In this document: in pieces, positions 1 to 64,000 of the stretch | Layout: each line of letters opens with the position of its first letter | Numbering within the stretch: position 1 is the stretch's first letter | Origin: a virus | DNA length: 64,000 nt | IMG/VR virus record: IMGVR_UViG_3300020182_000020 | Direction: 5' to 3' (one strand) | Position numbers and translations under genes: made by a program | The notes under the pieces: model-generated | What the model saw: the letters and a program-made list of their open reading frames with translations, nothing else | What the model was told of the DNA's origin: nothing | The model's database searches: none

Positions 1-1
1 C

Positions 2-379
2 TGGGGCGGTATGGAGAACCATGGCCTCGTGTTAAACAATCGAAGTGGCGTTGTTGACTGGATGGGTATTGACGAGTCGACAATTGAAGCTGTCAAGGAC
101 AAGCCCTGTTACTATCCATTCTATAAGATGTTTGTTGATTGGAACGGTGATTGTATTCTTTGTTGCAATGATTGGAACAGAGAGCAAGTGGTGGGTAATT
201 TGATTACACAAAGCCTGAGTGATGTTTGGTTTGGCAAACCAATGACAAAGATAAGAAACAAGTTAAAAAAAGGCAACCGCACAGAAAAACCTTGTAATAA
301 ATGTAATGTAGATGGTACATTATTTGGTAAACCATCTTTCGATTTTATTAACGCACTAGGATCTACAACTGATGAATGA
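2..379 (+). CDS. Radical SAM protein, C-terminal SPASM/twitch domain (5'-truncated by window edge)
   Basis: Frame is open back to nt 2; NNRSG followed by CYYPF..VDWNGDCILCCNDW...CNKC, the Cys pattern of SPASM domains. Confidence 0.7.
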   Translation, partial: WGGMENHGLVLNNRSGVVDWMGIDESTIEAVKDKPCYYPFYKMFVDWNGDCILCCNDWNREQVVGNLITQSLSDVWFGKPMTKIRNKLKKGNRTEKPCNKCNVDGTLFGKPSFDFINALGSTTDE

Positions 380-1229
380 AATATTCCAACAAATGAATAA
401 AAAAGATAAGAAGGAAAAAACCTTCAGGGTTGATCATCCTTCGACGATATGGAAAAAAATTAACTCGCCTTTTCAACTTGCTAATTTTTTAAACAATCAG
501 GACAGAATATATGATGTAATGTCGCTATTAAATCCTAAAAAACCAAAGGGAATGAAAAAAGTTAGAATCGGCGAACAGAATGATGGTGGATATGTTTTTA
601 TAGAAGATCTCTTAAAAGGCGGCAAGGTTGCCTATTCTATTGGCATTGGTAAGACAGTTAAGTTTGAAGAGGCAATTGAAGCATATGGTCACCATATATG
701 GATGTATGATCATACTGTTGACGGTAGCAGGTTTGCTACACCAAACCGAACAATTCAAAAAATAGGGATTGGTCCTAAAAACAAGGGTGAACTGCAGACC
801 TTAAAGACAATGATCGCGAACAATAACCATTCTAATGAAGACAACATGCTTTTGCAGATGGACTGTGAAGGAGCAGAATGGGATGTCTTTTCTTCTATGA
901 ATCCAGACGACCTTAAAGGTTTTTCTCAGCTTTGTGTAGAGATGCATTGGTTTGTTTCTTATTTTTCACAAGCACATACCACAGACCTTATCGAGAACGC
1001 GCTACAGAAACTTCGAAAACACTTTACTCCTTGCCATGTACATGCAAACAATTGGTCAGGTTTCTATAAGATTCCAGGTAAACCTCCAGTGGCGGAGACC
1101 TTTGAGGTCACATGGATACGCAATGATCTAGTAGAATGGGATGAATCGGAAGAAGTTTATCCAACAGAATTTGACTCGCCTTGTAACGCTACAAGATATG
1201 AAATTGAATTAGGCAATGCCCAATGGTAA
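372..1229 (+). CDS. FkbM-like SAM-dependent methyltransferase
   Basis: RIGEQNDGGY, YSIGIG, and LLQMDCEGAEW...QLCVEMH motifs. Confidence 0.75.
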   Translation: MNEIFQQMNKKDKKEKTFRVDHPSTIWKKINSPFQLANFLNNQDRIYDVMSLLNPKKPKGMKKVRIGEQNDGGYVFIEDLLKGGKVAYSIGIGKTVKFEEAIEAYGHHIWMYDHTVDGSRFATPNRTIQKIGIGPKNKGELQTLKTMIANNNHSNEDNMLLQMDCEGAEWDVFSSMNPDDLKGFSQLCVEMHWFVSYFSQAHTTDLIENALQKLRKHFTPCHVHANNWSGFYKIPGKPPVAETFEVTWIRNDLVEWDESEEVYPTEFDSPCNATRYEIELGNAQW

Positions 1230-2017
1230 AAAACATCGCAATACGTTCGATGTCTATGTGGCGAAAGGGCGTGCCCTATACAACTCCAGGAGTAGGCGAT
1301 AGGATACACGCGGTTCTATTTGGCCAGAAATATGCAGATGCACATATGTGTGATGTTGTTCTACATTTAACCTCTGACAAATATGGTAAGCAAGCTAAGA
1401 AAGACACATGGGCAGCATTGAGTGAAATGACTCGAGGTAAAGTCAAAGTTAAAGCATGGCCAGTCTGCGGTTTATCAGAACCAGATTGGTTAGAATATCT
1501 TAAAAATCAAGGGGTCGAAGATCCACAGACTTACTACTATAAAGATCATATTGATCTACAACCTCTTGGTCCAGTTAAAGGCATTGACCTTATTGACGCG
1601 GATGAATACCTTACAGAGTCACCAAAACTTGAACCAATTGATTGTTCTAGTGAAATTGTTTTGCCTCAGAGGTATGTAACTGTTCAATGGGATTCAGCTG
1701 ACAGCAGTAGACAATTGTCTCCGTTAATGTTGAATAAAATTGAAAATGAGTATAGAATAAAAGGACTAGACCTAGTAGTCGTCGGTGGACAGGCTAAAAG
1801 CCGCCACTTAAGAAATTCTTTAAAACACGTTGGGTTTTGTATGGCAAACTCTGAAGGTCATGTTGGAATCGATTCCGGCATGTTGCATATGGCTTCATTA
1901 TATGTTGCATGGAATTTAATAGACATTTATAATCCAATAGGAAACATCAAAGGTAAATCTTCGCATCATGTGTATCGCATGCATAAACATGGCGCTAAAG
2001 TTAATACTTACACATAA
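1223..2017 (+). CDS. GT9-like (heptosyltransferase-family) glycosyltransferase
   Basis: N-terminal PGVGDRIH and C-terminal HVGIDSGMLHMAS match the GT9 GxGD and DSGxxHxA motifs. Confidence 0.65.
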   Translation: MVKNIAIRSMSMWRKGVPYTTPGVGDRIHAVLFGQKYADAHMCDVVLHLTSDKYGKQAKKDTWAALSEMTRGKVKVKAWPVCGLSEPDWLEYLKNQGVEDPQTYYYKDHIDLQPLGPVKGIDLIDADEYLTESPKLEPIDCSSEIVLPQRYVTVQWDSADSSRQLSPLMLNKIENEYRIKGLDLVVVGGQAKSRHLRNSLKHVGFCMANSEGHVGIDSGMLHMASLYVAWNLIDIYNPIGNIKGKSSHHVYRMHKHGAKVNTYT

Positions 2018-2027
2018 GGAATAAATT

Positions 2028-2678
2028 ATGAGAGCATGGGAAGAATATAAATCAGCAAACACGGTCGAGGAAGCTCAGGCTATACAAGAAACTCTTCTCA
2101 CCAAAGACATCGCAGAGGAAAGACAAAATTCGTTTAAGCGTTTGCGTTCTCTAATGCGATATGCAGCCAAATGTGAATCTGTTAAAGAAATTGGAATATT
2201 CCAAGGCAGTTCATTAATGGCAATGATGATTCAAGACAGCGTTAAACACGGCGTTGGGATCGATATTAACCTGAATCACTTTAAAAAATATCTGAAACCT
2301 TTATTAGTAGAATATTGTGAACGTAAAGGAAAGACATTAAAAAGCCATGGCGTCAGTTCTTTAGATGTATCAACTGTTAGTTCTGTCGATATGCTTCATA
2401 TCGACAGTTTGCACCACCCCTCTCATTTAAAAAAAGAACTACAAACACATCATATGTCTGTTAAGAAGTACATTGCCTTTCATGATATAAAACAAAACGA
2501 TTGGGCTTTACTTAAAGTCATTGAAGAATTTTGCCAAAACAACCGCGAATGGTCCGTTGTTGAACGGTTAACTGGAGGAGGTGCCGGACATGCAGTGATC
2601 GCCCGTGACGCCACTGAAGATGACTTAGGAGATATTCAAGAGAAACCTCCTGGACCAACAAAACGTATTAGCAGTTAA
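2028..2678 (+). CDS. Class I SAM methyltransferase (Methyltransf_24-like)
   Basis: KEIGIFQGSS, DMLHIDSLH and YIAFHD motifs. Confidence 0.7.
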   Translation: MRAWEEYKSANTVEEAQAIQETLLTKDIAEERQNSFKRLRSLMRYAAKCESVKEIGIFQGSSLMAMMIQDSVKHGVGIDINLNHFKKYLKPLLVEYCERKGKTLKSHGVSSLDVSTVSSVDMLHIDSLHHPSHLKKELQTHHMSVKKYIAFHDIKQNDWALLKVIEEFCQNNREWSVVERLTGGGAGHAVIARDATEDDLGDIQEKPPGPTKRISS

Positions 2679-2679
2679 A

Positions 2680-3480
2680 ATGGGAATGGGGGATGATATG
2701 TTTTTTCTCGGCGAAGCGGAGAAAATCTTTAAAGAAACTGGCCAACTGGTAAGGCCAGTTGGTAGTGGTAAATCTCCTCTTTTTAATAACGTTGAGTTTC
2801 TATCGGACAGCGGAGTAACTGTCAACACAAGAGACACCACTCCAGAAAAAACAGACTATAGAATACAGTATATGTGCTCAGAAGAGAAAAGGACTATTCT
2901 GGGTAAGAAAATGGTCTGGCGGCCATATAAGATTAAACCTTTTCATATTCGATTCACCGAGAAAGAATTAGAAACCGCAGATAAAATTTTAGAAGAACAC
3001 AATGTACCAAAAGAGTTTGTTGCGATTAATCCTGACTTTAAAAAAACATTCTTCGGTTCGAATAAAAACTGGGGGATCAAGAAGTATCAAGAGTTAGTAG
3101 ACAGGCTTGACGGCCTTGTTGACCTGCCTTGTGTTCGAATAATGCCTAAAGGGATCTACAAAGAGCCTTTAATTAAAGGCGCGATAAATATTGAGAGCAC
3201 AGACGTTCGTGTTTCTTTTGCCATGTTAAGAAACGCGAAATTCGGTGTTGGATATATCGGAATGTTTATCCACGCACTAGGAGGTATGGGTATACCTTGC
3301 GTTGTTTTACAGGGTGGTATAGCAAACACAACGATTGGCGAATATCCTGGTCATATCAATATAGAATATGATCATCCAGAGTCGCCCTGCGGTAACACTT
3401 ACGAATGTTCACATTGTGCTGACGCCAATGAATGGATGACAGTTGATATGATTTTTAATGCATGCAGGAAATTATTATGA
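2680..3480 (+). CDS. GT9-like glycosyltransferase
   Basis: GMGDD start, VAINP, KNWG, HALGGMGIPCVVLQGG; ends in a Cys cluster (C-x5-C-x2-C). Confidence 0.6.
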   Translation: MGMGDDMFFLGEAEKIFKETGQLVRPVGSGKSPLFNNVEFLSDSGVTVNTRDTTPEKTDYRIQYMCSEEKRTILGKKMVWRPYKIKPFHIRFTEKELETADKILEEHNVPKEFVAINPDFKKTFFGSNKNWGIKKYQELVDRLDGLVDLPCVRIMPKGIYKEPLIKGAINIESTDVRVSFAMLRNAKFGVGYIGMFIHALGGMGIPCVVLQGGIANTTIGEYPGHINIEYDHPESPCGNTYECSHCADANEWMTVDMIFNACRKLL

Positions 3481-3980
3481 GCGATCACACGATACAATTT
3501 GGAGGTAAGATTTACCCGAAACTGCAACAAGAAGGATTTGCATCTCAATACGCATTTCCATTTGCTTCGAAGTTATTGAAAGGTAAAGGTGTTGATGTTG
3601 GATGTATGAAACCGGAATGGGCGTTTCCAGGAGCAATACCTGTAGACTTAGACTTTGACGATGAATGGCACGCCTTGAACCTTCCTGAAAATGAATTAGA
3701 CTATGTTTTCTCTTCACATTGTCTCGAGCATCTATCCGACTGGGTTGGTGTTTTAGACTACTGGTATGAACAATTAAAAGTTGGTGGTCTTCTGTTTTTA
3801 TACCTACCTAGTTATCAGCAAGAGTACTGGAAACCTTGGCATAACCGAAAACACGTAAACGTTTTAGAACCTCATATCATTCGTGATTGCCTTCAATCTA
3901 GAGGAAAATGGAGAGAAGTTATTGTTACCGACGGTTTTGACCTTAACCATTCGTTCTACGCGACAGCTCGAAAAGTTTAA
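3477..3980 (+). CDS. SAM-dependent methyltransferase (type 11-like)
   Basis: GVDVGC, DYVFSSHCLEH, LKVGGLLFLYLP; ATG at 3477 overlaps the upstream stop. Confidence 0.75.
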   Translation: MSDHTIQFGGKIYPKLQQEGFASQYAFPFASKLLKGKGVDVGCMKPEWAFPGAIPVDLDFDDEWHALNLPENELDYVFSSHCLEHLSDWVGVLDYWYEQLKVGGLLFLYLPSYQQEYWKPWHNRKHVNVLEPHIIRDCLQSRGKWREVIVTDGFDLNHSFYATARKV

Positions 3981-4441
3981 TGAAAGCTACTCCTCTCTAT
4001 CCTTCTAATCCCGAGACTCTGTGTTTAAATCATAAGACAAAAGTTTTAGTGAATGGCGCGTTTGACATTCTACATACAGGCCACATCGATTTGTTCATGT
4101 ACGCCAAGTCTTTAGGATATGTTATCTGCGCTATTGATAGTGACGAAAGAATACGGCAGAATAAAGGAATAGATCGCCCAGTTAACCCTTTGCCGGTTAG
4201 AGCCAAGATTTTGTCTCGTATAATTGACATTAACGAAGTTTGGTCATTTAACAGCGACGTTGAATTGATTTCTCTTATGTCTAGAGCAGACGTGAGGGTT
4301 ATTGGATCCGATTGGAAAGGCAAAGATATTGTTGGTGAAGATCTAATCGATATCGATTTTTTTGAAAGAGTAAATGATGAAGCTACCACAAACACCCTTG
4401 AAGATTATATTAATCGGCGAAACCTGTTGGGACGCGTATAG
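3980..4441 (+). CDS. hldC: RfaE/HldE domain II-like nucleotidyltransferase (heptose-1-phosphate adenylyltransferase-like)
   Basis: NGAFDILHTGH (HxGH), DSDERIRQNKG..RPVN, IGSDW. Confidence 0.75.
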   Translation: MKATPLYPSNPETLCLNHKTKVLVNGAFDILHTGHIDLFMYAKSLGYVICAIDSDERIRQNKGIDRPVNPLPVRAKILSRIIDINEVWSFNSDVELISLMSRADVRVIGSDWKGKDIVGEDLIDIDFFERVNDEATTNTLEDYINRRNLLGRV

Positions 4442-5126
4442 ATCTGGGACTGTTAACCGAATAAGTCCAGAGGCTCCTGTTCCTGTTTTAGACTGGCCAG
4501 GAATTGAAACGTGCCGAGAAGGTATGGCAATGAACGTTGCTGCCAATTTAGAAAATTTTGGAGCAGAGATCGATCTTCATACGAGGTATGTCGAACAAAA
4601 AATAAGATATTTTAGTGGACAGCACCAGCTGTTGCGAGTTGACATCCCTCTAGTTGGATGGCATCCGTTTGATCCCGAAGAAATCTCAGGCGAGAACCCC
4701 GCCGCCGTTGTCATCTCTGATTATAACAAAGGGTTTATATCTTATGACGCGATAAGATATATTCGAGCTAACTGCCATTGCCCAATGTTTATCGATACCA
4801 AGAAGCCAGACCTCAAACAATTTGACGGAATTATTACTAAAATAAATACTGATGAGTGGAACCGTAGAACAAGCGACCATCCTACTCCAGATCAATTAAT
4901 CGTTACTGGAGGTGGCGGTAAGATTATATCTGGCAAAGAAGAATGGATTCCTCCTGAAATTGAGATGGTTGATGTCTGTGGCGCCGGAGATACTTTCTTT
5001 GCTGCATTTATTGTGAAGTTTCTTCAAACAAATAGTAAGTCTGACGCAATCGAATTTGCCATGAGAGCTGCAGCAGTTACTGTACAACACTTAGGAGTTT
5101 ATGCTCCGACACTGGAGGAGATATGA
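4374..5126 (+). CDS. hldA: RfaE/HldE domain I-like PfkB kinase (heptose-7-phosphate kinase-like)
   Basis: NRISPEAPVPV, AMNVAANL, ISDYNKG, VDVCGAGDTF. Confidence 0.8.
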   Translation: MMKLPQTPLKIILIGETCWDAYRSGTVNRISPEAPVPVLDWPGIETCREGMAMNVAANLENFGAEIDLHTRYVEQKIRYFSGQHQLLRVDIPLVGWHPFDPEEISGENPAAVVISDYNKGFISYDAIRYIRANCHCPMFIDTKKPDLKQFDGIITKINTDEWNRRTSDHPTPDQLIVTGGGGKIISGKEEWIPPEIEMVDVCGAGDTFFAAFIVKFLQTNSKSDAIEFAMRAAAVTVQHLGVYAPTLEEI

Positions 5127-5476
5127 CTAGATTAGAAGGAACCGTGAAGAAAGCGTGGGGTTCAGAAATAATCTGGGCGACCAACGAACTGTATTGCGGA
5201 AAATTAATGAACTTTAATTCTGGTTGTTCGTTTTCTATGCACATGCATAAAGAGAAAGACGAAACTTGGTACGTGTTGTCTGGCAAATTTATTCTAAAAT
5301 TAATAGACACGTCTGACGCTAGCGTTTCAGAAAAAATCCTAAATACTGGCGATGTATGGAGAAACGAACCTATGCTCCCGCATCAGCTCTACTGTCTCGA
5401 ACAGGGCACTATTATCGAGGTGTCGACACCAGATTCTGTAGAGGACAATTACAGAGTAGGAAAAGGAAAAAATTAA
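5123..5476 (+). CDS. Cupin-domain sugar isomerase-like protein
   Basis: VKKAWGSEIIW, SMHMHKEKDETWYV, PHQL, EVST. Confidence 0.75.
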   Translation: MTRLEGTVKKAWGSEIIWATNELYCGKLMNFNSGCSFSMHMHKEKDETWYVLSGKFILKLIDTSDASVSEKILNTGDVWRNEPMLPHQLYCLEQGTIIEVSTPDSVEDNYRVGKGKN

Positions 5477-5478
5477 AA

Positions 5479-5760
5479 ATGAGATTTATTGTCGACATAG
5501 ATAAGACTATCTGTTTAACATTAGACGGTAATTATTATACTGCATTGGCGATTAGAAAACACGTTGAAAAAATAAACGCTTTATATGACGCGGGGCATGA
5601 GATTATTTACTGGACAGCTCGCGGCGCTGTCTCTGGAAAAGACTGGAGCGCACTTACTAAGCAACAATTAGAAGACTGGGGTGTTCGGTATACAGAATTA
5701 TGGATGAACAAACCGCATTATGATGTGTGGGTAGATGATAAGGCGGAATGGATATTTTAA
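5479..5760 (+). CDS. Small HAD-superfamily phosphatase
   Basis: DIDKT (DxDxT), YWTARG, KPHYDVWVDDK; true start taken as ATG at 5479. Confidence 0.75.
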   Translation: MRFIVDIDKTICLTLDGNYYTALAIRKHVEKINALYDAGHEIIYWTARGAVSGKDWSALTKQQLEDWGVRYTELWMNKPHYDVWVDDKAEWIF

Positions 5761-5761
5761 A

Positions 5762-6463
5762 ATGAAAGTAAAAATTATTGTAATGCACGGAAATGGGATT
5801 TCAGAAAGAGGTTATCACGCCTGTCGCCGTAGTGCAAGAAAGGTTAATGGCCCTGCGTTTTGGATGAACATATTTAAAGCTATACGCCCATGGGAAATTG
5901 AAGATCTGCAACAGAAGTATGGGTTATCATACACATATCCGACGAAAGAACCTAGGCTTGATTTTTCAACAGGCCTGAGTCTTTCGCCCTATGTTGGAAA
6001 TACCGATACTCGTATTGCTTGTTTCTTTTCTCATTATCTCCTCTGGCAAGAATGCGTGGAAACACAAGAGCATTTTCTTATTCTAGAACATGATGTGGAA
6101 TTTGTTAATAAAGTAAATTGGGATCATCTAGAAAAATCTAAGTACCAGATCATTGGGATTAACGATCCTCGAGGCGCAACGAGGCGCTCGCAAGAATATC
6201 ATAACTTAGCACAAGCAAGAAATTACACAATTGCTCCTCCTCCATATATTGATGAACAACATGTGCCACAAGGACTTGCAGGCAATTCAGCCTACTATAT
6301 AAAACCCCTTGGTGCACAAAAACTTATTGAGCTGGTTGATCAGCATGGCATTTGGCCCAACGACGCTATTATGTGCAAACAACTACTACCTGGAATGTTG
6401 GGTCAAACTAAAAAATATTATACAAAAGTGCAAGGGTTAGTTTCAACTACTACTACATTATGA
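5762..6463 (+). CDS. Glycosyltransferase family 25-like
   Basis: IACFFSHYLLWQEC, LILEHD, AYYIKPLGAQKL. Confidence 0.75.
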   Translation: MKVKIIVMHGNGISERGYHACRRSARKVNGPAFWMNIFKAIRPWEIEDLQQKYGLSYTYPTKEPRLDFSTGLSLSPYVGNTDTRIACFFSHYLLWQECVETQEHFLILEHDVEFVNKVNWDHLEKSKYQIIGINDPRGATRRSQEYHNLAQARNYTIAPPPYIDEQHVPQGLAGNSAYYIKPLGAQKLIELVDQHGIWPNDAIMCKQLLPGMLGQTKKYYTKVQGLVSTTTTL

Positions 6464-7107
6464 AATCATTCGTAATAACTATAAAAGACAATAGTCTTTC
6501 TGAGCAAGCTGCAGAAAGATGTATTCGATCGATGCCAGATTTTAAAGTATTAAAGTTCTACGGCATTACTCCAAAGGACAACCCTCTAGAGATATTGAAA
6601 ATAGAATCAATACCTGTTTCTGGGTTCCAAGAAAAGTATTCTTATCTTGAGTCCTGCATTGCGGCGTTTCTTTCTCATTATGCTCTATGGAAAAAATGTG
6701 TAGAGGATAAAGTAGAATATCAAATCTTCGAGCACGATGCTTTCTGCGTTGGAGAGTTACCTGAGTTTATAAATTATGACAAAGCGATATCTTTAGGCAA
6801 ACCAAGTTATGGCAACTTCAACACCCCACTAATGTTAGGAACTAATCCTCTTGTTTCCAAGCGTTACTTTCCTGGGGCGCATGCGTATCGAATAAAACCA
6901 GCTGGCGCTAAAGAGCTGATCGCCCGCGCAAAAGTTGATGGTGGGCCAACAGACGTTTTCTTACACCTTGACAAATTCCCTTGGTTGCAAGAGTATTACC
7001 CTTGGCCAGTAGTCGCAAAAGACTCTTTCACCACAATACAGAAAACGCAAGGTTGTTTGGCGAAACATAATTGGCATGATGGGGTAGGTTATGAAATCGT
7101 ACGATAA
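6460..7107 (+). CDS. Glycosyltransferase family 25-like
   Basis: FLSHYALWKKC, IFEHDA, GAHAYRIKPAGAKELI; paralog of upstream gene. Confidence 0.75.
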   Translation: MKSFVITIKDNSLSEQAAERCIRSMPDFKVLKFYGITPKDNPLEILKIESIPVSGFQEKYSYLESCIAAFLSHYALWKKCVEDKVEYQIFEHDAFCVGELPEFINYDKAISLGKPSYGNFNTPLMLGTNPLVSKRYFPGAHAYRIKPAGAKELIARAKVDGGPTDVFLHLDKFPWLQEYYPWPVVAKDSFTTIQKTQGCLAKHNWHDGVGYEIVR

Positions 7108-7753
7108 AGTTTTTGTTACAGGATGTGATGAAAAGACTGAGTGGCAGCTAGAATGGTTCCACAAAAATTTTAAAAAACACAATAAAACAATCCCTATTGT
7201 TTTTGCAGACTTTGGCGTTTCTGCAGAAATGCTTGAATGGATACACAAGATAAGCACATTTGATGATATAATTAGTATTCCTAAACAAAGAGTAAACGGC
7301 TGGTTTCTCAAGCCCAAAACACTGCAACTTATCAACGCAAAAAAACTCTGTTGGCTTGATACTGATTGCGAAGTTCTAGAAAATATCGAAGACATATGGA
7401 ATCATTGCGAACCAGACAAGCTCGGGATGTGCGAAGACAGACCATGGTCTAAACGTTCTGGAGAGAAATGGTTTAATTCGGGTGTTATGGCAATTATAGA
7501 TAAACCAAGAATATTAAACGCATGGATCGATGCATGCGCCAAGAAACCAAATCAAGGCGATCAAGAAGTTTTACATTTTATGATGGGTAATCCGCTTAAT
7601 CAGGTTACTCACATCTGCCAGCTGCCTCATATGTATAACTGGCTTCGAATTGATGTTCAACACGATTCTACCGATAGCAATAAAAAAAGAATTATGCACT
7701 GGACTGGTGAGAAAGGTAATAACATAATAAGGAAAAAAATATATAATGGCTGA
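7091..7753 (+). CDS. GT8-like / nucleotide-diphospho-sugar transferase
   Basis: WLDTD (DxD), FNSGV, GDQEVL, IMHWTG. Confidence 0.7.
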   Translation: MKSYDKVFVTGCDEKTEWQLEWFHKNFKKHNKTIPIVFADFGVSAEMLEWIHKISTFDDIISIPKQRVNGWFLKPKTLQLINAKKLCWLDTDCEVLENIEDIWNHCEPDKLGMCEDRPWSKRSGEKWFNSGVMAIIDKPRILNAWIDACAKKPNQGDQEVLHFMMGNPLNQVTHICQLPHMYNWLRIDVQHDSTDSNKKRIMHWTGEKGNNIIRKKIYNG

Positions 7754-8504
7754 AAAAGTTTGGCACATAATTGGTAACGGCGATTTAGCAGCGGTATACA
7801 AATTTCGAGAAAGGGCAGGCAAAAAAATAATCTGTAACATGCCTCCTTTTGATATGCCTGCAAACGAAGTTTACGCGACCGCCATGGTTGATTTTAAGAT
7901 GATGATGGCTCTTACCGAAGGCTCCTTGAACCTAGATATGTACCCGTGGATCCTTGGCACTCGACCTAAGATCTGGATGAGCGACCCAAAACAATCAAAC
8001 TTCTATTTAAAATATGCTGCAAACGTTCGCGAATTTTATACAGATGTTCCCAAGTATGCTAAGAATGCAACCAACTTCAACTGCGGAATGATGGCAGTAC
8101 ATTATGCCGTCCATAAAAAGAAAGCAGACGTTGTACATATGTATGGGTTTGATACGCTATTTGATTTTAATATGCGGTCAGTTACGGACCTTTACTTGAA
8201 CAGCGACAGAGGAAACATAAACAATTTTAGGTTGATAGAGAATTGGCGACCTGTGTGGAACGGTATCTTTAAAGAAGCTGAACAAAAAACAGGAACTAAA
8301 TTTATTCTTCATCACAATCACAATAATCTTAAAATCACTAATCGAGATAATATATCTGTCGAGACATATGACTTGAAAGAAGAAAAAAAGAAGAGTAAGA
8401 TAAAGTCTTCGGGTCCGGTTGTTTCGAAAGAACAAATTAACAATATGAACCGCCAACAAAAAAGGGCCTATGAAGCCCAACTTCGAAAGGGTATATTAGG
8501 ATAA
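7746..8504 (+). CDS. Conserved glycan-cluster protein (DUF115/sialyltransferase-like fold suspected)
   Basis: HIIGNG start, ICN, VHMYGFD; basic C-terminal tail. Confidence 0.4.
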   Translation: MAEKVWHIIGNGDLAAVYKFRERAGKKIICNMPPFDMPANEVYATAMVDFKMMMALTEGSLNLDMYPWILGTRPKIWMSDPKQSNFYLKYAANVREFYTDVPKYAKNATNFNCGMMAVHYAVHKKKADVVHMYGFDTLFDFNMRSVTDLYLNSDRGNINNFRLIENWRPVWNGIFKEAEQKTGTKFILHHNHNNLKITNRDNISVETYDLKEEKKKSKIKSSGPVVSKEQINNMNRQQKRAYEAQLRKGILG

Positions 8505-8505
8505 T

Positions 8506-9162
8506 ATGTTTAAACACGCTCCAGTCGATCTAGGGTACGATGATTTATTAACAGAACAGAAAAACAATAAGAGGCATTATCGTTCTGGTTCGAATCTATA
8601 CCCGTCAATTACAACTGTCCTCAGTGTATTAAGCGAAGAAGGTATCGCCAAGTGGCGAGCAAAAGTGGGCGATGAGGAAGCAGATAAGATCTCTTATCGA
8701 GCGGCCACTCGGGGAACTGCGGTTCATGAGATAATTGAGAAGTACATAAACAACGATCCAGAGTATCAATCTAGTTATATGCCGAACATTATTGGTAATT
8801 TTTTATCAGTCAAAAAAATTCTAGACGAACGAATTGGAGTAGTCTATGGTCAAGAACTTCCTCTCTATTCTGATCATTTACGCGTCGCTGGGCGCGTTGA
8901 TTGCGTTGCTCAATTTGACGGCAAGGATTCAATCATTGACTTTAAAACCAGTCGAAAACCAAAACTCCGAAAGTATATCACCAACTACTTTCAACAAGAG
9001 TCTGCCTACGCGATCATGTGGGAAGAACGCACCAGAATGCCAATTACCCAACTCGTTACCATAGTCGCAGTAGACGACGCCAAGCCCCAAGTGTTTGTGG
9101 AACATAGAGATAAATGGGCTCCAGAACTCCTCAAGACAATAAAACTCTTCGAAAATCAATAA
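8506..9162 (+). CDS. PD-(D/E)XK exonuclease of T4-like phages
   Basis: YPSITTVLS, RGTAVHE, AGRVDC, IIDFKTS, QxSAYA. Confidence 0.8.
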   Translation: MFKHAPVDLGYDDLLTEQKNNKRHYRSGSNLYPSITTVLSVLSEEGIAKWRAKVGDEEADKISYRAATRGTAVHEIIEKYINNDPEYQSSYMPNIIGNFLSVKKILDERIGVVYGQELPLYSDHLRVAGRVDCVAQFDGKDSIIDFKTSRKPKLRKYITNYFQQESAYAIMWEERTRMPITQLVTIVAVDDAKPQVFVEHRDKWAPELLKTIKLFENQ

Positions 9163-9225
9163 CTTACCTCTAGTTTTAATTCGTCATTTCGTATGGTATA
9201 ATAATATCATAAGCAAAAAAGGACG
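9155..9225 (+). promoter_or_regulatory. Early-type promoter, copy 1
   Basis: ATCAATAACTTA (9155-9166), GTTTTA at -35, TGnTATAAT (-10 at 9197-9202), TAAGCAAAAAAGGA leader/RBS. Confidence 0.65.
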
Positions 9226-9230
9226 GAAAT

Positions 9231-9617
9231 ATGATCGCAGTATACCAGTGGCACCTCTCTGACGAATTGTCTGACCTCATTAATCGTGATGGTTGGATGG
9301 CTAATGAAACCACTACGGCTTACGCTGATAAGGGTTGCAGTTGGATGATCGATGATGGTCGATTTGATGCTGCTAAGTGGTTTTACCAATATGAATTGGT
9401 CGCTACTTGCAAAACGGATGATCCTGAAGAAGCGTTCGTTCTGATGAACCTCTGGAATGATCCTGACCGAGTTTGCAAAATCGGTGCTCGGGTCGCTTCC
9501 TTGTCAATTGGTGATATCCTTGAAGTTGCTGGTGGTAAATTTCTTCTCTGTACTGGTGAGGGTTTCCAAGAAATCTTTCCTGTAAACGGCCATATCACTA
9601 GAGTTGCTGCTGGTTAA
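9231..9617 (+). CDS. Hypothetical protein
   Basis: 128-aa ORF behind promoter and AGGA RBS; ends with SLSIGDILEV motif. Confidence 0.6.
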   Translation: MIAVYQWHLSDELSDLINRDGWMANETTTAYADKGCSWMIDDGRFDAAKWFYQYELVATCKTDDPEEAFVLMNLWNDPDRVCKIGARVASLSIGDILEVAGGKFLLCTGEGFQEIFPVNGHITRVAAG

Positions 9618-9627
9618 TTTGAAGAAT

Positions 9628-9696
9628 ATCAATAACTTAGCTGTGGTTTTATTTCAGGACTTTGCGGGGTATAATTACCTTGTAAGCAAAAAGGAG
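9628..9696 (+). promoter_or_regulatory. Early-type promoter, copy 2
   Basis: ATCAATAACTTA (9628-9639), GTTTTA at -35, TATAAT (9670-9675), TAAGCAAAAAGGAG; same spacings as copy 1. Confidence 0.65.
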
Positions 9697-9704
9697 TTGG
9701 CGTA

Positions 9705-9893
9705 ATGGATAGAGTTAAACTGAATCATGAAGTGGGATCGGTGTACATTCCTAAAGATCGTCGGAAGCCTGTTGAGAATCCTATGTTCGCTGAGCAAAAT
9801 TTTGATGAGACGTTCATGCAAGGTGTGATCGGATCTTTTATCGGTTCAATGGTTATCTTCGGAACTCTGTTAGCAATCTTGGTGCTTGTATAA
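9705..9893 (+). CDS. Small membrane protein
   Basis: 62 aa with hydrophobic C-terminal helix; AGGAG RBS. Confidence 0.55.
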   Translation: MDRVKLNHEVGSVYIPKDRRKPVENPMFAEQNFDETFMQGVIGSFIGSMVIFGTLLAILVLV

Positions 9894-10261
9894 TGAATTA
9901 TAAAAAATTTGACATTGCTGTACTCAATGAAACTATTGGATGGAAATCTGCTGCTGGATATCTTGAAGGTACGATCAAGCGTATTGACACTCGCAAGAAC
10001 ACTGCTTGCAAGAAGACTCTCAGTGATTGGGTCTTGGTTGATGTTCTTCCTTACTTTGCACGATTTGAAGGTGAGACTGCTTACCTCAACGCAAACTTCC
10101 TGATGGAAGGTGGCAAGGTCCGAAAACTTTCTTCTGCCCCAGAGAGTGCATACGGCATGTATGTTGCGAAGAGACGCTCCTTTGGTGATGCGGTTATGTC
10201 AGAACGAGAGTTTGAGCGATTAGCATTGACAATTGAATCAAAATTAAAGGAGAGTGTGTAA
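9893..10261 (+). CDS. Hypothetical protein
   Basis: 122-aa ORF, TAATG-coupled on both sides. Confidence 0.55.
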   Translation: MNYKKFDIAVLNETIGWKSAAGYLEGTIKRIDTRKNTACKKTLSDWVLVDVLPYFARFEGETAYLNANFLMEGGKVRKLSSAPESAYGMYVAKRRSFGDAVMSEREFERLALTIESKLKESV

Positions 10262-10425
10262 TGGTCCCATGGTATGCAAAAGGCGAAGTCGGCGAGTACT
10301 TGATTCACGCACTTGATTTGATTCAAGACGGGCAGATCAATGATGCTATCAGTGCTTGTCTCAGTGTTGGTATGAGTGACGAAGAAATTGATGAGTTTTT
10401 ATCTGCTGAAGGAGTTGCACAATGA
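10261..10425 (+). CDS. Small acidic hypothetical protein (not in ORF track)
   Basis: 54 aa MVPWYAKGEV...EGVAQ; AAGGAG RBS, TAATG overlap at start, ATGA overlap at end. Confidence 0.55.
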   Translation: MVPWYAKGEVGEYLIHALDLIQDGQINDAISACLSVGMSDEEIDEFLSAEGVAQ

Positions 10426-10652
10426 GAGATTTAACTGGTAAGATTTGCGAAATCGATTATGTCGGTTCGAGCGTGCGAGTTCTTGGTAAGATTACTATGT
10501 CGCGTTACAGTGGTGCTACTGGTGTGACGCACCACTTTGAGTTTCTTACTCCGTTTCGATGGAAACAGAACGGGTGCGAAATTATCCGTGAAGTTGGTGA
10601 GGGTTCTTGCACCGACGATAACATGGTTGTGAAAGTATGGGAGACAGCGTAA
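10422..10652 (+). CDS. Hypothetical protein
   Basis: 76-aa ORF with GAAGGAG RBS, coupled to neighbours. Confidence 0.55.
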   Translation: MRDLTGKICEIDYVGSSVRVLGKITMSRYSGATGVTHHFEFLTPFRWKQNGCEIIREVGEGSCTDDNMVVKVWETA

Positions 10653-10903
10653 TGGAAAAAGTAAATTTGTCTGGTTTGGACGCAACAGAAATCTGTGAAA
10701 TTCTTCACGAGAAGTGTAAGTTTCACGACTGGACTTACATGATGTCGGATGACAGCCGTGCGTATCATGCTGGTCTTGCGGAAGCAGACGAGATCGAATA
10801 CATCCGTGGTGTTCTTGACGCTATGGGGTTTAAGATGACTGCCAAAACCATCATCGAAGGATGGAAACCAAACAGTTTAAAAAAAGAAGGATACTTAGTA
10901 TGA
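10652..10903 (+). CDS. Hypothetical protein
   Basis: TAATG-coupled start at 10652; HDWTYMMSDD motif. Confidence 0.55.
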   Translation: MEKVNLSGLDATEICEILHEKCKFHDWTYMMSDDSRAYHAGLAEADEIEYIRGVLDAMGFKMTAKTIIEGWKPNSLKKEGYLV

Positions 10904-11106
10904 GTGAATTAACAACCAACCCTAAAGCATACCTGAACGGTTCCTTCGTCAACTTTGAACGCAACGGTAAACGTGCTACGGGCTTCGTTTCGGAAGTCTT
11001 TGACGAAGGTTTTGCTGTGGACATGGTAGTCCACGACGACAAGGGTTTTCCTGGTCATAACACGGACTACACCGTGTTCGTAAAAACGGATGAGGCATTT
11101 CGATGA
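10900..11106 (+). CDS. Hypothetical protein
   Basis: ATGA-coupled start at 10900, AAGGA RBS. Confidence 0.5.
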   Translation: MSELTTNPKAYLNGSFVNFERNGKRATGFVSEVFDEGFAVDMVVHDDKGFPGHNTDYTVFVKTDEAFR

Positions 11107-11255
11107 AGAAAATAAACGGGTTGATGTCTGGTATTGAAAAATCATTCGATGAACAAGAAAAAAAGTTTAATCGTCTTGAGCTGGCGGTCTTCGGTTTGTA
11201 TATCCTCAACGTTAGTATTGTTGCCGCATCAATTTTTTTAGGAGTCTTTGAATGA
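11103..11255 (+). CDS. Small membrane protein (not in ORF track)
   Basis: 50 aa MKKINGLMSG...VFE with C-terminal hydrophobic helix; ATGA overlaps at both ends. Confidence 0.5.
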   Translation: MKKINGLMSGIEKSFDEQEKKFNRLELAVFGLYILNVSIVAASIFLGVFE

Positions 11256-11719
11256 GTTTTGCTAGAATGCAGGAGGCACTTCGTGCCGAAGGTTGGTTCG
11301 TTGAGTGGAACATGCCGTGTTGCCAGTCGTGCGCGTGGGGTGAAGTCGAGCACACTGATATGACCAAAGTGTTATTCAATCATTCTCAAGACTGTGAAGT
11401 CGCTGACACGAGTGATAAAGATTGCGAATACTGTGACGGTACAGGTTTCGACGATGAAGACGATGTTCATTGTGGACATTGTGAAGGTGAGGGTTTCGTT
11501 TCATGTGACTTCGAGGACCTCGACTATGAACCCGACACCAGTGTGGGTGGGTTTGTTTGTATGCCTCCTACCGAGTGTGACGGATCACTGTTCTGTTTTG
11601 ATGGTGGCGATGAAGGCGTGTTGAATTTAAAATTAATTTCGCCCATAATAGAACAATGTGGTTGTAAAATTGAGTGGGACGAAACAGGCAATACAAGACC
11701 CTATGTCAGTTGGAATTAA
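11252..11719 (+). CDS. DUF6891-like protein with inserted CxxCxGxG zinc finger
   Basis: GWFVEWNMPCCQSCAW, CEYCDGTG...CGHCEGEG; AGGAG RBS. Confidence 0.5.
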   Translation: MSFARMQEALRAEGWFVEWNMPCCQSCAWGEVEHTDMTKVLFNHSQDCEVADTSDKDCEYCDGTGFDDEDDVHCGHCEGEGFVSCDFEDLDYEPDTSVGGFVCMPPTECDGSLFCFDGGDEGVLNLKLISPIIEQCGCKIEWDETGNTRPYVSWN

Positions 11720-11733
11720 TTAAGGACAAATAA

Positions 11734-11943
11734 GTGATTAAGATAAGAGAAGTTTTTCGTGATGAAGTAATTGACGAGTTCATGCGTCAAGAACTTGATG
11801 ACGTGATCGAATATTGTTTGGACGATAAAGCGCCCAAAGATTGGCACGATGACGCGCTGATACGTTCGATTCATGTAGTAAGAGCATATTACAGTGTACC
11901 TGGAACTTACATGGAAGGAGCATATGATGCTGAAGAGAGATAG
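11734..11943 (+). CDS. Hypothetical protein
   Basis: 69-aa acidic ORF, GTG start with AAGGA RBS. Confidence 0.5.
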   Translation: MIKIREVFRDEVIDEFMRQELDDVIEYCLDDKAPKDWHDDALIRSIHVVRAYYSVPGTYMEGAYDAEER

Positions 11944-12616
11944 TGAAGTAAGTTTAGTAGGTATGACAACCCCTAGTGCGTCTACAGGATGCCATACCGC
12001 TGCAGAGTTAGTAGCATATGCTGCTCGGGTTAGCAATCCGGCTAACCAAAATAATACTAAGACAGCAAAGAAACTGTTAAAGTATTTAATTAAAGAGAAC
12101 CACTGGTCGCCTTTCGAAATGGTTTCGATTACGATGGAGATTGTTACGACTCGAGATATCAGCAGACAGATTCTTCGGCATCGTTCGTTCTCTTTTCAAG
12201 AATTCTCTCAACGTTATGCAGTAAGCGAGTCGTTTGTAACTAATCGTGAAGCGAGAAAACAACATCCGACTAATCGACAGTTGAGCCAGAAAGATACAAA
12301 TCCAGAAATTCAACGTAAAGCCCAAGAAGTGTTTTCTGAAATGCAAGGAGAAGTCTCTCGAGTCGCTAAGGACTATTATGAGATGGCGCTAAATACCGGT
12401 ATCGCTAAAGAACAGGCGCGTGCTCTGCTTCCAGAAGGCCTGACAGAAACAACCTTGTATATGTCAGGTACCTTACGCTCTTGGGTTCACTACTGTGAGT
12501 TACGCCGAGGACACGGAACGCAAGCAGAACATATGGAAATTGCAGATAAATGTTGGGAGATAATTGGAGTTCATTTTCCTGATGTAGTTTCTGCTCTAGA
12601 ACCTACTGATGACTGA
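11924..12616 (+). CDS. thyX: FAD-dependent thymidylate synthase ThyX
   Basis: ARVSNP, HWSPFE, RQILRHRSFSFQEFSQRY, EQARALLP; GGAAGGAG RBS before 11924. Confidence 0.95.
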   Translation: MMLKRDSEVSLVGMTTPSASTGCHTAAELVAYAARVSNPANQNNTKTAKKLLKYLIKENHWSPFEMVSITMEIVTTRDISRQILRHRSFSFQEFSQRYAVSESFVTNREARKQHPTNRQLSQKDTNPEIQRKAQEVFSEMQGEVSRVAKDYYEMALNTGIAKEQARALLPEGLTETTLYMSGTLRSWVHYCELRRGHGTQAEHMEIADKCWEIIGVHFPDVVSALEPTDD

Positions 12617-12803
12617 TTATCCAGAAGGTGTTTATGGTTGGGTTTTTAATTACGATGAGGTAGAATATAAACTCCGTTGTAAACAAAAGATGTATTGGAA
12701 AACGTATAAGTTTAAAGCTACTGATGTGCAGCTTGTAGATAAATCTACAGACAAAGAAATGAAACAGACTATCGCTGATAGTCTTAATGAGGAGTTGCGA
12801 TGA
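12609..12803 (+). CDS. Hypothetical protein
   Basis: 64-aa ORF overlapping neighbours. Confidence 0.5.
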   Translation: MTDYPEGVYGWVFNYDEVEYKLRCKQKMYWKTYKFKATDVQLVDKSTDKEMKQTIADSLNEELR

Positions 12804-13405
12804 ACATATTTGATCTTGATCAAGATCCTAAAAAATGCGCAGAAAGTCATAATGATTCTCATGTTGTTAAAATGTGCACCGAATATGCTCAACTAATGTC
12901 TACGGCGCATCGTGTTCTCGACGGAACCCCTTGGTATGGAAAGTCTGCAACAGGTAGAAAAATTAAAAGGTATTACCTAGAGAATCCTCTTTTCAATATG
13001 AACCTCTACCTTGCTTGTCATATTAACCATCCTTCTAATATCTGGCTACGTCAAAGCAAAGATAACTACCAGTGGCTATACACAATGTGGTCTTTTTTGC
13101 TTAAAGAGTATACGTATCGATATGACAAGGAACATGGCGCGGGCAAGTTGCATAGTTTTCTGTTCTGGGTTCCTAACAATATTCCTACAGACATTGGCTT
13201 AACGCCTGTTACTCCTGCAGTGGGAAACTTTTCCACATGCATTGTCAAAAACGATTCTGTAGAATCTTACAGAAATTATTATTGGGAAGCCAAGCGTAAT
13301 CTGGCAAAGTGGAAACGAAGGAGCCCACCAGATTGGTGGATTCAAAGAGAGCAAGTAGAATATAACCTAATTGAGAAAACTTTATTTCAGGAGCCCGTGC
13401 ATTGA
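12800..13405 (+). CDS. Pyrimidine-dimer DNA glycosylase / endonuclease V-like family protein
   Basis: MNIFDLDQDP..CAESHNDSHVVKMCTEYAQLMSTAHR, HINHPSNIW, VESYRNYY. Confidence 0.6.
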   Translation: MNIFDLDQDPKKCAESHNDSHVVKMCTEYAQLMSTAHRVLDGTPWYGKSATGRKIKRYYLENPLFNMNLYLACHINHPSNIWLRQSKDNYQWLYTMWSFLLKEYTYRYDKEHGAGKLHSFLFWVPNNIPTDIGLTPVTPAVGNFSTCIVKNDSVESYRNYYWEAKRNLAKWKRRSPPDWWIQREQVEYNLIEKTLFQEPVH

Positions 13406-13716
13406 ACGGTAAAGGAAGCAAACCAAGACCTCTGAGCGTTAAGCAAAATGCATTTGATGCGCAATGGGATCTTATTTTTGGGGGAAAAAATATGAAATAC
13501 CATGAGCATAAGAGTCAGGTCAACATCAATGAAGTAATATCTAAACATTGGTCAGACAACGGCAAGAAAGAAGCTATTGTACAGAAGAGTGTGGTAGGGT
13601 ATTCTGTTGAATTGTTTGAACAATCAAGGTATATTAGAACAGTTGAGTGCTTTGACAAGTCGCTTAGTTATGCTGAAGATGTCGCCGAAAATTTTTGTTT
13701 GGGAATATTATCGTGA
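13402..13716 (+). CDS. Hypothetical protein
   Basis: TTG start with AGGAG RBS; GKGSKPRP..WDLIFG N-terminus; second possible start at 13492. Confidence 0.5.
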   Translation: MNGKGSKPRPLSVKQNAFDAQWDLIFGGKNMKYHEHKSQVNINEVISKHWSDNGKKEAIVQKSVVGYSVELFEQSRYIRTVECFDKSLSYAEDVAENFCLGILS

Positions 13717-14492
13717 AAATTGTTGTTGCTGGTTATGGTGCCGTTGGGCAGGCAGTTGAATATGTCTTGCAAAAGAGAGACGATTTGCAGGTTTTTGTAG
13801 ATGATCCTGCAAAGGGACACAACTATATACCGAATCCTAATCTATCTCCCGTTGATGCTGTTGTCGTTTGCGTTGCCACGCCTATGCGCGAAAACGGTTC
13901 TTGTAATACTGATCATGTCGAAGAAGTGTTTAATAAGTACGGTAGTGTGAAGTATTTAATTAAATCAGCTGTCGATCCTGTTTGGATAGATTGGGAAGCG
14001 GGGGTTCGTGACGGTAGTTATACTTACTCGCCTGAGTTTTTGGGTAGTTCGAACGTCAATCGAAATACATTAGAAGAATTTGAGTTTCAAACATATGCAA
14101 TCTATGGTGGAGACGATTGTCGATTTTGGGATGAACTGTTACGGCCAGTATTACCAAGTTTGTGCGATGTTAAGTATTGTTCTTTGCAACAGGCATCCTT
14201 TGCTAAGTATGTTGAGAATACCTTTTTAGCAACTAAGGTGACCTTCTTTAACGAGATGTATAAAATCTATAAAGACATTGGATTCGAAGGGTTTGACCAA
14301 ATGGTAGATGCTATTACTGTTGACCCTAGAATTGGAAAGTCTCACACTCAGGTTCCTGGGCCGGATGGTAAATTTGGATATGGGGGCCATTGTTTACCAA
14401 AGGATATCGCGGCATTGAGGTATATTGCTGTTGGTTCACCACTATTAGACGCTGTCGTAGATTGTAATGAGGAGTATAGAAATGAAAATTAA
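13713..14492 (+). CDS. ugd: UDP-glucose/GDP-mannose dehydrogenase family protein
   Basis: GYGAVG Rossmann motif, YSPEFL, AKYVENTFLATKVTFFNE, GYGGHCLPKD. Confidence 0.85.
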   Translation: MKIVVAGYGAVGQAVEYVLQKRDDLQVFVDDPAKGHNYIPNPNLSPVDAVVVCVATPMRENGSCNTDHVEEVFNKYGSVKYLIKSAVDPVWIDWEAGVRDGSYTYSPEFLGSSNVNRNTLEEFEFQTYAIYGGDDCRFWDELLRPVLPSLCDVKYCSLQQASFAKYVENTFLATKVTFFNEMYKIYKDIGFEGFDQMVDAITVDPRIGKSHTQVPGPDGKFGYGGHCLPKDIAALRYIAVGSPLLDAVVDCNEEYRNEN

Positions 14493-14757
14493 TGATATAG
14501 TAACCGTTGTAGCTGTAACAGGCGCAGAGTACGTAGGTAAATTTAAGAAAGAAACTGATGACACTTTTGTCATAGGAGATCCACATATCGTTTCTCCTGT
14601 TAACGAAACCATTCAGTTTATGCCCACCGTAGCCATGACGGGTATGCCCAGCATTGGTGAAGTAACCTTTCAGAAATCAGGAGTTATTCTTTTGGTGCCC
14701 ACTGCTAAAGAAGTCGCGAACGAATATACGAAGTCGATAAGCGGGATTATTCTATAG
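14482..14757 (+). CDS. Small Sm-like-fold protein common in T4-like phages
   Basis: DIVTVVAVTGAEYVGK; position next to gp33. Confidence 0.45.
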   Translation: MKINDIVTVVAVTGAEYVGKFKKETDDTFVIGDPHIVSPVNETIQFMPTVAMTGMPSIGEVTFQKSGVILLVPTAKEVANEYTKSISGIIL

Positions 14758-14758
14758 G

Positions 14759-15013
14759 TTATGACAGGTAGATATCTTGAAGAACATCTTCGAACTGTTC
14801 TACCTTCTCAAGCCTATTTGGCCATTTAATATATTCTTTTTCAGGATTAGTTTTAAGGTTTGCTAGAAGAGGTTGAATCGCATTGTACAAATCGTCTAAT
14901 TTTTTCTGTAACTGTTCTGCTGTATCAGTTACAGATTTGACCTCTTGCGCAACGTCAAGTTCGTCTTCGTTTACCGCTGTAAACCCAAAATCGAATAATT
15001 CTTTAGTAGCCAT
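14759..15013 (-). CDS. Conserved hypothetical protein
   Basis: FDFGFTAVNEDEL, coiled coil, NPEKEYIKWPNR. Confidence 0.6.
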   Translation of the reverse strand: MATKELFDFGFTAVNEDELDVAQEVKSVTDTAEQLQKKLDDLYNAIQPLLANLKTNPEKEYIKWPNRLEKVEQFEDVLQDIYLS

Positions 15014-15037
15014 AATTTTACCTAGGAGTAAGTTGTA

Positions 15038-15271
15038 ATGAACCTTGATGGTCTAATATTGAACAAAAGTAAATTCACCAAGATGATAGAGAAAACAGTA
15101 CAATCAAAAGGCTTGTCCTATCTTGACACTGTTGTCTATCTTTGTGAACAAAATAACATCGATATCGATGATGTCCGCAAGTTTATCTCGCAGGTCATCA
15201 AAGATAAAATCGAGGTTGAGGCTCAAAGCCTGAATTTCATACCGAAGGGTAATACTCTTCCGTTTGAATAG
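15038..15271 (+). CDS. gp33: Late transcription co-activator gp33
   Basis: SYLDTVVYLCEQNNIDID..KDKIEVEAQSLNFI; upstream of gp32. Confidence 0.85.
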   Translation: MNLDGLILNKSKFTKMIEKTVQSKGLSYLDTVVYLCEQNNIDIDDVRKFISQVIKDKIEVEAQSLNFIPKGNTLPFE

Positions 15272-15365
15272 TTACTCATAATCGAGTAATATATATAGTT
15301 CTACATAATGATGTACTTGTGGATAAAAAAATACAAAACATACAAATAAAATACGAGGTAATAAT

Positions 15366-16256
15366 ATGTCTTTTGACACTCTTAAGCGCAACCGCGCAAA
15401 TTCAATCACGAAACTAGTTAATGCTGCTTCTGGCCAAAACGCTGGTCCAGAGAAGAAGTCCTATGTGGACGAACGTATCTGGAAGCCGACAGTTGACAAA
15501 GCCGGCAATGGCTATGCGGTATTAAGGTTTCTTCCTGCTGCCGAAGGTACTGACCTCCCGTGGGTTCGTTACTGGGATCATGGTTTCAAAGGTCCAACTG
15601 GGCAATGGTACATTGAGAAGTCTTTGACCTCTATTGGTCAGAACGATCCTGTATCAGAAGCTAACAGCAAGCTCTGGAACTCTGGTAACGAGCGAGACAA
15701 AGAGATTGTTCGTGAACGTAAGCGTCGATTGCACTATGTTGCAAATGTTCTTGTCGAGAGCGATTCTGCTAATCCTGAGACTGAAGGACAGGTAAAACTG
15801 TTTGTCTTTGGTAAGAAGATCTTTGACAAGATTATGGATGTTATGCAACCACAGTTTGCTGACGAAGATCCTGTCAACCCATTTGACTTCTGGGAAGGTG
15901 CTTCTTTCAAATTGAAGATTCGTAATGTTGAGGGATACCGAAACTACGATAAGTCTGAGTTTGCTTCTTCGAAACCTCTTTCGGACGACGATGACGTCTT
16001 AGAACAGATCTATTCGAAGCTGCATGATCTTAACGAGTATTCTGATCCAGACAACTACAAGAGCTATAACGAGCTACAAGAGCGATTGAATATGGTCCTT
16101 GGTGTTACTGCTGCTGCTGAACGAAACTTTACTTCAGTAACCGAGACAGCTGCAGCGCCAGCTCCTAAGACGGCTTCTGAACCGGAGATTACGGTGACCG
16201 CCGAAGACGAAGATGACACTATGTCATACTTTGCAAAGTTAGCTGCAGAAGATTAA
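15366..16256 (+). CDS. gp32: Single-stranded DNA-binding protein gp32
   Basis: DERIWKP, GNGYAVLRFLP, YIEKSLTSIG, FGKKIFDKI, FDFWEGA, acidic tail ending YFAKLA. Confidence 0.95.
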   Translation: MSFDTLKRNRANSITKLVNAASGQNAGPEKKSYVDERIWKPTVDKAGNGYAVLRFLPAAEGTDLPWVRYWDHGFKGPTGQWYIEKSLTSIGQNDPVSEANSKLWNSGNERDKEIVRERKRRLHYVANVLVESDSANPETEGQVKLFVFGKKIFDKIMDVMQPQFADEDPVNPFDFWEGASFKLKIRNVEGYRNYDKSEFASSKPLSDDDDVLEQIYSKLHDLNEYSDPDNYKSYNELQERLNMVLGVTAAAERNFTSVTETAAAPAPKTASEPEITVTAEDEDDTMSYFAKLAAED

Positions 16257-17602
16257 AACGTTTCTCTGCTTCGATTTTTTAACGGGTTGGGGTCCCTTAC
16301 GGGACCACTGCTTGCTGTAACGTTTGTTGTGCTGTTGTTAACATTAGTGTTATTTGACTGCGGCGCAATGTTTACATTAGCAGTTTGAGAATGCCCTTTA
16401 AAGGCATTCTTTTCCGCCTCCGTTAATTCTCCTGTTAACTCTGCTCTACGCGCTTCTGCGGCAGTTACCCTTCCTGATCGCGTAGGATCGCCATAATCGA
16501 TGACTGTCTTTGGATCATAATCATCGTCTCCTGCAGACTCTTCTGAAGAGTCTGATCCAAACCCAAGCGCTGATAACCCCTTTTTGGTTAGGTCGCCAAG
16601 ACCATTAAAAAGCTTGGACGGCAATTCAGAAAACCAATCTACGATTCCTTGGTACATTTCTTGTATTTTTATGATCGGGGCCATCATTTTGTCTGGCAAT
16701 GTAGAAAGCCAATCTACGATTCCTTGGTACATTTCTTGTATTTCTGTAACTATACCAATGTCTTCGCCGGTCGTGAAGAAATGAAAGAGGTCCGCTAAAC
16801 CTTTCGCGATTGATTTTATTTTTTCAAAAACGGTATCTATCACAGTAGAAACCATTTCTTTAGCTTCCTCGCTTTCCGGTCCCATAAACCAGTCAATCCC
16901 GTTTGCGATCATATCGGTCATCGGTTTCAGGAATTCACCAATTCCTTTAAGAAGATCTTCCCACATTTTAGCAACATCGACTTTCTCTAGATATGCTGCT
17001 GCTTCATTTGCTCCAAATTTCCGAGCCAACCAAGCAGCCAAATCTACGACGAACTGACTAGGTACTGCAATTAACCACTTAAACAGTTTCTGGATAGCAC
17101 CGCCAAGTCCCGCGACTACCTTTTCTCCAAACGTACCTTCTGTTGATTCAAAATCTTCCATAAACCCCTTAATAAGCGCAATAACTGCAGTCACAGGAAG
17201 AGCAATACGCTTTATGAAGTTCAATAGCCTTGTACCAAATAACATCATTGAAGCTTTGAACGCTATGAAGCTCGCTACAATACCATCAAAGAGAAAGCCA
17301 GCATCATCTTTATCGCCCGAATTTTTGGCACCCGACGTCTTGCCCTGTACGCCACCTTTATCTTCTGGGTCTAATCCTTTTAAACTAGCAAGGGCTTGGT
17401 TCTGCATAAACTCTTCGAAGTTATTATTGAGCATGGCGACACTATTCGCGATTACTTCTAGTATCTTTATCTGATCGCGAAGCAAAGAGCTTTGTATGCC
17501 CTTGCCTTTGGTCGCATTTCGGTCTTCAGCGCCTTCTTCGTTGATCGTCTTAAGACGATCTGTGACCTGCTGCATGTAACTAATTTCTTTTTCTTCAGCC
17601 AC
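16253..17602 (-). CDS. Probable tape measure / baseplate hub protein (gp29-like)
   Basis: Helical Trp-periodic repeats (IVDWLS/IVDWFS), hydrophobic segment; follows gp26/gp51. Confidence 0.55.
   Translation of the reverse strand: MAEEKEISYMQQVTDRLKTINEEGAEDRNATKGKGIQSSLLRDQIKILEVIANSVAMLNNNFEEFMQNQALASLKGLDPEDKGGVQGKTSGAKNSGDKDDAGFLFDGIVASFIAFKASMMLFGTRLLNFIKRIALPVTAVIALIKGFMEDFESTEGTFGEKVVAGLGGAIQKLFKWLIAVPSQFVVDLAAWLARKFGANEAAAYLEKVDVAKMWEDLLKGIGEFLKPMTDMIANGIDWFMGPESEEAKEMVSTVIDTVFEKIKSIAKGLADLFHFFTTGEDIGIVTEIQEMYQGIVDWLSTLPDKMMAPIIKIQEMYQGIVDWFSELPSKLFNGLGDLTKKGLSALGFGSDSSEESAGDDDYDPKTVIDYGDPTRSGRVTAAEARRAELTGELTEAEKNAFKGHSQTANVNIAPQSNNTNVNNSTTNVTASSGPVRDPNPLKNRSRETF
16634..16743. repeat. 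Perfect 35-bp direct repeat at 75-bp spacing (16634-16668 and 16709-16743)
   Basis: CCAATCTACGATTCCTTGGTACATTTCTTGTATTT occurs twice; encodes IQEMYQGIVDW. Confidence 0.9.
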
Positions 17603-17780
17603 TAGCGTGTTTCCTTCGTTCGTTTTCTTCTTTAATCTTATTAATTAACATATTTACGTAAACTTCCCTCTCCCAAGGCATCATATTATCTAACTCTTCA
17701 AGTGTAAACCTATCTTGGTAAATTAACTCAAAGTTAAGCTTATAATGATTTACCAGATTATCATGAGAGAGGCATATTAA
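17595..17780 (-). CDS. gp51: gp51-like baseplate hub assembly protein, without own start codon (not in ORF track)
   Basis: LICLSHDNLVNHYKLNFELIYQDRFTLEELDNMMPWEREVYVNML...; MMPWERE motif; lies in the -1 frame of gp26. Confidence 0.75.
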   Translation of the reverse strand, partial: LICLSHDNLVNHYKLNFELIYQDRFTLEELDNMMPWEREVYVNMLINKIKEENERRKHASG

Positions 17781-18481
17781 AAAAAACTATTTAGACCCTC
17801 TATCTTTTGCGAATTTGGTTTTTCGCAACCAGAACATTTAAACTTGGCAGCATATTCTAACTTTGGCATAGTTTCCATAAATTCCATAATATTTTTAAAC
17901 TGTTCCGATGTCATTTGTTCTATGAAATCTAAAATCTCTTTTTTCGAGACTTCATTCACATCAATCCTTTCTTCGCCATGATGGATTGCTTTAATACATT
18001 CTGCTGCAAGAGAGAACCCAGTCTCTGTTGAATTGATGTTTTGTAAATCATATTCTAGAAGATTAACAAAGGGCGGATAGCGCAATTCAATAGTGATTTC
18101 GTTAGTCAACTTTGCCATGTTTTTAACCTTTGGCATTTTTACTTCTAGGCTGTCAAGATTTATCGTAATCTCATTGTTTGTTTCGCAGTTTTGACAAGCC
18201 ATAAAAATCTGTGCTGTTTCTCCGGAGGACTTCGCTCGAATCTTGGTAAACATATATTCAATATCAAATGTCGTCAGATTTTCTCTATCGATGTTTTCAT
18301 CACAACACGCTTCAATCGTGTCCGCGATTGCACTCATGGTTGCTGAAGCATCTTTAGTTTCTGCAGCCATCATTAGTACTTTTTCTTCTTTCACCAAATA
18401 GGGACGAAATCTAACTCTCTTCTGAGTAGAAGGTATCTTCAATGCATATTTCGGTGAGTCGTTTAACTTAGGTAACGCCAT
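17777..18481 (-). CDS. gp26: Baseplate hub assembly chaperone gp26
   Basis: MALPKL..P.Y.L..PS, FRPYLVKEEKVLMMA, FDIEYMFTKIRAKSSGE, two CxxC, ends EGLNSFF. Confidence 0.9.
   Translation of the reverse strand: MALPKLNDSPKYALKIPSTQKRVRFRPYLVKEEKVLMMAAETKDASATMSAIADTIEACCDENIDRENLTTFDIEYMFTKIRAKSSGETAQIFMACQNCETNNEITINLDSLEVKMPKVKNMAKLTNEITIELRYPPFVNLLEYDLQNINSTETGFSLAAECIKAIHHGEERIDVNEVSKKEILDFIEQMTSEQFKNIMEFMETMPKLEYAAKFKCSGCEKPNSQKIEGLNSFF
17779..17800 (-). other. Candidate -1 frameshift site: T8 run with upstream SD-like GAGGG
   Basis: Minus strand GAGGG-TCTAAATAG-TTTTTTTT-AA; the -1 frame continues into the gp51-like sequence. Confidence 0.6.
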
Positions 18482-18501
18482 AATATTCTCCAGTAATAAA
18501 A

Positions 18502-19224
18502 CTAATTTCCCAATCCAAATTTATCTAGTACGTTTGACAGAACTCCACCCAAAGGATTGTTCGGGGGCGAGAACGATTCTGCTTTCCAATCTTTATATGT
18601 AAAGCTTACAGTTATTTCTAGAACTTGGTCTGTGGCATCATCCGACAATTCTATCGCGGTAATAGAAGTCGGATAAGCATCAATCAAAGTGCATTCATAT
18701 ACAATAGCATCCGCCGTTAACTTGTTAAAATCTAATTTTCCGCTGGCAAGATTCAGAGGACCCAAAGAAGGCAATCGATTTCTAATTTCACTTGGTATTG
18801 AAGACTTTACTTCAAATAGTTGTCTGTTCAGAAAACCAAGCCCAAACGATTTTCTTAATAATGAAATGGTAATGTCTTTTGCGTAATCTCTGTAATACCC
18901 CACTTCATAGCTGTTATGGTCTACAATCTGATTCTGCCATGTATCAAAGTAATCTTTCACGTAAGGATTATTAAGCATTCGAAACGTCATTGTTATATCT
19001 TGAGAAGCAAACCCGTTCACTATATTGGCCGTGGTTAATCCGATTTGTCTAGCAGTCACATTTAATTGTCGGGCAGGCAGCTGTAGTCCTTTACACAATA
19101 GGTTTAAATCCTTTGTATTTGCCCTTGGGTCTATTGGCGGCAGTCTTACTTTGAATAGATTTCCTCTAGCGAACCCATTCCCAGCGGACACAGCACTTTT
19201 TATATCTTCAATACTGTATGACAT
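18502..19224 (-). CDS. Tail tube-family protein (gp54/gp19-like tube initiator)
   Basis: GFARGNLFKV, LLCKGLQLP, FDTWQNQI, LIDAYPTSI..IELS, VSFTYKDW. Confidence 0.7.
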   Translation of the reverse strand: MSYSIEDIKSAVSAGNGFARGNLFKVRLPPIDPRANTKDLNLLCKGLQLPARQLNVTARQIGLTTANIVNGFASQDITMTFRMLNNPYVKDYFDTWQNQIVDHNSYEVGYYRDYAKDITISLLRKSFGLGFLNRQLFEVKSSIPSEIRNRLPSLGPLNLASGKLDFNKLTADAIVYECTLIDAYPTSITAIELSDDATDQVLEITVSFTYKDWKAESFSPPNNPLGGVLSNVLDKFGLGN

Positions 19225-19808
19225 TATATCTTTTTCCTTGAATCCGAATAGACTTTATTTTTATTTGCTCCTTCCCATTGAGCAGTGGGTAAAAACACAG
19301 CAATCTCATACTCTGGGGCGCTTACTTTAGCGAACTGACTTCTAACCTGCGAATTCAGATAATGTTTAAAACAAGGAGCAAAGTATTTCATCTTAGAAGC
19401 TCTCTTGAGCATTTTATACGACAGATTAAATTTGGTTGATTCGTCATATCTAGAATTATTGGTTATATCTAACAAGGAATCCAAGAATTTTGCTCTCAAC
19501 ACCGGCGGAAGGTAATGCAAGTTTAAACCATAGAAACCGCCTTCAGCCGGTCCTGCGACAATTGTTAATGGAAATTTGTCATAGTAAGGTAATGTATCTT
19601 TATTCTTTGCTTCATAAAAATACATGTACATATGTCCAACAATTTCGCTACCAGTTTTCTTAATAGGGTCTTCGTTCATAAGAGCTTTCCGGTCGATTCT
19701 ACGAAGGTCGGCTGCTTTTTTCTGAAACCACGCTCTAGACTCTCGGGTGCGAGGAGTTATACCGGCGCGAAACGCTTGTAATTCTAATTTATTAAATAGG
19801 CTTGACAT
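19224..19808 (-). CDS. gp2: DNA end protector protein gp2
   Basis: GHMYMYFY..K.K.TLPYYDKFPL, GLNLHYLP..R, PCFKHYL. Confidence 0.9.
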   Translation of the reverse strand: MSSLFNKLELQAFRAGITPRTRESRAWFQKKAADLRRIDRKALMNEDPIKKTGSEIVGHMYMYFYEAKNKDTLPYYDKFPLTIVAGPAEGGFYGLNLHYLPPVLRAKFLDSLLDITNNSRYDESTKFNLSYKMLKRASKMKYFAPCFKHYLNSQVRSQFAKVSAPEYEIAVFLPTAQWEGANKNKVYSDSRKKI

Positions 19809-19814
19809 AAGACT

Positions 19815-19822
19815 TATTTATG
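19815..19822 (-). promoter_or_regulatory. Variant late promoter CATAAATA upstream of gp2
   Basis: One mismatch to T4 late consensus TATAAATA, 7 nt before the start codon. Confidence 0.4.
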
Positions 19823-19851
19823 CTGATTGAATCTAATAATAAAAACCTTTT

Positions 19852-20343
19852 TCACTTTTTCTTTTTCCTTGAGTATTTGGGCATAGGTTTTATTTTCTTA
19901 AATGGTTTTGGTAAAATCCCCATAAGCCGCAGTTCTATTTCGGTCCAAATCTCGAAACTCCATTTTCGGTCTTTACAGTACTGTGTGGCGGCTTCCCATT
20001 TGTTTTGATTTTTAACGTAAGTGAATCCCTCAGTAATGTATTTTTTTGTCCTAGTCGGGCCTTTAGGTGGCAATGTTTCTTTATGCGGTTTGACTTCAAT
20101 CAGCGAAGTCTGCCCGCTTTTCCAAGTTACGACAAAGTCTGGAAAGTAACGATGAATCCTTTTGTCTGCCTCATATAAGTAAGGAATAATAATTTCTTCA
20201 CTTGACCATTGTATTATATCAGAGCTGTTGTCGAAGAATTGCATGCAATTTTTCTCCCAACCACTTCGATACACAACGTTGGTAAAATCACCTTTATATT
20301 TGCTGGTGTTTTTTACTTTGTATTTTCCTTTATAAGTCTGCAT
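19852..20343 (-). CDS. gp4: Head completion nuclease gp4
   Basis: YKGKYKVKN..KYKGD, YRSGWE, WSSEE, YFPDF, EVKP, NKWEAA. Confidence 0.9.
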   Translation of the reverse strand: MQTYKGKYKVKNTSKYKGDFTNVVYRSGWEKNCMQFFDNSSDIIQWSSEEIIIPYLYEADKRIHRYFPDFVVTWKSGQTSLIEVKPHKETLPPKGPTRTKKYITEGFTYVKNQNKWEAATQYCKDRKWSFEIWTEIELRLMGILPKPFKKIKPMPKYSRKKKK

Positions 20344-20351
20344 AGAATGGC

Positions 20352-20376
20352 TATAAATAGTTTAATAGTATTTATT
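20352..20376. promoter_or_regulatory. Overlapping opposed late promoters (TATAAATA plus 20352-20359; AATAAATA minus 20369-20376)
   Basis: T4 late consensus between divergent gp4 and gp48. Confidence 0.6.
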
Positions 20377-20387
20377 TGGATTTTAAA

Positions 20388-21449
20388 ATGTCGCAAGAAA
20401 GCGTAGAGATATCAAAACCAGATATTTCGAAAAAAACACAAGGGCAATCTACTGAAGTAGTTATAAAAACTCCGCAGAAGTATCGTTTTCCTTTGCGCGA
20501 TCAAGACGACTATAAAGGGAAAGTAACATTCAAAGTTATTGAGGTTGAAGGAATCACTCCTTCTATTTTTAAATCATTAGAAAATTTAGACACCTCTGAT
20601 ATAATTAATAGGTTCACTGGTCTATTCTCTTCCGAAGAAGAAACGCCAACGAAAGAAGAAGCTAAAGAAGGCCGAGACGCTTTAGAAGGTAAAAATAATA
20701 CAACTCAATCATATGAAAACGTTGAAGCACAAAAAACATATGGTGATGTAGTAACATTATATCTTCCTGGATCCTTTGCTATCAGAGACGCAGTTACTTA
20801 CGATAACGTCAACCTCGGAATGATCGGCGGCGCAGTTGAAGCAGTGGGACAGGCAGGAGGTTCAATCGCACAAGGTGTGGGCGCTGCTGCAAAAGGCGGA
20901 GTCGAAAGCTTCATTGACGCGTTTCGAGGCGGTGCAGGTGCAGATGCAGCTAGTGTTGCTATTAGCAAAGTTGCGTCTATGGGGGGCGCTGGCGTTGGTG
21001 GAGCAGTACAATCTCTCACAAGAACAACAGTAAATCCAAACACTAGGTCGATATTCTCAAGCGTTCCGATGAGAGAGTTTCCATTTACATTTAAACTTCT
21101 CGCGTCATCTCCTCAAGAAGCAGAAGAAATAAAGAAGATTGTTAAGACGTTTCGAAGAGAATTATATCCAGGAACTATTTCGGCACCATTACCTGGAGAA
21201 CTGGGAGTTTCTATCCCAATTGGGTATAGAATGCCGAACTTATTTGAAATTAAAATGACCTATGACGAAAAGCCAATTTATACCGGAATACAAGACGCTT
21301 ACCTCCGAGACGTTCTCGTCTCATATAACCAAAACGGTGCGGCGTTTCATAATGTTAAAGGAAAGGTGGCGCCAGTTGAGGTTGAAATAACGTTGTCGTT
21401 TATTGAAGCAAGAACAATGACTAGAGAACTTATTGAGGAAGGATTTTAA
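20388..21449 (+). CDS. gp48: Baseplate tail tube cap gp48
   Basis: YRFPL, LYLP, NPN...F..V.MREF.FTFKL..SPQEAEEI..I..FR, P..FEI. Confidence 0.85.
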   Translation: MSQESVEISKPDISKKTQGQSTEVVIKTPQKYRFPLRDQDDYKGKVTFKVIEVEGITPSIFKSLENLDTSDIINRFTGLFSSEEETPTKEEAKEGRDALEGKNNTTQSYENVEAQKTYGDVVTLYLPGSFAIRDAVTYDNVNLGMIGGAVEAVGQAGGSIAQGVGAAAKGGVESFIDAFRGGAGADAASVAISKVASMGGAGVGGAVQSLTRTTVNPNTRSIFSSVPMREFPFTFKLLASSPQEAEEIKKIVKTFRRELYPGTISAPLPGELGVSIPIGYRMPNLFEIKMTYDEKPIYTGIQDAYLRDVLVSYNQNGAAFHNVKGKVAPVEVEITLSFIEARTMTRELIEEGF

Positions 21450-22270
21450 TGGCGTATTTTAAGAACTTTCCGATAATAAAATATAAATTCGGTAACAACG
21501 AAGAAAGCGTATTTTACAAAGATGCTAGTGTGTATGTTGATCTTATCGATCAAGTAGCAGATAATGTTTCGTATTACGCAAGCTTTAATATCCTCGATGG
21601 AGAAAGACCGGACACGCTGTCATATAAATTATATGGTACCTCTGACTACTATTGGACTTTCTTTTTGCTCAATGAAAAGTTAAGAGAGTCTGGCTGGCCT
21701 TTATCTCATGGAAAGGTTTATGAATTTGTTGAAGAAGCATATTCAAATTATGCTATTCAGTTAGACGGCGCGGGATCTTTAAACACAGGCGGAATCGTCA
21801 AAAATTATCTTGCTTCTGATACAGTGCTCGCACAAACGTTTCCTATAGGAGGCAATGTTTTGTTGAATGATATTTCTGCTAATGTAGCAAATGCGAAAAT
21901 TGTTAGTAAAAATTTAGATATCGGTCAAATGATTCTTCGCTTTGTTAGTGGAGACGTGACAGTTATGACGAACATCAATGAAATTACATACAATGATGGC
22001 GTTAATATTTTTTCAGCAGGGGCGTCGTACGGTACCAATTTTTTTAACAATGTTGTGGAATATAACTCTCCGGCTTACTATACGAATTCTTTGGAAGCGC
22101 GGGTAGACATAGACCCGTATGATATAGCAACATCAACTGGGCCGCTTATTCCGATCACCTATCAAGAGAAACTCATTAGCTATAATGATGACCTGAAGAT
22201 AATTAAGATACTTAAACAAGACGCTATTTCTAATATTGTTTCTGAATTTAATAGACTGGTGAAAGGATAA
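21449..22270 (+). CDS. gp53: Baseplate wedge protein gp53
   Basis: YFKNFP, GERPDTLSYKLYG..DYYWTFFLLN, WPLS; C-terminal N...IKIL. Confidence 0.85.
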   Translation: MAYFKNFPIIKYKFGNNEESVFYKDASVYVDLIDQVADNVSYYASFNILDGERPDTLSYKLYGTSDYYWTFFLLNEKLRESGWPLSHGKVYEFVEEAYSNYAIQLDGAGSLNTGGIVKNYLASDTVLAQTFPIGGNVLLNDISANVANAKIVSKNLDIGQMILRFVSGDVTVMTNINEITYNDGVNIFSAGASYGTNFFNNVVEYNSPAYYTNSLEARVDIDPYDIATSTGPLIPITYQEKLISYNDDLKIIKILKQDAISNIVSEFNRLVKG

Positions 22271-22271
22271 A

Positions 22272-23609
22272 ATGGCTGACGCCCCAAACAATCAAAAATT
22301 CACCTTATCTGAAGCGATTATTTCTTCAGATAGATTTGGCTCTGATGATGAGATCGAATGTGCTCGGCTTATTTACGAATTAACTCTTTTCGAATCATTA
22401 GACAATCCTTACGTGTCTGGTATGGTCGCATTAGTCGACGATAAAAGTATATTCGGATCAATCAACTTTTCAGGTACAGAAAGGATCACTATTCGAATAC
22501 AGCCAATATCAGGTGGCGAAACTTTTATCGACAAAACATTTATTATGATCAAAATGGCAGAGACTGTTCGAGGGTCAAATGATGCTGATGTCATTCTGTT
22601 TAATCTCTTAGAACCACATGCTTATTTTAATTCTCTAAGAACATTGTCCCGAGCATATACTGGTTCTATAGAAACAATTGTCTCTCAAATATTAAATGGC
22701 GAGCTCAAGAAAAAAGTCGACGTTTCATATCTGACAAAAGAAACAACCGCACAAGGTGTTCGTAAGTTCATTGTTCCTTATATGACTCCGTTAGACGCTT
22801 GCAGAATGTTAATTGATCGAGCTACCACAACAAACGGTTCTCCTACATTTTTATACTCGTCAGTCTATGATAACAATATTCGTATGGGCGACCTTGACAA
22901 AATGCTTCAACAACCTGCGTTTAATGAAGAATCGCCGTTTGTTTTTTCTCAGGCAAAAAGCAATGCTTCTAGTCCTACTGACGAATTTACAAAATCAACA
23001 ACAGTCAAAGAGTATGTACGTAAAGATCAAGAAGACACTTTAGATCAAATTATGGCTGGCGGCGTTGGCGCGTTCTATACTAATACAGACATTGGTACTG
23101 GAATTTCTTTTCGCTCCCATGTCTCGATTAAGAAAAATATAGAAACATTAAAAAATGCAGGTGTTCTGAAAAAAGACGCCCAACAGGTTATATTTGACGA
23201 GTCTTTAAAATATCTAGACAGAAATGCTGACGAATACAATGCTCAGTTTTTTCATCAGGTAAATTCATCACTAACCTATAATCAAATTAAAAGTTATCAT
23301 GACGCCGCTTCTGGTGAAGACTTCTTACTTAAGATTAAAAAACACCAGATTGAACAAGCGTTATATAAGAATGTGATTAAGTTTTCGATTCCAGGAACTG
23401 CTTTTTTTATGGCCAAAGCAACCGTTGGTGACATTTGTAGGTTTAGAGTATTAAAAAACATATCTCAGGATAAAGAAAATCCAAAAGACCTATTTGACGA
23501 AAAGGGTTCTGGTGATTTCCTCGTCCACTCATTACGACACACATTTAGACAAACAGACCATAATGTTTCGATGGAAGTTTGTAGGTTGAATCGACGTAAG
23601 GTGATATAG
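22272..23609 (+). CDS. Probable baseplate hub protein (gp27-like)
   Basis: LFESLDNPYVSG, GTERITI; position between gp53 and gp5. Confidence 0.55.
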   Translation: MADAPNNQKFTLSEAIISSDRFGSDDEIECARLIYELTLFESLDNPYVSGMVALVDDKSIFGSINFSGTERITIRIQPISGGETFIDKTFIMIKMAETVRGSNDADVILFNLLEPHAYFNSLRTLSRAYTGSIETIVSQILNGELKKKVDVSYLTKETTAQGVRKFIVPYMTPLDACRMLIDRATTTNGSPTFLYSSVYDNNIRMGDLDKMLQQPAFNEESPFVFSQAKSNASSPTDEFTKSTTVKEYVRKDQEDTLDQIMAGGVGAFYTNTDIGTGISFRSHVSIKKNIETLKNAGVLKKDAQQVIFDESLKYLDRNADEYNAQFFHQVNSSLTYNQIKSYHDAASGEDFLLKIKKHQIEQALYKNVIKFSIPGTAFFMAKATVGDICRFRVLKNISQDKENPKDLFDEKGSGDFLVHSLRHTFRQTDHNVSMEVCRLNRRKVI

Positions 23610-24484
23610 TGGATAACGCAATACCAAGAAAATATTATGGTGACGATATCCGTTGGTTCATTGGAGTCGTAGTTAACGCAACGCCTCCTCCTATTCTACA
23701 GGGTAGAGTTAAAGTGCGAATTCACGGTGTACACAATCCTTCGACAGGAGAAATACAAGAAAGTGATTTGCCTTGGGCACAGGTGTTAATCCCTACAACA
23801 GAAGGAGGAGTCTCTGGTATTGGGGCTGTTCCAGGAATACTTCCTGGAGCTTCTGTTTTTGGTTATTTCTTAGACGGAAAATCATCACAACTGCCCGTTA
23901 TATTGGGATCGTTTCCAAGAATAGAATTCCCTAATGCAGTGCAAAAACGAGTAAATTCTGCTAATCAATCAGAAGATGAATTAGAATACGATCAAGAAAG
24001 AGAACAAAACTTTATTGAATCGTCAGTAATGATTGATGATGAGTTTCAAAAGGGAAATGTTTCTCGAAGAAGAAGCCAAGCTATAAAATTTTTCATAGAC
24101 AACGGGTATCGCCCAATACACGCCGCAGCTTTGGCTGGTATTATTGAAGCGGTTTCGGGTTTCGCTATCTACGAGATTGACTCTAAAGAAAATGAACAAG
24201 GGTTGATAAAGTGGTCACAAAACGAAGGTAATCGGTTTAAAGGTCTAATAGAGTTTTCTAAAAATTATCAGAAAACAAAAAGCTGGAAATCTTATTCAAT
24301 TCAGCTTCAATTTATTTTATATGAATTGCGCAATACTCAGAATAGAGCTAATGTCAAACTTCTACAAACAACTTCTATAGAAAAAGCGGTAGAGGCAATT
24401 GCTAAATATTACAGTAAAAACTCTACAAACACAAACGAAGCAGTAAAGTTTGCAGAGAGAGCTTATGATGGGGCGTTAGAATGA
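23609..24484 (+). CDS. gp5 N-terminal OB-fold fused to a degenerate phage tail lysozyme-like domain
   Basis: WFIGVV, GRVKVRIHGVH, DLPWA, V.GYFLDG..SQ.P.ILG; C-terminal AAALAG...QLQFILYEL. Confidence 0.75.
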   Translation: MDNAIPRKYYGDDIRWFIGVVVNATPPPILQGRVKVRIHGVHNPSTGEIQESDLPWAQVLIPTTEGGVSGIGAVPGILPGASVFGYFLDGKSSQLPVILGSFPRIEFPNAVQKRVNSANQSEDELEYDQEREQNFIESSVMIDDEFQKGNVSRRRSQAIKFFIDNGYRPIHAAALAGIIEAVSGFAIYEIDSKENEQGLIKWSQNEGNRFKGLIEFSKNYQKTKSWKSYSIQLQFILYELRNTQNRANVKLLQTTSIEKAVEAIAKYYSKNSTNTNEAVKFAERAYDGALE

Positions 24485-26355
24485 CAGCAAGTAAAGAACA
24501 GGTCAAAGATCAAATAACCGGTCTTGCAAATAAAATCAGTTATGATGGCGTTAACGCTCAAGCAAAGACTGCGACGGCACAAAAGAAAAACGCGGTTCAA
24601 ACTGCTGTTGGTAATAAAGTCGGTGAGGTCAAAGGTGGGGTGCAGAGTATCAGCGCGAAAGCTGAAGATGTTTCTAATAAACTGAACAGCGCACCAGTTG
24701 AAGGTTTGGTGACAGACGGTGTATCGTCTATCAAAGGTTCAATAGATGATACTCTTTCTGCAGAGACTAATATATTATCTTCTACTTTTGGAACCAAATT
24801 AGAACTGACTTGGACAGATCCGGACGAAGATGGTAATGTAAGAGTTAGAAGTAGTTCTTTGGTTGCAGACACCAATTCGTCTCTGAGTTCACTTATAACT
24901 TCCATATCTGGTCTTGGCGCTGGCAAGCCAGACCTTTCAGGGTTTGCTCAAGAAATAGTTACAAACGCTTCACCAGAAGGGCTTGTAAGTTCGCTTAATA
25001 ATATCAAAGGAACAGTTGCAGGGTTTCCTGACTTAGCAACTGTTAATGCGCTTTCACAAAAAGCAAACGACACAGTTTCAGCTATAACAGCAAAAATAAA
25101 TGCTGCTACTGAATTTGTTAATGCTCCAAATGTAAACTCAGGAGACTCTGCTGGTAATTTTACCTACGCATTTCCAAATGATTCTGCAGACGTTAACATA
25201 ACAAATGTGACCATGCAACAGACTTATGATGGGTTTACTTTAGAAACAGGGCGCGCCGTTACTGACGCTCAGACTTTAGTAGACAAAGCGATTAGCATCG
25301 ACGAAAATGCGCTTAAAACAGATTTATCGGGCCTTAAAGATAACATAGTCTCGGGCGCGTCAATTTTCTCTGATTTACAAACAGTCGTGAGCGCAGTGAC
25401 CGATGTAGGCCAAAAAGGATTAGATTATATCGTTTCCGCCCTACAAGCCATTTCGCCTTCTTCTAACGGCTTGATACAAGGATTTGTTACAGACCTCAAT
25501 CAAGAAGCACAAAATTTACAAAAAGATTATCCTGAATTGACAGACGAAGAGGCCAAAAAGGTTGTTGAACTTTCTCAAGGAAATAAATCTGATCAAGATA
25601 AAGCGACAGAAATTGTTCAAAATAAAACAAAACAACCACCAAACGCCGTTCGAGCTAGACTGTTAAAAGTCAACACGACAATTGCAGGAACAACTGTTGT
25701 TGATAATGAAAATTCGGCGTTTACCAATCCGTTTTCTTTTGAAAGAAATGATTGGAACGACGGGCAAGGTAGTCAGAGTTTCTCTTATATAAACACCGTT
25801 GAAGAACTAGAAGCAGAGTTGAGAACCTCTACAAGAGACATTACAGAGGTTGTAGTGCATTGGACAGAAACGTTTACCAATAAAAACATTGGTTCAGAAG
25901 AAATTAACTCAACTCACATTGGTTTAGGAATAAAGGGCATTGGTTATCATTATGTGATTCGTAGGGATGGTTCTTTGCAAAGGGGTCGACCCCTTTCGAA
26001 TCAAGGGGAGCATTCTTATGTAAACGATCATGACGAGTTTTCAATAGGACTGGTGTTTGTTGGCGGTTTTAATTGTTCTTCTGGAACGCCTAATCCTGAA
26101 TCGTTTTTGTCTTCACAATCATTGACCCGCGCGCAGATGACTACTTTCGAACAATTCTGTCGAGCATTCTATAAGAAATATCCTGGAGGTCAAGTCCTTG
26201 GCCATAATGACATTGACTCAACGGAGCTAGATCCAGGGTTTGATGTTATTGATTACTGCAAAGATGTTTTTGGTAAAGAGTCTATATTTTCAGATCCAAC
26301 GTCTCAAGGACCCTTTAAACCGAGCGACTTAGTCAAACAAAAGGTGGTATTATGA
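24481..26355 (+). CDS. Large protein with C-terminal N-acetylmuramoyl-L-alanine amidase (T7 lysozyme/Amidase_2-like)
   Basis: VVVHWT, IGYHYVIRRDG..QRGRP, SIGLVFVGG, VLGHND, DPGFDV. Confidence 0.8.
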   Translation: MTASKEQVKDQITGLANKISYDGVNAQAKTATAQKKNAVQTAVGNKVGEVKGGVQSISAKAEDVSNKLNSAPVEGLVTDGVSSIKGSIDDTLSAETNILSSTFGTKLELTWTDPDEDGNVRVRSSSLVADTNSSLSSLITSISGLGAGKPDLSGFAQEIVTNASPEGLVSSLNNIKGTVAGFPDLATVNALSQKANDTVSAITAKINAATEFVNAPNVNSGDSAGNFTYAFPNDSADVNITNVTMQQTYDGFTLETGRAVTDAQTLVDKAISIDENALKTDLSGLKDNIVSGASIFSDLQTVVSAVTDVGQKGLDYIVSALQAISPSSNGLIQGFVTDLNQEAQNLQKDYPELTDEEAKKVVELSQGNKSDQDKATEIVQNKTKQPPNAVRARLLKVNTTIAGTTVVDNENSAFTNPFSFERNDWNDGQGSQSFSYINTVEELEAELRTSTRDITEVVVHWTETFTNKNIGSEEINSTHIGLGIKGIGYHYVIRRDGSLQRGRPLSNQGEHSYVNDHDEFSIGLVFVGGFNCSSGTPNPESFLSSQSLTRAQMTTFEQFCRAFYKKYPGGQVLGHNDIDSTELDPGFDVIDYCKDVFGKESIFSDPTSQGPFKPSDLVKQKVVL

Positions 26356-27815
26356 CAACTCGGGTAGACAATCTAGAAAAGAGAGAAGAAAAATTTGGTA
26401 AAGCTCGAGAATTAACCGAAGGTGTATCAAGAGACGGGTTTGTTGACGCGACAGGAGAGTACTCTAAAAGAGATTACTTCTATGGCAACTCAATCAACAA
26501 AGCAGCCAAAGGCGAGCAGATCAATAGCCTATTTGCTGGTGGTGGAGACTATGGCGTCTCTACAGAATTTCAGGATCAGAAACCTTCAGAATACCCTCAC
26601 AATAAAGTGTCAGAAACAACTTCTGGTCATATCTGGGAAATAGATGACACTCCTGGAGGTGAACGAATACTTCTTAAGCATCGTTCTGGCGCGGGAATAG
26701 AACTTCGTTCAGACGGTTCTGTTCTATTCTCTACTGTTAATAAAAAGGTAGAAGTCACCGGTGGCGATCACACTGTCATCGTTGAAGGCGAAGGCAATCT
26801 TGTGTACAAAGGCAATCTTAATGTTCGTGTTACTGGCGACTATAATTTGTCAGTTGACGGTAACATAAACATTAAAACTGCAGGCAACAAAAAAGAAGAA
26901 ATTAATGGCAACCATATTAAAACGGTTGATCAGAACCAGAACTATGTTGTCAAAGGGTCAAGGAACTCGCAAGTTGTTGCAACCAACACAGATACTATAC
27001 TTGGGGACAACAACCTACTTGTAAAAGGTGAGCAAAAAAATCTTGTGGAAGGCCCTGCTAAATTTTTTGCTAGTGACATAAAACAAACCGCCAGCGGTGA
27101 ATGGACGGTTTCTGCCAGCATAGCTAATCTTACTGCTATCGATATCTCCATGGTGGGATTAAAAGGAACCATTGGTGGCCAGCTGGTCGATCATTATGGT
27201 AAAATGTTTGGTGGTCCTCCTACTGGATTAGGTAATGGGGGTACAACTTTCTATGGTACTTTGGTCGGTAAAGCACAAGAAGCTATCACAGCAGATTTTG
27301 CTAACATGGCTGGTTATGCTCGAAGAGCTAGAACAGCGAGAGCAGAAAGGGGTTCTGCAGATGGCGCAACGGCCAGCGGGTTTAGAGGATACTATCCTAC
27401 CTTTCAACCATTTGTTCCCGTGCCTCCGACAACAGTTATGCCCAACGCAGCAATTGTTTTACCGTGGCTTACTAAATCTGACTATGCAATTCGCGGTGTG
27501 AAAGTCGACACGACAATTGATGATCCAAATTCGTTACTGTCTAAAATTCTTAAAACAGACGATTATGATAATTTTTTCAACCGAGATCCAACCATACAAG
27601 AGATTAGATCTAAACTACGGTCCAAGAGCGCTTTTGAAAACACCAAGTTCACCGGAAACCTTGTAGCGTCTGGATTACTTAATTCTGAGTTTGCAAATAT
27701 TGTTCCCAAGAAAAGCGGAAGGGCTGAAAAGAAAACACCTTCTTTACGGTTTGGAAACACAGTAATAGGTAACAATCCAGCAGAAACGTTAAGCAAAAGG
27801 TTTAAACCACAATGA
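26352..27815 (+). CDS. gp5 C-terminal part (central spike beta-helix)
   Basis: YPHNKV.ET.SGH..EIDDTPGGERI..KHRSG and V.G.......V.G repeats. Confidence 0.8.
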   Translation: MTTRVDNLEKREEKFGKARELTEGVSRDGFVDATGEYSKRDYFYGNSINKAAKGEQINSLFAGGGDYGVSTEFQDQKPSEYPHNKVSETTSGHIWEIDDTPGGERILLKHRSGAGIELRSDGSVLFSTVNKKVEVTGGDHTVIVEGEGNLVYKGNLNVRVTGDYNLSVDGNINIKTAGNKKEEINGNHIKTVDQNQNYVVKGSRNSQVVATNTDTILGDNNLLVKGEQKNLVEGPAKFFASDIKQTASGEWTVSASIANLTAIDISMVGLKGTIGGQLVDHYGKMFGGPPTGLGNGGTTFYGTLVGKAQEAITADFANMAGYARRARTARAERGSADGATASGFRGYYPTFQPFVPVPPTTVMPNAAIVLPWLTKSDYAIRGVKVDTTIDDPNSLLSKILKTDDYDNFFNRDPTIQEIRSKLRSKSAFENTKFTGNLVASGLLNSEFANIVPKKSGRAEKKTPSLRFGNTVIGNNPAETLSKRFKPQ

Positions 27816-29035
27816 GCACACCAATTTTATTTGGATCACCAAGAGCACAAAAGAATTACATCAGACCTCGATTTGAAGGATTAGCGCCAAGGACAACACC
27901 GATTGGATATAACAAAGACCAATCTGTAGAACGCGCCCCCATTCTTCCACCGCCACCACCGCCCATTGCAACTGGGTATACTGGTTGGTTTCAGAGGACC
28001 GTTGACGGTGTCAACAGCTTCTCCGAAGTATCAATTGAAAATTATATAGCAGCGAGCGACACCATGACAGCGAGTTCAATTAATGTGGCTCCACAAGCTC
28101 CACCTGGATTAGAACCAACATGGGAATCGACGTGGGTGGGCACCTTTTTTGGGACTTCTGCAGTGCAAAACGGTTCTAATACTCATGGATATCTCCATGT
28201 CCGGAGCACGGCCGAGCCGAACTTAAACTTATTTCAAATTCCGCAAATGACATTTTTTGCTTATGCAAATGCAACAACACAAAATAACTTGAATGATATA
28301 GGGCCAGGCAGTGCCACACAGAAACAAGTAGGAGTAAACGACAAGGCTAACGGTTATGGGTTGAGGATTATCGGAGCAGATAATCTAAATAATGCAATTT
28401 TTAATGTGACAAGGTTTCCATTTGCAAGTGATACCTTTACTAACAACGGTAGTGCTGTAGGACAGGTTGTTCCAGGCATAACAGATACAAGCCCAGACAA
28501 CGTGAATGGCAGAAGAGACGCCATGGCTACTCAAGACTTAAACGCGGCTTTTTATGTTGGTGGAACGGGTGCACCTTTTGCTTCGATTATTCCTTTTACA
28601 GGAACTGTTATTAAATTTCCCTTTGCTAATTATGCTGAAGATACGCGCTTGACAGGATTAGACCCTTGGGGACCAAGTCCGTCAGAGGCTTTTCAGGGTA
28701 CTGGTGTTTCTAGCACGACTCATGGTTATTCTCTTGGGGGAGTAGTGATTCCTGTTCCTACAACGAATACAGATGTCATGCAGAAATATCCTTTTACCGC
28801 AGAAGGTGATGTTGGTTCTAGTAACGTTGGAAATCTATCCATAGCGGTGAATAGAGGTCATGGTTCTGCAACAAACTCGACTGGATATCTCTCTGGCGGT
28901 TGGAGTATCGCGCCTCAGTCTACGCCTATACAAACAATACAAGCGTTTCCTTTTGCTAGTGATACTACAACTACAGGAGTAAGCAATATATTAAGGACTC
29001 ATTCGGAATGGGGCAGAGGAACTTCAGAGGCGTAA
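27812..29035 (+). CDS. Kelch-like 'FPFA' repeat protein, paralog of the 54-64 kb array
   Basis: Repeated GY..GG...(R/K)FPFAS; Pro-rich N-terminus. Confidence 0.55.
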   Translation: MSTPILFGSPRAQKNYIRPRFEGLAPRTTPIGYNKDQSVERAPILPPPPPPIATGYTGWFQRTVDGVNSFSEVSIENYIAASDTMTASSINVAPQAPPGLEPTWESTWVGTFFGTSAVQNGSNTHGYLHVRSTAEPNLNLFQIPQMTFFAYANATTQNNLNDIGPGSATQKQVGVNDKANGYGLRIIGADNLNNAIFNVTRFPFASDTFTNNGSAVGQVVPGITDTSPDNVNGRRDAMATQDLNAAFYVGGTGAPFASIIPFTGTVIKFPFANYAEDTRLTGLDPWGPSPSEAFQGTGVSSTTHGYSLGGVVIPVPTTNTDVMQKYPFTAEGDVGSSNVGNLSIAVNRGHGSATNSTGYLSGGWSIAPQSTPIQTIQAFPFASDTTTTGVSNILRTHSEWGRGTSEA

Positions 29036-29039
29036 TATA

Positions 29040-29624
29040 ATGATTATTTTACCAGACCCAGTATACAACCCTAACTTTCTTTCGTCTATCACGTCTTCGA
29101 CAAAACTTGGTCCAGGAGTTACTCTTGCTAAGTTCCTTGGCGCTCCAGGTTCTCGGTTACAATTCGAACGCATCTCTGGCGACAGAAATCAAATTGCAAG
29201 AAATCTTTATCTGCAGACAGAGATAATAAGAGCAACAATTGATAACCTGCAATTTAACGATCATAGATTAATTGTTGCCGAAGGATTGTATGTTCCTTCC
29301 TTTAATGAGGCTGTGACTGAAAATGATATCAACAAAGACAAACAAACAGGGCGCGCTGTTGTCTATCAACTTATAGGTAAAAATGGCGAAATTGATCATG
29401 AGAAAACATTTGATTTAGCGCTTTATTGGAAAGATTATACTCACTACGATAAACTTGTTTTAGACTATGATACTTTTGATCCTTCTGGTAACCTCTCAAG
29501 TCAAATAATTCTCGTTGTTCCTTCTTGTCCCGAATCTTTTGATGTCAGTCCTCGCGGAGAAGTTGAAACAGTTTTTAATCAGAAACTTATGACTAGAAAC
29601 GAATTGGTCGAATTTGGCATATAA
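29040..29624 (+). CDS. Conserved baseplate-region hypothetical protein
   Basis: 194-aa ORF just upstream of gp25. Confidence 0.55.
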   Translation: MIILPDPVYNPNFLSSITSSTKLGPGVTLAKFLGAPGSRLQFERISGDRNQIARNLYLQTEIIRATIDNLQFNDHRLIVAEGLYVPSFNEAVTENDINKDKQTGRAVVYQLIGKNGEIDHEKTFDLALYWKDYTHYDKLVLDYDTFDPSGNLSSQIILVVPSCPESFDVSPRGEVETVFNQKLMTRNELVEFGI

Positions 29625-29627
29625 ATA
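29620..29627 (+). promoter_or_regulatory. T4-type late promoter TATAAATA
   Basis: Exact consensus 6 nt before the gp25 ATG. Confidence 0.7.
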
Positions 29628-29633
29628 ACTTCC

Positions 29634-30077
29634 ATGGCAAAAGTATTATCAACAGAAGATCAAGAGCTCTCGGGTAAGAGTATTACGACGACTCGAAATA
29701 GGGTTTATAAAGATATAGACCTTTCTTTAGCTAAAAATACTACTACTAACGATATCTTTAAAAAACAAGACGCTGCAGCAGTGAAACAAGCAGTAATGAA
29801 TTTGATACAAACAGGTCGATTTGAGAAACCATTCAGACCTTCGTTTGGCGCCAACATTACAAATCAGTTGTTTGAATTATCCGCGAGCGAAACGGCAACA
29901 GACTTAGAATATCAAATAAAAACGTCAATAGAAAGGTTCGAGCCAAGAGCAAAGGTTCGAGAATTAATTGTTAATAGTAATCCAGACCGAAATTATATAT
30001 CTGTTTTTTTAGAATTTCAAATATTAAATACATCAGAAATTGTATCATTTGAAACATCACTATCAAGGTTGAGATAA
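29634..30077 (+). CDS. gp25: Baseplate wedge protein gp25
   Basis: YKDIDLS, AVKQAVMNLI.T..FEKPFRP.FG, IERFEPRA. Confidence 0.9.
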   Translation: MAKVLSTEDQELSGKSITTTRNRVYKDIDLSLAKNTTTNDIFKKQDAAAVKQAVMNLIQTGRFEKPFRPSFGANITNQLFELSASETATDLEYQIKTSIERFEPRAKVRELIVNSNPDRNYISVFLEFQILNTSEIVSFETSLSRLR

Positions 30078-31874
30078 ATGGCAACAACAATACAATCAAC
30101 AAGTTTAGACTTTCAGGCGATCAAAGATAACCTGAAAAGATTTTATCAACAAGGTGGTGAGTTCACTGATTATAATTTTGAAGCGTCTGGCCTTTCTAAC
30201 ATTCTTGATGTTCTTGCGTACAACACTCATTACAATGGGTTGACCGCAAACTTTGCTCTTAATGAATCATTTCTATCAACAGCACAACTTCGTTCTTCTG
30301 TTGTTGGTCTTTCTACTGCGATAGGCTACACTCCAAGGTCTAGGTCTGGCGCGTTCGCGCTTGTAGCTTTATCGTTTAATAAAGTAGGAGGCGCTTCTCA
30401 ATATACAATGCCGGCAGGATTTACCTTTACTTCGACTGTTGATTCGCAGACCTATACTTTTCAAACAAGAGATTCTCTAATAACTAACAAGGTCGGCAAC
30501 CTCTATACGTTTAATTTAGACGGTGATGAAAATATTAAAATTACCGAAGGCGTTCCGAGCAGTAAAGTTTTTACTGCTGGTCCTGCTGCTGAGAATGATG
30601 TCTATATCATTCCAGACGCGAACTTAGACCTTGGTACGGTTACTGTTAAGGTTTATCCTACCGCTTCGTCGGGCGCGTTTACGACTTATACGAACATAAA
30701 CGATTCGACTACGATTACTTCTTCCTCGACTATCTATGCGATTCGAGAAGCGCCTAATGGTTTCTACGAACTGACGTTTAGTAATGGTTCTTCGCTGGGT
30801 CAAACACCGGCGCCTGGTAATAAAATCGAAGTCTCTTATCTTTCTGTTAACGGTTTTGACGCGAATGGCGCTTTAACCTTTAGCCCAGACACTCAGTTTG
30901 AGGGCGAAGACTTAAGCGTTGTGACAGTCGCCAATTCTGCTTCTGGCGCTGAAAAAGAATCTATTGATTCTATTAGGCAGAATGCTCCTTTCTTATGGGG
31001 GAGTCAAAACCGTATGGTAACTGCAGCAGATTACTCTACGCTTATATTAAGAAAATACTCTTCGCTTATTGATGACATACAGTCATGGGGAGGTGAAGAC
31101 AATATTCCTACCAACTATGGTAATGTTTATATTTCAATCAAATATAAAGACGGTATTCTACCGGCAGTAGAAACCCAGAATAAAAAAGAAATAACGGCGC
31201 TGGTACAAGATTTGTCTATAGCTTCATTTAATGTTGTGTTTGTAAATCCAATCGAAACCTTTATCGAAATTGAGAATACGTTTCAGTTTAATCCTAAGTT
31301 GACAACGTTGAGTAATACTGCGGCAGAAGCTGCAGCGAAGACAGCAATTAGTAATTATTTCTCTGCTAATCTTGGGGGATTTGGGCAAACGTTCAGACGT
31401 TCAAATATGCTTACTACTATTGATGAAGCAGACCCAGCAATTCTTTCTAGTAGAGCAGAAGTGGCAATGCAGCAAAGATTAACTCCTGGGAACAACATTG
31501 CAATTGCTACGGAATACTTATTACAGTTTCCTGCTGCAATTGCTGGAACTTCAAAAGACCAATACACTATCACAAGTTCTGTATTTAATTTTAATTCAAC
31601 AACTTGCACTCTAAGAAATTTACTAGGGTCAAATGTAATTCAGATTGTTTCTAACGCCAACCAAGTTATTGTCAATAACGTCGGCCAATATGATGCAGGA
31701 TCTGGATTAATTGTTTTAAATGGGTTTGCTCCTACTTCTATTCCAGGATCTTCTTTTATACGTGTTCTAGCTATACCTTCAAATCAGGGGTCTATCACAC
31801 CATTAAGAAATAACCTTTTAACCTTTGATGATGTAAATTCATCTTCACGAGCTATCCTTACTACATCGAAATAA
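30078..31874 (+). CDS. gp6: Baseplate wedge protein gp6
   Basis: LDFQAIK.NL, F.DYNFE.SGLS.ILDVLAYNTHY, FL.TAQLRSSV, ESIDSIR..AP, Q.RMVTA.DY. Confidence 0.92.
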   Translation: MATTIQSTSLDFQAIKDNLKRFYQQGGEFTDYNFEASGLSNILDVLAYNTHYNGLTANFALNESFLSTAQLRSSVVGLSTAIGYTPRSRSGAFALVALSFNKVGGASQYTMPAGFTFTSTVDSQTYTFQTRDSLITNKVGNLYTFNLDGDENIKITEGVPSSKVFTAGPAAENDVYIIPDANLDLGTVTVKVYPTASSGAFTTYTNINDSTTITSSSTIYAIREAPNGFYELTFSNGSSLGQTPAPGNKIEVSYLSVNGFDANGALTFSPDTQFEGEDLSVVTVANSASGAEKESIDSIRQNAPFLWGSQNRMVTAADYSTLILRKYSSLIDDIQSWGGEDNIPTNYGNVYISIKYKDGILPAVETQNKKEITALVQDLSIASFNVVFVNPIETFIEIENTFQFNPKLTTLSNTAAEAAAKTAISNYFSANLGGFGQTFRRSNMLTTIDEADPAILSSRAEVAMQQRLTPGNNIAIATEYLLQFPAAIAGTSKDQYTITSSVFNFNSTTCTLRNLLGSNVIQIVSNANQVIVNNVGQYDAGSGLIVLNGFAPTSIPGSSFIRVLAIPSNQGSITPLRNNLLTFDDVNSSSRAILTTSK

Positions 31875-31895
31875 ATAAAGAAAAAGAGAAGATAA

Positions 31896-33353
31896 ATGAC
31901 GGCGAAAGTAACAAACAGCTTAAAACAAACTCTAGGGAAGCTTCTAGAGACTAGTGTTGATAGCGATGCTACAGAATTATATTACATGGCTCTTGGAAGA
32001 AGCTTGAGTTGGGATCCTTCTGATACACCTCCTGTTATTGCCGACTCGGACGTGAATTCATTAGCGTTTCAACGAAAAGTAAGACACGGATTACAGTCAT
32101 ATAAAGTTGTCTCTGGTTCTAATATGATTGTCGATAGAGTTAATTGGACTAATTCAATATATTATGCATATGATGACGCAGAAACAAATCAAACAACAAA
32201 CCATTATGTTGTGAACTCTGCGGGCCAGGTATTTCTTTGTCTCGAACAAGGGAAAGACGCTTCAGGGAACGCTGTGTCTTCTGATATCGAACCTTCGGCA
32301 TCACTAAGATATTATCACGAAGCGGCTCGCCCAAACGGTATCGGCAATAATAATGGAAACTTTTCATTCAGAACGGCCGACACAGGAGCTGCCATAGGAC
32401 AAGGTTACTTGTGGCAATACTTATACAAGCCTTCTTTAAACGACGTCAATAGATATGCTACTCTGTCTTTATATCCAGTAAAGAAAGTGGTTCCAACAGT
32501 CGGACTATTGCCTCAAGACAGTGACAATTTAGACCTACAAAACGCGTCTATTGGTGGACAAGTCTTGAGTATTATGTTAGACTCAGTTGGTTATGGATAT
32601 ACAGGAACTCCATCAGTGTCAATAACCGGTAATGGTTCGGGCGCGGCGTTTCTTGCTTCTGTAAGTGGCGGAGTTGTTCAGAATGTATATATGGATTCAG
32701 CTCATGGTCTAACAGCACACGGGTCTGGTTATAATTTTGCTACAGTTACTTTTACTGGCGGTAGTCCTGCCGTCCCAGCAGTTGGTCGAGCAGTACTTGG
32801 TCCTAAAAATGGCCCGACCGCAGACCCTGTTCAAACTCTGCGCGCTAACAGATTGATGGTTCAGGGCGTTTTTGAAGACGACGAGTCGGGTAGTATTCTG
32901 ATCGAAAACGATTTCCGACAAGTAGCTATCATCTCTAATCCCACACAATACGGTTCTACAGTACCATATACAGGCAACACAGCTCAGGCGCTGCAGATAT
33001 TAGTCTTTCAAGCGGGTGCGACTGCATTTGTTGAGGATGTTTATTTTAAACAAAACGATGCACAAGGTATTGTTGTACATTGGGACGCCGCGTCCAATCA
33101 TCTTTATTTTTATCAGAACGAAGAAACCGGCTTTGGAGCTTTTGTAAATGCTGACGCTGTTACTGCTTTGACTGGTTTAAACGGAGCACCAAATACTAGT
33201 AACGGATCCGGCAGTGTTGCAAATTCAGGTCCTGCTGTCATTCAACCTAGTATAGATCGGTATTCTGGGGATATGCTATATATTCATAACCAAGTAGATG
33301 TTTCTAGAGCAATCAACCAAACAGAAGATGTTAAATTAATTATCAGTTTTTAG
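31896..33353 (+). CDS. gp8: Baseplate wedge protein gp8-like
   Basis: YMALGRSLSW, YVVNS..QVFLCL, GYLWQYLY, NDFRQVAII.NP, SGDMLYI...R...QTEDVKLIISF. Confidence 0.8.
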   Translation: MTAKVTNSLKQTLGKLLETSVDSDATELYYMALGRSLSWDPSDTPPVIADSDVNSLAFQRKVRHGLQSYKVVSGSNMIVDRVNWTNSIYYAYDDAETNQTTNHYVVNSAGQVFLCLEQGKDASGNAVSSDIEPSASLRYYHEAARPNGIGNNNGNFSFRTADTGAAIGQGYLWQYLYKPSLNDVNRYATLSLYPVKKVVPTVGLLPQDSDNLDLQNASIGGQVLSIMLDSVGYGYTGTPSVSITGNGSGAAFLASVSGGVVQNVYMDSAHGLTAHGSGYNFATVTFTGGSPAVPAVGRAVLGPKNGPTADPVQTLRANRLMVQGVFEDDESGSILIENDFRQVAIISNPTQYGSTVPYTGNTAQALQILVFQAGATAFVEDVYFKQNDAQGIVVHWDAASNHLYFYQNEETGFGAFVNADAVTALTGLNGAPNTSNGSGSVANSGPAVIQPSIDRYSGDMLYIHNQVDVSRAINQTEDVKLIISF

Positions 33354-33361
33354 GATAGAAA

Positions 33362-36300
33362 ATGCCAAACACATTTAATTCGAGCACTTTATCTGGAACG
33401 TATAAAGACGACTGGAATGATAGCGATGGGTATCATCAAATATTATTCAATAGTGGTCGTGCACTACAAGCCAGAGAATTAACTCAACTACAGACAATCA
33501 TCCAAGAAGAGATTTCTAGGCACGGTAAAAATGTCTTTAAAGAAGGTTCGCGGGTTTCGGCAGGTGGTATTACTATCGATAATCAAATTCGATATGTAAA
33601 AATATCTACTGTTGGTGGCGGGACTTTCGCTGATATTCCTGTCGGTACTCTGTTCACCGGATCCACTAGTGGTTACACTGCTCGCGTTTTAGACGTTAAA
33701 GCTGCTGGTGTGGATGGCTATGCAACTGATACTTTGTATTTACGATATGTAGGAGCAAACACAGTTTCTCCTGCGGGCTCAACGGCTCTGTTTATAAACA
33801 CAGAAACATTAACAGGCGGTAACTACACACTCACTGTTGGAAATGATACAGACTCTGTTGGTGTTGGCACCAAGATAACTGTTGCCGAAGGCGACTGGTT
33901 TGTTCTGGGGCACTTTGTTCATTCACCAGAACAGACATTATACCTTTCTCCATACACGCAGACAGCAAACGGCGAGATTGTTTATGAAGTCGTTGAAGAC
34001 GTTGTTACCGTTAATGACACAACTTCTCTTTATGATAACACAGGCGGTTCGCCTAATTTGGCCTCTCCAGGCGCAGACCGATACCGTATTCGTTTAACGC
34101 TTAAAGACCAGATTAATGTTACTGTTGGTGCTACTCAGTGCTTTATTTGTAGTGTAGAAAACTCAACAATCACTAAACAAGCCACAACCTTAGAGAGCTA
34201 CAACAAGATAAACGAGTTGCTTGCTCTCAGAACAAACGAAGAGTCTGGCGATTACATTGTTAATCCATTTAGCATACATTTTAGAGATGATGTAATAGGC
34301 GACTCGAATTTAGATCTCATTGTTTCTCCTGGAACTGCGTACATTAACGGTTACAGGGTTTCTAACAGTCATCCTGTTAGATTATCAGTACCTCGATCGA
34401 CAAGAACACAATTGGTCAATAATCAAGCAATTCCTTATACAAATGGTAGCTTTATTATTTCAGACGTAAGTAGAGGCGCGCCATTTGCTTCTACAACATT
34501 AGCTACGGTTGACATTCGCGATACAATTGCTTATGGTGGTTCTACTATTGGTACCTGCCGCGTTAAAGCGATTGACAACACGCCAGACGGTCGGGTTCGG
34601 GTATATCTCTTTGATGTGCAAATGAACGCAGGTCAAAGTTTTCGTACAGCCAGATCAATCGGCAACAGCGCTACAGACTACTGGGATATAGATCTTGAAA
34701 CTGATGCTGCTGTTATTAAAGAAGCTGGCCGAAACGATATGTTTATTGTCTTGCCAAGACCTCGTCCTCAAAATATCACGGACATTAATATAACAACGCA
34801 AAGACAATTTACTTCAGCGGCGGCAAGCGGCAACCAAGTAACAATTACTGGTTTAAGCGCTAATCAAAGTTTTGTCGACACTGATCGCTGGATTGTTGCT
34901 GGAGCAGACGAACAATTTAAGACAACCCCAACAATTATTTCTAACACAGGAACTTCTGTTGTTATTGGCGGTTTGACAAACGGTAAAGTCTATCAGGTTT
35001 ATGCATATGTTAATGACACATCCGGTGCTGCAAGAACGAAAACTCTTGTCTCGGTAACGAACGCCGGAACATTAACCACTGATCCTGAGGGATTCAAATA
35101 CTTTGACATTGGGTATACTGATGTTAAAGAAGTAACTCGTCTACGAACTACAGACTCTGACGGAGTCGATATTTCTTCTAACTTTGTTCTGGATAACGGG
35201 CAAAGAGATAACTACTATGGTCGTGGTCGAGTCATTCTGAAGAATGGAATTGCAGATCCAGGAACTGTCTTTATTCGAGTCAATCACTACTCGCACAGCG
35301 CTACAGGTAATTTTTATGATGCGACTTCATATCCTGATGAGTATGAAGACATTCCATCACATAGAAAGTCGAATGGTGAAGTTGTTCCTCTGCGTAATGT
35401 CTTAGATTTTCGTCCAGACTTTGATGGTACCACCTTCACTGAGTTTGGTGGTGATCAAGAGATCGAATTACCAAGAAGCGGCGACTTCCTCAGCGCAGAC
35501 GTAAGATACTATACACCACGAGCAGATAAGCTATTGGTGACACAAGAGGGCGACTTCAAACTGTTAATGGGTGTTCAGGCTGAGAATCCTCAGTTTAAAG
35601 AAACCCCAGAAAATTCTCTTGAGTTGTACAAGCTGATTTTAAATGGTTACACAGACGGTCCATTAGACCTGACCGCAACACCAATCGAGCACAAACTTTA
35701 TACAATGAAGGATATCAATAAGCTCGAGCTGCAGCTTAACAGCTTCCAAGAAGAAACACGATTGTCGTTACTTGAGTTGGAAGCAAAATTAGATACAATG
35801 TTTGATTCTGCTGGCATTGAGAGAATCGTTTCTGGTCTTCTGGTAGATGATTTTGACGATCAATCACAAACAGATACGACACACGTTGATCACACTGCAT
35901 CACTGGATCCGGAAAGCCGATCTATCAGAGCAGGATTTGAAGCAAACAATATTCGTTTGATTTACGATTCTGCTGTTTCAAGCGGTATGAAGCCTACTGC
36001 TACAACCGGCGACCTTGTTACCTTGAATTTCGTTGACGAAGAATGGCAGAAACAAGAGCTCGCTTCAAGAGTTCAAAAGGTTAATCCTGCAGGTTTAATT
36101 CGAAACATTGGTTGTTTAATGTTATCGCCCTCAAGCGATGAGTGGAAAGATCAGAAAGCAAAAACAAACTATGCAGTTCCTGGAACAACTTCTATCGATA
36201 CGCAACAAGCGTATCTCTGGAATGAGTGGCAGTGGAACTGGGGCGGAAGAGCTGCAGAAAATTTTGATACCGGTGCTTATTGCGGAAAGGGTCTCTCATC

Positions 36301-38761
36301 GACAACCGGTGCGAGCTCTAGATCCCAAATATCACAAGGAGATAATTACTATACTCAAAGCGGAACAAACGGTTCGAGCAGAAATTCTGTTTCTAGAGTA
36401 TTGTCTAACGACACTATCAGAGAAACGGTAGGTAATGTTACCGTAGACATCGCTCTTATTCCCTGGATTCGGTCTCGTAAAATCTTCTTTAAGGCACAAG
36501 GGCTCAAACCCAACACTAAATTCTTGGCATTCTTTGACGGGGTCAATGTTGAAGATTGGGTTCGTGTAGAAAACACCTTTACTCGATGGGGCCAAAGAAC
36601 AGATGACATTGAAGGTCAAATTGACGCTTCACAATATTCTGAACATCCAGATAGTAAAACAGAACTTACGTCAGACGCTGATGGACAAATTATAGGTTCG
36701 TTTTTTATACCGAACTTCAGACCAACTCAATCCGCCGTAGGAAATGCGAATTCTGTTAACGCAGAAACTTCTGGTGGATTGAGATTTAGAACAGGTATTA
36801 GAGAATTTAGGCTCCTTGATGTAACGAGTACAGATATTACTGAAGCGGGATCTAGCGCTTCTTCTTACTACGCAGCCAAAGGCGTTCTAGAAACAACTAC
36901 TACTACCAATATCATATCAACAAGAATACCTTGGAATGCTTGGACTTTATCAAACGTATCGTCTCTTGGTGTGTTCCCAGTATATAATCAGAGATCCCAA
37001 CAGCAATATCTTGATGCAATAAACCCTGGACAGGTGTTACTGAATCAACCTCATGTATCCGGTGGTTGGACAGCTAATGATGAACCGGTTGACCCAGGCG
37101 ATTATGCGGGGCAAGAGTCTAAACTTCTTTCTGATTATATTACTATTGATCAGAGTCAGTATGGCAATGTTTCGTCAAATAACTCTACGCCTTTACTGCA
37201 ATATCCTTTGGCGCAATCGTTCAAAGTTGACAATCAGTTTGGTCTCACGTTACGGCAAGTTAAGTTATTCTTTGCAAGCAAAGATGATACCTTACCAGTA
37301 CACATCCAAATTCGACCAATGGAAAATGGTGCGCCTTCGATTAGTAAAATCGTACCAAGCTCTTGTGTATTTAAAAAATCAAACGAAGTGTCAGCTACTC
37401 CTTTTATAAAAGGTACCACGTTGTTAACAAACGTTCAGTCAGCTGCCACAACGTTTACGTTTGATGAGCCTGTTTATCTGAAACCTTGGACAGAATATGC
37501 AATTGTAATTTCTTCTGAATCGCCAGAATATGAAGTATACACAGCTAAGTCTTTAGAGTATATTATAGGCGCTGGTGGTTCACAGAGAATCACATCACAG
37601 CCTGCTCCTGGAGCGTTATTCTTGCCTCAGAATAGCACAGAATGGCAACCTTCGAAAGATATGGATTTGATGTATACGTTAGTAAGAGCCAAATTTAATA
37701 CTAATGGTTCCGCCATTTTTCATAACGCGGCAGTTCCTGGAAAACTCCTAAACACAAACCCATTGCTTGTGACTCAGGGTTCAGCAGATATTTATGTATA
37801 TAATCCTTGTCATGGCTTAGATTCTTCGGCGGGCGACACCGTGATTATTTCTGGGCTGCAAAATGGCACTACATATGGTGGCATTGACGGAGCACAAATA
37901 AACGGTTCGCGAACAATAAAACATTATGATATTGATGGTTTTGTTGTTACAGCTGCAGCTTCTGCCACAACAAATGGTTATGTTGGCGGCAATTCTGTTG
38001 TTAGTAGTCGAAACATTCAATTTAATTTGGTGAATCCTACAATCGCTAGTTTAGTGCCGGCAGGAACTTCTATCGATATTAGTGCTCAGTTCACAACCGG
38101 ACGTTCTGTCTCTGGCAATGAACTCAAATATCAAAAAGATGATAAATATTCGCGCGTTACTCCTGGAATAAACACTGAGTTCAGAAATCCACGAATCGTT
38201 GCAAACACAACATTAGAAACTTCTAATCTCGGAGGAGGAGTTAAATCTGCAGATGTTAAGATAAACCTGCTCTCTTCCAACGATTATGTTTCGCCGTTTA
38301 TTGACCTTGAAAGAATTTCACTATCGTTGGTTCAAAATTGCGTTGATGATATTAGCGCCAGACCTCCGGTCAATGAAAGAGACGAAACCCAGCCTTGGAT
38401 GGGCGTTGGCAATGGCGGTTCGCGACACATTACGACTCCAGTCTCGTTGTCAGACGACGCTGTTGGGGTAAAGATAGATTTTGATGTAAACTTGCCTGAC
38501 GCTGCTTCTGCTTTTGATTTTTACTATAGGACTGCAGTATCGTCTGATGATATTGTAAATCAAACTTGGATCAAAACTCCAATTGTACAGAATGTTACGG
38601 GCAACACAAATGAATATATCAATCAAAGTATACTGATCGGGGGGCAGAACGGATCTTTAGAACCATTCAACCAATTCCAATCAAAGGTTGTGTTTATTTC
38701 ATCTAACATGTCGACGTCGGCTTCTATTCGTAATTACAAAACGAAATTCCTGGCTACATAA
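33362..38761 (+). CDS. Large virion structural protein (DUF4815 / VrlC-like)
   Basis: Y.DD....GYHQILF..GRALQARELTQLQT, PGADRY, R..EESGDY, YTMKDI..LE, GLL.DDF. Confidence 0.8.
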   Translation: MPNTFNSSTLSGTYKDDWNDSDGYHQILFNSGRALQARELTQLQTIIQEEISRHGKNVFKEGSRVSAGGITIDNQIRYVKISTVGGGTFADIPVGTLFTGSTSGYTARVLDVKAAGVDGYATDTLYLRYVGANTVSPAGSTALFINTETLTGGNYTLTVGNDTDSVGVGTKITVAEGDWFVLGHFVHSPEQTLYLSPYTQTANGEIVYEVVEDVVTVNDTTSLYDNTGGSPNLASPGADRYRIRLTLKDQINVTVGATQCFICSVENSTITKQATTLESYNKINELLALRTNEESGDYIVNPFSIHFRDDVIGDSNLDLIVSPGTAYINGYRVSNSHPVRLSVPRSTRTQLVNNQAIPYTNGSFIISDVSRGAPFASTTLATVDIRDTIAYGGSTIGTCRVKAIDNTPDGRVRVYLFDVQMNAGQSFRTARSIGNSATDYWDIDLETDAAVIKEAGRNDMFIVLPRPRPQNITDINITTQRQFTSAAASGNQVTITGLSANQSFVDTDRWIVAGADEQFKTTPTIISNTGTSVVIGGLTNGKVYQVYAYVNDTSGAARTKTLVSVTNAGTLTTDPEGFKYFDIGYTDVKEVTRLRTTDSDGVDISSNFVLDNGQRDNYYGRGRVILKNGIADPGTVFIRVNHYSHSATGNFYDATSYPDEYEDIPSHRKSNGEVVPLRNVLDFRPDFDGTTFTEFGGDQEIELPRSGDFLSADVRYYTPRADKLLVTQEGDFKLLMGVQAENPQFKETPENSLELYKLILNGYTDGPLDLTATPIEHKLYTMKDINKLELQLNSFQEETRLSLLELEAKLDTMFDSAGIERIVSGLLVDDFDDQSQTDTTHVDHTASLDPESRSIRAGFEANNIRLIYDSAVSSGMKPTATTGDLVTLNFVDEEWQKQELASRVQKVNPAGLIRNIGCLMLSPSSDEWKDQKAKTNYAVPGTTSIDTQQAYLWNEWQWNWGGRAAENFDTGAYCGKGLSSTTGASSRSQISQGDNYYTQSGTNGSSRNSVSRVLSNDTIRETVGNVTVDIALIPWIRSRKIFFKAQGLKPNTKFLAFFDGVNVEDWVRVENTFTRWGQRTDDIEGQIDASQYSEHPDSKTELTSDADGQIIGSFFIPNFRPTQSAVGNANSVNAETSGGLRFRTGIREFRLLDVTSTDITEAGSSASSYYAAKGVLETTTTTNIISTRIPWNAWTLSNVSSLGVFPVYNQRSQQQYLDAINPGQVLLNQPHVSGGWTANDEPVDPGDYAGQESKLLSDYITIDQSQYGNVSSNNSTPLLQYPLAQSFKVDNQFGLTLRQVKLFFASKDDTLPVHIQIRPMENGAPSISKIVPSSCVFKKSNEVSATPFIKGTTLLTNVQSAATTFTFDEPVYLKPWTEYAIVISSESPEYEVYTAKSLEYIIGAGGSQRITSQPAPGALFLPQNSTEWQPSKDMDLMYTLVRAKFNTNGSAIFHNAAVPGKLLNTNPLLVTQGSADIYVYNPCHGLDSSAGDTVIISGLQNGTTYGGIDGAQINGSRTIKHYDIDGFVVTAAASATTNGYVGGNSVVSSRNIQFNLVNPTIASLVPAGTSIDISAQFTTGRSVSGNELKYQKDDKYSRVTPGINTEFRNPRIVANTTLETSNLGGGVKSADVKINLLSSNDYVSPFIDLERISLSLVQNCVDDISARPPVNERDETQPWMGVGNGGSRHITTPVSLSDDAVGVKIDFDVNLPDAASAFDFYYRTAVSSDDIVNQTWIKTPIVQNVTGNTNEYINQSILIGGQNGSLEPFNQFQSKVVFISSNMSTSASIRNYKTKFLAT

Positions 38762-38762
38762 T

Positions 38763-39005
38763 ATGAGTGTAAAATATATTCCGGTTGCGGGGCATCAAGG
38801 GTTTGTTCGAGATACCTCAACCGGAGCTGTACTAAATATAAATCGTACAGCGATTGAACAAGCTAGACAAAGTAAAAAGAACAGATTAGAACAAAGAAAG
38901 AAACAGGAAAACTTAGCCGAACGTGTAAACTCTATGGAAGAGGATATTAGTTCAATTAAGTCTCTCTTAGAAGTTATCGCACAAAGGCTGAATAATGTCT
39001 CATGA
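38763..39005 (+). CDS. Small coiled-coil protein common in T4-like tail regions
   Basis: PVAGHQGFVRDTSTGAVLN followed by coiled coil; ATG at 38763. Confidence 0.65.
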   Translation: MSVKYIPVAGHQGFVRDTSTGAVLNINRTAIEQARQSKKNRLEQRKKQENLAERVNSMEEDISSIKSLLEVIAQRLNNVS

Positions 39006-42000
39006 CGGATTTACAGATAAAGGTCGTAGGAATTTAAACCTATCAAACCCTCGTATTGATGAAGTACTACCTCAATATTTTACTACTCAATATCCTAAAT
39101 TCATTTCACTTCTCGAAAGATACTATGAGTTTGAAACTGACTCTGCGAGTCCAACAGAACTTATTGGACATCTTTTCGAAAGTCGCGATATAAATCAAAC
39201 AGACCTTTCGTTACTGTCTTACATTGAAGATGAATTGTTACTTGGAAGTAATTATGCAGAAGGATTTCAAGACAAACGCGCTGCTGCAAATTTCTCCAGT
39301 CAATTATTCAGAGCAAAGGGCACCAAGTATTCAATTGAGTGGTTTTTTCGAGCGTTTTTTGGTATTGATCCAGAAATATTCTATCCAAAAGAAAACGTTT
39401 TTCTTTTAGCTGGCGTTGATTCAGACACCCTTGATAGTAAGATTGGGACTGGATATGCCAAATATATTACTAACGACAAACTCTATCAAACCTTTGCGCT
39501 AGAAATAAAAACTGAACTTGGTGTCGAACAATGGGAAAACATTTACAAGCTGTTCGCTCACCCTGCAGGAATGTACCTAGGCTCGAGATATGTTGTTAAT
39601 GCAGAAGCCGAAGTAGAAGGCCTAGATTCTGACATTGTTAATAATTCTATTACAACAGCACCTTCTCCTGTCTTTAATCTTTCTGCAGACGACACAAGTC
39701 CAGACGAAGGAGATTTAGTTACATTCACTATTAGTGGTTCTAATATTCCGTCTGAATATTATTACTGGTATGTTGCTCCATCTACGATTAGCGATAGTGA
39801 TATTGTTGCGCCATATCCAACGGTTAATAACAGAGAACCTGTACTTGTTACTGCTAATTCGGGATCTTTTGATCTTGTTATTGGCTTTCAGGATGAGCAA
39901 GAAACTGACGCAAAAGAATTTTTAGCTATTCTCTCAGACGAACCATTTCCAGGAGCTATTCCTGGAGCAAAAGGATCTTTAGCGGATCAATTAATTTCTA
40001 TAAACGATGTTTCTTACACCGTTAATACTACTGGTGGCGTTTCTCCGACCACGGGACCAGATCAAGACGTAAATGTTCTCGAAGGTGAAACAATTACATT
40101 TACTCTCGCGCCAAACACACCATCGATCATTCCAAATAAACCAGTATTCTTTACTACAAACCTTCCAAACTTATTTGTCGACAGTAGCCAAATCGATGTC
40201 GGTGATCACGATGTTTTAAGTGGTGGAAAGAGACTGGTCTCGCTGGATGGTTCAGGCGGTTCTACGAATTTAACTATCGCTACAAAGGTTGGCACAGGCG
40301 CAAAAGCGTTTGTTGCACAATTCGAAGATTCTTCTGGTAATCAGATCTTTGGTTATTCTACGTTTGAAGGTATTCTGATTGAAATTCAAGATAATGTTGC
40401 TGCATCATATACAATCACAGCATCACCAAGTGGTCCTTCCGAGGGAGTTTCTGGTACTCCAATGACCTTTAATGTCACTGGGTCTGGTTTAAACATTGGA
40501 GATAGCGCAACCTACATTAATATAACACATCTCACCACTGACAACGCAGACTTTACAACTGTACCACCAGGAAACAGTCCAACTTCGAGAGCGCTCGTGA
40601 CTCTTGCTGATACAGGTAATCGGAGTGGGTTTGGACAAGCGGTCAGTTTAATAACGGTAAAACAAGATGCAGCTTCTGAAGGTGATCAAACATTTAAAGC
40701 AGATCTCTATGACGATATCTCTGCAGGTTCTTTATTGACAACAAGCGGTACAATTACCATAACAGATACTAACTTTACACTGACACCTACACCAACAACA
40801 GTTAACGAGGGCGATACCGTTACCTTCGATGTTTCAGGAACAGGAATTACTCAGAGTGGTACTGCATATTGGCAAATGGATTATGGTACTGCAGACTCTG
40901 CTGATTTTATTAATCATCCATCTTCTTCTGGCGACAGAAGGGCGGTTTCTATAACTTCCGGATCAAGCCCAGAAGGTTCGTTTACAGTTAATGTTAAAGA
41001 AGATTTTACTACAGATGGCGCGCCCGAAAACTTTGCAACAAGTGTATGGACAGCTCCTACTGGCGGTGTACAATTAGCTGCTTCGGGTAATGTTACAATT
41101 AACGACACCTCTATTCCTACAGGAGCGGATTATAATATTTCTGCTACCGGAACTACAGAAGGAGGGAATGTAGTTCTCTCCGTGTCTCCAGGAGCTTCCA
41201 GTGGAGACACGGTTGATTGGACAATAGATGGAGTTGGTGTGGGTGATTCTGCCACGTCTCTAGAAAATAGAATGAGTTCATTGACAGGAACATTCGGTGT
41301 TGTAAGTGGAACTGTAAATGTTAATGTTGGTACAACTTTGGATTCAGATGTTTGGCCATATGTAAACAATGGCCGAGTAATCATAGACATCAATGGTGGC
41401 GCGACGGGTGTTGACTCTGACCGGTTTACAGTTAGCGATGCTGCTGCTTCTTACGAGCTTATTGCTACAAACGATACCGCAGGAGCTTGGGACGAAGGTT
41501 CTACTACTCAATGGGCAATCAAAGGCAAAAACATAGATAGTGATACGGTTGTCTATGTTGAGTTTTCTGGCGGTACAGCAGACGGAAATGATTTCGCTAC
41601 ACCGAATCCATATCAGAGCAGACAGGCTGTTTCTTTAGTTTCTGCTAATTTCAATCCACTAAATGGTTATAATGGAACTTACTCTGTTGCGATAGAGAAT
41701 GACGCAACAACTGAAGGCAATGAAACATTTAACGCGAGCCTTTGGAATCAGGCTACTTCTGGTATTCAACTGGCCACCGCTGGGGCGTTTACGATTAACG
41801 ACACAAGTACTGCGGCGGGAGTTAGTAGCTACGTGTTCTTTGGTAGAGCACATGACGACTTTAGCACCACGAATAATACGGGTTCGACTGTTACTACATT
41901 TAGGAATACCGGATCTTGGGAAACTGCGGGCGCCGCAGGTGTTGCTGACGATGCTGTTGAGCCTGATTATACTGGCGCATCTTCTCACTTTGACGACGAG

Positions 42001-42276
42001 TGGTTATCAACGGGAGGCAGCGCCTCAGATTATCAAATTAGAGTTACAGGATCATTCGGTACCTATTCTTCACAAGGGTCTGGTAGTTGGGGTTCTTGGC
42101 AAACACTTAGTAGCAATCGTGCATACGGTATTAATAATAGCAATGGGGGTTCTGGTCTCAAAATTGGCGCCAGCACATTGACTATAACAATAAAACGATA
42201 TACCGGAACTTTAGGGGTAGGTGATACCGTGTTAACAAAACTATATAATGTTAACTGCAGCGTTGGAGGTTTATAA
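38995..42276 (+). CDS. gp7-like baseplate wedge initiator N-terminus fused to Calx-beta/Ig-like repeats
   Basis: LP.YF...YPKFI.LL..YYEF, KGT..SI..FFR.FF, HPAG; then repeats such as EGD.VTF...G. Confidence 0.6.
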   Translation: MSHDGFTDKGRRNLNLSNPRIDEVLPQYFTTQYPKFISLLERYYEFETDSASPTELIGHLFESRDINQTDLSLLSYIEDELLLGSNYAEGFQDKRAAANFSSQLFRAKGTKYSIEWFFRAFFGIDPEIFYPKENVFLLAGVDSDTLDSKIGTGYAKYITNDKLYQTFALEIKTELGVEQWENIYKLFAHPAGMYLGSRYVVNAEAEVEGLDSDIVNNSITTAPSPVFNLSADDTSPDEGDLVTFTISGSNIPSEYYYWYVAPSTISDSDIVAPYPTVNNREPVLVTANSGSFDLVIGFQDEQETDAKEFLAILSDEPFPGAIPGAKGSLADQLISINDVSYTVNTTGGVSPTTGPDQDVNVLEGETITFTLAPNTPSIIPNKPVFFTTNLPNLFVDSSQIDVGDHDVLSGGKRLVSLDGSGGSTNLTIATKVGTGAKAFVAQFEDSSGNQIFGYSTFEGILIEIQDNVAASYTITASPSGPSEGVSGTPMTFNVTGSGLNIGDSATYINITHLTTDNADFTTVPPGNSPTSRALVTLADTGNRSGFGQAVSLITVKQDAASEGDQTFKADLYDDISAGSLLTTSGTITITDTNFTLTPTPTTVNEGDTVTFDVSGTGITQSGTAYWQMDYGTADSADFINHPSSSGDRRAVSITSGSSPEGSFTVNVKEDFTTDGAPENFATSVWTAPTGGVQLAASGNVTINDTSIPTGADYNISATGTTEGGNVVLSVSPGASSGDTVDWTIDGVGVGDSATSLENRMSSLTGTFGVVSGTVNVNVGTTLDSDVWPYVNNGRVIIDINGGATGVDSDRFTVSDAAASYELIATNDTAGAWDEGSTTQWAIKGKNIDSDTVVYVEFSGGTADGNDFATPNPYQSRQAVSLVSANFNPLNGYNGTYSVAIENDATTEGNETFNASLWNQATSGIQLATAGAFTINDTSTAAGVSSYVFFGRAHDDFSTTNNTGSTVTTFRNTGSWETAGAAGVADDAVEPDYTGASSHFDDEWLSTGGSASDYQIRVTGSFGTYSSQGSGSWGSWQTLSSNRAYGINNSNGGSGLKIGASTLTITIKRYTGTLGVGDTVLTKLYNVNCSVGGL

Positions 42277-42278
42277 GA

Positions 42279-42830
42279 ATGGCAACAATACTTCAATTAG
42301 CAGATATGGCATACGCTAGTAGCCTATCTAATACCGCAACCTGTTTCGCTACAGAATTGAAATCAAATGGGTTTGTATTATATGGACAAAACGGTACTGA
42401 TGCTATAGAACCACAAGGGGCTGTAGGAAATGAAGATGGTGATAATGTTACTGGAACTTGGCGGTTTGAAACAAACGCACTTGATCAATCTATAGATTTT
42501 TGGGTAGCTAATGGTCAATGTGATGATACTGGTGTAGTTGATTATTCAAACCTTTGGGTAAGAGCAGAAAATAATGTTGATCCTGTAGGCGGTGGATGGT
42601 CGATCGGCAGTAATGCATTTGATACTTGGTTTAATATGGGTAATAGGATTAACGTTAGCTGGACTTACGAAAGAAATGGCACTAATAATGGCTCTCCTGT
42701 TAACTGGATTGGAAGTTTCGATTTATATGTTTTAGAAAAGGCTACAACGCCCACAGGGACAGCAAGCGTAGAAGGCGCTACTTTAATTGGTTCTCCTTCA
42801 TTAACGATATTTAATAGTGGCCAACCGTAA
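42279..42830 (+). CDS. Hypothetical virion/fibre-associated protein
   Basis: 183 aa beta-rich, resembles the C-terminal domain of the upstream gene. Confidence 0.5.
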   Translation: MATILQLADMAYASSLSNTATCFATELKSNGFVLYGQNGTDAIEPQGAVGNEDGDNVTGTWRFETNALDQSIDFWVANGQCDDTGVVDYSNLWVRAENNVDPVGGGWSIGSNAFDTWFNMGNRINVSWTYERNGTNNGSPVNWIGSFDLYVLEKATTPTGTASVEGATLIGSPSLTIFNSGQP

Positions 42831-42848
42831 AAAAGGATAAGCGCAAAA

Positions 42849-43220
42849 ATGGCACAATATAAAGATTTAACTATAGATCAGGGCACAGACATTACGGTTG
42901 AGTTGCATCTTATCAATACGGATAAAAGTCCAAAAAATTTAACAGGGTATTTTACTTCAGCGAAATTGGCGCCGAATTATAACGCTTCAGATTCTGATAG
43001 AATTTCTTTTACTACTGAAGTTGCTACTCCTGCGACTGAAGGTATAATGTATTTGTCTCTCACAAACCAACAGACCGACGCATTACAAACTAAAAGAAAA
43101 TATGTCTATGATGTTGAAATATCATACATCAACGATAGCGATGGAATGGGGTCAAGTATTTTCACAATAGAAAGAGTTCTTGAAGGAAACCTGTTCGTAA
43201 AGCCTTCTGTTACAAAATAA
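42849..43220 (+). CDS. Small structural/adaptor protein (BppU-like beta-sandwich)
   Basis: DLTIDQGTD, NLTGY...A, G...LSLT..QT..L, YVYDVEI, RVLEG...V.PSVTK. Confidence 0.6.
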   Translation: MAQYKDLTIDQGTDITVELHLINTDKSPKNLTGYFTSAKLAPNYNASDSDRISFTTEVATPATEGIMYLSLTNQQTDALQTKRKYVYDVEISYINDSDGMGSSIFTIERVLEGNLFVKPSVTK

Positions 43221-43234
43221 TATTTTCTAATCCC

Positions 43235-43242
43235 TATAAATA
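43235..43242 (+). promoter_or_regulatory. T4-type late promoter TATAAATA
   Basis: Exact consensus in the intergenic gap before the fibre genes. Confidence 0.7.
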
Positions 43243-43284
43243 GGTAGTAACGCGCCTAAATTGTTTTAAGTTATCAGGGTTGGA

Positions 43285-45243
43285 ATGAAAAAACAAATTG
43301 TAACAGTTATTGTTGAAGATGCAACAGTAGTCGATGTTGTACAACTTGAGCAGACAATTGTTAGTAGAGTTAAAGTAGGCACTTCTAATGACCCTGTGCA
43401 AATTCCCGTTGGATGGTCTTCTAGCGAAAATGTAGTAATACAAGATAATCCGTCTATAGATCTACTGTTGAAAACTTCAGTAGACAAAGTTGTTCTTGGA
43501 AATACCGTTCTTCTGGGTGATACTCAGAGATATCTTTATAATGATTCTTCTTTTGTCACGAACATAATCGATTCAGATTATGTTAATGCAATACTGGCCG
43601 CAAACAACGTCGAAGAATCAGATGATTCTGCTATATCAGACGAAGTTCGTTTTGGTAGGTTCAATCCATTAGTTTGGGATTCGGGCGGCGCTCAATATGG
43701 TGGAGCAGATTACAGAATTATAGCTGGGTATCAACCTGATCCCGAATTTCCCGACGAAGTCGTTTCGGTTCGAGACGCAGAATTTCTACCGTATGGCACT
43801 GAAGGTTTTAATAAATTTAGACTTTTGCTCGCCACGTTTACTCCTACTATTGGAACAGGAGCGCCGCAGACGATCAATTTAAATTGGGATGTTTTGGCTA
43901 GTGGATTTTCTATATCTATCTCAAACCCTTTAGATTTTGTAAGTCGGTATGTGGATGAAGTTGTTGATCTAGAAACATCATCGACAGGACAGTTTCCTAT
44001 GAGCGTAGGAAATATAATTAAATCCGAGAATTTTAATACTACCGGACCATCTCCAATTCCATTTGGAGGTTCAACTTGGTCACAAGCTTGGACCACTGAC
44101 GCAGACTGGTATTTAAATACATTACCAAACAGAGGGGACGAGGCGTATGTTACTGATTTTTACAGTCTCCGCGATGTGGTTAATATTAACGGTTCGGAAG
44201 AAATTACCGGCGGCGCAACTAATCAAACCAAAGGCGGGAGTGCGTCTTTATGGGTTAGGCTTAAAGATACTACGGGATTTGAATATGGAGGGTTCGTCGA
44301 GCCGTATGATAATGGCGCTCGAATAAATTTCAATTGGCGTAACGCTACTTTAAACGTATCGATCAATAATGTAAGCGGCAGTAATTTTTTAAAAACTTAT
44401 ACTAGCACAACTTATACTACATCAATAACAAACCTTACTGATATAAACAACGCAGAAGGAGCATTAGCTAGCGGGGACCCAGACGCTCCAGCACATATTC
44501 CAAAGTATCAACCTGCTTTCGTTACCGCTCTTGGCAATTTAGATGCTGGGTATACCGGACCATTTACGTCTACAGAAGATAAAAATAGATGGCCTGACGC
44601 TTGGAGCTATGGCGGAAACCCGACTCAACGAGCACTAGGTAGTGGTACATGGACCCTTTGGCCTCCTGTTCATAAAGACGATCATCCTCAAATTTCAAGC
44701 GGGCCCAGTGTAAATTACAGACACCTTTATGCTGCAGCTAGGATTACACGTCCTCTTGGAATAGCAGGATCTTTTGATGGTGATTCGGCAGGAGGATTAG
44801 ACCCAGCTAAAGGCGCTTCATATATTGAGAGAATTTATAGCACCAACAATTCATTTAACGCTTCATGGGTATATTATTCTTTTTGGCTTTTTACTTCTTC
44901 ATTAGCCTCGCCACCTACAAATTCTGATGTTGTTTCAGGATCAGATTATAAGTCGCCCGATGTAACACAACTTGGAAATCAAATAAATAACCTTAGTGGT
45001 TTTATTAATAACCCAGGAGCTGGACCACAAGCGTTTTGGTTTGGTATTAGAGCTTCTGCGACTCAACCAAATTTTTTCAGAACAGGGTCCAGCGCGTCTT
45101 TATTATCGGATGTTACACAAACCAATTCTACTGTTTTTTTACAGCCATCGCCAACGCCAGCAAATTATCTCGCAGAAGAATATAGTTTATATGGATTTGT
45201 TTTACAACCAGGATCTACTTACGTGAGTATAGGAAGACAATAA
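43285..45243 (+). CDS. Putative virion fibre/adhesin protein, paralog A
   Basis: 652 aa; shares N- and C-terminal blocks with the next gene. Confidence 0.55.
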   Translation: MKKQIVTVIVEDATVVDVVQLEQTIVSRVKVGTSNDPVQIPVGWSSSENVVIQDNPSIDLLLKTSVDKVVLGNTVLLGDTQRYLYNDSSFVTNIIDSDYVNAILAANNVEESDDSAISDEVRFGRFNPLVWDSGGAQYGGADYRIIAGYQPDPEFPDEVVSVRDAEFLPYGTEGFNKFRLLLATFTPTIGTGAPQTINLNWDVLASGFSISISNPLDFVSRYVDEVVDLETSSTGQFPMSVGNIIKSENFNTTGPSPIPFGGSTWSQAWTTDADWYLNTLPNRGDEAYVTDFYSLRDVVNINGSEEITGGATNQTKGGSASLWVRLKDTTGFEYGGFVEPYDNGARINFNWRNATLNVSINNVSGSNFLKTYTSTTYTTSITNLTDINNAEGALASGDPDAPAHIPKYQPAFVTALGNLDAGYTGPFTSTEDKNRWPDAWSYGGNPTQRALGSGTWTLWPPVHKDDHPQISSGPSVNYRHLYAAARITRPLGIAGSFDGDSAGGLDPAKGASYIERIYSTNNSFNASWVYYSFWLFTSSLASPPTNSDVVSGSDYKSPDVTQLGNQINNLSGFINNPGAGPQAFWFGIRASATQPNFFRTGSSASLLSDVTQTNSTVFLQPSPTPANYLAEEYSLYGFVLQPGSTYVSIGRQ

Positions 45244-48003
45244 TTGGAAAATGATAAAACAAAAGTAGACAAAATTGTTGTTGGGATCATTAATGACTCC
45301 GCGCAAATTCCTGTTGGGTGGGCGTCAAGCGAAATTGTATCTGTGGGTCAAGGCAATTCAATCAGAGGCGATATTGTAAATGATCCTGTAGAGGTAAAGA
45401 TTAAAGCAGGAACGCCAGACCGACAAGGTCGCACAACGATTAAACGATACAATGAAGAAACCTTTATCACAAAAGTGGTCGATTCCGCTTATCTGAAGAC
45501 CTTTATAGATTCTGATGTAGTGGAAGATAGCGCTATATCCAATGTAACCTTGTTTGGTAAATTCAGCCCTCTTGTTTGGGATTCGGGTGGTCCTGATTAC
45601 GGCGGAGCAGATTACAGAATTATAACTGGCTATCAACCTGATCCAGAAGTTCCTGATGACGTCATTAACGTTCGAGACGTTGAATATGTCCCTGATATTG
45701 AAGGCGCCGGAGAAAATTTTAAATTTAGACTACGTCTAGCAAGTTTTAATCCGGTGTTTTTAGGGGGAGAAGAATATAACGTACAAATTCTTAATTGGGA
45801 CGATTCGGCCACTGGTTTTACGGTACTTGTAGAAAACCCAGACGACTTTAAAAGCAGATATATTACTGAAGTTGTTGCAATGTCCGTCGCGCGAATACCT
45901 GCTAGTAACTACCCATCAGCTGAACAGCCTAATTCAGATATCTTTAATATAACCAATGCTTTTTATGGGCGATGGCCTGATATGCCTGCCTGGAAACCGA
46001 ACGGTACTTACGGACTGGCTAGCGCTAGCCTTGATTATTTCGGAGAATACTTACCGAATCTAAATCCATTCAACCCCGCCAACCTAGAAGACTCCGCTTA
46101 TAGGGCAGATTCAGACACTTCCGAAGAACATAGATTCAGAATTAATCAATTTACAACAACTGGGCCGCGCCTTGATTCCGCAAATGGTTCTCCAGTTACT
46201 CCTGCAGGAGGAGTAGACTGGGCCCAGACGTTCAATTTCACTAATACTGCTTTTGTTCGTACTGATGAAAATGGTGCAGAGGCTACTTATAATCAGGTCG
46301 GAGATGAATACGACGATTCTGCTAACACCAATGGTTTCTTGTATACAGACGGACAATACGGATATTGGGGAGGCCCAATACTGTATGAAGCGAGTTATGA
46401 TACACAGCAGCTTACTTCCCGAACGATGGCGAAAAGGATACGCACAACCTATCCACCGCCCCCTTTTAATATAAATAGTACGAATGGCCTTTTTAGTTCT
46501 TATTTTAATGGCCAATATGATAAAACGGACCAAGGGTCGTTCAACTTTCCAAACAAAGTATATAATTTTAATTATTCACGTCCTTTCAAACTAGTTTTTA
46601 AAGATAACACAGGAGCTGTATTTTCAGCGGGGCCTTTTATGTTTGCGTGGAAATGCGCTCATCTTTGGAATACTATTACCCCATGTCTCGGAAAAACTTT
46701 TTTGCAAACATACGAATCGACAACCTATGAAGTTGGAGTTGCCCACCTAACTAATCAAAACCTTTTTCAAGGAGACGCGCATTCTCCACATATACAGATT
46801 CGAGATAGCGCCAATGATTTTTATGCGGGTAGACCGTTTGATGGTGCTGGTAATAATCCACAACCAGTAACACCAGGACAAATTACTTGTGCTATAGGTG
46901 AATACTCGGGTTATTTGTATCAAGACAGCACTAGTGCGTTTTCTGGGATCACCGGCAACCCTGTTAAGCGTTATCTCTTCGACCCCAACGATATTGACTC
47001 AAGTTGGACCCAGATCAACCCTTATGATAATATACAAAACGAGCGGGCATACTATTCAAAAGAACAGTGGCTACCTGGATTTGAGCGCTGGCCTGATGCG
47101 TTGGCGTGTGCTGGCACTTTATCTAATACTCACAACTTGGGAACAGGAACTTGGACCTTTTCTTCGCCTTGTCATCATACCGATAGAGGCCCAGTGGACG
47201 CTAACTACAATTACTATAACTCGGGGAGCGATCCCCTTTATGGCCCCAAATTACAACGAGAGCTTCATCACTGGGGATTGATAACAAGGCCATCAGGAAT
47301 AGATCCTTCTAGTTACACAATTGCAGGAGAGCCTCCTGCGCCGCCTGGAGGACCGCTACCTCCGGAAGCGCCGAACTGGGTATCAGGTGTACCACCAATT
47401 GGTTACACAAGATCGCGGGGCGAACTTTCGACCCACTGGCAAACTTATATCAGGCCAGCGATGGAAGCAGCAGGCACTTATGAATGGGATCCAGAAGTGA
47501 ATGGCTTTGATTTTCTTGGGGCCAGCTATAAGAACCGCATGCGGTCTTGGTATGATTTAAGTAAATTGTATACTGAATTTCTCTATCCTTCATTTTGGTT
47601 GTTCGGACCAGGAGATTTGACGACTCCTACTAACGCGGATATTGTCGTGGGTGATGAATATAGACCAGAAGTAACTTCTCTCGCTAATCAGACAAGGGTT
47701 TTTTCAGGATACGTTAATAATATTTCAGCAGCCCCCCAAGCGTTTTGGTTCGGCATTAGAGAGCACAGTGACAATTATTCGTTCGCTGCAGGCCCAGCAA
47801 CTAACTATCATACTGCAGTGCCTCAACCAACTTCGTTTAGGACAGGTTCTAGCCCAGCGTTACTTTCTGATGTTACGACAGTAACTCGTGTGGTTAAATT
47901 AGGAGCTATTCCAAACCCAAATATTCTTTATAAGGCAGAACCATTTACTTTGTATGGATTTGTTTTACAACCAGGAACCACTTACGTGAGCATAGGACCT
48001 TAA
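45244..48003 (+). CDS. Putative virion fibre/adhesin protein, paralog B
   Basis: 919 aa; TTG start directly after the upstream TAA, AGGA RBS; paralog with large insertions. Confidence 0.55.
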   Translation: MENDKTKVDKIVVGIINDSAQIPVGWASSEIVSVGQGNSIRGDIVNDPVEVKIKAGTPDRQGRTTIKRYNEETFITKVVDSAYLKTFIDSDVVEDSAISNVTLFGKFSPLVWDSGGPDYGGADYRIITGYQPDPEVPDDVINVRDVEYVPDIEGAGENFKFRLRLASFNPVFLGGEEYNVQILNWDDSATGFTVLVENPDDFKSRYITEVVAMSVARIPASNYPSAEQPNSDIFNITNAFYGRWPDMPAWKPNGTYGLASASLDYFGEYLPNLNPFNPANLEDSAYRADSDTSEEHRFRINQFTTTGPRLDSANGSPVTPAGGVDWAQTFNFTNTAFVRTDENGAEATYNQVGDEYDDSANTNGFLYTDGQYGYWGGPILYEASYDTQQLTSRTMAKRIRTTYPPPPFNINSTNGLFSSYFNGQYDKTDQGSFNFPNKVYNFNYSRPFKLVFKDNTGAVFSAGPFMFAWKCAHLWNTITPCLGKTFLQTYESTTYEVGVAHLTNQNLFQGDAHSPHIQIRDSANDFYAGRPFDGAGNNPQPVTPGQITCAIGEYSGYLYQDSTSAFSGITGNPVKRYLFDPNDIDSSWTQINPYDNIQNERAYYSKEQWLPGFERWPDALACAGTLSNTHNLGTGTWTFSSPCHHTDRGPVDANYNYYNSGSDPLYGPKLQRELHHWGLITRPSGIDPSSYTIAGEPPAPPGGPLPPEAPNWVSGVPPIGYTRSRGELSTHWQTYIRPAMEAAGTYEWDPEVNGFDFLGASYKNRMRSWYDLSKLYTEFLYPSFWLFGPGDLTTPTNADIVVGDEYRPEVTSLANQTRVFSGYVNNISAAPQAFWFGIREHSDNYSFAAGPATNYHTAVPQPTSFRTGSSPALLSDVTTVTRVVKLGAIPNPNILYKAEPFTLYGFVLQPGTTYVSIGP

Positions 48004-48006
48004 AAT

Positions 48007-51000
48007 ATGGCTGATTCAGATTTTTATGGATTAACACGTAATACATGGCCTGGAACATGGAGTCCAAGCACAGAAGCACCCATTGTTCTCGATAAAGAGA
48101 CACGAGGTGGGTTACGGTCAATCATTGGAAGTAACGGAGACCGTCTTGAAGATATAACTGGCCAGAGATTAGTCTCTGGTATGTTTGTATTTGTCGAGAA
48201 AGATTATTCTATTGACAGTGTTGGCGGTAGTATATGGACGTTAGATTCTGTTCCAACTACATTTCAGTCAGGGTACTATCAGTACAAAAACGATTCAGAT
48301 AGAAACGAGATAACAGGGTCTCTTCAAAACGAAAGGCAATTCTGGTCTACAATAAATTTAGAATTTGATTCTTCTGATGTATTGGCATTAATTGACTCAG
48401 ACTATATCAAAGGTTTCGTCGATTCAGATTACATTAAGGGTTTTATTGACTCTGATTACATAAAAGGTTTTGTCGATTCAGATTACATTAAGGGTTTTAT
48501 TGACTCAGACTATATCAAGGGTTTCGTCGATTCTGATTACATCAAAGGGTTTATTGACTCAGACTATATCAAAGGTTTCGTCGATTCTGATTACATCAAA
48601 GGGTTTATTGATTCCGATTATCTTAAAGGATTCATAGACTCAGATTATATAAAGGGGTTTGTCGATTCTGATTACATAAAAGGGTTTGTTGACTCCGATT
48701 ACGTTAATGCATTTACTGCAGTTTTTGTAGATTCAGATTATATTCAGGCTCGACAAATCTTCGGGCTTGATTCGGCTTTAACGATTGACCTTATCGATTC
48801 TGATTACATCCAAGCTCGACAAATCCTCGGCGGAGGCAGCGGCGGCGGAATTGATTCAGCTTTAACAATTCAATTAATCGATTCTGATTACATCCAAGCT
48901 CGACAAATCCTTGGTGGTGGTAGCGGTGGAGGTATTGATTCAGCGTTAACAATACAACTCATCGACTCAGATTATATCAACGCTCGAGTAGATGCTGCTA
49001 GTATTCCTGATGTTTTGGATTCTTCGGAAATCATAAATCTTATAGGTTTAACTGTTGACTCGGATTACATCAACGCTAGAGTAGATGCAGTAGCTGGTGG
49101 AGGCATTGATTCAGCTTTAACAATTCAATTAATCGATTCTGATTACATCCAAGCTCGACAAATCCTTGGTGGCGGTAGTGGCGGAATTGATTCGGCGTTA
49201 ACGATACAATTGATTGATTCTGATTACATTAACGCTAGAGTAGATGCAGTAGCTGGTGGAGGCATTGATTCAGCTTTAACAATACAGTTAATAGACTCGG
49301 ATTACATCCAAGCTAGGCAAATCATTGGTGGTCAGGGCGGATTAGATTCTGCTCTTACTATTCAGCTCATCGACTCGGATTACATTAATGCTAGAGTAGA
49401 TGCAGTAGCAGGGGGAGGAATAGATTCTGCACTAACAATACAGTTAATAGACTCTGCTTATATTACTTTAAGATCAGAAAATTTTATTGACGCTAAGATA
49501 CAGGTTTTAGACATCGGCGATATTGTCGGTACTAACGGAAGTGTAGGTCAAATCCTGAGTAGTTTGGGAACTGGTGACGCGCAATGGGTGAATATAGATT
49601 CTTCTATTTCTAATGTTGTTGACTCTGCCTTTATTGAAAATATTATCGACTCAAATTATATTCAAGCTCGCCAAATCATTGGTGGTCAGGGTGGATTAGA
49701 TTCTGCTTTAACAATACAACTCATCGATTCTGACTACATCAATGCTCGAGTAGACGCAGTAGCAGGCGGAGGTATTGATTCTGCTTTAACAATACAACTC
49801 ATCGACTCTGACTACATCAACGCTAGAGTAGATGCAGTAGCTGGTGGAGGCATTGATTCAGCTTTAACAATACAACTCATCGATTCTGACTACATACAGG
49901 CTCGGCAGGTTGACTTGCAGCGAGACTCAGCTTTTATTACGAATATTATCGACTCGGATTACATCAATGCTCGAGTAGACGCAGTAGCAGGTGGAGGTAT
50001 TGATTCCGCTTTAACAATTCAATTGATTGATTCTGATTATATTCAAGCTCGACAGGTTGATCTACAACGAGACTCTGCGTTCATTACGAACATTATCGAC
50101 TCTGACTACATCAACGCTAGAGTAGATGCAGTAACAGGAGGAGGAATTGATTCAGCGTTAACAATACAACTTATTGACTCGGCTTATATTACTTTAAGAT
50201 CAGAAAATTTTATTGACGCTAAAATACAAGTCTTAGATGTTGGAGACATTGTCGGGGTTAATGGTGCTGCTGGTCAAATCCTGAGTAGTTTGGGAACTGG
50301 TGACGCAGAATGGGTATCATTAGATTCTTCTATTTCTAATGTTGTTGACTCTGCCTTTATTGAAAATATTATCGACTCAGATTATATACAGGCTCGTCAA
50401 ATAGATCTGCAGCGAGACTCTGCTTTTATTACGAATATAATTGACTCTGCTTATATTCAATTCCGTCAGATTGATTACCTTGATTCTAGTTTAACAATTC
50501 AGTTGATTGACTCTGCTTATGTACAAGCCAGACAAATAGATCTGCAGCGAGACTCTGCCTTTATTACGAATATTATCGACTCTGCTTATATTCAGTTTAG
50601 ACAGATTCAGATTGATTATCTAGATTCATCATTAACAATTCAGCTCGTCGACTCTGCTTATGTACAAGCCAGACAAATAGATCTGCAGCGAGATTCTGCT
50701 TTTATAACAAATATAATTGATTCTGATTATATCAATCTAAGAGTTGACGCGACAATAGACTCAGCAGAAGTATTCAAAATAATCGACTCAGATTATATTA
50801 CTTTAAGATCAGAAAATTTTATTGACGCTAAAATACAAGTCTTAGATGTTGGAGACATTGTCGGGGTTAATGGTGCTGCTGGTCAAATCCTGAGAAGTTT
50901 AGGTACAGGAGATGCAGAATGGGTGAATATAGATTCATCTATTGGAGCGGTTATAGATTCTGCATATATCAACGCTAGAGTAAACGCGTCTTTTGATTCG

Positions 51001-53394
51001 GCGTTAGTAATTAATCTTATCGACTCTGCTTATATTCAATTCCGTCAGATTGATTACCTTGATTCTAGTTTAACAATTAATCTTATCGACTCTGCCTATA
51101 TTCAAGCTCGACAGTCGTTAATTGATTCTTCTTCTATTATTTCTCTTATTGACTCTGCTTATATTCAAGCTCGACAGATTGATTACCTTGATTCTAGTTT
51201 AACAATTCAATTGATTGACTCTGCTTATATTCAAGCTCGACAGTCGTTAGTTGATTCTTCTTCTATTATTTCTCTTATTGACTCCGCGTATATTGTAAAC
51301 AGGTCTACAGATTATATTGAAGCTAGTATTCAAGCTCAAGATTTAGGAGACATTGTTGGCGCTGCTGGATTGTCCGGTCAGTTTTTAACTAGCCTTGGAA
51401 CTGGTGATGGGTCTTGGATTTCAATATCAAGCGTTATTGATTCTGCTTATGTCCAATTAAGACAAGTAGATTTACAACGAGACTCTGCTTTTATTACGAA
51501 TATAATTGACTCGGCTTATATACAAGCTCGTCAATCTTTAGACTCTGATTTAGTTATTGCTCTAGTAGATTCTGATTATGTAAAGGCTAGGCAGACAAAT
51601 TATCTAGATTCTGCTTTAACAATACAACTCATTGATTCTGCTTATATTCAAGCTCGACAATCTTTAGACTCTGACCTAGTTATTGCTCTAATAGATTCTG
51701 CTTATATTCAAGCTCGACAATCTTTAGACTCGGATCTAGTTATTGCTCTAGTGGATTCTGCTTATATTCAAGCTCGACAGTCGTTAATTGATTCTTCTTC
51801 TATTATTTCTCTTATCGATTCTAATTATGTTGTTAATAGATCAGCTGATTACATTGAAGCTAATATTCAAGCTTTAGATTTGGGCGATGTAGTAGGTGCG
51901 GCTGGTTTATCAGGACAGTTTTTAACTAGTCTGGGAACTGGTGATGGTTCTTGGGTTTCTATTACGAATATTATCGACTCTGCATATGTACAATTAAGAC
52001 AAGTAGATTTGCAACGAGACTCTGCTTTTATTGTTAATATAATCGACTCTGCCTATGTTCAAGCTCGTCAATCTTTAGACTCTGATTTAGTTATTGCTCT
52101 AGTGGATTCTGATTACGTTCGAGCCAGAGAATCTATTGATTCTGCTAGGGTAATTACATTAATCGACTCTGCTTATGTTCAAGCTCGTCAATCTTTAGAC
52201 TCTGATTTAGTTATTGCTCTAGTAGATTCTGATTATGTAAAGGCTAGGCAGACAAATTATCTAGATTCTGCCTTATCAATTCAACTTATCGATTCTGATT
52301 ACGTTCGAGCCAGACAGCTTTTAGTTGATTCTGCTTCTATTATAAACCTTGTCGATTCTAATTATGTTGTAAACAGGTCTACAGATTATATTGAAGCTAG
52401 TATTCAATCTTTAGATTTAGGGGACGTGGTTGGCGCAGCTGGATTGTCTGGTCAGTTTTTAACCAGTCTCGGTACAGGCGATGGCTCTTGGGTTTCAATA
52501 TCAAGCGTTATTGATTCTGCTTATGTCCAATTAAGACAAGTAGACTATTTGGATTCTGCGTTATCGATCCAATTAATTGACTCAGCCTATATTCAATTCC
52601 GTCAGATTGATTATCTAGATTCTAGTTTAACGACTCAGCTGATAGACTCTGCTTATATTCAAGCTCGTCAATCTTTAGACTCTGACCTAGTAAATAATTT
52701 AATTGACTCTGCTTACATTCAGGCGCGACAGAAACTTGTAGATTCTGCGTCTATTATAAATCTTGTTGATTCTGCATATATTCAATTAAGACAGATAGAT
52801 TACTTAGACTCTTCATTAACAATTCAATTGATTGACTCTGCATATGTACAAGCTCGACAATCGGTTGATTCTTCTGCTATTATTTCTCTTGTAGATTCTG
52901 CTTATGTTATAAACCGATCCGACGATTATATTGGAGCGCAGATACAGGCACAAGATTTAGGAGACATAGTTGGTGCAGCTGGATTGTCTGGCCAGTACTT
53001 GAGAAGTTTAGGTACAGGAGACGGTGAATGGATTACTATCGCCGCACCGAGTTATATAAACCTAAATTATGATTCATCTATAAATAATGATTCAACGGAT
53101 ATCGTAGTAAGAATGCCAGTTGCAGGTAAAATTACACACTTATCATTGCAGCTTAATGTAGATACGATTTCGGCGGGACAAACCCTAGCATTTAACCTTA
53201 AAAAGAATGGTGTTTTGACAGGAGAATCAATTTCTATTGCAGTTGATTCGGCAGGATCTTTTGGAAATTCTAGTTCTATAACAAATATAAATTTTGTGGC
53301 AAACGATTTGATTGCGGTCAACCTTGTTCCTTCTGGTAGCACTAGTGTTACTTCATTACACAAGGGTTTGATACGTTTATTAGAAAACATATAA
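48007..53394 (+). CDS. Giant Asp-Ser repeat protein, probable segmented trimeric fibre
   Basis: About 120 DS dipeptides (manual count), seven DxGD..G..GQ.L.SLGTGD..W modules, C-terminal beta-sandwich. Confidence 0.65.
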   Translation: MADSDFYGLTRNTWPGTWSPSTEAPIVLDKETRGGLRSIIGSNGDRLEDITGQRLVSGMFVFVEKDYSIDSVGGSIWTLDSVPTTFQSGYYQYKNDSDRNEITGSLQNERQFWSTINLEFDSSDVLALIDSDYIKGFVDSDYIKGFIDSDYIKGFVDSDYIKGFIDSDYIKGFVDSDYIKGFIDSDYIKGFVDSDYIKGFIDSDYLKGFIDSDYIKGFVDSDYIKGFVDSDYVNAFTAVFVDSDYIQARQIFGLDSALTIDLIDSDYIQARQILGGGSGGGIDSALTIQLIDSDYIQARQILGGGSGGGIDSALTIQLIDSDYINARVDAASIPDVLDSSEIINLIGLTVDSDYINARVDAVAGGGIDSALTIQLIDSDYIQARQILGGGSGGIDSALTIQLIDSDYINARVDAVAGGGIDSALTIQLIDSDYIQARQIIGGQGGLDSALTIQLIDSDYINARVDAVAGGGIDSALTIQLIDSAYITLRSENFIDAKIQVLDIGDIVGTNGSVGQILSSLGTGDAQWVNIDSSISNVVDSAFIENIIDSNYIQARQIIGGQGGLDSALTIQLIDSDYINARVDAVAGGGIDSALTIQLIDSDYINARVDAVAGGGIDSALTIQLIDSDYIQARQVDLQRDSAFITNIIDSDYINARVDAVAGGGIDSALTIQLIDSDYIQARQVDLQRDSAFITNIIDSDYINARVDAVTGGGIDSALTIQLIDSAYITLRSENFIDAKIQVLDVGDIVGVNGAAGQILSSLGTGDAEWVSLDSSISNVVDSAFIENIIDSDYIQARQIDLQRDSAFITNIIDSAYIQFRQIDYLDSSLTIQLIDSAYVQARQIDLQRDSAFITNIIDSAYIQFRQIQIDYLDSSLTIQLVDSAYVQARQIDLQRDSAFITNIIDSDYINLRVDATIDSAEVFKIIDSDYITLRSENFIDAKIQVLDVGDIVGVNGAAGQILRSLGTGDAEWVNIDSSIGAVIDSAYINARVNASFDSALVINLIDSAYIQFRQIDYLDSSLTINLIDSAYIQARQSLIDSSSIISLIDSAYIQARQIDYLDSSLTIQLIDSAYIQARQSLVDSSSIISLIDSAYIVNRSTDYIEASIQAQDLGDIVGAAGLSGQFLTSLGTGDGSWISISSVIDSAYVQLRQVDLQRDSAFITNIIDSAYIQARQSLDSDLVIALVDSDYVKARQTNYLDSALTIQLIDSAYIQARQSLDSDLVIALIDSAYIQARQSLDSDLVIALVDSAYIQARQSLIDSSSIISLIDSNYVVNRSADYIEANIQALDLGDVVGAAGLSGQFLTSLGTGDGSWVSITNIIDSAYVQLRQVDLQRDSAFIVNIIDSAYVQARQSLDSDLVIALVDSDYVRARESIDSARVITLIDSAYVQARQSLDSDLVIALVDSDYVKARQTNYLDSALSIQLIDSDYVRARQLLVDSASIINLVDSNYVVNRSTDYIEASIQSLDLGDVVGAAGLSGQFLTSLGTGDGSWVSISSVIDSAYVQLRQVDYLDSALSIQLIDSAYIQFRQIDYLDSSLTTQLIDSAYIQARQSLDSDLVNNLIDSAYIQARQKLVDSASIINLVDSAYIQLRQIDYLDSSLTIQLIDSAYVQARQSVDSSAIISLVDSAYVINRSDDYIGAQIQAQDLGDIVGAAGLSGQYLRSLGTGDGEWITIAAPSYINLNYDSSINNDSTDIVVRMPVAGKITHLSLQLNVDTISAGQTLAFNLKKNGVLTGESISIAVDSAGSFGNSSSITNINFVANDLIAVNLVPSGSTSVTSLHKGLIRLLENI
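48391..48714 (+). repeat. Tandem 27-bp repeat, about 12 copies, encoding (F/L)(I/V)DSDYIKG
   Basis: Visible in sequence and translation; copies differ mostly at synonymous sites. Confidence 0.9.
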
Positions 53395-53397
53395 ATA
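53390..53397 (+). promoter_or_regulatory. T4-type late promoter TATAAATA
   Basis: Exact consensus at the fibre stop codon, ahead of 53436. Confidence 0.7.
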
Positions 53398-53435
53398 ATT
53401 ACGATTATTATATCATAACTTAAGGATAGTAAATA

Positions 53436-54386
53436 ATGAGCAGTACAAAAAAAGATGTATCGACTGAAGTGGCACCTTATGAAGAGGTGATGAAAGAGCT
53501 TGCTTTGATCACAGACAAGCACGAAGTTCATTTACCTGTTTCTAGTATTTTTGGTAGAGGCGAACTTGCTTTAACCAAAAGTTTTGGAGGTAGGACTCTA
53601 GCAGAAAATGCTGAGATGGTAGACAAAGCGTTTGAAAATACAAACGAGTTGCAGAATATTTGGAATCGTTCACATTCGCAATGGGATTGGAAACATATCA
53701 ATCTCTCTTATCATAGTGATTTTAAAAATGTTAGACAGATTGCTGCTGAAATGAGTCGAAAGAAAATGGCTCTTGATGAAGCAAAATGGCGCCAGCTTAA
53801 AAATGAAGTTAAGCTTAAAAAGATGCAAGAGAAATTGGCTTCTGGTAAATTAGACAAATGGAAAGAGATTGATATCAAGATCCAAATTGGCCAGCAATTA
53901 GAAGGTAATGCACAGGGCATGGCGTACATTGAAGGAGCCATGAAAGATGTTCTTGCTCTCAACGAACTTTATGAAGAGATGAAGAACAAATCCGAAATTG
54001 ATGGATTTACAGAAGCAGATTTTGAGAAACAAGAGTCAAAGTCTCATTTAAAAAGAAGCTTGGTCCAATGTATTCGAGACGTGCGACAACAAGGTTCTAT
54101 TACTAAAGGCGAACAAGAATACTTAGAGCAGATTGGTGTCAATCCTACAAAGATGCAAGCAAGAATTCGACAGTATGTTGCTGACGAAGAAGCGTCTTCT
54201 GATTGGTCGACGACTTCTTTGCACGAGTTTGTTGCTGGTGTTGTTGATGAATTGATTGATGTGTTAAAGGTCGACCGTACACGTATGGAACTTATGGGCT
54301 TTAGTGCAGATCATTTAGATTATATTACTCATGACCAATCTGTAGCTCATAAATCTATGCTAGAATATAAATTCGAATCAGAGTAA
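53436..54386 (+). CDS. Conserved coiled-coil hypothetical protein leading the paralog array
   Basis: 316 aa helical; NRSHSQW, RQIAAEMSRKK.AL.E. Confidence 0.6.
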   Translation: MSSTKKDVSTEVAPYEEVMKELALITDKHEVHLPVSSIFGRGELALTKSFGGRTLAENAEMVDKAFENTNELQNIWNRSHSQWDWKHINLSYHSDFKNVRQIAAEMSRKKMALDEAKWRQLKNEVKLKKMQEKLASGKLDKWKEIDIKIQIGQQLEGNAQGMAYIEGAMKDVLALNELYEEMKNKSEIDGFTEADFEKQESKSHLKRSLVQCIRDVRQQGSITKGEQEYLEQIGVNPTKMQARIRQYVADEEASSDWSTTSLHEFVAGVVDELIDVLKVDRTRMELMGFSADHLDYITHDQSVAHKSMLEYKFESE

Positions 54387-54392
54387 AACTCG

Positions 54393-55571
54393 ATGGCTAT
54401 AGATTTAAAAGATGTTTTAATAGAAGTCCAAAAACAGGCGTATGCTGCAGATTCTTCTCAGGATACGCTGGACTTATTTTATCTTTTAAAATCTGCTGTT
54501 AGAGCTGATCAAAATCCATTCAAAGAAGTAAACACCAATCTTGATCTAATTGCAATACCTGTTTTGGACAGATCACCAACAATGTATTATAGCAAAGAAA
54601 ATAAAAATTTATATTTTTCTAAAGATAATGAATGGAGAGCTTTAAAGAAATATATTCCAGATTGGTATGGAACCAATGGCTTGTTTGCTTATGGCGGGGG
54701 AACAGCAACAAATATCGACACGATTGACTATGGATCGTTTGCTACTGATACTAGTCCATTCACAGACATTGGAAGTATGTCAGAGACGAAAAGTTATATG
54801 TCAGCTGCTCGAGATTATTCTAGTAAAGACGCGAGTTATATCATAGGAGGCTTTGCCGGCGGCGCAAAATCAACCATTGAAAAACATGCAAACTCAACAA
54901 GCTCGACTAGTGGGTCTTCTGTTGGAAATTTATCAGTAACCTCCTATAGAAATTCTACGGTGGCTTCTACTACTGACGCATATACTCATTTATCAAATAC
55001 TCCACCGAATCCAACTGTTGTGTCAGCCATCGATAAATTTGCTTTTGGCTCTACCGTTACCGGAGTAGAAGTTGGAGATATGCTTGTGGCGTCACCTACA
55101 AACTTAGGGGTAACGGACGCTGTGAATCAAAAGGGATATTTTAGGAGATTCTCGTCTACTGGTATTGAACTAGAAGTATTCCCTTTCTCTTCTGGCGTAC
55201 CATTTACAACTTCGCTTGTTTCTCCATATGGAGCTACTCTACCTGTCGGGCTTGCAACTGCTGCATTCAGTAATCCAACCCAAGGGTATATTGGTGTAAA
55301 CAACTTGATGGAAAGGTTTAACTTTGGAAACGACGCCAGTGTCGCATATGGAAACCCAACAGCACCTGCGACGACTCGGTTGGATGATGTAGGCGCTGGC
55401 TCTGCCAGCGAGACAAAGGGTTATCTCACTGGGCAAGTGGCATCACCGGCAGGAAATGCAATTATTTCATTACCTTTTGCCAATGACGCAGACACTGGTG
55501 TCATGACACCTGGTGTTTTCTCTCCATCGCCAGCAAACCCTGGGGCGAATTCTGGCGGGTCTCATTTTTAA
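54393..55571 (+). CDS. Array member 1: N-terminal adaptor plus Kelch-like FPF/FAF repeat domain
   Basis: MAIDLKDV...DLFYLL; repeats with GG...I.K(F/H)A. Confidence 0.6.
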   Translation: MAIDLKDVLIEVQKQAYAADSSQDTLDLFYLLKSAVRADQNPFKEVNTNLDLIAIPVLDRSPTMYYSKENKNLYFSKDNEWRALKKYIPDWYGTNGLFAYGGGTATNIDTIDYGSFATDTSPFTDIGSMSETKSYMSAARDYSSKDASYIIGGFAGGAKSTIEKHANSTSSTSGSSVGNLSVTSYRNSTVASTTDAYTHLSNTPPNPTVVSAIDKFAFGSTVTGVEVGDMLVASPTNLGVTDAVNQKGYFRRFSSTGIELEVFPFSSGVPFTTSLVSPYGATLPVGLATAAFSNPTQGYIGVNNLMERFNFGNDASVAYGNPTAPATTRLDDVGAGSASETKGYLTGQVASPAGNAIISLPFANDADTGVMTPGVFSPSPANPGANSGGSHF

Positions 55572-57748
55572 TGACTAAAGATATTAAAAAAGTAATTCTT
55601 GCAACACAAAAAAGAGCTGCGGAAGCAACGGCTTCTACTTCAACAAACGATCTTTTGTATTTGTTATCTGTTGTAGAACGCGGCGTTCAAAACAGTGTTA
55701 TTACTGTTAATAACACTGCAGATTTTTCATCAATAGTCGGCCAAGATTCTCAAATATATTATAACAAAGAAGATAAGAAAATGTATTTTGTAAAAAATAA
55801 TACATTTTTTCTATCAGACGGTACTATCTTCTATCCATTAACGGGTGAAGCAGAATCTATCTTGAACACTACGTGGATCTCCACTTACGCTCCTGCCAGT
55901 TATGTTTGGGATGCAACGCCTGGCGCAGAAGGTATTCGTGTAAAAGCGAACGATCCTATTACGAATATGTATCAGATGTTCTCCAATAGTGCTATAAACA
56001 ATTCTGACATCTCATCTTGGGATGTAAGTAGTGTTACTAATATGACTGCTATGTTCAACCTTGCTACCTCGTTCAATCAAAATATTAGTTCTTGGAATGT
56101 AAGTAATGTTACTGCTATGAATGGTATGTTCAACCAAGCAACCGCGTTTAACCAACCTATCGGATCTTGGATTGTAAGTAACGTTACTAATATGTCGAGT
56201 ATGTTCATCCTTGCTACCTCGTTCAATCAAAATATTGGTTCTTGGAATGTGAGTAATGTTACTAATATGAATGCTATGTTCAAAGGTGCTTCAGCATTTG
56301 ATCAAGACATTAGTGGTTGGGATGTGAGTAGTGTTACTGATATGGTTAATATGTTCAATGGTGCTTCGGTATTTGATCAAGACATTAGTGGTTGGGATGT
56401 GTTGGCTGCTAGTGTTGCTATTGACAATTCAACTCCACCTACAGATTTTGATCTCAACACTAATGCCAGTTGGACAGGCGCAGAAAAACCTCTTTGGGGC
56501 ACAGACGGTACAGGCATCCTGTATCCGTTAAGTAATACTGCCACAGATCCTACTAGTAGTACTTGGAGAACTGCTAATCCAACATATCAGTTCTTTGTAA
56601 ACGTTGGTATCTTAATGCCAGCAGGATCGCCTATTACTAGTATGGATAATATGTTCGCTGTTGCTAGTAATCCATTTAATGACCCTGATATTAGTTCTTG
56701 GGATGTAAGTACTGTTAACAATATGAGCTTTGCGTTCTCCTTGAACAACTCATTCAATCAAGACCTTAGTTCTTGGAATGTGAGTAATGTCACTAAAATG
56801 AATAATATGTTCAACGAGTGTTACGCGTTCAATCAAGACCTTAGTTCTTGGAATACAAGTATTGTTACTGATATGAGTAGTATGTTCTACGACGCTTCTG
56901 TATTCAACAACGGCGGTCAACCTTTAACCACAAACGGGAATCAGTGGAATGTAAGTAATGTTACTAGTATGAATAGAATGTTTGCTACTAGTGGTACAGC
57001 AGCGTTCAATCAGGATATTAGTTCTTGGGATGTAAGTAGTGTTACTGATATGGAATTTATGTTCGCTGGTGCTATTGCGTTTGATCAGAACCTTAATGCT
57101 TGGGACGTTACTAACATACCGTCACTACCATCAAACTTTGCCACAGGCGCTACATTATTCACTGTTGATGAACATCCTATCTGGGGTACGGATGGTATAG
57201 ATTACTTAGTTGATCCAACTTATGGAACTTTGGTTGCTTATTATAACGCTTATGGATATAATAATGCTAACGGATATGAATTGAACGCGGTTGCTTCAAA
57301 CTACATCTCTGCTCTTTCGCCAACTTATGAAAATCGTTATGCAATTGACTCGTATTTTGCTTCTAAAATTGCTGCAGGAACAACAATCACATATGTGTTT
57401 ACTGGTAACTTTTCGACATCTGTACACAGATATGCAATTGCGGATTTGTTAACATGTAATGTAAGAGCGATTAATACTACTACTATTGGTCCTTCTGCGT
57501 TTGCGAATTCCCCGCCTGGGGATAACACTGCGGGTTTGCAAACACATTGGCATCAAGAAACTTCGGGCAACACCTTGAGCGGTGGTGATTATAGTTTTCT
57601 AGCCTTGGGTGATGAAATCGGCGATAATCTTAGAAACTTTTCGACGCACAATTTTCAGGTCGCCCCATTTCCCACTAGCGGCGTGGGTCAGTTTACTCAG
57701 GGTCAGGGTGTTACGGGTTCACCAAAAGTCGCAATATACATTGTATAA
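55571..57748 (+). CDS. Array member 2: same adaptor plus BspA-type/DUF285 repeats
   Basis: 25-aa repeats DISSWDVSSVTNM..MF..A..FNQ in two lobes. Confidence 0.8.
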   Translation: MTKDIKKVILATQKRAAEATASTSTNDLLYLLSVVERGVQNSVITVNNTADFSSIVGQDSQIYYNKEDKKMYFVKNNTFFLSDGTIFYPLTGEAESILNTTWISTYAPASYVWDATPGAEGIRVKANDPITNMYQMFSNSAINNSDISSWDVSSVTNMTAMFNLATSFNQNISSWNVSNVTAMNGMFNQATAFNQPIGSWIVSNVTNMSSMFILATSFNQNIGSWNVSNVTNMNAMFKGASAFDQDISGWDVSSVTDMVNMFNGASVFDQDISGWDVLAASVAIDNSTPPTDFDLNTNASWTGAEKPLWGTDGTGILYPLSNTATDPTSSTWRTANPTYQFFVNVGILMPAGSPITSMDNMFAVASNPFNDPDISSWDVSTVNNMSFAFSLNNSFNQDLSSWNVSNVTKMNNMFNECYAFNQDLSSWNTSIVTDMSSMFYDASVFNNGGQPLTTNGNQWNVSNVTSMNRMFATSGTAAFNQDISSWDVSSVTDMEFMFAGAIAFDQNLNAWDVTNIPSLPSNFATGATLFTVDEHPIWGTDGIDYLVDPTYGTLVAYYNAYGYNNANGYELNAVASNYISALSPTYENRYAIDSYFASKIAAGTTITYVFTGNFSTSVHRYAIADLLTCNVRAINTTTIGPSAFANSPPGDNTAGLQTHWHQETSGNTLSGGDYSFLALGDEIGDNLRNFSTHNFQVAPFPTSGVGQFTQGQGVTGSPKVAIYIV
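56009..56400 (+). repeat. 75-bp tandem repeats encoding DUF285 units (second block about 56690-57110)
   Basis: TCTTGG(A/G)ATGTAAGTA(A/G)TGTTACT(A/G)ATATG...ATGTTC recurring. Confidence 0.85.
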
Positions 57749-57751
57749 ATA
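57744..57751 (+). promoter_or_regulatory. T4-type late promoter TATAAATA
   Basis: Exact consensus overlapping the stop of member 2. Confidence 0.7.
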
Positions 57752-57792
57752 GATGTATTAATAATCTATTTCGCTGCGTTGGAGCAATATTA

Positions 57793-59136
57793 GTGCCACT
57801 CGACTTAAATCAAATAAAAGCAGCTCTACAAGCAAAGATAGACGCGTTGACCGCGAACAGTCCGATGTTGGAAGTATTGCAACTAGAACGGGTGGCGCTA
57901 CCATTTGGTACTACTAAGTATTATGATTCAGACGGAGATCTGCCACCCGCAGTTGATTTTCCAGAGGGCTCTATAGTCTCAACTTATCAGCCCGTTTTAA
58001 CTGGTGCAAGTAAAATATTTATAAACTCAGGAGGTTCTTGGGATACGCTTCAAACCTTAGCTAACGCGTTTGAGGGTCAGGCAAAAAATTGGGGTCAAGA
58101 TACGTTTTACAGTTTAAGCAACCAAAGTGAGGTCAAAATGCCCTTCGCGTCTGCTGGCGCATCATCCGTTACAACATTAACTGGGTTTCGTCCTTCAACT
58201 CCGAACCAACAGAGTATAGTTTTTGCAACTTCTACTTCTTCTGCCACACAAGGGTATGTTTCTGGTGGGCAGATGGTTTCTTTTCCTGGGCCTGGAACGC
58301 CGTATAGCGTCAGTACCATAAAATCTTTTACCTATTCTTCAGAAACTCCTGCTGGTCATACAGGAACATTAACAACTGATCGTAGAAAGTCTTTTGGTTT
58401 TCAATCAATTGCTGGAGGAAAGTCATACCATGGGGGAGGCGAGTATTATGATGATACAACGCCAGTGGGACCTGGAGCGCCAGACGGTTACCAACCTATA
58501 AGTACAATAGAATCCTTTCCTCATGCTTCCCCTGCAACAAACGCTAGTATAATAGGCGACATGTCTTTTGTCCCTGCGCCAAATAGCCCAACAAAGTATT
58601 TTACTCATGGCACTGCCATTAACGCAATAGGCGCAGCATATATTGCCAATTTTCAGGTCAATTATGGTTCGCAGGTTAATATAAACGCGAACGAAATCTA
58701 TAAATTTCCATTTGCTTCTTCTACACCAGTTACTGTCTCTGCTTATGGTGTTATATCAGGACAAGATCCTAATGGTTTGATTCGTTCGAACGACGCTAAT
58801 TGGGCGACATTAGAAAATGGTTATATGGTCGGAGGTTTTCAAAGAGGTTCGTCGACACCGACAGTACCTGTCACAACTAGAATTGATAAATTGCCTTTTT
58901 CTAGCGACACTATTGCATCAGCTTCTCCAGGAACCTTGCCGATTGGGAGAACTAATATGGCTTGCGATAATAACGACGACAAAGGTTATGCAATGATGGG
59001 CCATCAGGGCAGTTATGGGTCTGCAGGCGGCGCGAGTAGTACATATACGTTTGCAACTGATGTTGGATCGTACACATCGCCTAATGGATTAACAAGTCCG
59101 GATTTTAGTGCTAACAACATAGGGTTTTCCGTATAA
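57793..59136 (+). CDS. Array member 3: adaptor plus Kelch-like FPFAS propeller
   Basis: GTG start with GGAG RBS; YYDSDGDLP; repeats GY..GG...I.(K/S)FP(F/H)AS. Confidence 0.65.
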   Translation: MPLDLNQIKAALQAKIDALTANSPMLEVLQLERVALPFGTTKYYDSDGDLPPAVDFPEGSIVSTYQPVLTGASKIFINSGGSWDTLQTLANAFEGQAKNWGQDTFYSLSNQSEVKMPFASAGASSVTTLTGFRPSTPNQQSIVFATSTSSATQGYVSGGQMVSFPGPGTPYSVSTIKSFTYSSETPAGHTGTLTTDRRKSFGFQSIAGGKSYHGGGEYYDDTTPVGPGAPDGYQPISTIESFPHASPATNASIIGDMSFVPAPNSPTKYFTHGTAINAIGAAYIANFQVNYGSQVNINANEIYKFPFASSTPVTVSAYGVISGQDPNGLIRSNDANWATLENGYMVGGFQRGSSTPTVPVTTRIDKLPFSSDTIASASPGTLPIGRTNMACDNNDDKGYAMMGHQGSYGSAGGASSTYTFATDVGSYTSPNGLTSPDFSANNIGFSV

Positions 59137-60473
59137 TGGCTATTGACATATCAATACTGACAGCGGCTCTACAAGCGAAGATAGACGCGTTAGATTCGAA
59201 TAGTGCGATATCTGATATCGTTGCCTTAGAAAGAGCGGCACAACAGTTTGGAACGACTACGTATTATGATTCAGACGGAGATTTACCGGAAGCAACTTAT
59301 TTTCCGAAACAATCTATTGTCTCAACATATAGTCCACCAACAGTAAATGTAGCAAGTAAATTATACATCAATAATTTCGGAACGTGGAAAGAAATACAAA
59401 CGTTCAAAACGCAAGTTGCCTTTCAAGGTTCTGATGCAGGTTATGTGGGTAAAGCGATCGTTGCTCCAATTACGACAGAGTTTGCGAAATTTTCATTCGT
59501 TTCTGAAACAGACACTACTATAGTTGGATCTGTAGCTCCTTCTATGGGTGTTGCAGAAATGGAATCATATCTTGGCGGCGGGTCTAGAGGAGCCTCTAGT
59601 AGAGAAAACGGGTATGTGATAGGAGGAGATCCGCCAAGTTGGTTGGCGCCACCCGCGCCGACTGGCAACCGATCAAACGCAGTAACGCAATATAGTTTTG
59701 CGTCAGAAGTGATTTCTCGAGCAGGGTCGTTGACAGATGATAACGCTGATGGATTTACAGACGGGTATAGTATTTCTGCTTTGGATTATCAAGAGGTTTA
59801 CTTTGGTGGTGGAATAAGAGGCACTCCTTTGCCTGTCCCAGAGCGAGATCAACCTTTAGTCAAATTTCCCACAGCAAACCCTTGGGTTTCCGCTACTGTT
59901 AGCGTAGTCTATTATCCTGCAGGCTCTTATCCGAGCCCGATTACATCTGAGCGCTCACCGATCAATGGAGCTATTGGTATTCCTTCATCTACAACAGGAT
60001 ATGTTGTGGGAGGAAGAATTGGAGGTCCAACTACAACTGTTCCACAGCCAATCGACTTCATGAGTACAAATATTAAATCATTTCCTTTTGCTTCTGCGAC
60101 TCCTCTGGACAATACTCGATCATTAACAACAGGAAAAGCTTTTGCAGCAGGAGTCTCGTCAACGACTAATGGATATGTTGTAGGCGGATATGGACCATTT
60201 CCCTCGGGAAATCCTACGCGCGAAATAATAGAATCGTTTCCTTTTGCAAATCCAGCTGCAAATTCTGTAGATGCAGGAAACTTATCTATTCTAGTTTTTA
60301 AAAGCGCTGGAATGAGTTCAACTACAAAGGGATATTCAGCTGCCGGCGCTGGCGGCACGCCAACTCTTGCAATTCAAAGTTTTCCTTATTCTTCTTTTAC
60401 AACTGCAACGACTGTAGCCAACCTCATTACATCAAATAGTGGTTTTACCAACACTGCGAGTTTTCAACAATGA
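59136..60473 (+). CDS. Array member 4: adaptor plus Kelch-like FPFAS propeller
   Basis: Closest to member 3; SSTT.GYVVGG...I.SFPFAS. Confidence 0.65.
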   Translation: MAIDISILTAALQAKIDALDSNSAISDIVALERAAQQFGTTTYYDSDGDLPEATYFPKQSIVSTYSPPTVNVASKLYINNFGTWKEIQTFKTQVAFQGSDAGYVGKAIVAPITTEFAKFSFVSETDTTIVGSVAPSMGVAEMESYLGGGSRGASSRENGYVIGGDPPSWLAPPAPTGNRSNAVTQYSFASEVISRAGSLTDDNADGFTDGYSISALDYQEVYFGGGIRGTPLPVPERDQPLVKFPTANPWVSATVSVVYYPAGSYPSPITSERSPINGAIGIPSSTTGYVVGGRIGGPTTTVPQPIDFMSTNIKSFPFASATPLDNTRSLTTGKAFAAGVSSTTNGYVVGGYGPFPSGNPTREIIESFPFANPAANSVDAGNLSILVFKSAGMSSTTKGYSAAGAGGTPTLAIQSFPYSSFTTATTVANLITSNSGFTNTASFQQ

Positions 60474-61750
60474 CTATTAATATTAAGAACATTGTTAACA
60501 TTGTTGCAAAAAAGATAACCACAGCAGATTCTGCAGAGGCAGGAAATCTGTTGTTTGGGTATCTTAATATCGCTCAGAGACATGGGCTTGGTCAGATTAA
60601 AGAAGGTTCTGATCCAGGAGCGCCTGTTTTACCATCAGATTTTACTAGTCGCGATCAAGACAGATTACGTTACGTTGGCGATAAACTTTATATTCGTAAG
60701 AACGCTGGTTGGTCTAAACAGTTTGTTACTCAAGAGTTTTTTCAGGGACAAACATCAGGTTATGTTTCTGGTGGTTTTCATAGATTTCCTAATGGCAGCA
60801 GCACATCGCCGAGATCGATTACAGAATTTTCTTTACTTACTGGTAACACAGTAACTGCTGGGCCTTTGATTATGAACAATCCTGGGCCAGCTCCAGGTTT
60901 TATGCCAACCGACAAACAAGTCGGAGTTCCTAATCATACGACAACTGCTTATATTTTCGGCGGTTATGTTCAACCACCATATGGGTATATAACAGATAAT
61001 ATAAACAAGTTTCTTTTTGCAAACCCAAGCACTTATAGTTCCGATATTGCGTCATTAGCTGCAGCCGTAAGCAATAACGCTAGTGCTAGTGACGCTACTG
61101 CTGGATATGTTATGGGCGGTGACGAACTACCAACTCCACCAAATCAGAATCAATCGCAGCAGGTGCAAAAGTTCATTTTTGCGAGCGAAACTCCTGCAAC
61201 TGTATCTACGACTTTAACCCTCCCAGTGCGGCAGAATGGTGGGCATTCATCTGATGTCAATGGGTATAGTGCTGCTGGTTTTTCATTCTTCCCAGGTCCA
61301 GGTAATGTAGGAAGAGTTGATGGGTTTCCTTTTGCGTCTCCAGGTGGTACATTTGTAGCACAAACTCCTGAATTGTCGCCGACCAGTGGCAAGTGTTCCA
61401 TCAGTAGTTTTACTCATGGATATCTCATCGGCGGGGTGATTTCCACTCCAACTCCAATATACGTCGCTCAGAAATATTCGTTTGCAAACAACACCCCAGT
61501 TACTACATTTCCATATTTTTTAAATACTTATACGGATGCAACTGGGATTTCTGGAGAAAATGAAGGTTTTTATGCAGGTGGGGCAGTTGTTGTTACTCCC
61601 ACATCGCCGTTTCCAAACTCTGGGCCGGTCAGTGGATATATACAAAAGTTTCCATACGCGAGCGAAGTAATTGTTAATCATGCAAATATGACCCAAAGCG
61701 GCGACTCATTAGCAACAAATGGTAAACAAATGGCAGGGAATCAAAGATAG
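60470..61750 (+). CDS. Array member 5: adaptor plus Kelch-like propeller
   Basis: MTINIKNIVNIVAKK; GY..GG...KF.FA repeats. Confidence 0.65.
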   Translation: MTINIKNIVNIVAKKITTADSAEAGNLLFGYLNIAQRHGLGQIKEGSDPGAPVLPSDFTSRDQDRLRYVGDKLYIRKNAGWSKQFVTQEFFQGQTSGYVSGGFHRFPNGSSTSPRSITEFSLLTGNTVTAGPLIMNNPGPAPGFMPTDKQVGVPNHTTTAYIFGGYVQPPYGYITDNINKFLFANPSTYSSDIASLAAAVSNNASASDATAGYVMGGDELPTPPNQNQSQQVQKFIFASETPATVSTTLTLPVRQNGGHSSDVNGYSAAGFSFFPGPGNVGRVDGFPFASPGGTFVAQTPELSPTSGKCSISSFTHGYLIGGVISTPTPIYVAQKYSFANNTPVTTFPYFLNTYTDATGISGENEGFYAGGAVVVTPTSPFPNSGPVSGYIQKFPYASEVIVNHANMTQSGDSLATNGKQMAGNQR

Positions 61751-61758
61751 ATATACTA

Positions 61759-63021
61759 ATGACTATTAATATTAAAAACATTATTAACATTGTAGCAAAG
61801 AAAGCGCACCTTGCTGACTCTAGCGAATCTGCGAATTCTTTGTCTAGCTATTTAAATATTTTACAAAGGCAAGGGAAAGGTCTTGCAAAAGTATATTCTT
61901 CCTTACCGAATCTTGTAAACGAAGGGTTTGACGATCAAGACAGACTTGCAATTGTTAACGGTATATTACACTTGCGTAAAAATGCTGGTTGGTATGGTGG
62001 TCCTGGTGGACCTTTTCAGGGATCGAATTATGGATTTTCTGTTTTTAGAAAAGATACTAATCCAGGAACTTCTGAACTTGAAAGATTTCCTTTTGCTAGC
62101 ACTGTTACTTCAGTCAATTTTGCTTCAATAGGAACTACTCCAGGATCTCCGTTCTCTAGCGCAAAATCAAGAGTTGGTGGGGGAATTAGTGATCCCTCAA
62201 CCACTAATGGTTATCAAACAGGTGGCCAGCCGCCAGGCGCGCCGAATGGAAACGTTGACATTTTTAAGTTTAATATGACTACTGGTACGCCTGTTGTTGT
62301 TTATGGTGGAACATTAACAGTAGGAAGATATAGCATCTGTAATCATTCAGACACAGAAAACGCACAAGGATTTACTTCGGGAGGTCGTGAGGTATCTGGA
62401 CCCCCGAACCCTACGCCTTATAGCACTGTCTGTGAAAAATTTTCGTTTACATCAGAAGCACCCGTTACTGATGTTGGTAATCTTTCTTCTGGAAGAATAC
62501 GAGGTACAGGAATAACAGATAACACTAACGGTCGCGCATATTCTATTGGCGGTCAAGCGTTAACTCAACCGTTGGCCCTTGCACAGACAGTCGATCAGTT
62601 CCCTTTTGCGTCTCCGTTTACTACAGCCACAGATATTGGAGATATTGGAGGAACCGGTGTGGTATGGGGGTTCGGTGGGAGTTCGCTTCAGAACGGATAT
62701 GTCGGAGGGGGAAATTATGGTACTCCGAACAATGCAAACGGATATTTGAGTAGATTTCCTTTTTCGGCACCATTTACAACTTCTACTCAAACAGGCAATT
62801 TATTACAGAAAACAGTAGCTAGCACTACTTCGTGTTCGATAACTGATATGTATATTACTGGCGGTTGGGCAGCTTCAGATCCAGTTGGTGGGGCGACACA
62901 ATATTCTAGCATTGACAAGTTTTCTTTTGCGAGTGAAAATCCTACTGTTAGTGTGGCTACTATTTCTCCTGTTGCTCAAGCACAGACTCCCGTATCGCAT
63001 GGATCAGGTCACCAATACTAA
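61759..63021 (+). CDS. Array member 6: adaptor plus Kelch-like propeller
   Basis: MTINIKNIINIVAKK; FPFAS repeats. Confidence 0.65.
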   Translation: MTINIKNIINIVAKKAHLADSSESANSLSSYLNILQRQGKGLAKVYSSLPNLVNEGFDDQDRLAIVNGILHLRKNAGWYGGPGGPFQGSNYGFSVFRKDTNPGTSELERFPFASTVTSVNFASIGTTPGSPFSSAKSRVGGGISDPSTTNGYQTGGQPPGAPNGNVDIFKFNMTTGTPVVVYGGTLTVGRYSICNHSDTENAQGFTSGGREVSGPPNPTPYSTVCEKFSFTSEAPVTDVGNLSSGRIRGTGITDNTNGRAYSIGGQALTQPLALAQTVDQFPFASPFTTATDIGDIGGTGVVWGFGGSSLQNGYVGGGNYGTPNNANGYLSRFPFSAPFTTSTQTGNLLQKTVASTTSCSITDMYITGGWAASDPVGGATQYSSIDKFSFASENPTVSVATISPVAQAQTPVSHGSGHQY

Positions 63022-64000
63022 TGGCTATTAACATACAAAAATTAATAAATGCTTTGGAAGCCAAAATAAATGCGGCATCACCCACTTTGCCTGCAGTAGA
63101 GCTTGGTCGTTTGACCCGCGCAAATCGTGTTTTAAATGAAGTTAATAGTGTCATAGATTATGAAACTACTGATCAATTACCTGAAGCGACACAATACAAT
63201 CAGGGTAGAATACTTTGGAATGCTGAAACTCAAAACTATGTTGTGAACTCTTTAGGTACTTGGAAGAATATTGAACTTGATCCGGATATATTAAAAGTTC
63301 CTTATGTTGGTTATGATAACGCGTTCCACGTTGGTGGCAGCGCTGAGCCTGCTGGAACTAACGAGACCGTAGATAAATTTGCTTACGCGTCTGATGTGAT
63401 AACACAATCTTTTACAACAATACCATCAGGGACATATTATAGTACATCTGCCGGAGGTGGTCTTTCTTCTGAAACTGAAGGTTATGCTGTTGGAGGTTCG
63501 AAATTTTCTTTAGGAACTCCAGGAAGCTTTGGGGGTCGAAGATTGTCTAAATTTAATTTTTCTAGTGGAGCAGCGACTGGATTTCCTACGACATATAATC
63601 CGGTCAGCGTGAAAGGCGGTCCAACCGCTTCTTCAAAAATTGATGGATATGGGTTTATAGGAGCGGGATCGGTTTCCCCATCAGGTTCACCGCAAACAAA
63701 ACAAAAATTAGCTTTTGCGAGCGATGCGTTTAGCGCTTCAGGAACTGCTACTCCCATACAAATTGAATCAGGATCAGGCTGTCAATCGTCAACTTTTGGA
63801 TATGAAGTTGGCGGTAGGTACAATAGTGCTCCGCCAGCCACGCCTCATTCTCAAGCAATAAGAAAATATCCCTTTGCTAATGATGGTAATCCTGTTCAAA
63901 TTACAACTTCTTTGTCAATTTATCCAAATGGGTTGGCGCAAACGGCAGGAACTCAAGGGCCTGATGGTGCTGGTTATTTGTTGGGCGGGGATACAACCCA
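63021..64000 (+). CDS. Array member 7 (3'-truncated; not in ORF track): adaptor plus Kelch-like propeller
   Basis: TAATG-coupled ATG at 63021, MAINIQKLINALEAKINA..., frame open to the window end; KFAYAS, KYPFAND. Confidence 0.7.
   Translation, partial: MAINIQKLINALEAKINAASPTLPAVELGRLTRANRVLNEVNSVIDYETTDQLPEATQYNQGRILWNAETQNYVVNSLGTWKNIELDPDILKVPYVGYDNAFHVGGSAEPAGTNETVDKFAYASDVITQSFTTIPSGTYYSTSAGGGLSSETEGYAVGGSKFSLGTPGSFGGRRLSKFNFSSGAATGFPTTYNPVSVKGGPTASSKIDGYGFIGAGSVSPSGSPQTKQKLAFASDAFSASGTATPIQIESGSGCQSSTFGYEVGGRYNSAPPATPHSQAIRKYPFANDGNPVQITTSLSIYPNGLAQTAGTQGPDGAGYLLGGDTT

Follow-up and report, generated by a model that had tools for sequence, protein, structure and literature searches.

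Gene sets of the kind described here are already known in phages: a core of four genes is annotated in T4-like cyanophages, e.g. P-SSM2 (PSSM2_309-312), S-SSM7 (SSSM7_126-131), S-CAM1 and others, where it falls into PHROGs 7878, 8133, 1238 and 7851, and it has been discussed in PMC1079782 and PMC7824862. In the bacterial ADP-heptose pathway the sugar phosphate is isomerised by the SIS-fold GmhA, phosphorylated at O-1, stripped of its distal phosphate and joined to a nucleotide, in this order. The characterised members of glycosyltransferase family GT9 are chiefly ADP-heptose-dependent heptosyltransferases (CAZy GT9). The bacterial autotransporter heptosyltransferases TibC and AAH (BAHT; PDB 4RAP, 4RB4) have a GT9-type GT-B catalytic domain, and the donor of TibC is ADP-D,D-heptose (PMC4358343), which needs no HldD. 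A further phage-encoded route, proposed for DLP3 (gp81-82) and RB69 (gp51-53), would use an isomerase, a HAD phosphatase, a kinase and a nucleotidyltransferase to make NDP-arabinose for arabinosyl-5-hydroxycytosine (bioRxiv 10.1101/2025.06.16.659550).

The window analysed here is a stretch of 64,000 nucleotides (IMG/VR virus record IMGVR_UViG_3300020182_000020) from a marine T4-like phage that is not a known cyanophage and whose gp6 is nearest to that of Phage C48C1 (39.6%), then Pelagibacter phage HTVC008M (35.3%). Positions 1-8504 hold a sugar island of 15 closely packed genes on one strand, in which the core is accompanied by a radical-SAM enzyme, three methyltransferases, two GT25 and one GT8-like transferase. 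The features are as follows.

2..379, + strand: C-terminal SPASM/twitch part of a radical-SAM enzyme, the first visible island gene (PF13186 SPASM, 9.6e-14)
372..1229, + strand: FkbM-like methyltransferase, weak match (PF05050, 22.5 bits against a cut-off of 22.7; TIGR01444 weak)
1223..2017, + strand: GT9-like glycosyltransferase A, 264 aa (catalytic Gly-Asp and GxDSGxxH donor motif kept, alignment A3)
2028..2678, + strand: class I SAM methyltransferase, Methyltransf_24-like (PF13578, 24.6 bits against a cut-off of 26.3)
2680..3480, + strand: GT9-like glycosyltransferase B, 266 aa (protein starts at the catalytic Gly-Asp)
3462..3980, + strand: class I SAM methyltransferase (PF13489, 7.7e-8; PF08241, 6e-6)
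3980..4441, + strand: HxGH (HIGH-type) sugar-phosphate nucleotidyltransferase, like HldC or HldE domain II (PF01467, 2e-8)
4374..5126, + strand: shortened PfkB kinase, 250 aa, like HldA or HldE domain I (PF00294, 6e-13)
5123..5476, + strand: small metal cupin, putative ketose-phosphate/aldose-phosphate isomerase replacing GmhA (Cupin_2, 1e-7; PF01050, 17.9 bits)
5479..5760, + strand: minimal HAD phosphatase, 93 aa, four motifs complete (phrog_1238, 2e-23; TIGR01689 weak)
5762..6463, + strand: GT25 glycosyltransferase (PF01755, 9e-15; start taken from the L005 gene call)
6460..7107, + strand: second GT25 glycosyltransferase (PF01755, 2e-9)
7091..7753, + strand: GT8-like or nucleotide-diphospho-sugar transferase, weak (PF01501, 19.4 bits, and PF03407, 17.9 bits, both below cut-off)
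7746..8504, + strand: family-less protein of 252 aa, the final island gene (kept in the relatives L006 and L011)

The original prediction placed a heptose activation and transfer module of nucleotidyltransferase, kinase, HAD phosphatase, cupin and two GT9-like transferases at 1223-5760, and family matches, motifs and AlphaFold models compared with GT9 structures recover each of them there on the + strand. Only the listed HAD reading frame (5356-5760) is over-long, the true start (MRFIVDIDKT) being given by the gene call on the identical contig L005. The operon extends beyond that module in both directions, over 2-1229 and 5762-8504. Two methyltransferases on which the prediction was silent, at 2028-2678 and 3462-3980, are interleaved with the GT9-like genes.

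The four enzymes of 3980-5760 have all their catalytic motifs intact. Their homologues, at 36-46% identity, are encoded by P-SSM2 genes 309-312 and in roughly 30 further records of T4-like cyanophages; at least 580 relatives were found in IMG/VR. The idea that this is the first such module in a lytic phage was rejected, because the four genes are already annotated in T4-like cyanophages. The identity to the cyanophage cassette is 42-46% for the nucleotidyltransferase, 36-39% for the kinase, 44-45% for the HAD protein and 36-38% for the cupin, with equal protein lengths and the same overlap of nucleotidyltransferase and kinase genes. The arrangement differs, however: here the cupin precedes the HAD gene, no SDR epimerase or carbamoyltransferase adjoins, two GT9-like genes and methyltransferases directly adjoin, and the island lies among early-type genes whereas the cyanophage cassette lies among tail-fibre genes.

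On balance we favour, by a modest lean, the reading that 3980-5760 is a self-contained, GmhA-free route to a nucleotide-activated manno-configured heptose, with transfer by GT9-like enzymes. The metal cupin would convert sedoheptulose 7-phosphate to heptose 7-phosphate, which would be the seven-carbon analogue of the phosphomannose isomerase reaction. The shortened HldA-like kinase would then phosphorylate O-1, the 93-aa HAD protein would take off the 7-phosphate, and the HxGH nucleotidyltransferase would add NMP. The two flanking GT9-like enzymes would transfer the sugar, and the GT25, GT8-like, methyltransferase and radical-SAM products of the same operon may elongate and modify the glycan. 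The logic of the original prediction, from kinase, phosphatase and nucleotidyltransferase to transfer of the GT9 type, is supported by family matches, intact motifs, structure matches and conserved linkage in other phages, while heptose as the substrate is a best guess, since all four enzymes score far under the cut-offs curated for the heptose enzymes of bacteria.

The nucleotidyltransferase carries HTGH, with H32, G34 and H35 invariant, and ATTNT at the C-terminal end, and it matches phrog_7878 (6e-31). Its best NCBIfam match is TIGR02199 (rfaE_dom_II), at 77.4 bits against a cut-off of 181.5, compared with 40 to 43 bits for the TagD and PPAT models; among PDB sequences TagD, ECT and HldC are tied near 2e-9. 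The kinase, whose gene overlaps that of the nucleotidyltransferase by 68 nt, has the motifs SPEAPVPV, NxxE and GAGD, of which PEAPVP, NxxE and GAGD are invariant in alignment A4. It matches phrog_8133 (1e-63), and its best match is TIGR02198 (rfaE_dom_I), at 99.6 bits against a cut-off of 345, compared with 43.7 bits for ribokinase. HldA (4e84) is its top PDB sequence match, with about 60 HldA residues missing. The rfaE domains predicted for these two proteins are thus their best matches, but the curated cut-offs are not reached. In the phage, unlike in the bacterial pathway, two separate genes encode the kinase and the nucleotidyltransferase, and their order is reversed.

The low scores, the short kinase and a nucleotidyltransferase that by PDB sequence is no nearer to HldC than to glycerol-3-phosphate and ethanolamine-phosphate cytidylyltransferases suggest that the substrates may differ from heptose. 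With the same enzymatic logic, the cupin could be a true phosphomannose isomerase (fructose 6-phosphate to mannose 6-phosphate), the kinase would form mannose 1,6-bisphosphate, the HAD protein would remove the 6-phosphate, and the nucleotidyltransferase would give an NDP-hexose, or an activated pentose or octose, for the GT9-like enzymes to transfer. We consider this improbable. It would agree with the short kinase form being almost exclusively phage-borne, and with the only above-threshold named match of the cupin family, the domain PF01050 (mannose-6-phosphate isomerase) in P0021 (31.0 against 23.6), a protein in which an NT5C-like HAD is fused to a cupin 57.5% identical to ours. In the related locus L014 a fusion of nucleotidyltransferase and PMI-type cupin is paired with a KdsA-like enzyme, so that the gene set serves other sugars too. 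However, kinase and nucleotidyltransferase are nearest to the HldE domains rather than to other PfkB or HIGH-family members, the adjoining transferases resemble a chiefly ADP-heptose-dependent family, and 64 of 80 viral loci add an HldD-like SDR. A bridge protein also argues for heptose: in P0019, a single chain of 501 aa, a short kinase is joined to a nucleotidyltransferase that scores 284.6 bits with the HldE model NF008454 and to a cupin sharing 63% identity with that of the window.

The HAD protein is a 93-aa core outside the GmhB family, with D6, D8, T10, T46, K78, D86 and D87 invariant and all four motifs conserved. Of the 80 viral loci with the kinase, only about 10 include a nearby HAD, so that the bisphosphate route is either incomplete in most phages or has its phosphatase encoded elsewhere.

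Where bacteria use GmhA the phage has the metal cupin, which matches phrog_7851 (5e-38) and has an invariant 3His/1Glu metal site (H40, H42, E47, H87). Among 80 viral kinase loci in IMG/VR, the nucleotidyltransferase and the cupin are each present in 74 and GmhA in none, the cupin being present regardless of the SDR; among 80 cellular loci with HldA/E-type kinases, GmhA is found in 16, a cupin in one and both together in none, a split that coincides with that between viruses and cells and hence is no independent contrast. The original prediction called the pathway near-complete and looked for gmhA beyond the left edge of the window. The cluster does run off that edge, by about 2.6 kb in the 86% relative L006, but upstream this relative has only an unknown gene, a GT25 gene and the radical-SAM gene, beyond which come a lysozyme-like gene, PhoH and RNR. 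A SIS-type GmhA is thus absent upstream in L006, and SIS_2 has no match in the whole genomes of P-SSM2 and S-SSM7, both with the same cassette. Hence the pathway is probably complete rather than near-complete, with the cupin probably replacing GmhA as the isomerase.

Alternatively, host GmhA could supply heptose 7-phosphate and the cupin could be an oxygenase or epimerase acting on the sugar, the nucleotide sugar or another substrate. The top PDB matches of the cupin profile are oxidative or decarboxylating metal cupins (oxalate decarboxylase, quercetinase; generic metal cupins), with sugar isomerases only at E 1e-4 to 0.1. The family bears the PHROGs label "cysteine dioxygenase", the cupin-like DSBH enzymes of the S-SSM6a cluster are classed among hydroxylating enzymes (PMC7824862), and in L019 the cupin is fused to a methyltransferase (P0017) beside an AdoHcy hydrolase, with the kinase absent within 10 kb. 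We nevertheless regard this alternative as rather unlikely, given the linkage counts above, the lack of GmhA in the 80 viral loci and the two complete cyanophage genomes, and the cupin fusions to an HldE-like enzyme and to a HAD. Moreover, each weak named match of the family is a sugar aldose-ketose isomerase (PF01050, Lyx_isomer, L-ribose isomerase), and the Atlas neighbours of the cupin are viral clusters, some tagged MannoseP_isomer or Lyx_isomer.

Neither GT9-like protein has a Pfam match, even at E 10. Relatives do reach PF01075: P0014 for A (22.6 bits), and CcrColossus gp131 and DSL-LC06 for B (33 and 40 bits). Both models have the GT-B, GT9 fold and match GT9 structures best, and both proteins keep the catalytic Gly-Asp. 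For A (AF2, pLDDT 85.6) Foldseek is led by TibC (3e-5), then 3tov and WaaF, and the VIA Z-scores are 11.7 for WaaF, 11.3 for 3tov and 11.1 for TibC and WaaC. For B (pLDDT 78.9) the Foldseek match is 3tov (1.3e-7), and the Z-scores are 17.9 for 3tov, 15.8 for WaaF, 14.4 for WaaC and 13.7 for TibC, the next non-GT9 fold being at 9.5. By this score WaaF and 3tov match the phage models as well as TibC or better. The N-terminal lobes are much reduced, the whole proteins having 264 and 266 aa where 320 to 350 would be usual. Like TibC, B carries a metal knuckle of the Cys/His type, inserted close to the C-terminus within the C-lobe (C-x5-C-x-H-C, invariant); unlike TibC, the phage proteins lack the N-terminal beta-barrel and the four-Cys iron finger (C339, C342, C358 and C370 in TibC) and show no sign of dodecamer formation. 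The use of ADP-D,D-heptose by TibC fits a cassette without an HldD-type epimerase, and none is present in the window. B is without the acidic donor-motif residue, and A is the better candidate for transferring the sugar of the cassette. The order cassette, mini-HAD, GT25, GT9-like A and GT9-like B is repeated in L032 and L033, where the kinase shares only 45% identity with ours; homologues of A in L011 and of B in Caulobacter phages occur without kinase or nucleotidyltransferase.

Genes for a lipid carrier, a flippase or a polymerase are absent from the island, so the glycan would have to be assembled in the cytoplasm, on an acceptor that already exists. We lean tentatively, at somewhat under even chances, towards virion proteins of the phage itself, ahead of the host nascent lipid A-core, for which the chance is about one in three. 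In the latter case the island would remodel host LPS/LOS during infection, e.g. against superinfection or re-adsorption, as has been published for the P-SSM2 clusters (PMC1079782, PMC7824862). Such cores are built at the cytoplasmic face by GT9, GT25 and GT8 families. The T4-type late-promoter motif is absent from the island and present at structural genes of the same window, which is no argument for a virion target. The phage is lytic and T4-like, however, the N-terminal lobes of both GT9-like enzymes are strongly shortened, the top Foldseek match of A is a protein heptosyltransferase, and the cyanophage cassette sits amid tail-fibre genes.

DNA as the acceptor, as in the DLP3/RB69 pathway, appears very unlikely. 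Its pathway logic is the same, and the island neighbours are early-type genes (RNR, PhoH, exonuclease, ThyX, gp32) without the late-promoter motif, but that route uses a SIS isomerase and a fused GlmU-type nucleotidyltransferase with a non-PfkB kinase for another sugar. A tblastn search with our kinase returned only cyanophage and marine-virus records, neither RB69 nor DLP3. The transferases here are of GT9, GT25 and GT8 types, the solved transferase of phage HY126 ranks only 39th for B (TM 0.25), and in the window no thymidylate-synthase-type gene was seen except an ordinary ThyX. With three sugar-type methyltransferases and five transferases, the island points to an oligosaccharide rather than a base adduct.

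Among the outer genes of the island, the radical-SAM fragment also matches the twitch model NF033640 (2e-10), its full-length counterpart in L006 (8213-9157) encodes 314 aa with Radical_SAM and SPASM domains, and the methyltransferase at 372..1229 has a 51% homologue in L011. The protein at 7746..8504 gave zero matches in Pfam, PHROG and PDB searches, and its sole likeness is a faint local one to the MptE-like protein of CcrColossus (E 0.046).

Judging from its gene content, the window source is a T4-like myovirus. Its large ORFs include matches to the PHROG families of a gp6-type baseplate wedge protein (9e-125), of the hub and of the tail-tube cap, and gp32 and ThyX are also encoded. The gp6 homologue shares 39.6% identity with that of Phage C48C1, 35.3% with Pelagibacter phage HTVC008M, 34% with Methylophilales phages and about 31% with cyanophages. 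A megablast search of window 1-9000 against 50,697 phage records gave no match; we recovered two related sequences, L005 (a JGI contig of 10 kb that is identical) and L006 (an 86% relative). All genes of window 2-8504 lie on the plus strand with junctions from a 68-nt overlap to a 10-nt gap, and this sugar island therefore looks like a single operon. Its genes are listed below.

Genes of the sugar island and the gene that follows it (window coordinates, strand, assignment and its basis)
2-379, plus, radical-SAM/SPASM protein, C-terminal part (domain matches; full gene in L006)
372-1229, plus, FkbM-like methyltransferase (weak match)
1223-2017, plus, GT9-like A (PF01075 match of a relative, AlphaFold model, structure matches)
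2028-2678, plus, methyltransferase
2680-3480, plus, GT9-like B (PF01075 matches of relatives, AlphaFold model, structure matches)
3462-3980, plus, methyltransferase
3980-4441, plus, HxGH nucleotidyltransferase (NCBIfam and PHROG matches)
4374-5126, plus, PfkB kinase (NCBIfam, PHROG and PDB sequence matches)
5123-5476, plus, cupin (Pfam and PHROG matches)
5479-5760, plus, HAD (PHROG match; start as on L005; invariant motifs)
5762-6463, plus, GT25 (start as on L005)
6460-7107, plus, second GT25
7091-7753, plus, GT8-like (weak match)
7746-8504, plus, last island gene, family unassigned (no Pfam, PHROG or PDB match; just E 0.046 to an MptE-like phage protein)
8506-9162, PD-(D/E)XK exonuclease, outside the island

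The sugar-enzyme ORFs named in the original prediction are confirmed, with families, motifs and structure matches where it had placed them, except that its HAD ORF was over-long and the gene starts at 5479. In L006 the island begins about 2.6 kb left of the window edge with genes for a 261-aa protein of unknown function, a GT25 and the full 314-aa radical-SAM/SPASM protein, and farther upstream its genes encode a lysozyme-like protein, PhoH, a homing endonuclease of the SegE type and RNR. L011, more distantly related (53%), carries other glycan genes at 8434-18336, a stretch syntenic with window 1-8504 that lies between its PhoH/lysis genes and the exonuclease. They comprise three GT25, two paralogues of GT9-like A, an SDR epimerase and a PMI-type cupin; kinase and nucleotidyltransferase are absent. 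Because L011 carries a different set at the same place, this site is a variable sugar/glycan island in the phage lineage.

HMM and structure searches, proposed with the original prediction as its check, returned the HldE domains as best NCBIfam matches, below cut-offs, supported GT9 by structure and gave no match to GmhB. The kinase has the motifs (S)PEAPVPV, NxxE and GAGD, with PEAPVP, NxxE and GAGD invariant in the kinase alignment. Its best NCBIfam match is TIGR02198 (rfaE_dom_I) with 99.6 bits against a curated cut-off of 345, and among PDB sequences HldA (4e84) is nearest to it, in three aligned blocks between which about 39 and 21 residues (about 60) are absent, the kinase being 250 aa long versus about 310 aa for the full-length form. 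By its motifs it is a putative PfkB-fold kinase of the HldA or HldE domain I type, yet short of the equivalog score and length. The nucleotidyltransferase has the HTGH and C-terminal ATTNT motifs (H32, G34 and H35 invariant), and its best NCBIfam match is TIGR02199 (rfaE_dom_II) with 77.4 bits against a cut-off of 181.5. For both proteins the next NCBIfam families score 40 to 44 bits. In PDB sequence searches of the nucleotidyltransferase TagD, ECT and HldC are tied near E 2e-9, and no clear preference for HldC over the other HIGH cytidylyltransferases is seen.

The kinase must start at 4374 or 4377, since homology begins at residue 9 or 10, and its gene therefore overlaps that of the nucleotidyltransferase by 68 nt in a different frame. 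The two genes share 62 nt in L006 and 41 nt in cyanophage P-SSM2, and such a long overlap suggests translational coupling. Conserved motifs of both proteins (3980-4441 and 4374-5126) are interleaved in this overlap in the window. Cellular genomes encode nearly only the canonical 300-aa kinase, with 24 to 30% identity to the window kinase. The short form was found in cellular genomes only on two Ferruginibacter MAG contigs (L102 and L103), with about 40% identity, and these may be phage DNA binned into MAGs.

The cupin could supply the step that GmhA catalyzes in bacteria. No SIS-domain gene was found among the scanned ORFs of window 1-17602 or among the genes called on L006, whose upstream region thus lacks the gmhA that the original prediction had proposed to look for upstream. 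Searched across the whole genomes of P-SSM2 and S-SSM7, PF13580 (SIS_2) matched nothing; the control search gave matches in 11 of 14 reference genomes. At least 580 IMG/VR stretches encode a relative of the kinase, and we tallied the neighbour genes of the best 80 kinase loci each from the viral (IMG/VR) and cellular collections.

Neighbour genes of the best 80 viral and best 80 cellular kinase loci
Nucleotidyltransferase: 74 of 80 viral, 42 of 80 cellular
Cupin: 74 of 80 viral, 1 of 80 cellular (a CPR bacterium)
HldD-like SDR: 64 of 80 viral, 18 of 80 cellular
GmhA: 0 of 80 viral (none matched E. coli GmhA), 16 of 80 cellular
Cupin and GmhA together: 0 of 80 viral, 0 of 80 cellular

The simplest reading is that the cupin performs the GmhA step. 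It would take over the isomerisation of sedoheptulose 7-phosphate, which is chemically a seven-carbon version of the phosphomannose-isomerase reaction. The 3His/1Glu metal site of the cupin (H40, H42, E47, H87) is invariant among the phage homologues. The window protein scores 17.9 bits on PF01050, below the gathering score of 23.6, and the cupin part of the HAD-cupin fusion P0021 (57.5% identical) scores 31.0 bits, above it. A second fusion, P0019, joins kinase, nucleotidyltransferase and cupin in one chain with 284.6 bits on the HldE model. Three observations call for caution about the cupin as a stand-in for GmhA. A cupin profile run against PDB sequences finds generic metal cupins first, and no reaction is assigned thereby; the cupin/GmhA split in the tally coincides with the split between viruses and cells; and on a 360-kb contig (L019, 10001-10939) a cupin 69% identical to that of the window is fused to a Methyltransf_24 domain, where its neighbour is an S-adenosylhomocysteine hydrolase and neither kinase nor nucleotidyltransferase lies within 10 kb. 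Our literature search found no work combining sedoheptulose, cupin, isomerase and heptose.

Another viral contig (L014, 8476-13865) places a GT9-like B homologue beside a fusion of nucleotidyltransferase and PMI-type cupin and a KdsA-like DAHP_synth_1 gene. Also present are a further cupin and another small nucleotidyltransferase, along with an APS-kinase-like gene and a pair of FkbM methyltransferases. These genes may form a Kdo-like or other higher-sugar route.

The HAD protein retains the core motifs I-IV (D6, D8, T10, T46, K78, D86 and D87 invariant in four sequences). It has no match to the GmhB family models; its only NCBIfam match is TIGR01689 EcbF-BcbF (21.9 bits) and its Pfam match is HAD_PNKP (17 to 18 bits). 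A HAD lies close to the kinase in just about 10 of the best 80 viral loci, so that in most phages the route would be incomplete or the phosphatase would lie elsewhere. Most of these IMG/VR loci (L022-L101) combine nucleotidyltransferase, kinase, cupin and a 256-aa SDR with no HAD within 4 kb, and the mini-HAD is limited to a minority of loci, including the window and the cyanophage isolates.

GT9-like A and B are recognizable mainly through their relatives and predicted structures. Neither has any Pfam match, even at E 10 (PF01075 gathering score 22), BLASTP detects no similarity between the two, tblastn of A against phages and the family profile of B against PDB sequences gave nothing, and each has a handful of metagenomic relatives. 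On PF01075, with its cut-off of 22, relatives of B score 33.2 bits (CcrColossus gp131), 40.3 (phage DSL-LC06) and 20.2 (P0006), and the relative P0014 of A scores 22.6. The AlphaFold models have pLDDT 85.6 (A) and 78.9 (B). Foldseek with the B model gave 3tov (1.3e-7) followed by WaaC, TibC and WaaF, and structure comparison gave Z-scores of 17.9 for 3tov, 15.8 for WaaF, 14.4 for WaaC and 13.7 for TibC, with the next fold at 9.5. With the A model, Foldseek gave TibC (3e-5), then 3tov and WaaF, and the Z-scores are 11.7 to 11.1 for WaaF, 3tov, TibC and WaaC and 9.0 or less for other GT-B enzymes. The models thus predict that both proteins are GT-B folds nearest to the solved GT9 enzymes.

An alignment including E. 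coli WaaC and WaaF shows G12, the catalytic D13, W194 and H266 to be invariant. The donor motif G-x-D-T/S-G-x-x-H (WaaC D261) is retained in A as GIDSGMLH. In B it reads GYIGMFIH, with the acid lost, although E or D occupies that position in some of its relatives. Compared with bacterial GT9 enzymes, both proteins lack about 60 to 80 residues, their N-lobes being much reduced. They differ from TibC/AAH (BAHT), as the N-terminal beta-barrel, the beta-hairpin thumb as well as the four-Cys iron finger are not found in them: the catalytic Gly-Asp stands at the very start of B and is preceded by only about 25 residues in A, and the structure alignments start at TibC 97 to 106. B also has an invariant C-x5-C-x-H-C knuckle, which differs from the Cys spacing of TibC (PMC4358343).

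The pair of GT9-fold genes beside the cassette (nucleotidyltransferase, kinase, cupin and mini-HAD) is the most direct genomic pointer to heptose in the window. Two IMG/VR loci (L032 and L033), with kinases that share only 45% identity with the window kinase, repeat the order nucleotidyltransferase, kinase, cupin, mini-HAD, GT25, GT9-like A, GT9-like B. In L022, a near relative, the cassette is likewise accompanied by the mini-HAD and by GT9-like A and B. This recurring order is the best genomic argument that the product would be a GT9 donor, i.e. heptose. Homologues of A or B in phages without the cassette (L011, Caulobacter phages and DSL-LC06), which may use host ADP-heptose, argue against a strict coupling between the cassette and the GT9-like genes. 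Since no SDR epimerase lies beside the window cassette, the expected product would be the D,D-heptose form, which is the donor form of TibC (PMC4358343). The claim that the phage makes and transfers activated heptose is partly supported: the logic of activation and GT9 transfer is well founded, and heptose itself stands as a candidate.

The cassette is, by homology, a known, annotated and uncharacterised feature of T4-like cyanophages. Its four adjacent genes, on one strand, match PHROGs 7878, 8133, 7851 and 1238 with E-values of 6e-31, 1e-63, 5e-38 and 2e-23. The tblastn identities to P-SSM2 and S-SSM7, where the genes are PSSM2_309-312 and SSSM7_126-131, are 42-46% for the nucleotidyltransferase, 36-39% for the kinase, 44-45% for the HAD and 36-38% for the cupin. 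Kinase and cupin each occur in about 31 to 35 phage records, all of them T4-like cyanophages or marine single-virus assemblies, and the cyanophage copies bear heptose-pathway annotation, often beside an SDR labelled ADP-heptose 6-epimerase. Clusters of the P-SSM2 type were called LPS genes, and a change of the host surface during pseudolysogeny was suggested (PMC1079782). A later study describes, in cyanophage clusters, glycosyltransferases and HAD phosphatases together with HIGH nucleotidyltransferases, PfkB kinases and sugar isomerases of the cupin type; heptose is not mentioned there, and cupin-like DSBH enzymes from the S-SSM6a cluster are grouped with hydroxylating ones (PMC7824862). In the literature searched we found no experimental work on the cassette genes, nothing linking cyanophage, heptose and P-SSM2, and nothing on phage-encoded virion heptosylation. 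The window differs from the cyanophage cassettes in belonging to a non-cyanophage lineage and in having two minimal GT9-fold genes directly adjacent. What it adds, on our reading, is this lineage, this adjacency and further evidence from cupin fusions and co-occurrence.

The glycan could be built on virion proteins. The island (1-8504) has no gene for a lipid-carrier transferase, flippase or polymerase, which means that the glycan must be assembled in the cytoplasm, on an acceptor that already exists. We lean slightly towards virion proteins rather than the host lipid A-core as this acceptor. Virion proteins are suggested by the match of GT9-like A to TibC, by the reduced N-lobes of both GT9-like enzymes, by the position of the cyanophage cassette among tail-fibre genes and by a precedent in chloroviruses. 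The mix of GT9, GT25 and GT8 families points to the lipid A-core, as do the interpretation in the literature and an island that has no late promoter. Chloroviruses encode their own methylating machinery for capsid glycans. As to acceptor candidates, none of the window ORFs of at least 150 aa has a Ser/Thr tract that stands out or a collagen-like Gly-X-Y run of more than 12 residues. A product destined for DNA glycosylation, as in the arabinose pathway proposed for DLP3 and RB69, is unlikely, as the enzyme families of the island do not fit that pathway.

The pathway that had been called near-complete is probably complete, with the cupin proposed in place of GmhA. Our fullest proposal is a tentative one, which we hold with more doubt than confidence: the cupin might be an unrecognised, non-homologous replacement of GmhA that, with the 250-aa kinase, the 93-aa HAD and the 153-aa nucleotidyltransferase, makes up a minimal NDP-D,D-heptose pathway in hundreds of marine phages, and the two stripped-down GT9 enzymes of the window might start a methylated glycan on virion proteins. 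If so, many ocean phages would make a heptose donor from sedoheptulose 7-phosphate, a central-carbon intermediate, with four very small enzymes and no GmhA. The first committed step in making heptose would then have a new class of enzyme in the cupin, and the set would offer compact parts for NDP-heptose production in vitro. The twenty-year-old puzzle of "LPS genes in lytic cyanophages" would also be reopened, with virion decoration as a testable alternative. The finding alone is one more copy of an annotated, uncharacterised cassette.

There is weak evidence for early or middle expression of the island. The T4 late-promoter motif TATAAATA occurs just upstream of structural (baseplate and fibre) genes at 20352, 29620, 43235, 53390 and 57744, and nowhere in the island or in all 18 kb of L006. 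Its count in the whole window (8 versus 5.4 expected) is within chance, and only its placement before structural genes is suggestive. Scans for sigma-70 promoters and terminators gave chance levels.

Two ORFs to the right of the island deserve mention. Between the exonuclease region and ThyX, a 155-aa ORF with 14 cysteines and no family match lies at 11252-11719. About 5 kb downstream of the island, a 265-aa ORF at 13695-14492 (and 14467-14757) encodes another nucleotide-sugar enzyme, with the central domain of UDP-glucose/GDP-mannose 6-dehydrogenases (PF00984, 3e-18), a PDB match to GDP-mannose dehydrogenase (3e-13) and an apparently absent C-terminal domain.

Follow-up and report, generated by a model that had tools for sequence, protein, structure and literature searches.

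Organization of the gp26/gp51 junction

On the minus strand of the window (the whole stretch of DNA analyzed, 64,000 nt from a marine T4-like phage), the gene order is a tail-tube-like gene (18502–19224, 240 aa), gp26 (17777–18481, 234 aa), a gp51-like extension in the -1 frame relative to gp26 (17595–17780, 61 codons plus TGA), and a tape-measure-like gene (16253–17602, 449 aa). The tail-tube-like gene lies directly upstream of gp26 and matches phrog_45 ‘tail tube’ (E 2.8e-34), and its counterpart in a relative is annotated as a baseplate tail tube initiator; the tape-measure-like gene gave weak PHROG matches to tape measure families (E about 1e-5), and its position is labelled putative tape measure in the records of relatives. 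The tape-measure-like gene starts at a GTG (17602–17600, with AAGGA upstream), and its first 8 nt are shared with the end of the extension, whose stop is a TGA (17597–17595). In each complete genome of a relative there is one copy of gp26 and one of the extension, and the same is true of the window, where tblastn found no second copy of either. No record of a near-identical phage was found.

At the junction itself, the minus strand reads GAG GGT CTA AAT AGT TTT TTT TAA. The T8 run (17779–17786) includes a slippery heptamer, T_TTT_TTT (17780–17786), that is set in the 0-frame phase as X_XXY_YYZ and is followed directly by the 0-frame stop TAA (17777–17779), the position known as a ‘shifty stop.’ A -1-frame TAG (17787–17789) adjoins the 5′ end of the run, leaving no open -1-frame codons 5′ of the heptamer in this window, so that the two stops together limit the shift window to the T-run itself. 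The SD-like sequence GAGGG (17796–17800), which also encodes Glu-Gly, lies 9 nt 5′ of the heptamer and is a possible stimulator. Read from TTA (17780–17778), the extension begins LICLSHDNLVNHYK and continues through MMPWEREVY, forming a gp51-like C-terminal module. No ATG, GTG, or TTG precedes extension residue 33 in this window; canonical starts in the -1 frame begin only with the ATG ATG pair (17684–17679), which encodes residues 33–34. The ATG within TAATATG, just 3′ of the stop, was considered as a start for the extension and rejected because it lies in the +1 frame and opens an ORF of only 4 codons. The original prediction had described the end of gp26, the 61-codon start-less frame, its overlap with the next gene, the heptamer, and GAGGG, and every one of these details was confirmed in the sequence; the lengths that it gave for the two products, 234 aa and, for a predicted transframe gp26-51 (17595–18481), 295 aa, are likewise correct as predicted lengths.

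Conservation and coding constraint among relatives

The relatives comprised 92 loci, which collapsed into 48 sequence clusters at 90% identity. The gp51-like region was in the -1 frame in all 88 related loci that have it and in 48/48 clusters, isolate genomes included, and T_TTT_TTN stood in the 0-frame phase in 48/48; because the clusters are phylogenetically related, these counts overstate independence and do not amount to 48 independent cases. The last base of the heptamer was T in 27 clusters, C in 12, A in five, and G in four, and a 0-frame stop followed within 0–1 codons in 47 of the 48. The shift site and gp26 stop mark the point from which relatives are homologous to the extension, upstream of any start codon. 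An alignment of junctions across relatives, as proposed with the original prediction, thus recovered the conserved T-run and -1 phase that had been expected, and the programmed -1 frameshift proposed there is supported by both. Within the 64 kb of the window, the T8 run is also the sole A or T run of at least eight, against ∼11 expected from a first-order Markov model, and together with the recurrence of the junction arrangement in all relatives examined, this places the arrangement beyond chance. Background codon use is 77% for TTT and 75% for T-ending codons. The FF motif partly explains the T-run.

The T-run also bears on whether the long form might come mainly from the polymerase, by addition of an extra U on the T8 run and production of a single-frame subset of mRNAs, with no ribosomal shift. 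In bacteria, polymerase slippage can occur on runs of ∼8–9 A’s or T’s; eight T’s stand in a row in the window, and 27/48 clusters have at least seven. However, the other 21/48 have exactly six (T_TTT_TTC/A/G) and keep the same arrangement, which argues against polymerase slippage because six T’s are too short for efficiency. The run moreover always holds the X_XXY_YYZ codon phase, which is relevant to ribosomes and not to the polymerase, and no heterogeneity in T-run length was seen in the DNA contigs covering the junction. Transcriptional slippage is accordingly a very unlikely main source of the long form; given the eight T’s, it could contribute in this phage.

The start-less stretch was assessed for coding constraint upstream of the internal ATG pair. 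Residues L4, S5, H6, and N16 of the extension are invariant among relatives, entropy at the three codon positions is 0.87/0.70/1.26, a coding periodicity, and the -1 frame contains 2 stops, whereas the remaining two frames contain 326 and 273. Relative to the nearest relative, L009, codon changes in this stretch comprise seven synonymous and two non-synonymous. This pattern indicates that purifying selection acts on the 32 codons that precede the ATG and that both reading frames are under selection.

These codons are central to the possibility that there is no fusion and that the gp51-like peptide is made separately, either by non-canonical re-initiation or as a 28–29-aa peptide from the ATG ATG at 17684–17679. 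Several lineages do have an ATG that overlaps the gp26 stop in the same frame as the extension; in Vibrio QD01, Rhizobium I1_9, Stenotrophomonas BUCT608, and phiM7 it accompanies the heptamer, in Vibrio phage 207E48.1 it is present and the heptamer absent (a complementary pattern), and the records annotate a 54–59-aa protein, so that a free-standing small gp51 can probably function. Short gp51 ORFs are called from internal ATGs in GenBank as well; most GenBank records inspected have gp51 absent or truncated. Against separate synthesis, the window offers no canonical start before residue 33, most relatives have no -1-frame start before about codon 10–21 counted from the FF pair, near-cognate codons 3′ of the stop are not conserved, and the positions of internal ATGs differ from relative to relative. 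Separate synthesis also does not account for the purifying selection on the 32 codons, with LSH and N invariant, and it leaves the conservation of the heptamer unexplained, given that the same FF is spelled TTC TTT in T4-type genes. We regard a separate peptide in this phage as improbable.

Homopolymers are error-prone, and proteins that join gp26 and the extension in frame do exist (T4 gp51); a miscounted run splitting a real 295-aa ORF, or a decaying gene, might on those grounds give the same picture. The run length was one of the points raised for checking by the original prediction, and contigs assembled from the runs of three studies show the same T8, with 0 differences. The two-frame arrangement in 48/48 clusters, isolate genomes among them, and the selection on both frames also speak against an artefact, which we judge to have a negligible chance of being the explanation.

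Relationship to T4 gp51 and to tail assembly chaperones

The gp26 protein matches Pfam PF12322 (T4_baseplate) over profile positions 2–218 of 219 (E 2.2e-60, 204.5 bits, against a cut-off of 24.5 bits) and phrog_150 (E 3e-62). The extension matches phrog_634 (‘baseplate hub assembly catalyst’) over profile positions 58–115 of 121 (E 2.8e-23) and also the C-terminal part of phrog_150. T4 gp51 consists of a T4_baseplate domain (residues 1–201, E 4e-52) plus a C-terminal extension, its residues 147–246 matching phrog_634 profile positions 2–103, whereas T4 gp26 is T4_baseplate only; the two T4 proteins are similar to each other by BLASTP (E 2e-6), and gp26 and gp51 of phage Merlin give the same picture. 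The direct BLASTP match between Merlin gp51 and the extension is weak (E 0.053), with the IP.ER motif aligned. The window and T4 thus share the same protein families, and the predicted gp26-51 has the domain order of T4 gp51. Unlike the window, T4 has two paralogous genes on opposite strands, with no overlap and no slippery site, and gene 25 directly after gene 26. T4, Merlin, and Klebsiella phage EI, each with a separate gene 51, keep the motif G-L-K-E-F-F, but there FF is TTC TTT, which is not slippery. The view that T4-like phages do without such a shift holds only for T4 itself and its near relatives, in which two genes are used. T4 gp26 and gp51 are hub assembly chaperones, and gp51 is absent from the virion (PMC3004832).

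Structural comparison focused on gp26, for which a model with pLDDT 87 was obtained. The top three matches of its N-domain among 48,161 chains (VIA-align) were 3fgx, an uncharacterized protein (Z 8.0), 2ob9, the HK97 tail assembly chaperone (Z 6.7), and 3klu, YqbN (Z 6.5), all with 84–85 residues aligned to model residues 1–96; the next match scored 5.1, and by the tool’s own warning a Z under 8 may reflect a common arrangement, so the chaperone matches of gp26 are moderate. Foldseek searches of the PDB and AlphaFold-DB Swiss-Prot gave no meaningful match to gp26, a search of its profile against PDB sequences found nothing, and the BFVD hits were all gp26-family proteins, from many myophage lineages. 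A relaxed Pfam scan of gp26 reported no tail-chaperone family, PF12322 being the sole hit. Prediction of a complex of the tube-like, tape-measure-like, and extension proteins scored 0.00 and gave no verdict either way.

Frameshifting in tail chaperone genes is a textbook example of recoding. The lambda pair gpG/gpGT (Levin, Hendrix, and Casjens, 1993; Xu, Hendrix, and Duda, 2004, 2013, 2014; as summarized in PMC5009743), resembles the present locus in having two overlapping frames flanked by a tube-type gene and a tape-measure gene, a second frame without its own start, and, as a prediction for this locus, a -1 shift near the end of the first frame and a short and a long product with a common N-terminal part. 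The best structural matches of the gp26 N-domain, of moderate Z, also include tail assembly chaperones. However, gp26 does not resemble any known chaperone family in sequence, and at 234 aa, with two CxxC pairs, it is the larger protein; the slippery site here is U_UUU_UUU followed by a stop and not the G_GGA_AAG of lambda; and the role of the T4 homologues is in building the baseplate hub of a contractile tail. In P2, a -1 shift at TTTTTTG yields gpE and gpE+E′ and, according to the account of Christie et al. (2002) given in PMC3091744, needs no downstream structure. P2 is a parallel in that it has a myophage tail chaperone pair and the same heptamer class, but P2 E has 91 aa and is unrelated in sequence to gp26, and the P2 baseplate is simple. 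The likeness to G/GT drawn in the original prediction is supported by gene order, by the make-up of T4 gp51 as a gp26-like protein plus extension, and, at moderate Z, by the structural matches of the N-domain.

Proposed frameshift and its possible stimulators

The organization and conservation of the junction lead us to conclude that gp26/gp51 is very probably one gene giving two proteins by programmed -1 ribosomal frameshifting. Most ribosomes would translate gp26 to the TAA and release the 234-aa short form, whereas a fraction would slip back one base on U_UUU_UUU (17786–17780), either with both tRNA-Phe slipping in tandem or with the P-site tRNA-Phe slipping as the neighboring UAA stands unread in the A site. 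Slipped ribosomes would then read UUA AUA UGC and onward, adding 61 codons to give the 295-aa gp26-51 with the junction ...GLNSFF-LICLSHD.... We infer the slip on the ribosome and its partial efficiency from the sequence and its conservation. The lambda G/GT and P2 E/E+E′ systems, together with T4 genetics, suggest that the two forms are chaperones that assist assembly of the baseplate hub and tape-measure complex and are not themselves virion parts. The shared gp26 domain would supply their common function and the conserved C-terminal module (LSH...N.F...PWER..Y) an extra contact of the long form, which would be the orthologue of T4 gp51, a separate paralogous gene in T4. We give even weight for and against the broader proposal that the gp26/gp51 shift is the T4-superfamily form of the universal G/GT system, with both being true structural homologues of the tail chaperones, and that T4 genes 26 and 51 represent a duplication that hard-wired the shift product, the slippery site being lost later (TTC TTT).

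A 2016 review describes the G-T tail-chaperone frameshift as conserved “except T4” (PMC5009743), and no published report of a gp26/gp51 frameshift was found in the literature searched. If the frameshift reading is correct, the T4 superfamily is no exception; the two-gene encoding in T4 itself (26, 51) would explain why it has been cited as such. The shift would then be used by most of the T4-superfamily branches seen, namely marine cyanophages, pelagiphages, and Vibrio, Aeromonas, Pseudomonas, and rhizobial relatives, with only T4 and its close kin resolved into two genes. Cyanophage gp51 has been described as “only ∼20% of the length” of T4 gp51 (PMC3037559), and the same reading would account for this shortness, because the missing N-terminal 200 residues would be gp26. 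The broader proposal, if true, would remove the one stated exception, and the gene would then be mis-annotated in, or missing from the annotation of, hundreds of T4-like genomes on deposit.

Possible stimulators of the shift were considered on both sides of the heptamer. In E. coli dnaX, a -1 shift on A_AAA_AAG is accompanied by an SD-like element about 10 nt upstream and a downstream hairpin. The window is like dnaX in its homopolymeric heptamer and in having an SD-like GAGGG 9 nt upstream, but differs in that no downstream hairpin was detected and in that the shift would extend the protein, whereas the dnaX shift truncates it. Stimulation by an upstream SD, suggested by the original prediction, has to be qualified: pairing with the anti-SD 5′ of the site averages -5.4 kcal/mol across the 48 clusters versus -1.4 in the in-gene background, but the enrichment is confounded with the conserved Glu/Lys-Gly (E/K-G) codons, and the SD-like signal is best described as a possible stimulator. 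When RNA segments of 60–96 nt spanning or following the site were folded for the window and 43 relatives, no downstream structure rose above shuffled controls (z about -0.1 to 0.6 for the window, mean z -0.77 for the relatives) and no shared hairpin was found at 5–9 nt spacing. A weak AUGAU/AUCAU pairing occurs ∼16 nt 3′ of the site and arises from the SHD and NHY codons.

Anatomy and conservation of the gp26/extension junction

On the minus strand of the window, the 234-aa gp26 ORF (18481..17777) ended with GAG GGT CTA AAT AGT TTT TTT TAA, and the −1 frame was open from TTT TTT TTA to a TGA at 17597-17595, yielding a gp51-like extension of 61 post-shift codons, LICLSHDNLVNHYKLNFELIYQDRFTLEELDNMMPWEREVYVNMLINKIKEENERRKHASG, numbered here from the shift site. 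The earliest ATG, GTG, or TTG in this frame was an ATG ATG pair at extension residues 33-34, and a −1 frame TAG (17789-17787) lay immediately 5′ of a run of eight T's (17786-17779); therefore, only these T's can host a frame change joining the two ORFs. The heptamer T_TTT_TTT (17786-17780) occupies this run in X_XXY_YYZ phase relative to gp26, with an SD-like GAGGG 9 nt upstream. The original prediction had proposed a lambda G/GT-like −1 frameshift from gp26 into gp51, and all the elements it listed were found at the coordinates given. Homopolymer length, which it had marked for verification, proved stable, as contigs of runs from three studies carried the region with 0 differences and eight T's. 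No other A/T run reaches 8 nt anywhere in the 64-kb window, where a first-order Markov model predicts ∼11; this phage strongly avoids long homopolymers.

No near relative of this phage was present among deposited genomes (best gp26 identity, ∼42%), and the comparison set drew on 8 Kyanoviridae loci from GenBank and 80 loci from IMG/VR (gp26 identities of 33–78%). The junction alignment across relatives suggested by the original prediction bore it out: the gp51-like region was −1 relative to gp26 in 88 of the 88 loci containing it, with tblastn homology to the extension starting at the gp26 stop, and after clustering at 90% identity into 48 clusters, which are not independent, all 48 had T_TTT_TTN in X_XXY_YYZ phase (N = T in 27, C in 12, A in 5, and G in 4). 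A 0-frame stop followed 0–1 codons 3′ of the heptamer in 47 of the 48. With TTT making up 77% of Phe codons and T-ending codons at 75%, background usage alone would not explain a heptamer in every cluster, though the clusters are non-independent. In contigs of other phages from the same samples, islands of ≥90% nucleotide identity were short and confined to the shift site (17763-17803) and the PWER motif (17659-17697), making these two the best-conserved segments of the locus at the nucleotide level.

The start-less stretch upstream of the ATG pair is translated, judging from four features. Of the invariant extension residues (L4, S5, H6, N16, L27, P35, W36, E37, and Y41), four precede the first ATG of the window; entropy was greatest at third codon positions (0.87/0.70/1.26); the nearest relative (L009) differed at seven synonymous and two non-synonymous codons; and across all clusters only 2 stops occurred in 58 codons of the −1 frame, vs. 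326 and 273 in the other two frames. A frame change out of gp26 would be the sole route by which ribosomes reach this stretch.

Independent initiation and the mechanism of the probable frame change

Beyond these relatives, the heptamer occurred with no start codon in Pseudomonas phage pf16, Aeromonas phage AS-sw, and the freshwater cyanophage BUCT-ZZ01, and with a stop-overlapping ATG in Vibrio QD01, Rhizobium RHph_I1_9, Stenotrophomonas BUCT608, and Sinorhizobium phiM7. Vibrio phage 207E48.1 (listed under Ackermannviridae) lacks a slippery heptamer at the junction (ACG CTT TTT CGG); its gp26 homolog precedes a small gp51-like ORF that begins at an ATG of its own, TAATGATG, and this phage apparently expresses the extension solely as a separate protein. 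Since ATGs occur at junctions in several lineages, a small, free-standing gp51 is probably viable in some phages, and mainly on this ground translation of the gp51-like peptide independently of gp26 is kept as an unlikely alternative; the window, however, belongs to the no-start class.

The predicted 295-aa gp26-51 fusion is very probably made through −1 ribosomal frameshifting, which is preferred for its conserved codon phase and because 21 of the 48 clusters have only six T's; polymerase slippage on the eight T's could raise the yield in the window's phage. A stop next to a slippery site can aid shifting (a "shifty stop"), and the 0-frame stop adjoining the heptamer may act in this way. The SD-like element is present and upstream pairing is enriched (mean −5.4 vs. 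−1.4 kcal/mol), but its role as a stimulator is confounded by coincidence with conserved E/K-G codons. No conserved downstream stimulator was found in the window or its relatives; likewise, the reported shift site of myophage P2 E/E+E′, TTTTTTG, is of the same heptamer class and lacks downstream structure (PMC3091744).

Relation to T4 and to annotated gp51 genes

Over its full length, the 234-aa protein belongs to the T4 gp26 family, represented by Pfam T4_baseplate (E = 2e-60) and phrog_150 ("baseplate hub"). The gp51-like nature ascribed to the −1 frame was upheld by a match to phrog_634 ("baseplate hub assembly catalyst," gp51; E = 3e-23), and the extension gave a weaker match to the phrog_150 profile, at its 45 C-terminal positions. 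T4 gp51 (249 aa) matched T4_baseplate over residues 1–201 (E = 4e-52), followed by ∼48 residues matching phrog_634, whereas T4 gp26 (208 aa) consists solely of the T4_baseplate domain; the two aligned directly (E = 2e-6), with phage Merlin in agreement. In T4, therefore, a pair of paralogs on opposite strands encodes the short and the long form, consistent with the separate genes 26 and 51 noted originally, and the T4 and comparative evidence together support the frameshift interpretation. In T4, Merlin, and Klebsiella phage EI, gene 26 retains a C-terminal G-L-K-E-F-F with FF encoded by non-slippery TTC TTT, a natural control indicating that the FF motif does not compel a T-run.

Cyanophage gp51 was described as "only ∼20% of the length" of other gp51s, lacking the first ∼200 residues without explanation (Sullivan et al., 2010; PMC3037559); these are exactly the residues that the predicted frameshift would add. 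Among the eight GenBank Kyanoviridae loci, gp51 was unannotated in S-WAM1 and S-CAM8, and it was called from internal ATGs (31–45 aa) in P-SSM7, HTVC008M, Mosig, S-CAM22, and S-T4; a ribosomal-slippage join was annotated in none of the GenBank records inspected, these eight included. Full-text literature searches found no published report of gp26/gp51 frameshifting, and a 2016 recoding review considered G-T frameshifting conserved among long-tailed phages "except T4" (PMC5009743). The finding is very probably a tail-chaperone frameshift, with an instructive evolutionary variant in T4.

Possible tail-chaperone affinities and neighboring genes

The predicted gp26 model was confident (pLDDT 87), and its Foldseek matches were limited to gp26-family viral proteins. 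In exhaustive structural alignment against 48,161 PDB representatives, where reported matches cover model residues 1 to ∼96, the top ranks were 3fgx (uncharacterized protein; Z 8.0), 2ob9 (HK97 tail assembly chaperone; Z 6.7), and 3klu (YqbN, which we take to be an XkdN-type prophage tail chaperone; Z 6.5), followed by an unrelated Tor-Lst8 complex (5fvm; Z 5.1). Given these moderate Z values, the model suggests shared ancestry of gp26 with tail assembly chaperones. Two invariant Cys pairs in gp26 (17780-18481), C96/C99 and C216/C219, each lie on a β-strand pair in the model and suggest a zinc-ribbon-like metal site in this family; VIA gave weak matches to zinc-finger chains over residues 87–234.

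Upstream of gp26 are a tail-tube-like gene and then gp2-like and gp4-like genes, and the 3′ neighbor of the extension has weak tape-measure PHROG matches and is annotated as tape measure in relatives; this matches the gene order of canonical G/GT frameshifting (tube, chaperone, extension, tape measure). The 449-aa tape-measure-like ORF starts at a GTG (17602-17600, minus strand) overlapping the extension's end by 8 nt (17595-17602), as also annotated in P-SSM7, and its translation might be partly coupled to frameshifted ribosomes; an AAGGA 5′ of the gene permits independent initiation too. Its product carries an 11-residue direct repeat, IQEMYQGIVDW, at 16634-16666 and 16709-16741 (minus strand), 25 residues apart. 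Both copies lead into similar S.LP.K stretches, and the arrangement looks like an internal duplication as in tape measure proteins. This gene (end 16253) converges on a plus-strand gp32-like gene (end 16256) with a 4-nt stop overlap, leaving no terminator space between them. The gp4-like head completion protein (phrog_218; 19852-20343, minus strand) also matched the Pfam TnsA-like endonuclease N-terminal domain (E = 9e-20).

What the first reader, a model, noticed from the sequence alone, without database searches (positions are those of the whole stretch)
48007..53394. Architecture of the DS-repeat protein: a segmented fibre that records its own expansion
Seen: a ~125-aa unique head; about 12 FIDSDYIKG units; then graded repeat families (GGIDSALTIQL/IDSDYINARV, LQRDSAFITNI, YLDSSLTIQL, SLDSDLVIAL) replacing each other along the gene; seven DxGD.VG..G..GQ.L.SLGTGD..W modules; and a ~120-aa beta-rich tail. 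Known: G..GQ.L...G.G...W motifs are typical of trimeric phage fibres. Inference: a very long, strongly acidic fibre made by serial local duplication. I recognise no named family for this repeat.
Basis: partly seen in the sequence, partly recalled or inferred. Interest (0 to 1): 0.7.

Follow-up and report, generated by a model that had tools for sequence, protein, structure and literature searches.

The report
Giant Asp-Ser repeat phage fibre
This is a real 1,795-residue gene of an uncultured marine T4-like phage, most likely a very long three-chain virion fibre whose shaft is built from about 114 copies of an unnamed 9-residue Asp-Ser unit, a repeat shared by hundreds of ocean phage fibres for which no structure has been solved.

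Summary
ORF 48007-53394 (+) encodes 1,795 aa (194 kDa, pI 4.05) with:
- a 128-aa head;
- 12 back-to-back FIDSDYIKG nonads;
- about 51 pairs of xDSxLxIxL + IDSxYIxxR units joined by variable linkers;
- seven D.GD.VG..G..GQ.L.SLGTGD..W modules;
- a 120-aa beta tail.

It sits in the late baseplate/fibre module of a marine T4-like myovirus. A trimer model passes its controls at the last module and the tail. The tail is a jelly roll like the knobs of other trimeric viral fibres. The head is conserved among relatives whose tips differ.

Three other assemblies give the same array with no gaps, so misassembly is unlikely. A near-identical strain carries one extra 22-aa unit.

The repeat matches no Pfam family, no named PHROG and no solved structure. 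It does occur in at least 430 protein clusters from metagenomes.

The shaft fold is unresolved. It resembles the beta-layer nonads of alpha/beta coiled coils in part, but a beta-structured shaft fits equally well.

This scan had already noted the same Asp-Ser fibre repeat on another phage genome (e1-5388876).

Verdict: a new variant of a known kind (phage fibre), of moderate interest.

The parts
48007..53394 (+). Whole gene of the Asp-Ser repeat fibre (1,795 aa, P0001; stop at 53392-53394)
   Evidence: ORF list and translation. The identical protein is on three other assemblies.
48007..48390 (+). N-terminal head, aa 1-128: probable attachment domain
   Evidence: 38-57% identical to the N-termini of 14 of 120 homologues, most of which have a different C-terminus. 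47% identical in L004/L005. No Pfam or PHROG hit.
48391..48714 (+). Array of 12 back-to-back nonads (FIDSDYIKG), aa 129-236. The DNA period of 54 nt fits better than 27 nt.
48715..53031 (+). Main shaft, aa 237-1675: about 51 B-A unit pairs (xDSxLxIxL + IDSxYIxxR + linker of 2-10 aa), interrupted by 7 modules
   Evidence: Unit parsing, tandem and direct repeats, positional gradient.
49510..49587 (+). Module 1 core (aa 502-527)
   Evidence: Regex match. Modules 1-3 form one subgroup (TLRSENFIDAKIQVLD...).
50236..50313 (+). Module 2 core (aa 744-769)
50845..50922 (+). Module 3 core (aa 947-972)
51340..51417 (+). Module 4 core (aa 1112-1137)
   Evidence: AF2 draws a beta hairpin, QFLTS/GSWIS, with pLDDT 66-73.
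51877..51954 (+). Module 5 core (aa 1291-1316)
52414..52491 (+). Module 6 core (aa 1470-1495)
52954..53031 (+). Module 7 core (aa 1650-1675), part of the confident trimer interface
   Evidence: The confident inter-chain contacts cover residues 1647-1687.
53032..53391 (+). C-terminal tail, aa 1676-1795: jelly-roll beta sandwich, probable receptor-binding knob
   Evidence: AF2 model. VIA-align Z 9.2-10.3 to viral and TNF-like jelly rolls and to phage fibre tips. BFVD hits to fibre and collagen-head proteins. Trimer contacts at 1699-1795. Shared only with P0002 and P0003.
43235..43242 (+). TATAAATA (T4-type late promoter consensus) 43 nt upstream of the first gene of the probable operon P0122-P0123-P0001
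   Evidence: Pattern search. The three genes abut: 45243/45244 and 48003/48007. The late-promoter reading comes from knowledge of T4.
43285..48003 (+). Two upstream paralogues (652 and 919 aa). Each carries a single B-A Asp-Ser pair near its N-terminus, and they share a C-terminal domain.
   Evidence: Translations, motif scan, 45% identity between them. A homologue lies directly upstream of the repeat gene in L004/L005.

Best explanation
P0001 is a late-expressed homotrimeric virion fibre of an uncultured marine T4-like myovirus.

Shown:
- An intact gene whose array is reproduced in independent assemblies.
- A position inside the baseplate/fibre gene block.
- A head conserved among relatives with different tips.
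- A shaft of 114 Asp-Ser units with seven roughly 50-aa modules.
- A C-terminal jelly roll.
- A trimer model that passes its controls at the last module and the tail.

Inferred:
- The 128-aa head docks the fibre on a conserved virion site, most likely the baseplate periphery.
- The roughly 1,550-aa shaft forms a thin three-chain rod. Each Asp-Ser marks a tight turn or helix cap that restarts a short structural element every 9 residues.
- The seven beta-hairpin modules act as trimer 'knots' that hold the three chains in register, and possibly as hinges.
- The jelly-roll knob makes the first, long-range, reversible contact with the host surface.
- Scaling from known fibres gives a length of roughly 140-230 nm.

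The shaft fold is not settled. [quoted passage not shown]

The shaft evolves by gain and loss of whole units and blocks, which changes fibre length without touching the anchor or the tip.
For: Context:
- T4-like gp48, gp5, gp6, wedge and DUF4815 (gp7-like) genes lie just upstream. The gp6 homologue is 39.6% identical to phage C48C1 and 35% to pelagiphage HTVC008M.
- The order P0122-like gene, repeat fibre, P0125-like gene, then an array of ~390-aa genes recurs on 155-156 kb contigs of two other phages.
- A late-promoter motif lies upstream of the operon.

Trimer:
- Three copies of aa 1470-1795 scored 0.77 against 0.00 for the best of 3 controls.
- The mark was reached by 21 of 30 proteins solved as pairs of one chain and by 0 of 23 solved as single chains. 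These counts hold only roughly, because the calibration used two copies.
- The runs agree in at least 42% of their contacts, and the partner's pLDDT is at least 60.
- Confident contacts lie only in residues 1647-1795.
- Trimeric jelly-roll knobs have been solved, so the pass may partly reflect likeness to them.

Tip:
- Z 10.3-9.2 (rmsd 2.4-2.8 A over 102-114 residues) to viral jelly rolls, to 4-1BBL and to the tail-fibre tip of Agrobacterium phage 7-7-1.
- Z 8.7 to the short-fibre binding domain of cyanophage A-1(L), and Z 8.2 to PRD1 P5.
- BFVD hits are to tail-fibre, collagen-head and Mtd_N proteins.

Anchor and tip logic: the head is shared by 14 homologues, the tail by only 2.

Family:
- 569+ hits in the word-indexed search, and 430 clusters at E<=1e-3 in the exhaustive search.
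- All carry Asp-Ser units spaced 9 apart.
- Some end in Peptidase_S74, Mtd_N or endosialidase-type domains typical of trimeric fibres.

Selection: identical 9-mer peptides differ at 3-4 of 27 nt.

Assembly: three other assemblies match with 3-13 SNPs and no gaps over 9.3 kb.

Length change: a strain 99.7% identical carries a 66-nt insertion equal to one unit pair. The orthologues P0002 and P0003 have 3 and 5 modules instead of 7.
Against: - There is no experimental evidence that the protein is in the virion, and no cultured phage carries it.
- The Asp-Ser part of the trimer model had no confident contacts.
- The AF2 monomer of aa 1100-1500 is unreliable, with pLDDT 41.
- The tail model is only moderate, with pLDDT 59, and jelly rolls are a very common fold.
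- The attachment site is inferred from gene order alone.
- The head has no detectable similarity to any known baseplate-binding domain.
Confidence: 0.75

Rival explanations
1. It is a fibre, but attached to the neck or collar (a fibritin/whisker analogue) or to the head, not to the baseplate. It would then act as an environmental sensor or a fibre-retraction aid rather than as the primary receptor binder.
For: In T4 the order is gp12, wac, gp13. In Synechococcus phage ACG-2014d a 2,058-aa structural protein sits directly upstream of gp13. The segmented design, rod pieces separated by loops or knots, recalls T4 fibritin (my knowledge, not tested).
Against: No neck genes are present in the window. 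The gene is flanked by other fibre-like and receptor-head genes. There is no Pfam hit to fibritin or a foldon at E<=1. E+K is only 2.7% of residues, which is unlike heptad coiled coils.
Confidence: 0.15
2. The Asp-Ser dipeptide is mainly a sequon: the roughly 120 serines are O-glycosylated by the sugar enzymes the phage encodes upstream, giving a sugar-coated fibre.
For: The window encodes GT25 (x2), GT8-like, PfkB kinase, cytidylyltransferase-like and methyltransferase genes at 372-7753. This was proposed by an earlier first-reader note (e1-5345109). 122 of 225 serines follow Asp.
Against: - The conserved unit is a whole 9-18 residue pattern, L-[IVL]-D-S-A-Y-V-Q-A-R, seen over 10,216 units in 245 proteins, not only the DS pair.
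- No glycosyltransferase family is recorded within 10 kb of the homologues in L003-L005.
- The sugar genes lie 40 kb away among early or auxiliary genes.
- An earlier follow-up on another genome also rejected the sequon reading (e1-5388876). That is not independent evidence.
Confidence: 0.1
3. The 9-residue units, at least the 12 in the head array, form a calcium-binding RTX-like beta roll, so that fibre stiffness depends on calcium.
For: The period of 9 is the same. GFIDSDYIK can be laid on GGxGxDxUx, sharing G1, D6 and U8. The best PDB hit of aa 120-262 is the RTX region of a family I.3 lipase (2z8x/2zj7) at E = 0.04-0.09. The protein is very acidic.
Against: That E-value is not significant. 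The GGxG turn that binds calcium is missing. There is no hit to the Pfam RTX repeat family at E<=1. Gly and the second Asp are absent from the roughly 100 later units.
Confidence: 0.05
4. The array is an assembly artefact, with repeats collapsed or chimeric, and its length and order are not real.
For: One related scaffold (L008) has a 100-N gap inside the array and a one-unit length difference. All the data are short-read metagenome assemblies.
Against: Three other assemblies reproduce all 5.4 kb with 3-13 SNPs and no indel. The longest near-identical DNA repeat is 91 nt at 96% identity, and most copies are 60-90% identical. The frame is open for 1,795 codons.
Confidence: 0.03

Closest known systems
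Alpha/beta coiled coils: beta-layer nonads of Thermosinus Tcar0761 (MATKDDIAN x14), Actinobacillus OMP100, and the Streptococcus prophage tail-fibre hyaluronidase HylP1, PDB 2C3F (Hartmann et al. 2016, PMC4786415)
   Same: Both are homotrimeric fibres with a 9-residue period. Read as b1-b2-b3-e-f-g-a-b-c, FIDSDYIKG has hydrophobic b1, b2 and a, an Asp N-cap at b3 and a Gly C-cap at c. LIDSAYIQ lines up with the AATKAYVD of 2C3F. Most known beta-layers are in phage fibres.
   Different: Position e is Ser, not Lys/Arg. Position g is Tyr/Leu, not Asp/Glu/Gln. b2 is bulky (I/L more often than A/V). Some units put Arg at b2 (QRDSAF). Spacings other than 9 show no heptad phase. E+K is only 2.7%. There is no sequence hit to any solved beta-layer protein.
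Knobbed trimeric virus fibres with repeat shafts: adenovirus fibre, reovirus sigma1, PRD1 P5 (triple beta-spiral shaft plus jelly-roll knob)
   Same: Both have an N-terminal anchor, a long shaft of short pseudo-repeats and a C-terminal trimeric jelly-roll knob (PRD1 P5 Z 8.2). The pair grammar here, two short elements at fixed spacing followed by a variable loop, resembles the strand-turn-strand-loop repeat. The A-type unit has a beta-like period-2 hydrophobic pattern.
   Different: There is no conserved Gly/Pro in the turn. The repeat is 18 residues plus linker rather than about 15. There is no sequence or fold match for the shaft. This shaft is about five times longer and is interrupted by seven extra modules.
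T4 long tail fibres (gp34-gp37) and T4 fibritin (gpwac)
   Same: All are late genes of a T4-type phage, trimeric, segmented rods with domains or loops between rod pieces, and very long (the T4 long tail fibre is about 145 nm; my knowledge).
   Different: Here one polypeptide replaces four. There is no detectable homology, no foldon and no gp37-type tip. The closest cultured relatives, C48C1 and HTVC008M, lack an Asp-Ser array.
Mosaic marine phage fibres ending in a Peptidase_S74 intramolecular chaperone (e.g. P0078, 2,039 aa)
   Same: They contain the same units, including IDSAYVQARQVDLQRDSAYIANIVDSAYVQARQ, and belong to the same sequence family.
   Different: In those proteins the Asp-Ser units are a minority element mixed with SEGTNLYYT repeats, Ig-like domains and an S74 chaperone. 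P0001 is almost purely Asp-Ser units, has seven modules and ends in a jelly roll with no S74 domain.

Membership tests
Alpha/beta coiled coil (beta-layer nonads, Hartmann 2016) | Layers spaced 9 (or 6) residues apart | tested here: met
   58 DS-DS spacings equal 9, and there are 12 consecutive nonads. Spacing 9 is the mode (27%) over 245 homologues.
Alpha/beta coiled coil (beta-layer nonads, Hartmann 2016) | b1 and b2 hydrophobic, with b2 preferably small (A/V); b3 = D/N/T/S acting as N-cap | tested here: inconclusive
   b3 = Asp always, but this is by construction of the anchor. b2 family-wide is I 31, V 25, L 24, A 12%. b1 is L 26% plus mixed residues. Some units have Arg at b2.
Alpha/beta coiled coil (beta-layer nonads, Hartmann 2016) | Position e = K/R and position g = D/E/Q, closing the capping network | tested here: not met
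   e = Ser (invariant). g = Tyr (36% of all units, 88% of A-type) or Leu/Glu. Tyr at g does occur in 2C3F.
Alpha/beta coiled coil (beta-layer nonads, Hartmann 2016) | Helical segments between layers keep heptad or hendecad phase (spacings 13, 16, 20, 23, 27...) | tested here: not met
   In P0001, spacing 13 occurs 13 times, but 17, 11, 14 and 12 occur 9, 8, 7 and 5 times. Family-wide there is no enrichment of spacings equal to 2 or 6 modulo 7.
Alpha/beta coiled coil (beta-layer nonads, Hartmann 2016) | Parallel homotrimer through the repeat region | tested here: inconclusive
   The trimer model passes, but its confident contacts stop at residue 1647, so none lie in the Asp-Ser region.
RTX nonapeptide beta roll (GGxGxDxUx) | GGxG calcium-binding turn in each 9-mer, and a match to the Pfam RTX repeat model | tested here: not met
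   The units read G-F-I-D-S-D-Y-I-K. There is no Pfam RTX hit at E<=1. The PDB RTX lipase match has E = 0.04, not significant.
Triple beta-spiral shaft (adenovirus/reovirus/PRD1 type) | Repeat made of strand, tight turn with conserved Gly/Pro, strand, then a variable surface loop | tested here: inconclusive
   Fixed 9-residue spacing inside a pair and a variable 2-10 aa linker after it. The A-type unit has period-2 hydrophobicity but the B-type has a period of about 3. There is no conserved Gly/Pro in the turn, and no usable structural model of the shaft.
TNF/C1q-like trimeric jelly-roll knob | Eight-stranded jelly roll that trimerises about the fibre axis | tested here: met
   AF2 tail model (pLDDT 59 overall, 65-85 in the tail). 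Z 9.3-9.9 to 4-1BBL, and 8.2-8.7 to EDA-A1, APRIL, Cbln1, Pgp3 and ExsFA. Confident inter-chain contacts at 1699-1795. This shows fold-level likeness only, with no sequence similarity.
Beta-trefoil (for the seven modules, as a three-chain trefoil) | A roughly 40-aa trefoil subdomain detectable by sequence or fold | tested here: inconclusive
   The module profile matches the designed FGF-1-derived trefoils Phifoil and Symfoil at whole-chain E = 1e-5. That value sums three identical repeats, each with an independent E of about 1. AF2 shows only one hairpin per module.
Phage tail fibre (generic) | Late gene in the baseplate/fibre block; conserved N-terminal anchor and variable C-terminal tip; homotrimer | tested here: met
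   Presence in the virion is not testable here.
T4 fibritin (gpwac) | Heptad coiled-coil segments and a C-terminal foldon | tested here: not met
   No Pfam fibritin hit at E<=1. The C-terminus is a 120-aa jelly roll. E+K is 2.7%.

The most novel reading that the evidence does not exclude
The Asp-Ser shaft is a trimeric fibre fold with no solved representative. Either it is a natural alpha/beta coiled coil with more than 100 consecutive beta-layers using a new Asp-Ser/Tyr capping network, or it is a wholly new 18-residue rod repeat. In either case it would be clamped every 165-242 residues by three-chain beta knots that may be intermolecular beta-trefoils. A further untested possibility is that these repeated knots are docking sites for the twelve anchor-bearing receptor heads encoded just downstream. 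That would make the protein a rack for a multi-receptor kit.
Probability: 0.3. Interest if true: 0.7.

Novelty: new variant of a known kind. Interest (0 to 1): 0.45.

Why it matters
Marine T4-like phages are among the most abundant viruses in the ocean, yet their host-recognition fibres are almost unknown. This repeat builds the shafts of fibres in at least 430 protein clusters from ocean metagenomes. It has no Pfam family, no annotation and no structure.

A solved fragment would give a model for hundreds of giant unannotated phage proteins. It would also settle whether regular alpha/beta coiled coils exist at this scale in nature. A Pfam-style model of the 18-residue pair and of the roughly 50-aa module would let these proteins be recognised as fibres.

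The one-unit length difference between near-identical strains suggests that fibre length itself is a fast-evolving trait.

Tried and rejected
Searches that found nothing:
- megablast and tblastn of the gene, its head, its tail and a shaft segment against 50,697 phage records gave no match, even at E<=1.
- P0125 found nothing there either.
- The search for related loci in IMG/VR with the single protein found no confirmed relative.
- Six-frame searches of the whole C48C1 and HTVC008M records gave one weak hit (E = 1.7e-4, 76 aa) and none, respectively.

Matches judged spurious or non-specific:
- The Pfam DUF2682 match (32.3 bits against a cut-off of 33.3) was not reproduced in seven homologues.
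- Hits of the relative P0078 in cyanophages come from its SEGTNLYYT and other domains, not from Asp-Ser units.
- PDB sequence searches with the whole protein, the head array, the unit-pair profile and a 24-sequence shaft profile gave only non-significant hits: designed helical repeats, RTX lipase, PTPN9, and CBA120 TSP2 at E = 0.22.
- The ESM Atlas feature search gave only unnamed viral clusters scoring 0.80-0.85, below the level to be trusted. It gave nothing for P0125.

Models that did not help:
- The AF2 monomer of aa 1100-1500 drew the shaft as long helices at pLDDT 30-45. I do not count this as evidence for helices.

Other:
- The module profile against longer proteins found 8 proteins, all from this family and none named.
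- No whole genome is held for this window.
- Literature searches for DUF2682, nonapeptide repeats in tail fibres, and beta-layers or nonads in tail fibres found no description of this repeat.
Full report
**1. What is there**

The window is a marine T4-like myovirus. It has recognisable gp48, gp53-like, split gp5, gp25/gp6, wedge and DUF4815 (gp7-like) genes at 20-42 kb. Its gp6 homologue is 39.6% identical to phage C48C1 (Kyanoviridae) and 35% to pelagiphage HTVC008M.

ORF 48007-53394 (+) abuts two upstream paralogues, at 43285-45243 and 45244-48003. A TATAAATA motif, the T4 late-promoter consensus (my knowledge), lies 43 nt upstream of the first of them. Other copies of the motif sit just upstream of the genes starting at 20376, 29634, 53436 and 57793.

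**2. Anatomy**

The product has 1,795 aa, a mass of 193.7 kDa and a pI of 4.05, with D+E 249 against K+R 98. It holds 122 Asp-Ser dipeptides against 28 +/- 4.5 in shuffles.

Parsing at each Asp-Ser gives these parts:
- A 128-aa head.
- Twelve gap-free nonads, [FL][IV]DSDYIKG, at aa 129-236. Their DNA fits a 54-nt period (83% matches) better than a 27-nt period (71%).
- About 51 strictly alternating pairs: a B-type 9-mer (xDSxLxIxL, no linker), then an A-type 9-mer (IDSxYIxxR), then a linker. The linkers are QS, QSL, QIDY, QVDLQ, VDAVAGGG or QILGGGSGGG.
- Seven modules of about 50 aa (R-S-x-D-Y-I-x-A-x-I-Q-x-x-D-L-G-D-x-V-G-x-x-G-x-x-G-Q-x-L-x-S-L-G-T-G-D-x-x-W). They start at aa 502, 744, 947, 1112, 1291, 1470 and 1650, so they are 165-242 aa apart. 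Each follows an A-type unit.
- A 120-aa tail.

Each upstream paralogue carries exactly one B-A pair near its N-terminus. This suggests the pair is a discrete structural element that has been amplified in P0001.

**3. Is the array real?**

- The longest near-identical DNA repeat is 91 nt at 96% identity. Most copies are 60-90% identical.
- The exact protein is encoded on three other assemblies: ENA ERZ807185 (a 75-kb contig), JGI 3300020185 and ENA ERZ807187. These differ from the window by 3, 13 and 9 SNPs, with no gap in 9.3 kb.
- A fourth scaffold from another sample (L008) is 99.7% identical, and its product matches aa 1208-1795 at 586 of 588 residues. It also shows a 100-N gap inside the array, and a clean 66-nt in-frame insertion equal to one extra LDSALTIQLIDSDYIQFRQIDY unit at about window 51029.
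- Misassembly of the window copy is therefore unlikely. The one-unit difference is either real strain polymorphism or a short-read artefact in L008.
- The read-laying route was closed.

**4. How it grew**

- Tandem periods of 27/54, 60-84, 129-159 and 537 nt coexist.
- For 46 B-A cores, DNA distance rises with distance along the gene: Spearman 0.19, permutation p = 0.0005. The mean distance is 0.29 within 60 aa and 0.37 beyond 800 aa.
- Nearest neighbours are often the equivalent unit of the next superunit (1178 with 1397, 538 with 780, 1261 with 1440). Modules 1-3 and modules 4-7 form two subgroups. Growth was therefore hierarchical: unit, then pair, then multi-pair block, then module-bearing superunit.
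- Identical 9-mer peptides still differ at 3-4 of 27 nt. Most copies are old and the peptide is under purifying selection.
- The orthologues P0002 (1,505 aa, 3 modules) and P0003 (1,677 aa, 5 modules) keep the head (55-57% identity) and the tail (51-60%) but differ in shaft length.

**5. Family**

- The word-indexed search found 569+ proteins. An exhaustive phmmer search of aa 1100-1500 against 1.84 billion cluster representatives found 430 at E<=1e-3, 268 at E<=1e-10 and 77 at E<=1e-30.
- Essentially all have Asp-Ser at a modal spacing of 9. Over 10,216 units the consensus is L-[IVL]-D-S-A-Y-V-Q-A-R. Over 2,383 pairs it is x-L-D-S-A-x-V-I-x-L-I-D-S-A-Y-V-Q-A-R-Q.
- None has a meaningful name.
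- A minority carry Mtd_N, Peptidase_S74, endosialidase-spike, YadA-head or DUF4183 domains.
- Many lie on 140-215 kb contigs. Two such phages show the same local gene order.
- Pfam gives nothing above threshold for P0001 or for seven relatives. PHROGs gives four families of unknown function.
- Cultured phages in the 50,697-record collection show no Asp-Ser array.

**6. Evidence for a trimeric fibre with a knob**

- Three copies of aa 1470-1795 scored 0.77 against 0.00 for the best of three controls.
- The mark was reached by 21 of 30 proteins solved as pairs of one chain and by 0 of 23 solved as single chains. This holds only roughly, because the calibration used two copies.
- The runs agree in at least 42% of their contacts, and the partner's pLDDT is at least 60.
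- Confident contacts lie in module 7 and the tail (1647-1795), not in the Asp-Ser region.
- Trimeric jelly-roll knobs are well represented among solved structures, so part of the pass may come from likeness to them.
- The AF2 tail model is moderate: pLDDT 59 overall and 65-85 in the tail.
- It aligns with viral jelly rolls and TNF-family ligands at Z 9.3-10.3, and with the fibre tip of Agrobacterium phage 7-7-1 at Z 9.2. It aligns with the short-fibre binding domain of cyanophage A-1(L) at Z 8.7 and with PRD1 P5 at Z 8.2 (Foldseek). These values are a little above the stated background of 7-8.
- In BFVD it matches tail-fibre, collagen-repeat-head and Mtd_N proteins.
- The head is shared with 14 relatives and the tail with only two. 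This is the classic arrangement of a conserved anchor and a variable tip.

**7. The shaft fold is open**

For an alpha/beta coiled coil (Hartmann 2016, read):
- The period is 9.
- Read as b1-b2-b3-e-f-g-a-b-c, FIDSDYIKG has hydrophobic b1, b2 and a, an Asp N-cap and a Gly C-cap.
- LIDSAYIQ parallels the AATKAYVD of the HylP1 fibre.

Against it:
- Position e is Ser, not K/R, and position g is Tyr/Leu, not D/E/Q.
- Arg occupies b2 in the QRDSAF units.
- Non-9 spacings show no heptad phase.
- E+K is 2.7%, while I+V+Y+T+S+D dominate.
- The A-type unit has a strong period-2 (beta-like) hydrophobic pattern. The B-type unit peaks near period 3.

A strand-turn-strand-loop shaft of the triple beta-spiral kind fits the grammar of fixed spacing plus variable linker, but it lacks the conserved Gly/Pro of that fold. 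The AF2 monomer (pLDDT 41) is uninformative for the shaft, though it draws each module as a beta hairpin at pLDDT 66-73.

The module profile's match to designed beta-trefoils is intriguing, because a 42-mer trefoil peptide is known to trimerise (my knowledge). Per repeat, however, it is at chance level. An RTX-like reading of the head array fails its defining turn.

**8. Mechanism proposed**

- The head anchors the fibre to a conserved virion site.
- The shaft is a thin acidic three-chain rod, roughly 140-230 nm long. This figure is an inference from about 0.9-1.5 A per residue in known fibres.
- The modules keep the three chains in register and may serve as hinges.
- The knob makes the first host contact.
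- Unit gain and loss tunes the fibre's reach.
- Glycosylation of the serines remains possible but unsupported.

**9. Relation to earlier notes of this scan**

A follow-up on another phage genome (e1-5388876) reached the same reading of the Asp-Ser motif, as a structural 9-residue fibre repeat whose closest known relatives are beta-layer nonads. I had reached this comparison from the literature before seeing that note. It is agreement, not independent evidence.

Noticed in passing
window 53436-54386 (+), P0125: A 316-aa charged protein (D+E 17%, K+R 14%; helical by eye, no prediction run) with no Pfam, PHROG, Atlas or cultured-phage match. It is 75% and 67% identical in two other phages (L004/L005, L003), far more conserved than the fibre itself (31-34%), and always lies downstream of the repeat gene. 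A TATAAATA motif overlaps the fibre's stop codon just upstream of it. It is a candidate conserved assembly factor or structural partner.
   Followed up: partly
window 43285-45243 and 45244-48003 (+): Two paralogues (45% identity at both ends) share an N-terminal segment containing a single B-A Asp-Ser pair, and a C-terminal ...GFVLQPG(S/T)TYVSIG domain. A homologue (31%) lies directly upstream of the repeat gene in L004/L005. They are probably shorter fibres of the same attachment system.
   Followed up: partly
L008:191-256, against window ~51029: A 66-nt in-frame insertion, exactly one LDSALTIQLIDSDYIQFRQIDY unit, in a strain 99.7% identical to the window. The same scaffold has a 100-N gap inside the array.
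   Followed up: yes
window modules, e.g. aa 1276-1326 (nt 51832-51984): The module profile aligns with the trefoil subdomain of FGF-1-derived designed beta-trefoils (RSD.HIQ...GQYLR..GT.DG). The whole-chain E is 1e-5, but each repeat alone has an E of about 1.
   Followed up: partly
window 20352, 29620, 43235, 53390, 57744 (+): Five of the eight TATAAATA motifs sit just (7-43 nt) upstream of late structural gene starts, all on the + strand. The total count (8 against 5.4 expected) is not itself significant.
   Followed up: partly
L007:4078-10254 (Synechococcus phage ACG-2014d, 2,058-aa structural protein upstream of gp13): This protein has an Mtd_N-like N-terminus and (S/T)EGTNLYYT repeats shared with the mosaic Asp-Ser fibre P0078, but no Asp-Ser array. 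This shows how shaft repeat types are swapped among marine phage fibres.
   Followed up: partly
window 372-7753 (+): A cluster of sugar-modifying genes: methyltransferases, a cytidylyltransferase-like gene, a PfkB kinase, two GT25 genes and one GT8-like gene. Its link to the fibre is unknown.
   Followed up: partly
window 50001-54000: G+C drops to 0.356-0.364 from about 0.40 across the 3' two thirds of the repeat gene. This probably reflects the Ile/Asp/Ser/Tyr-rich units.
   Followed up: no
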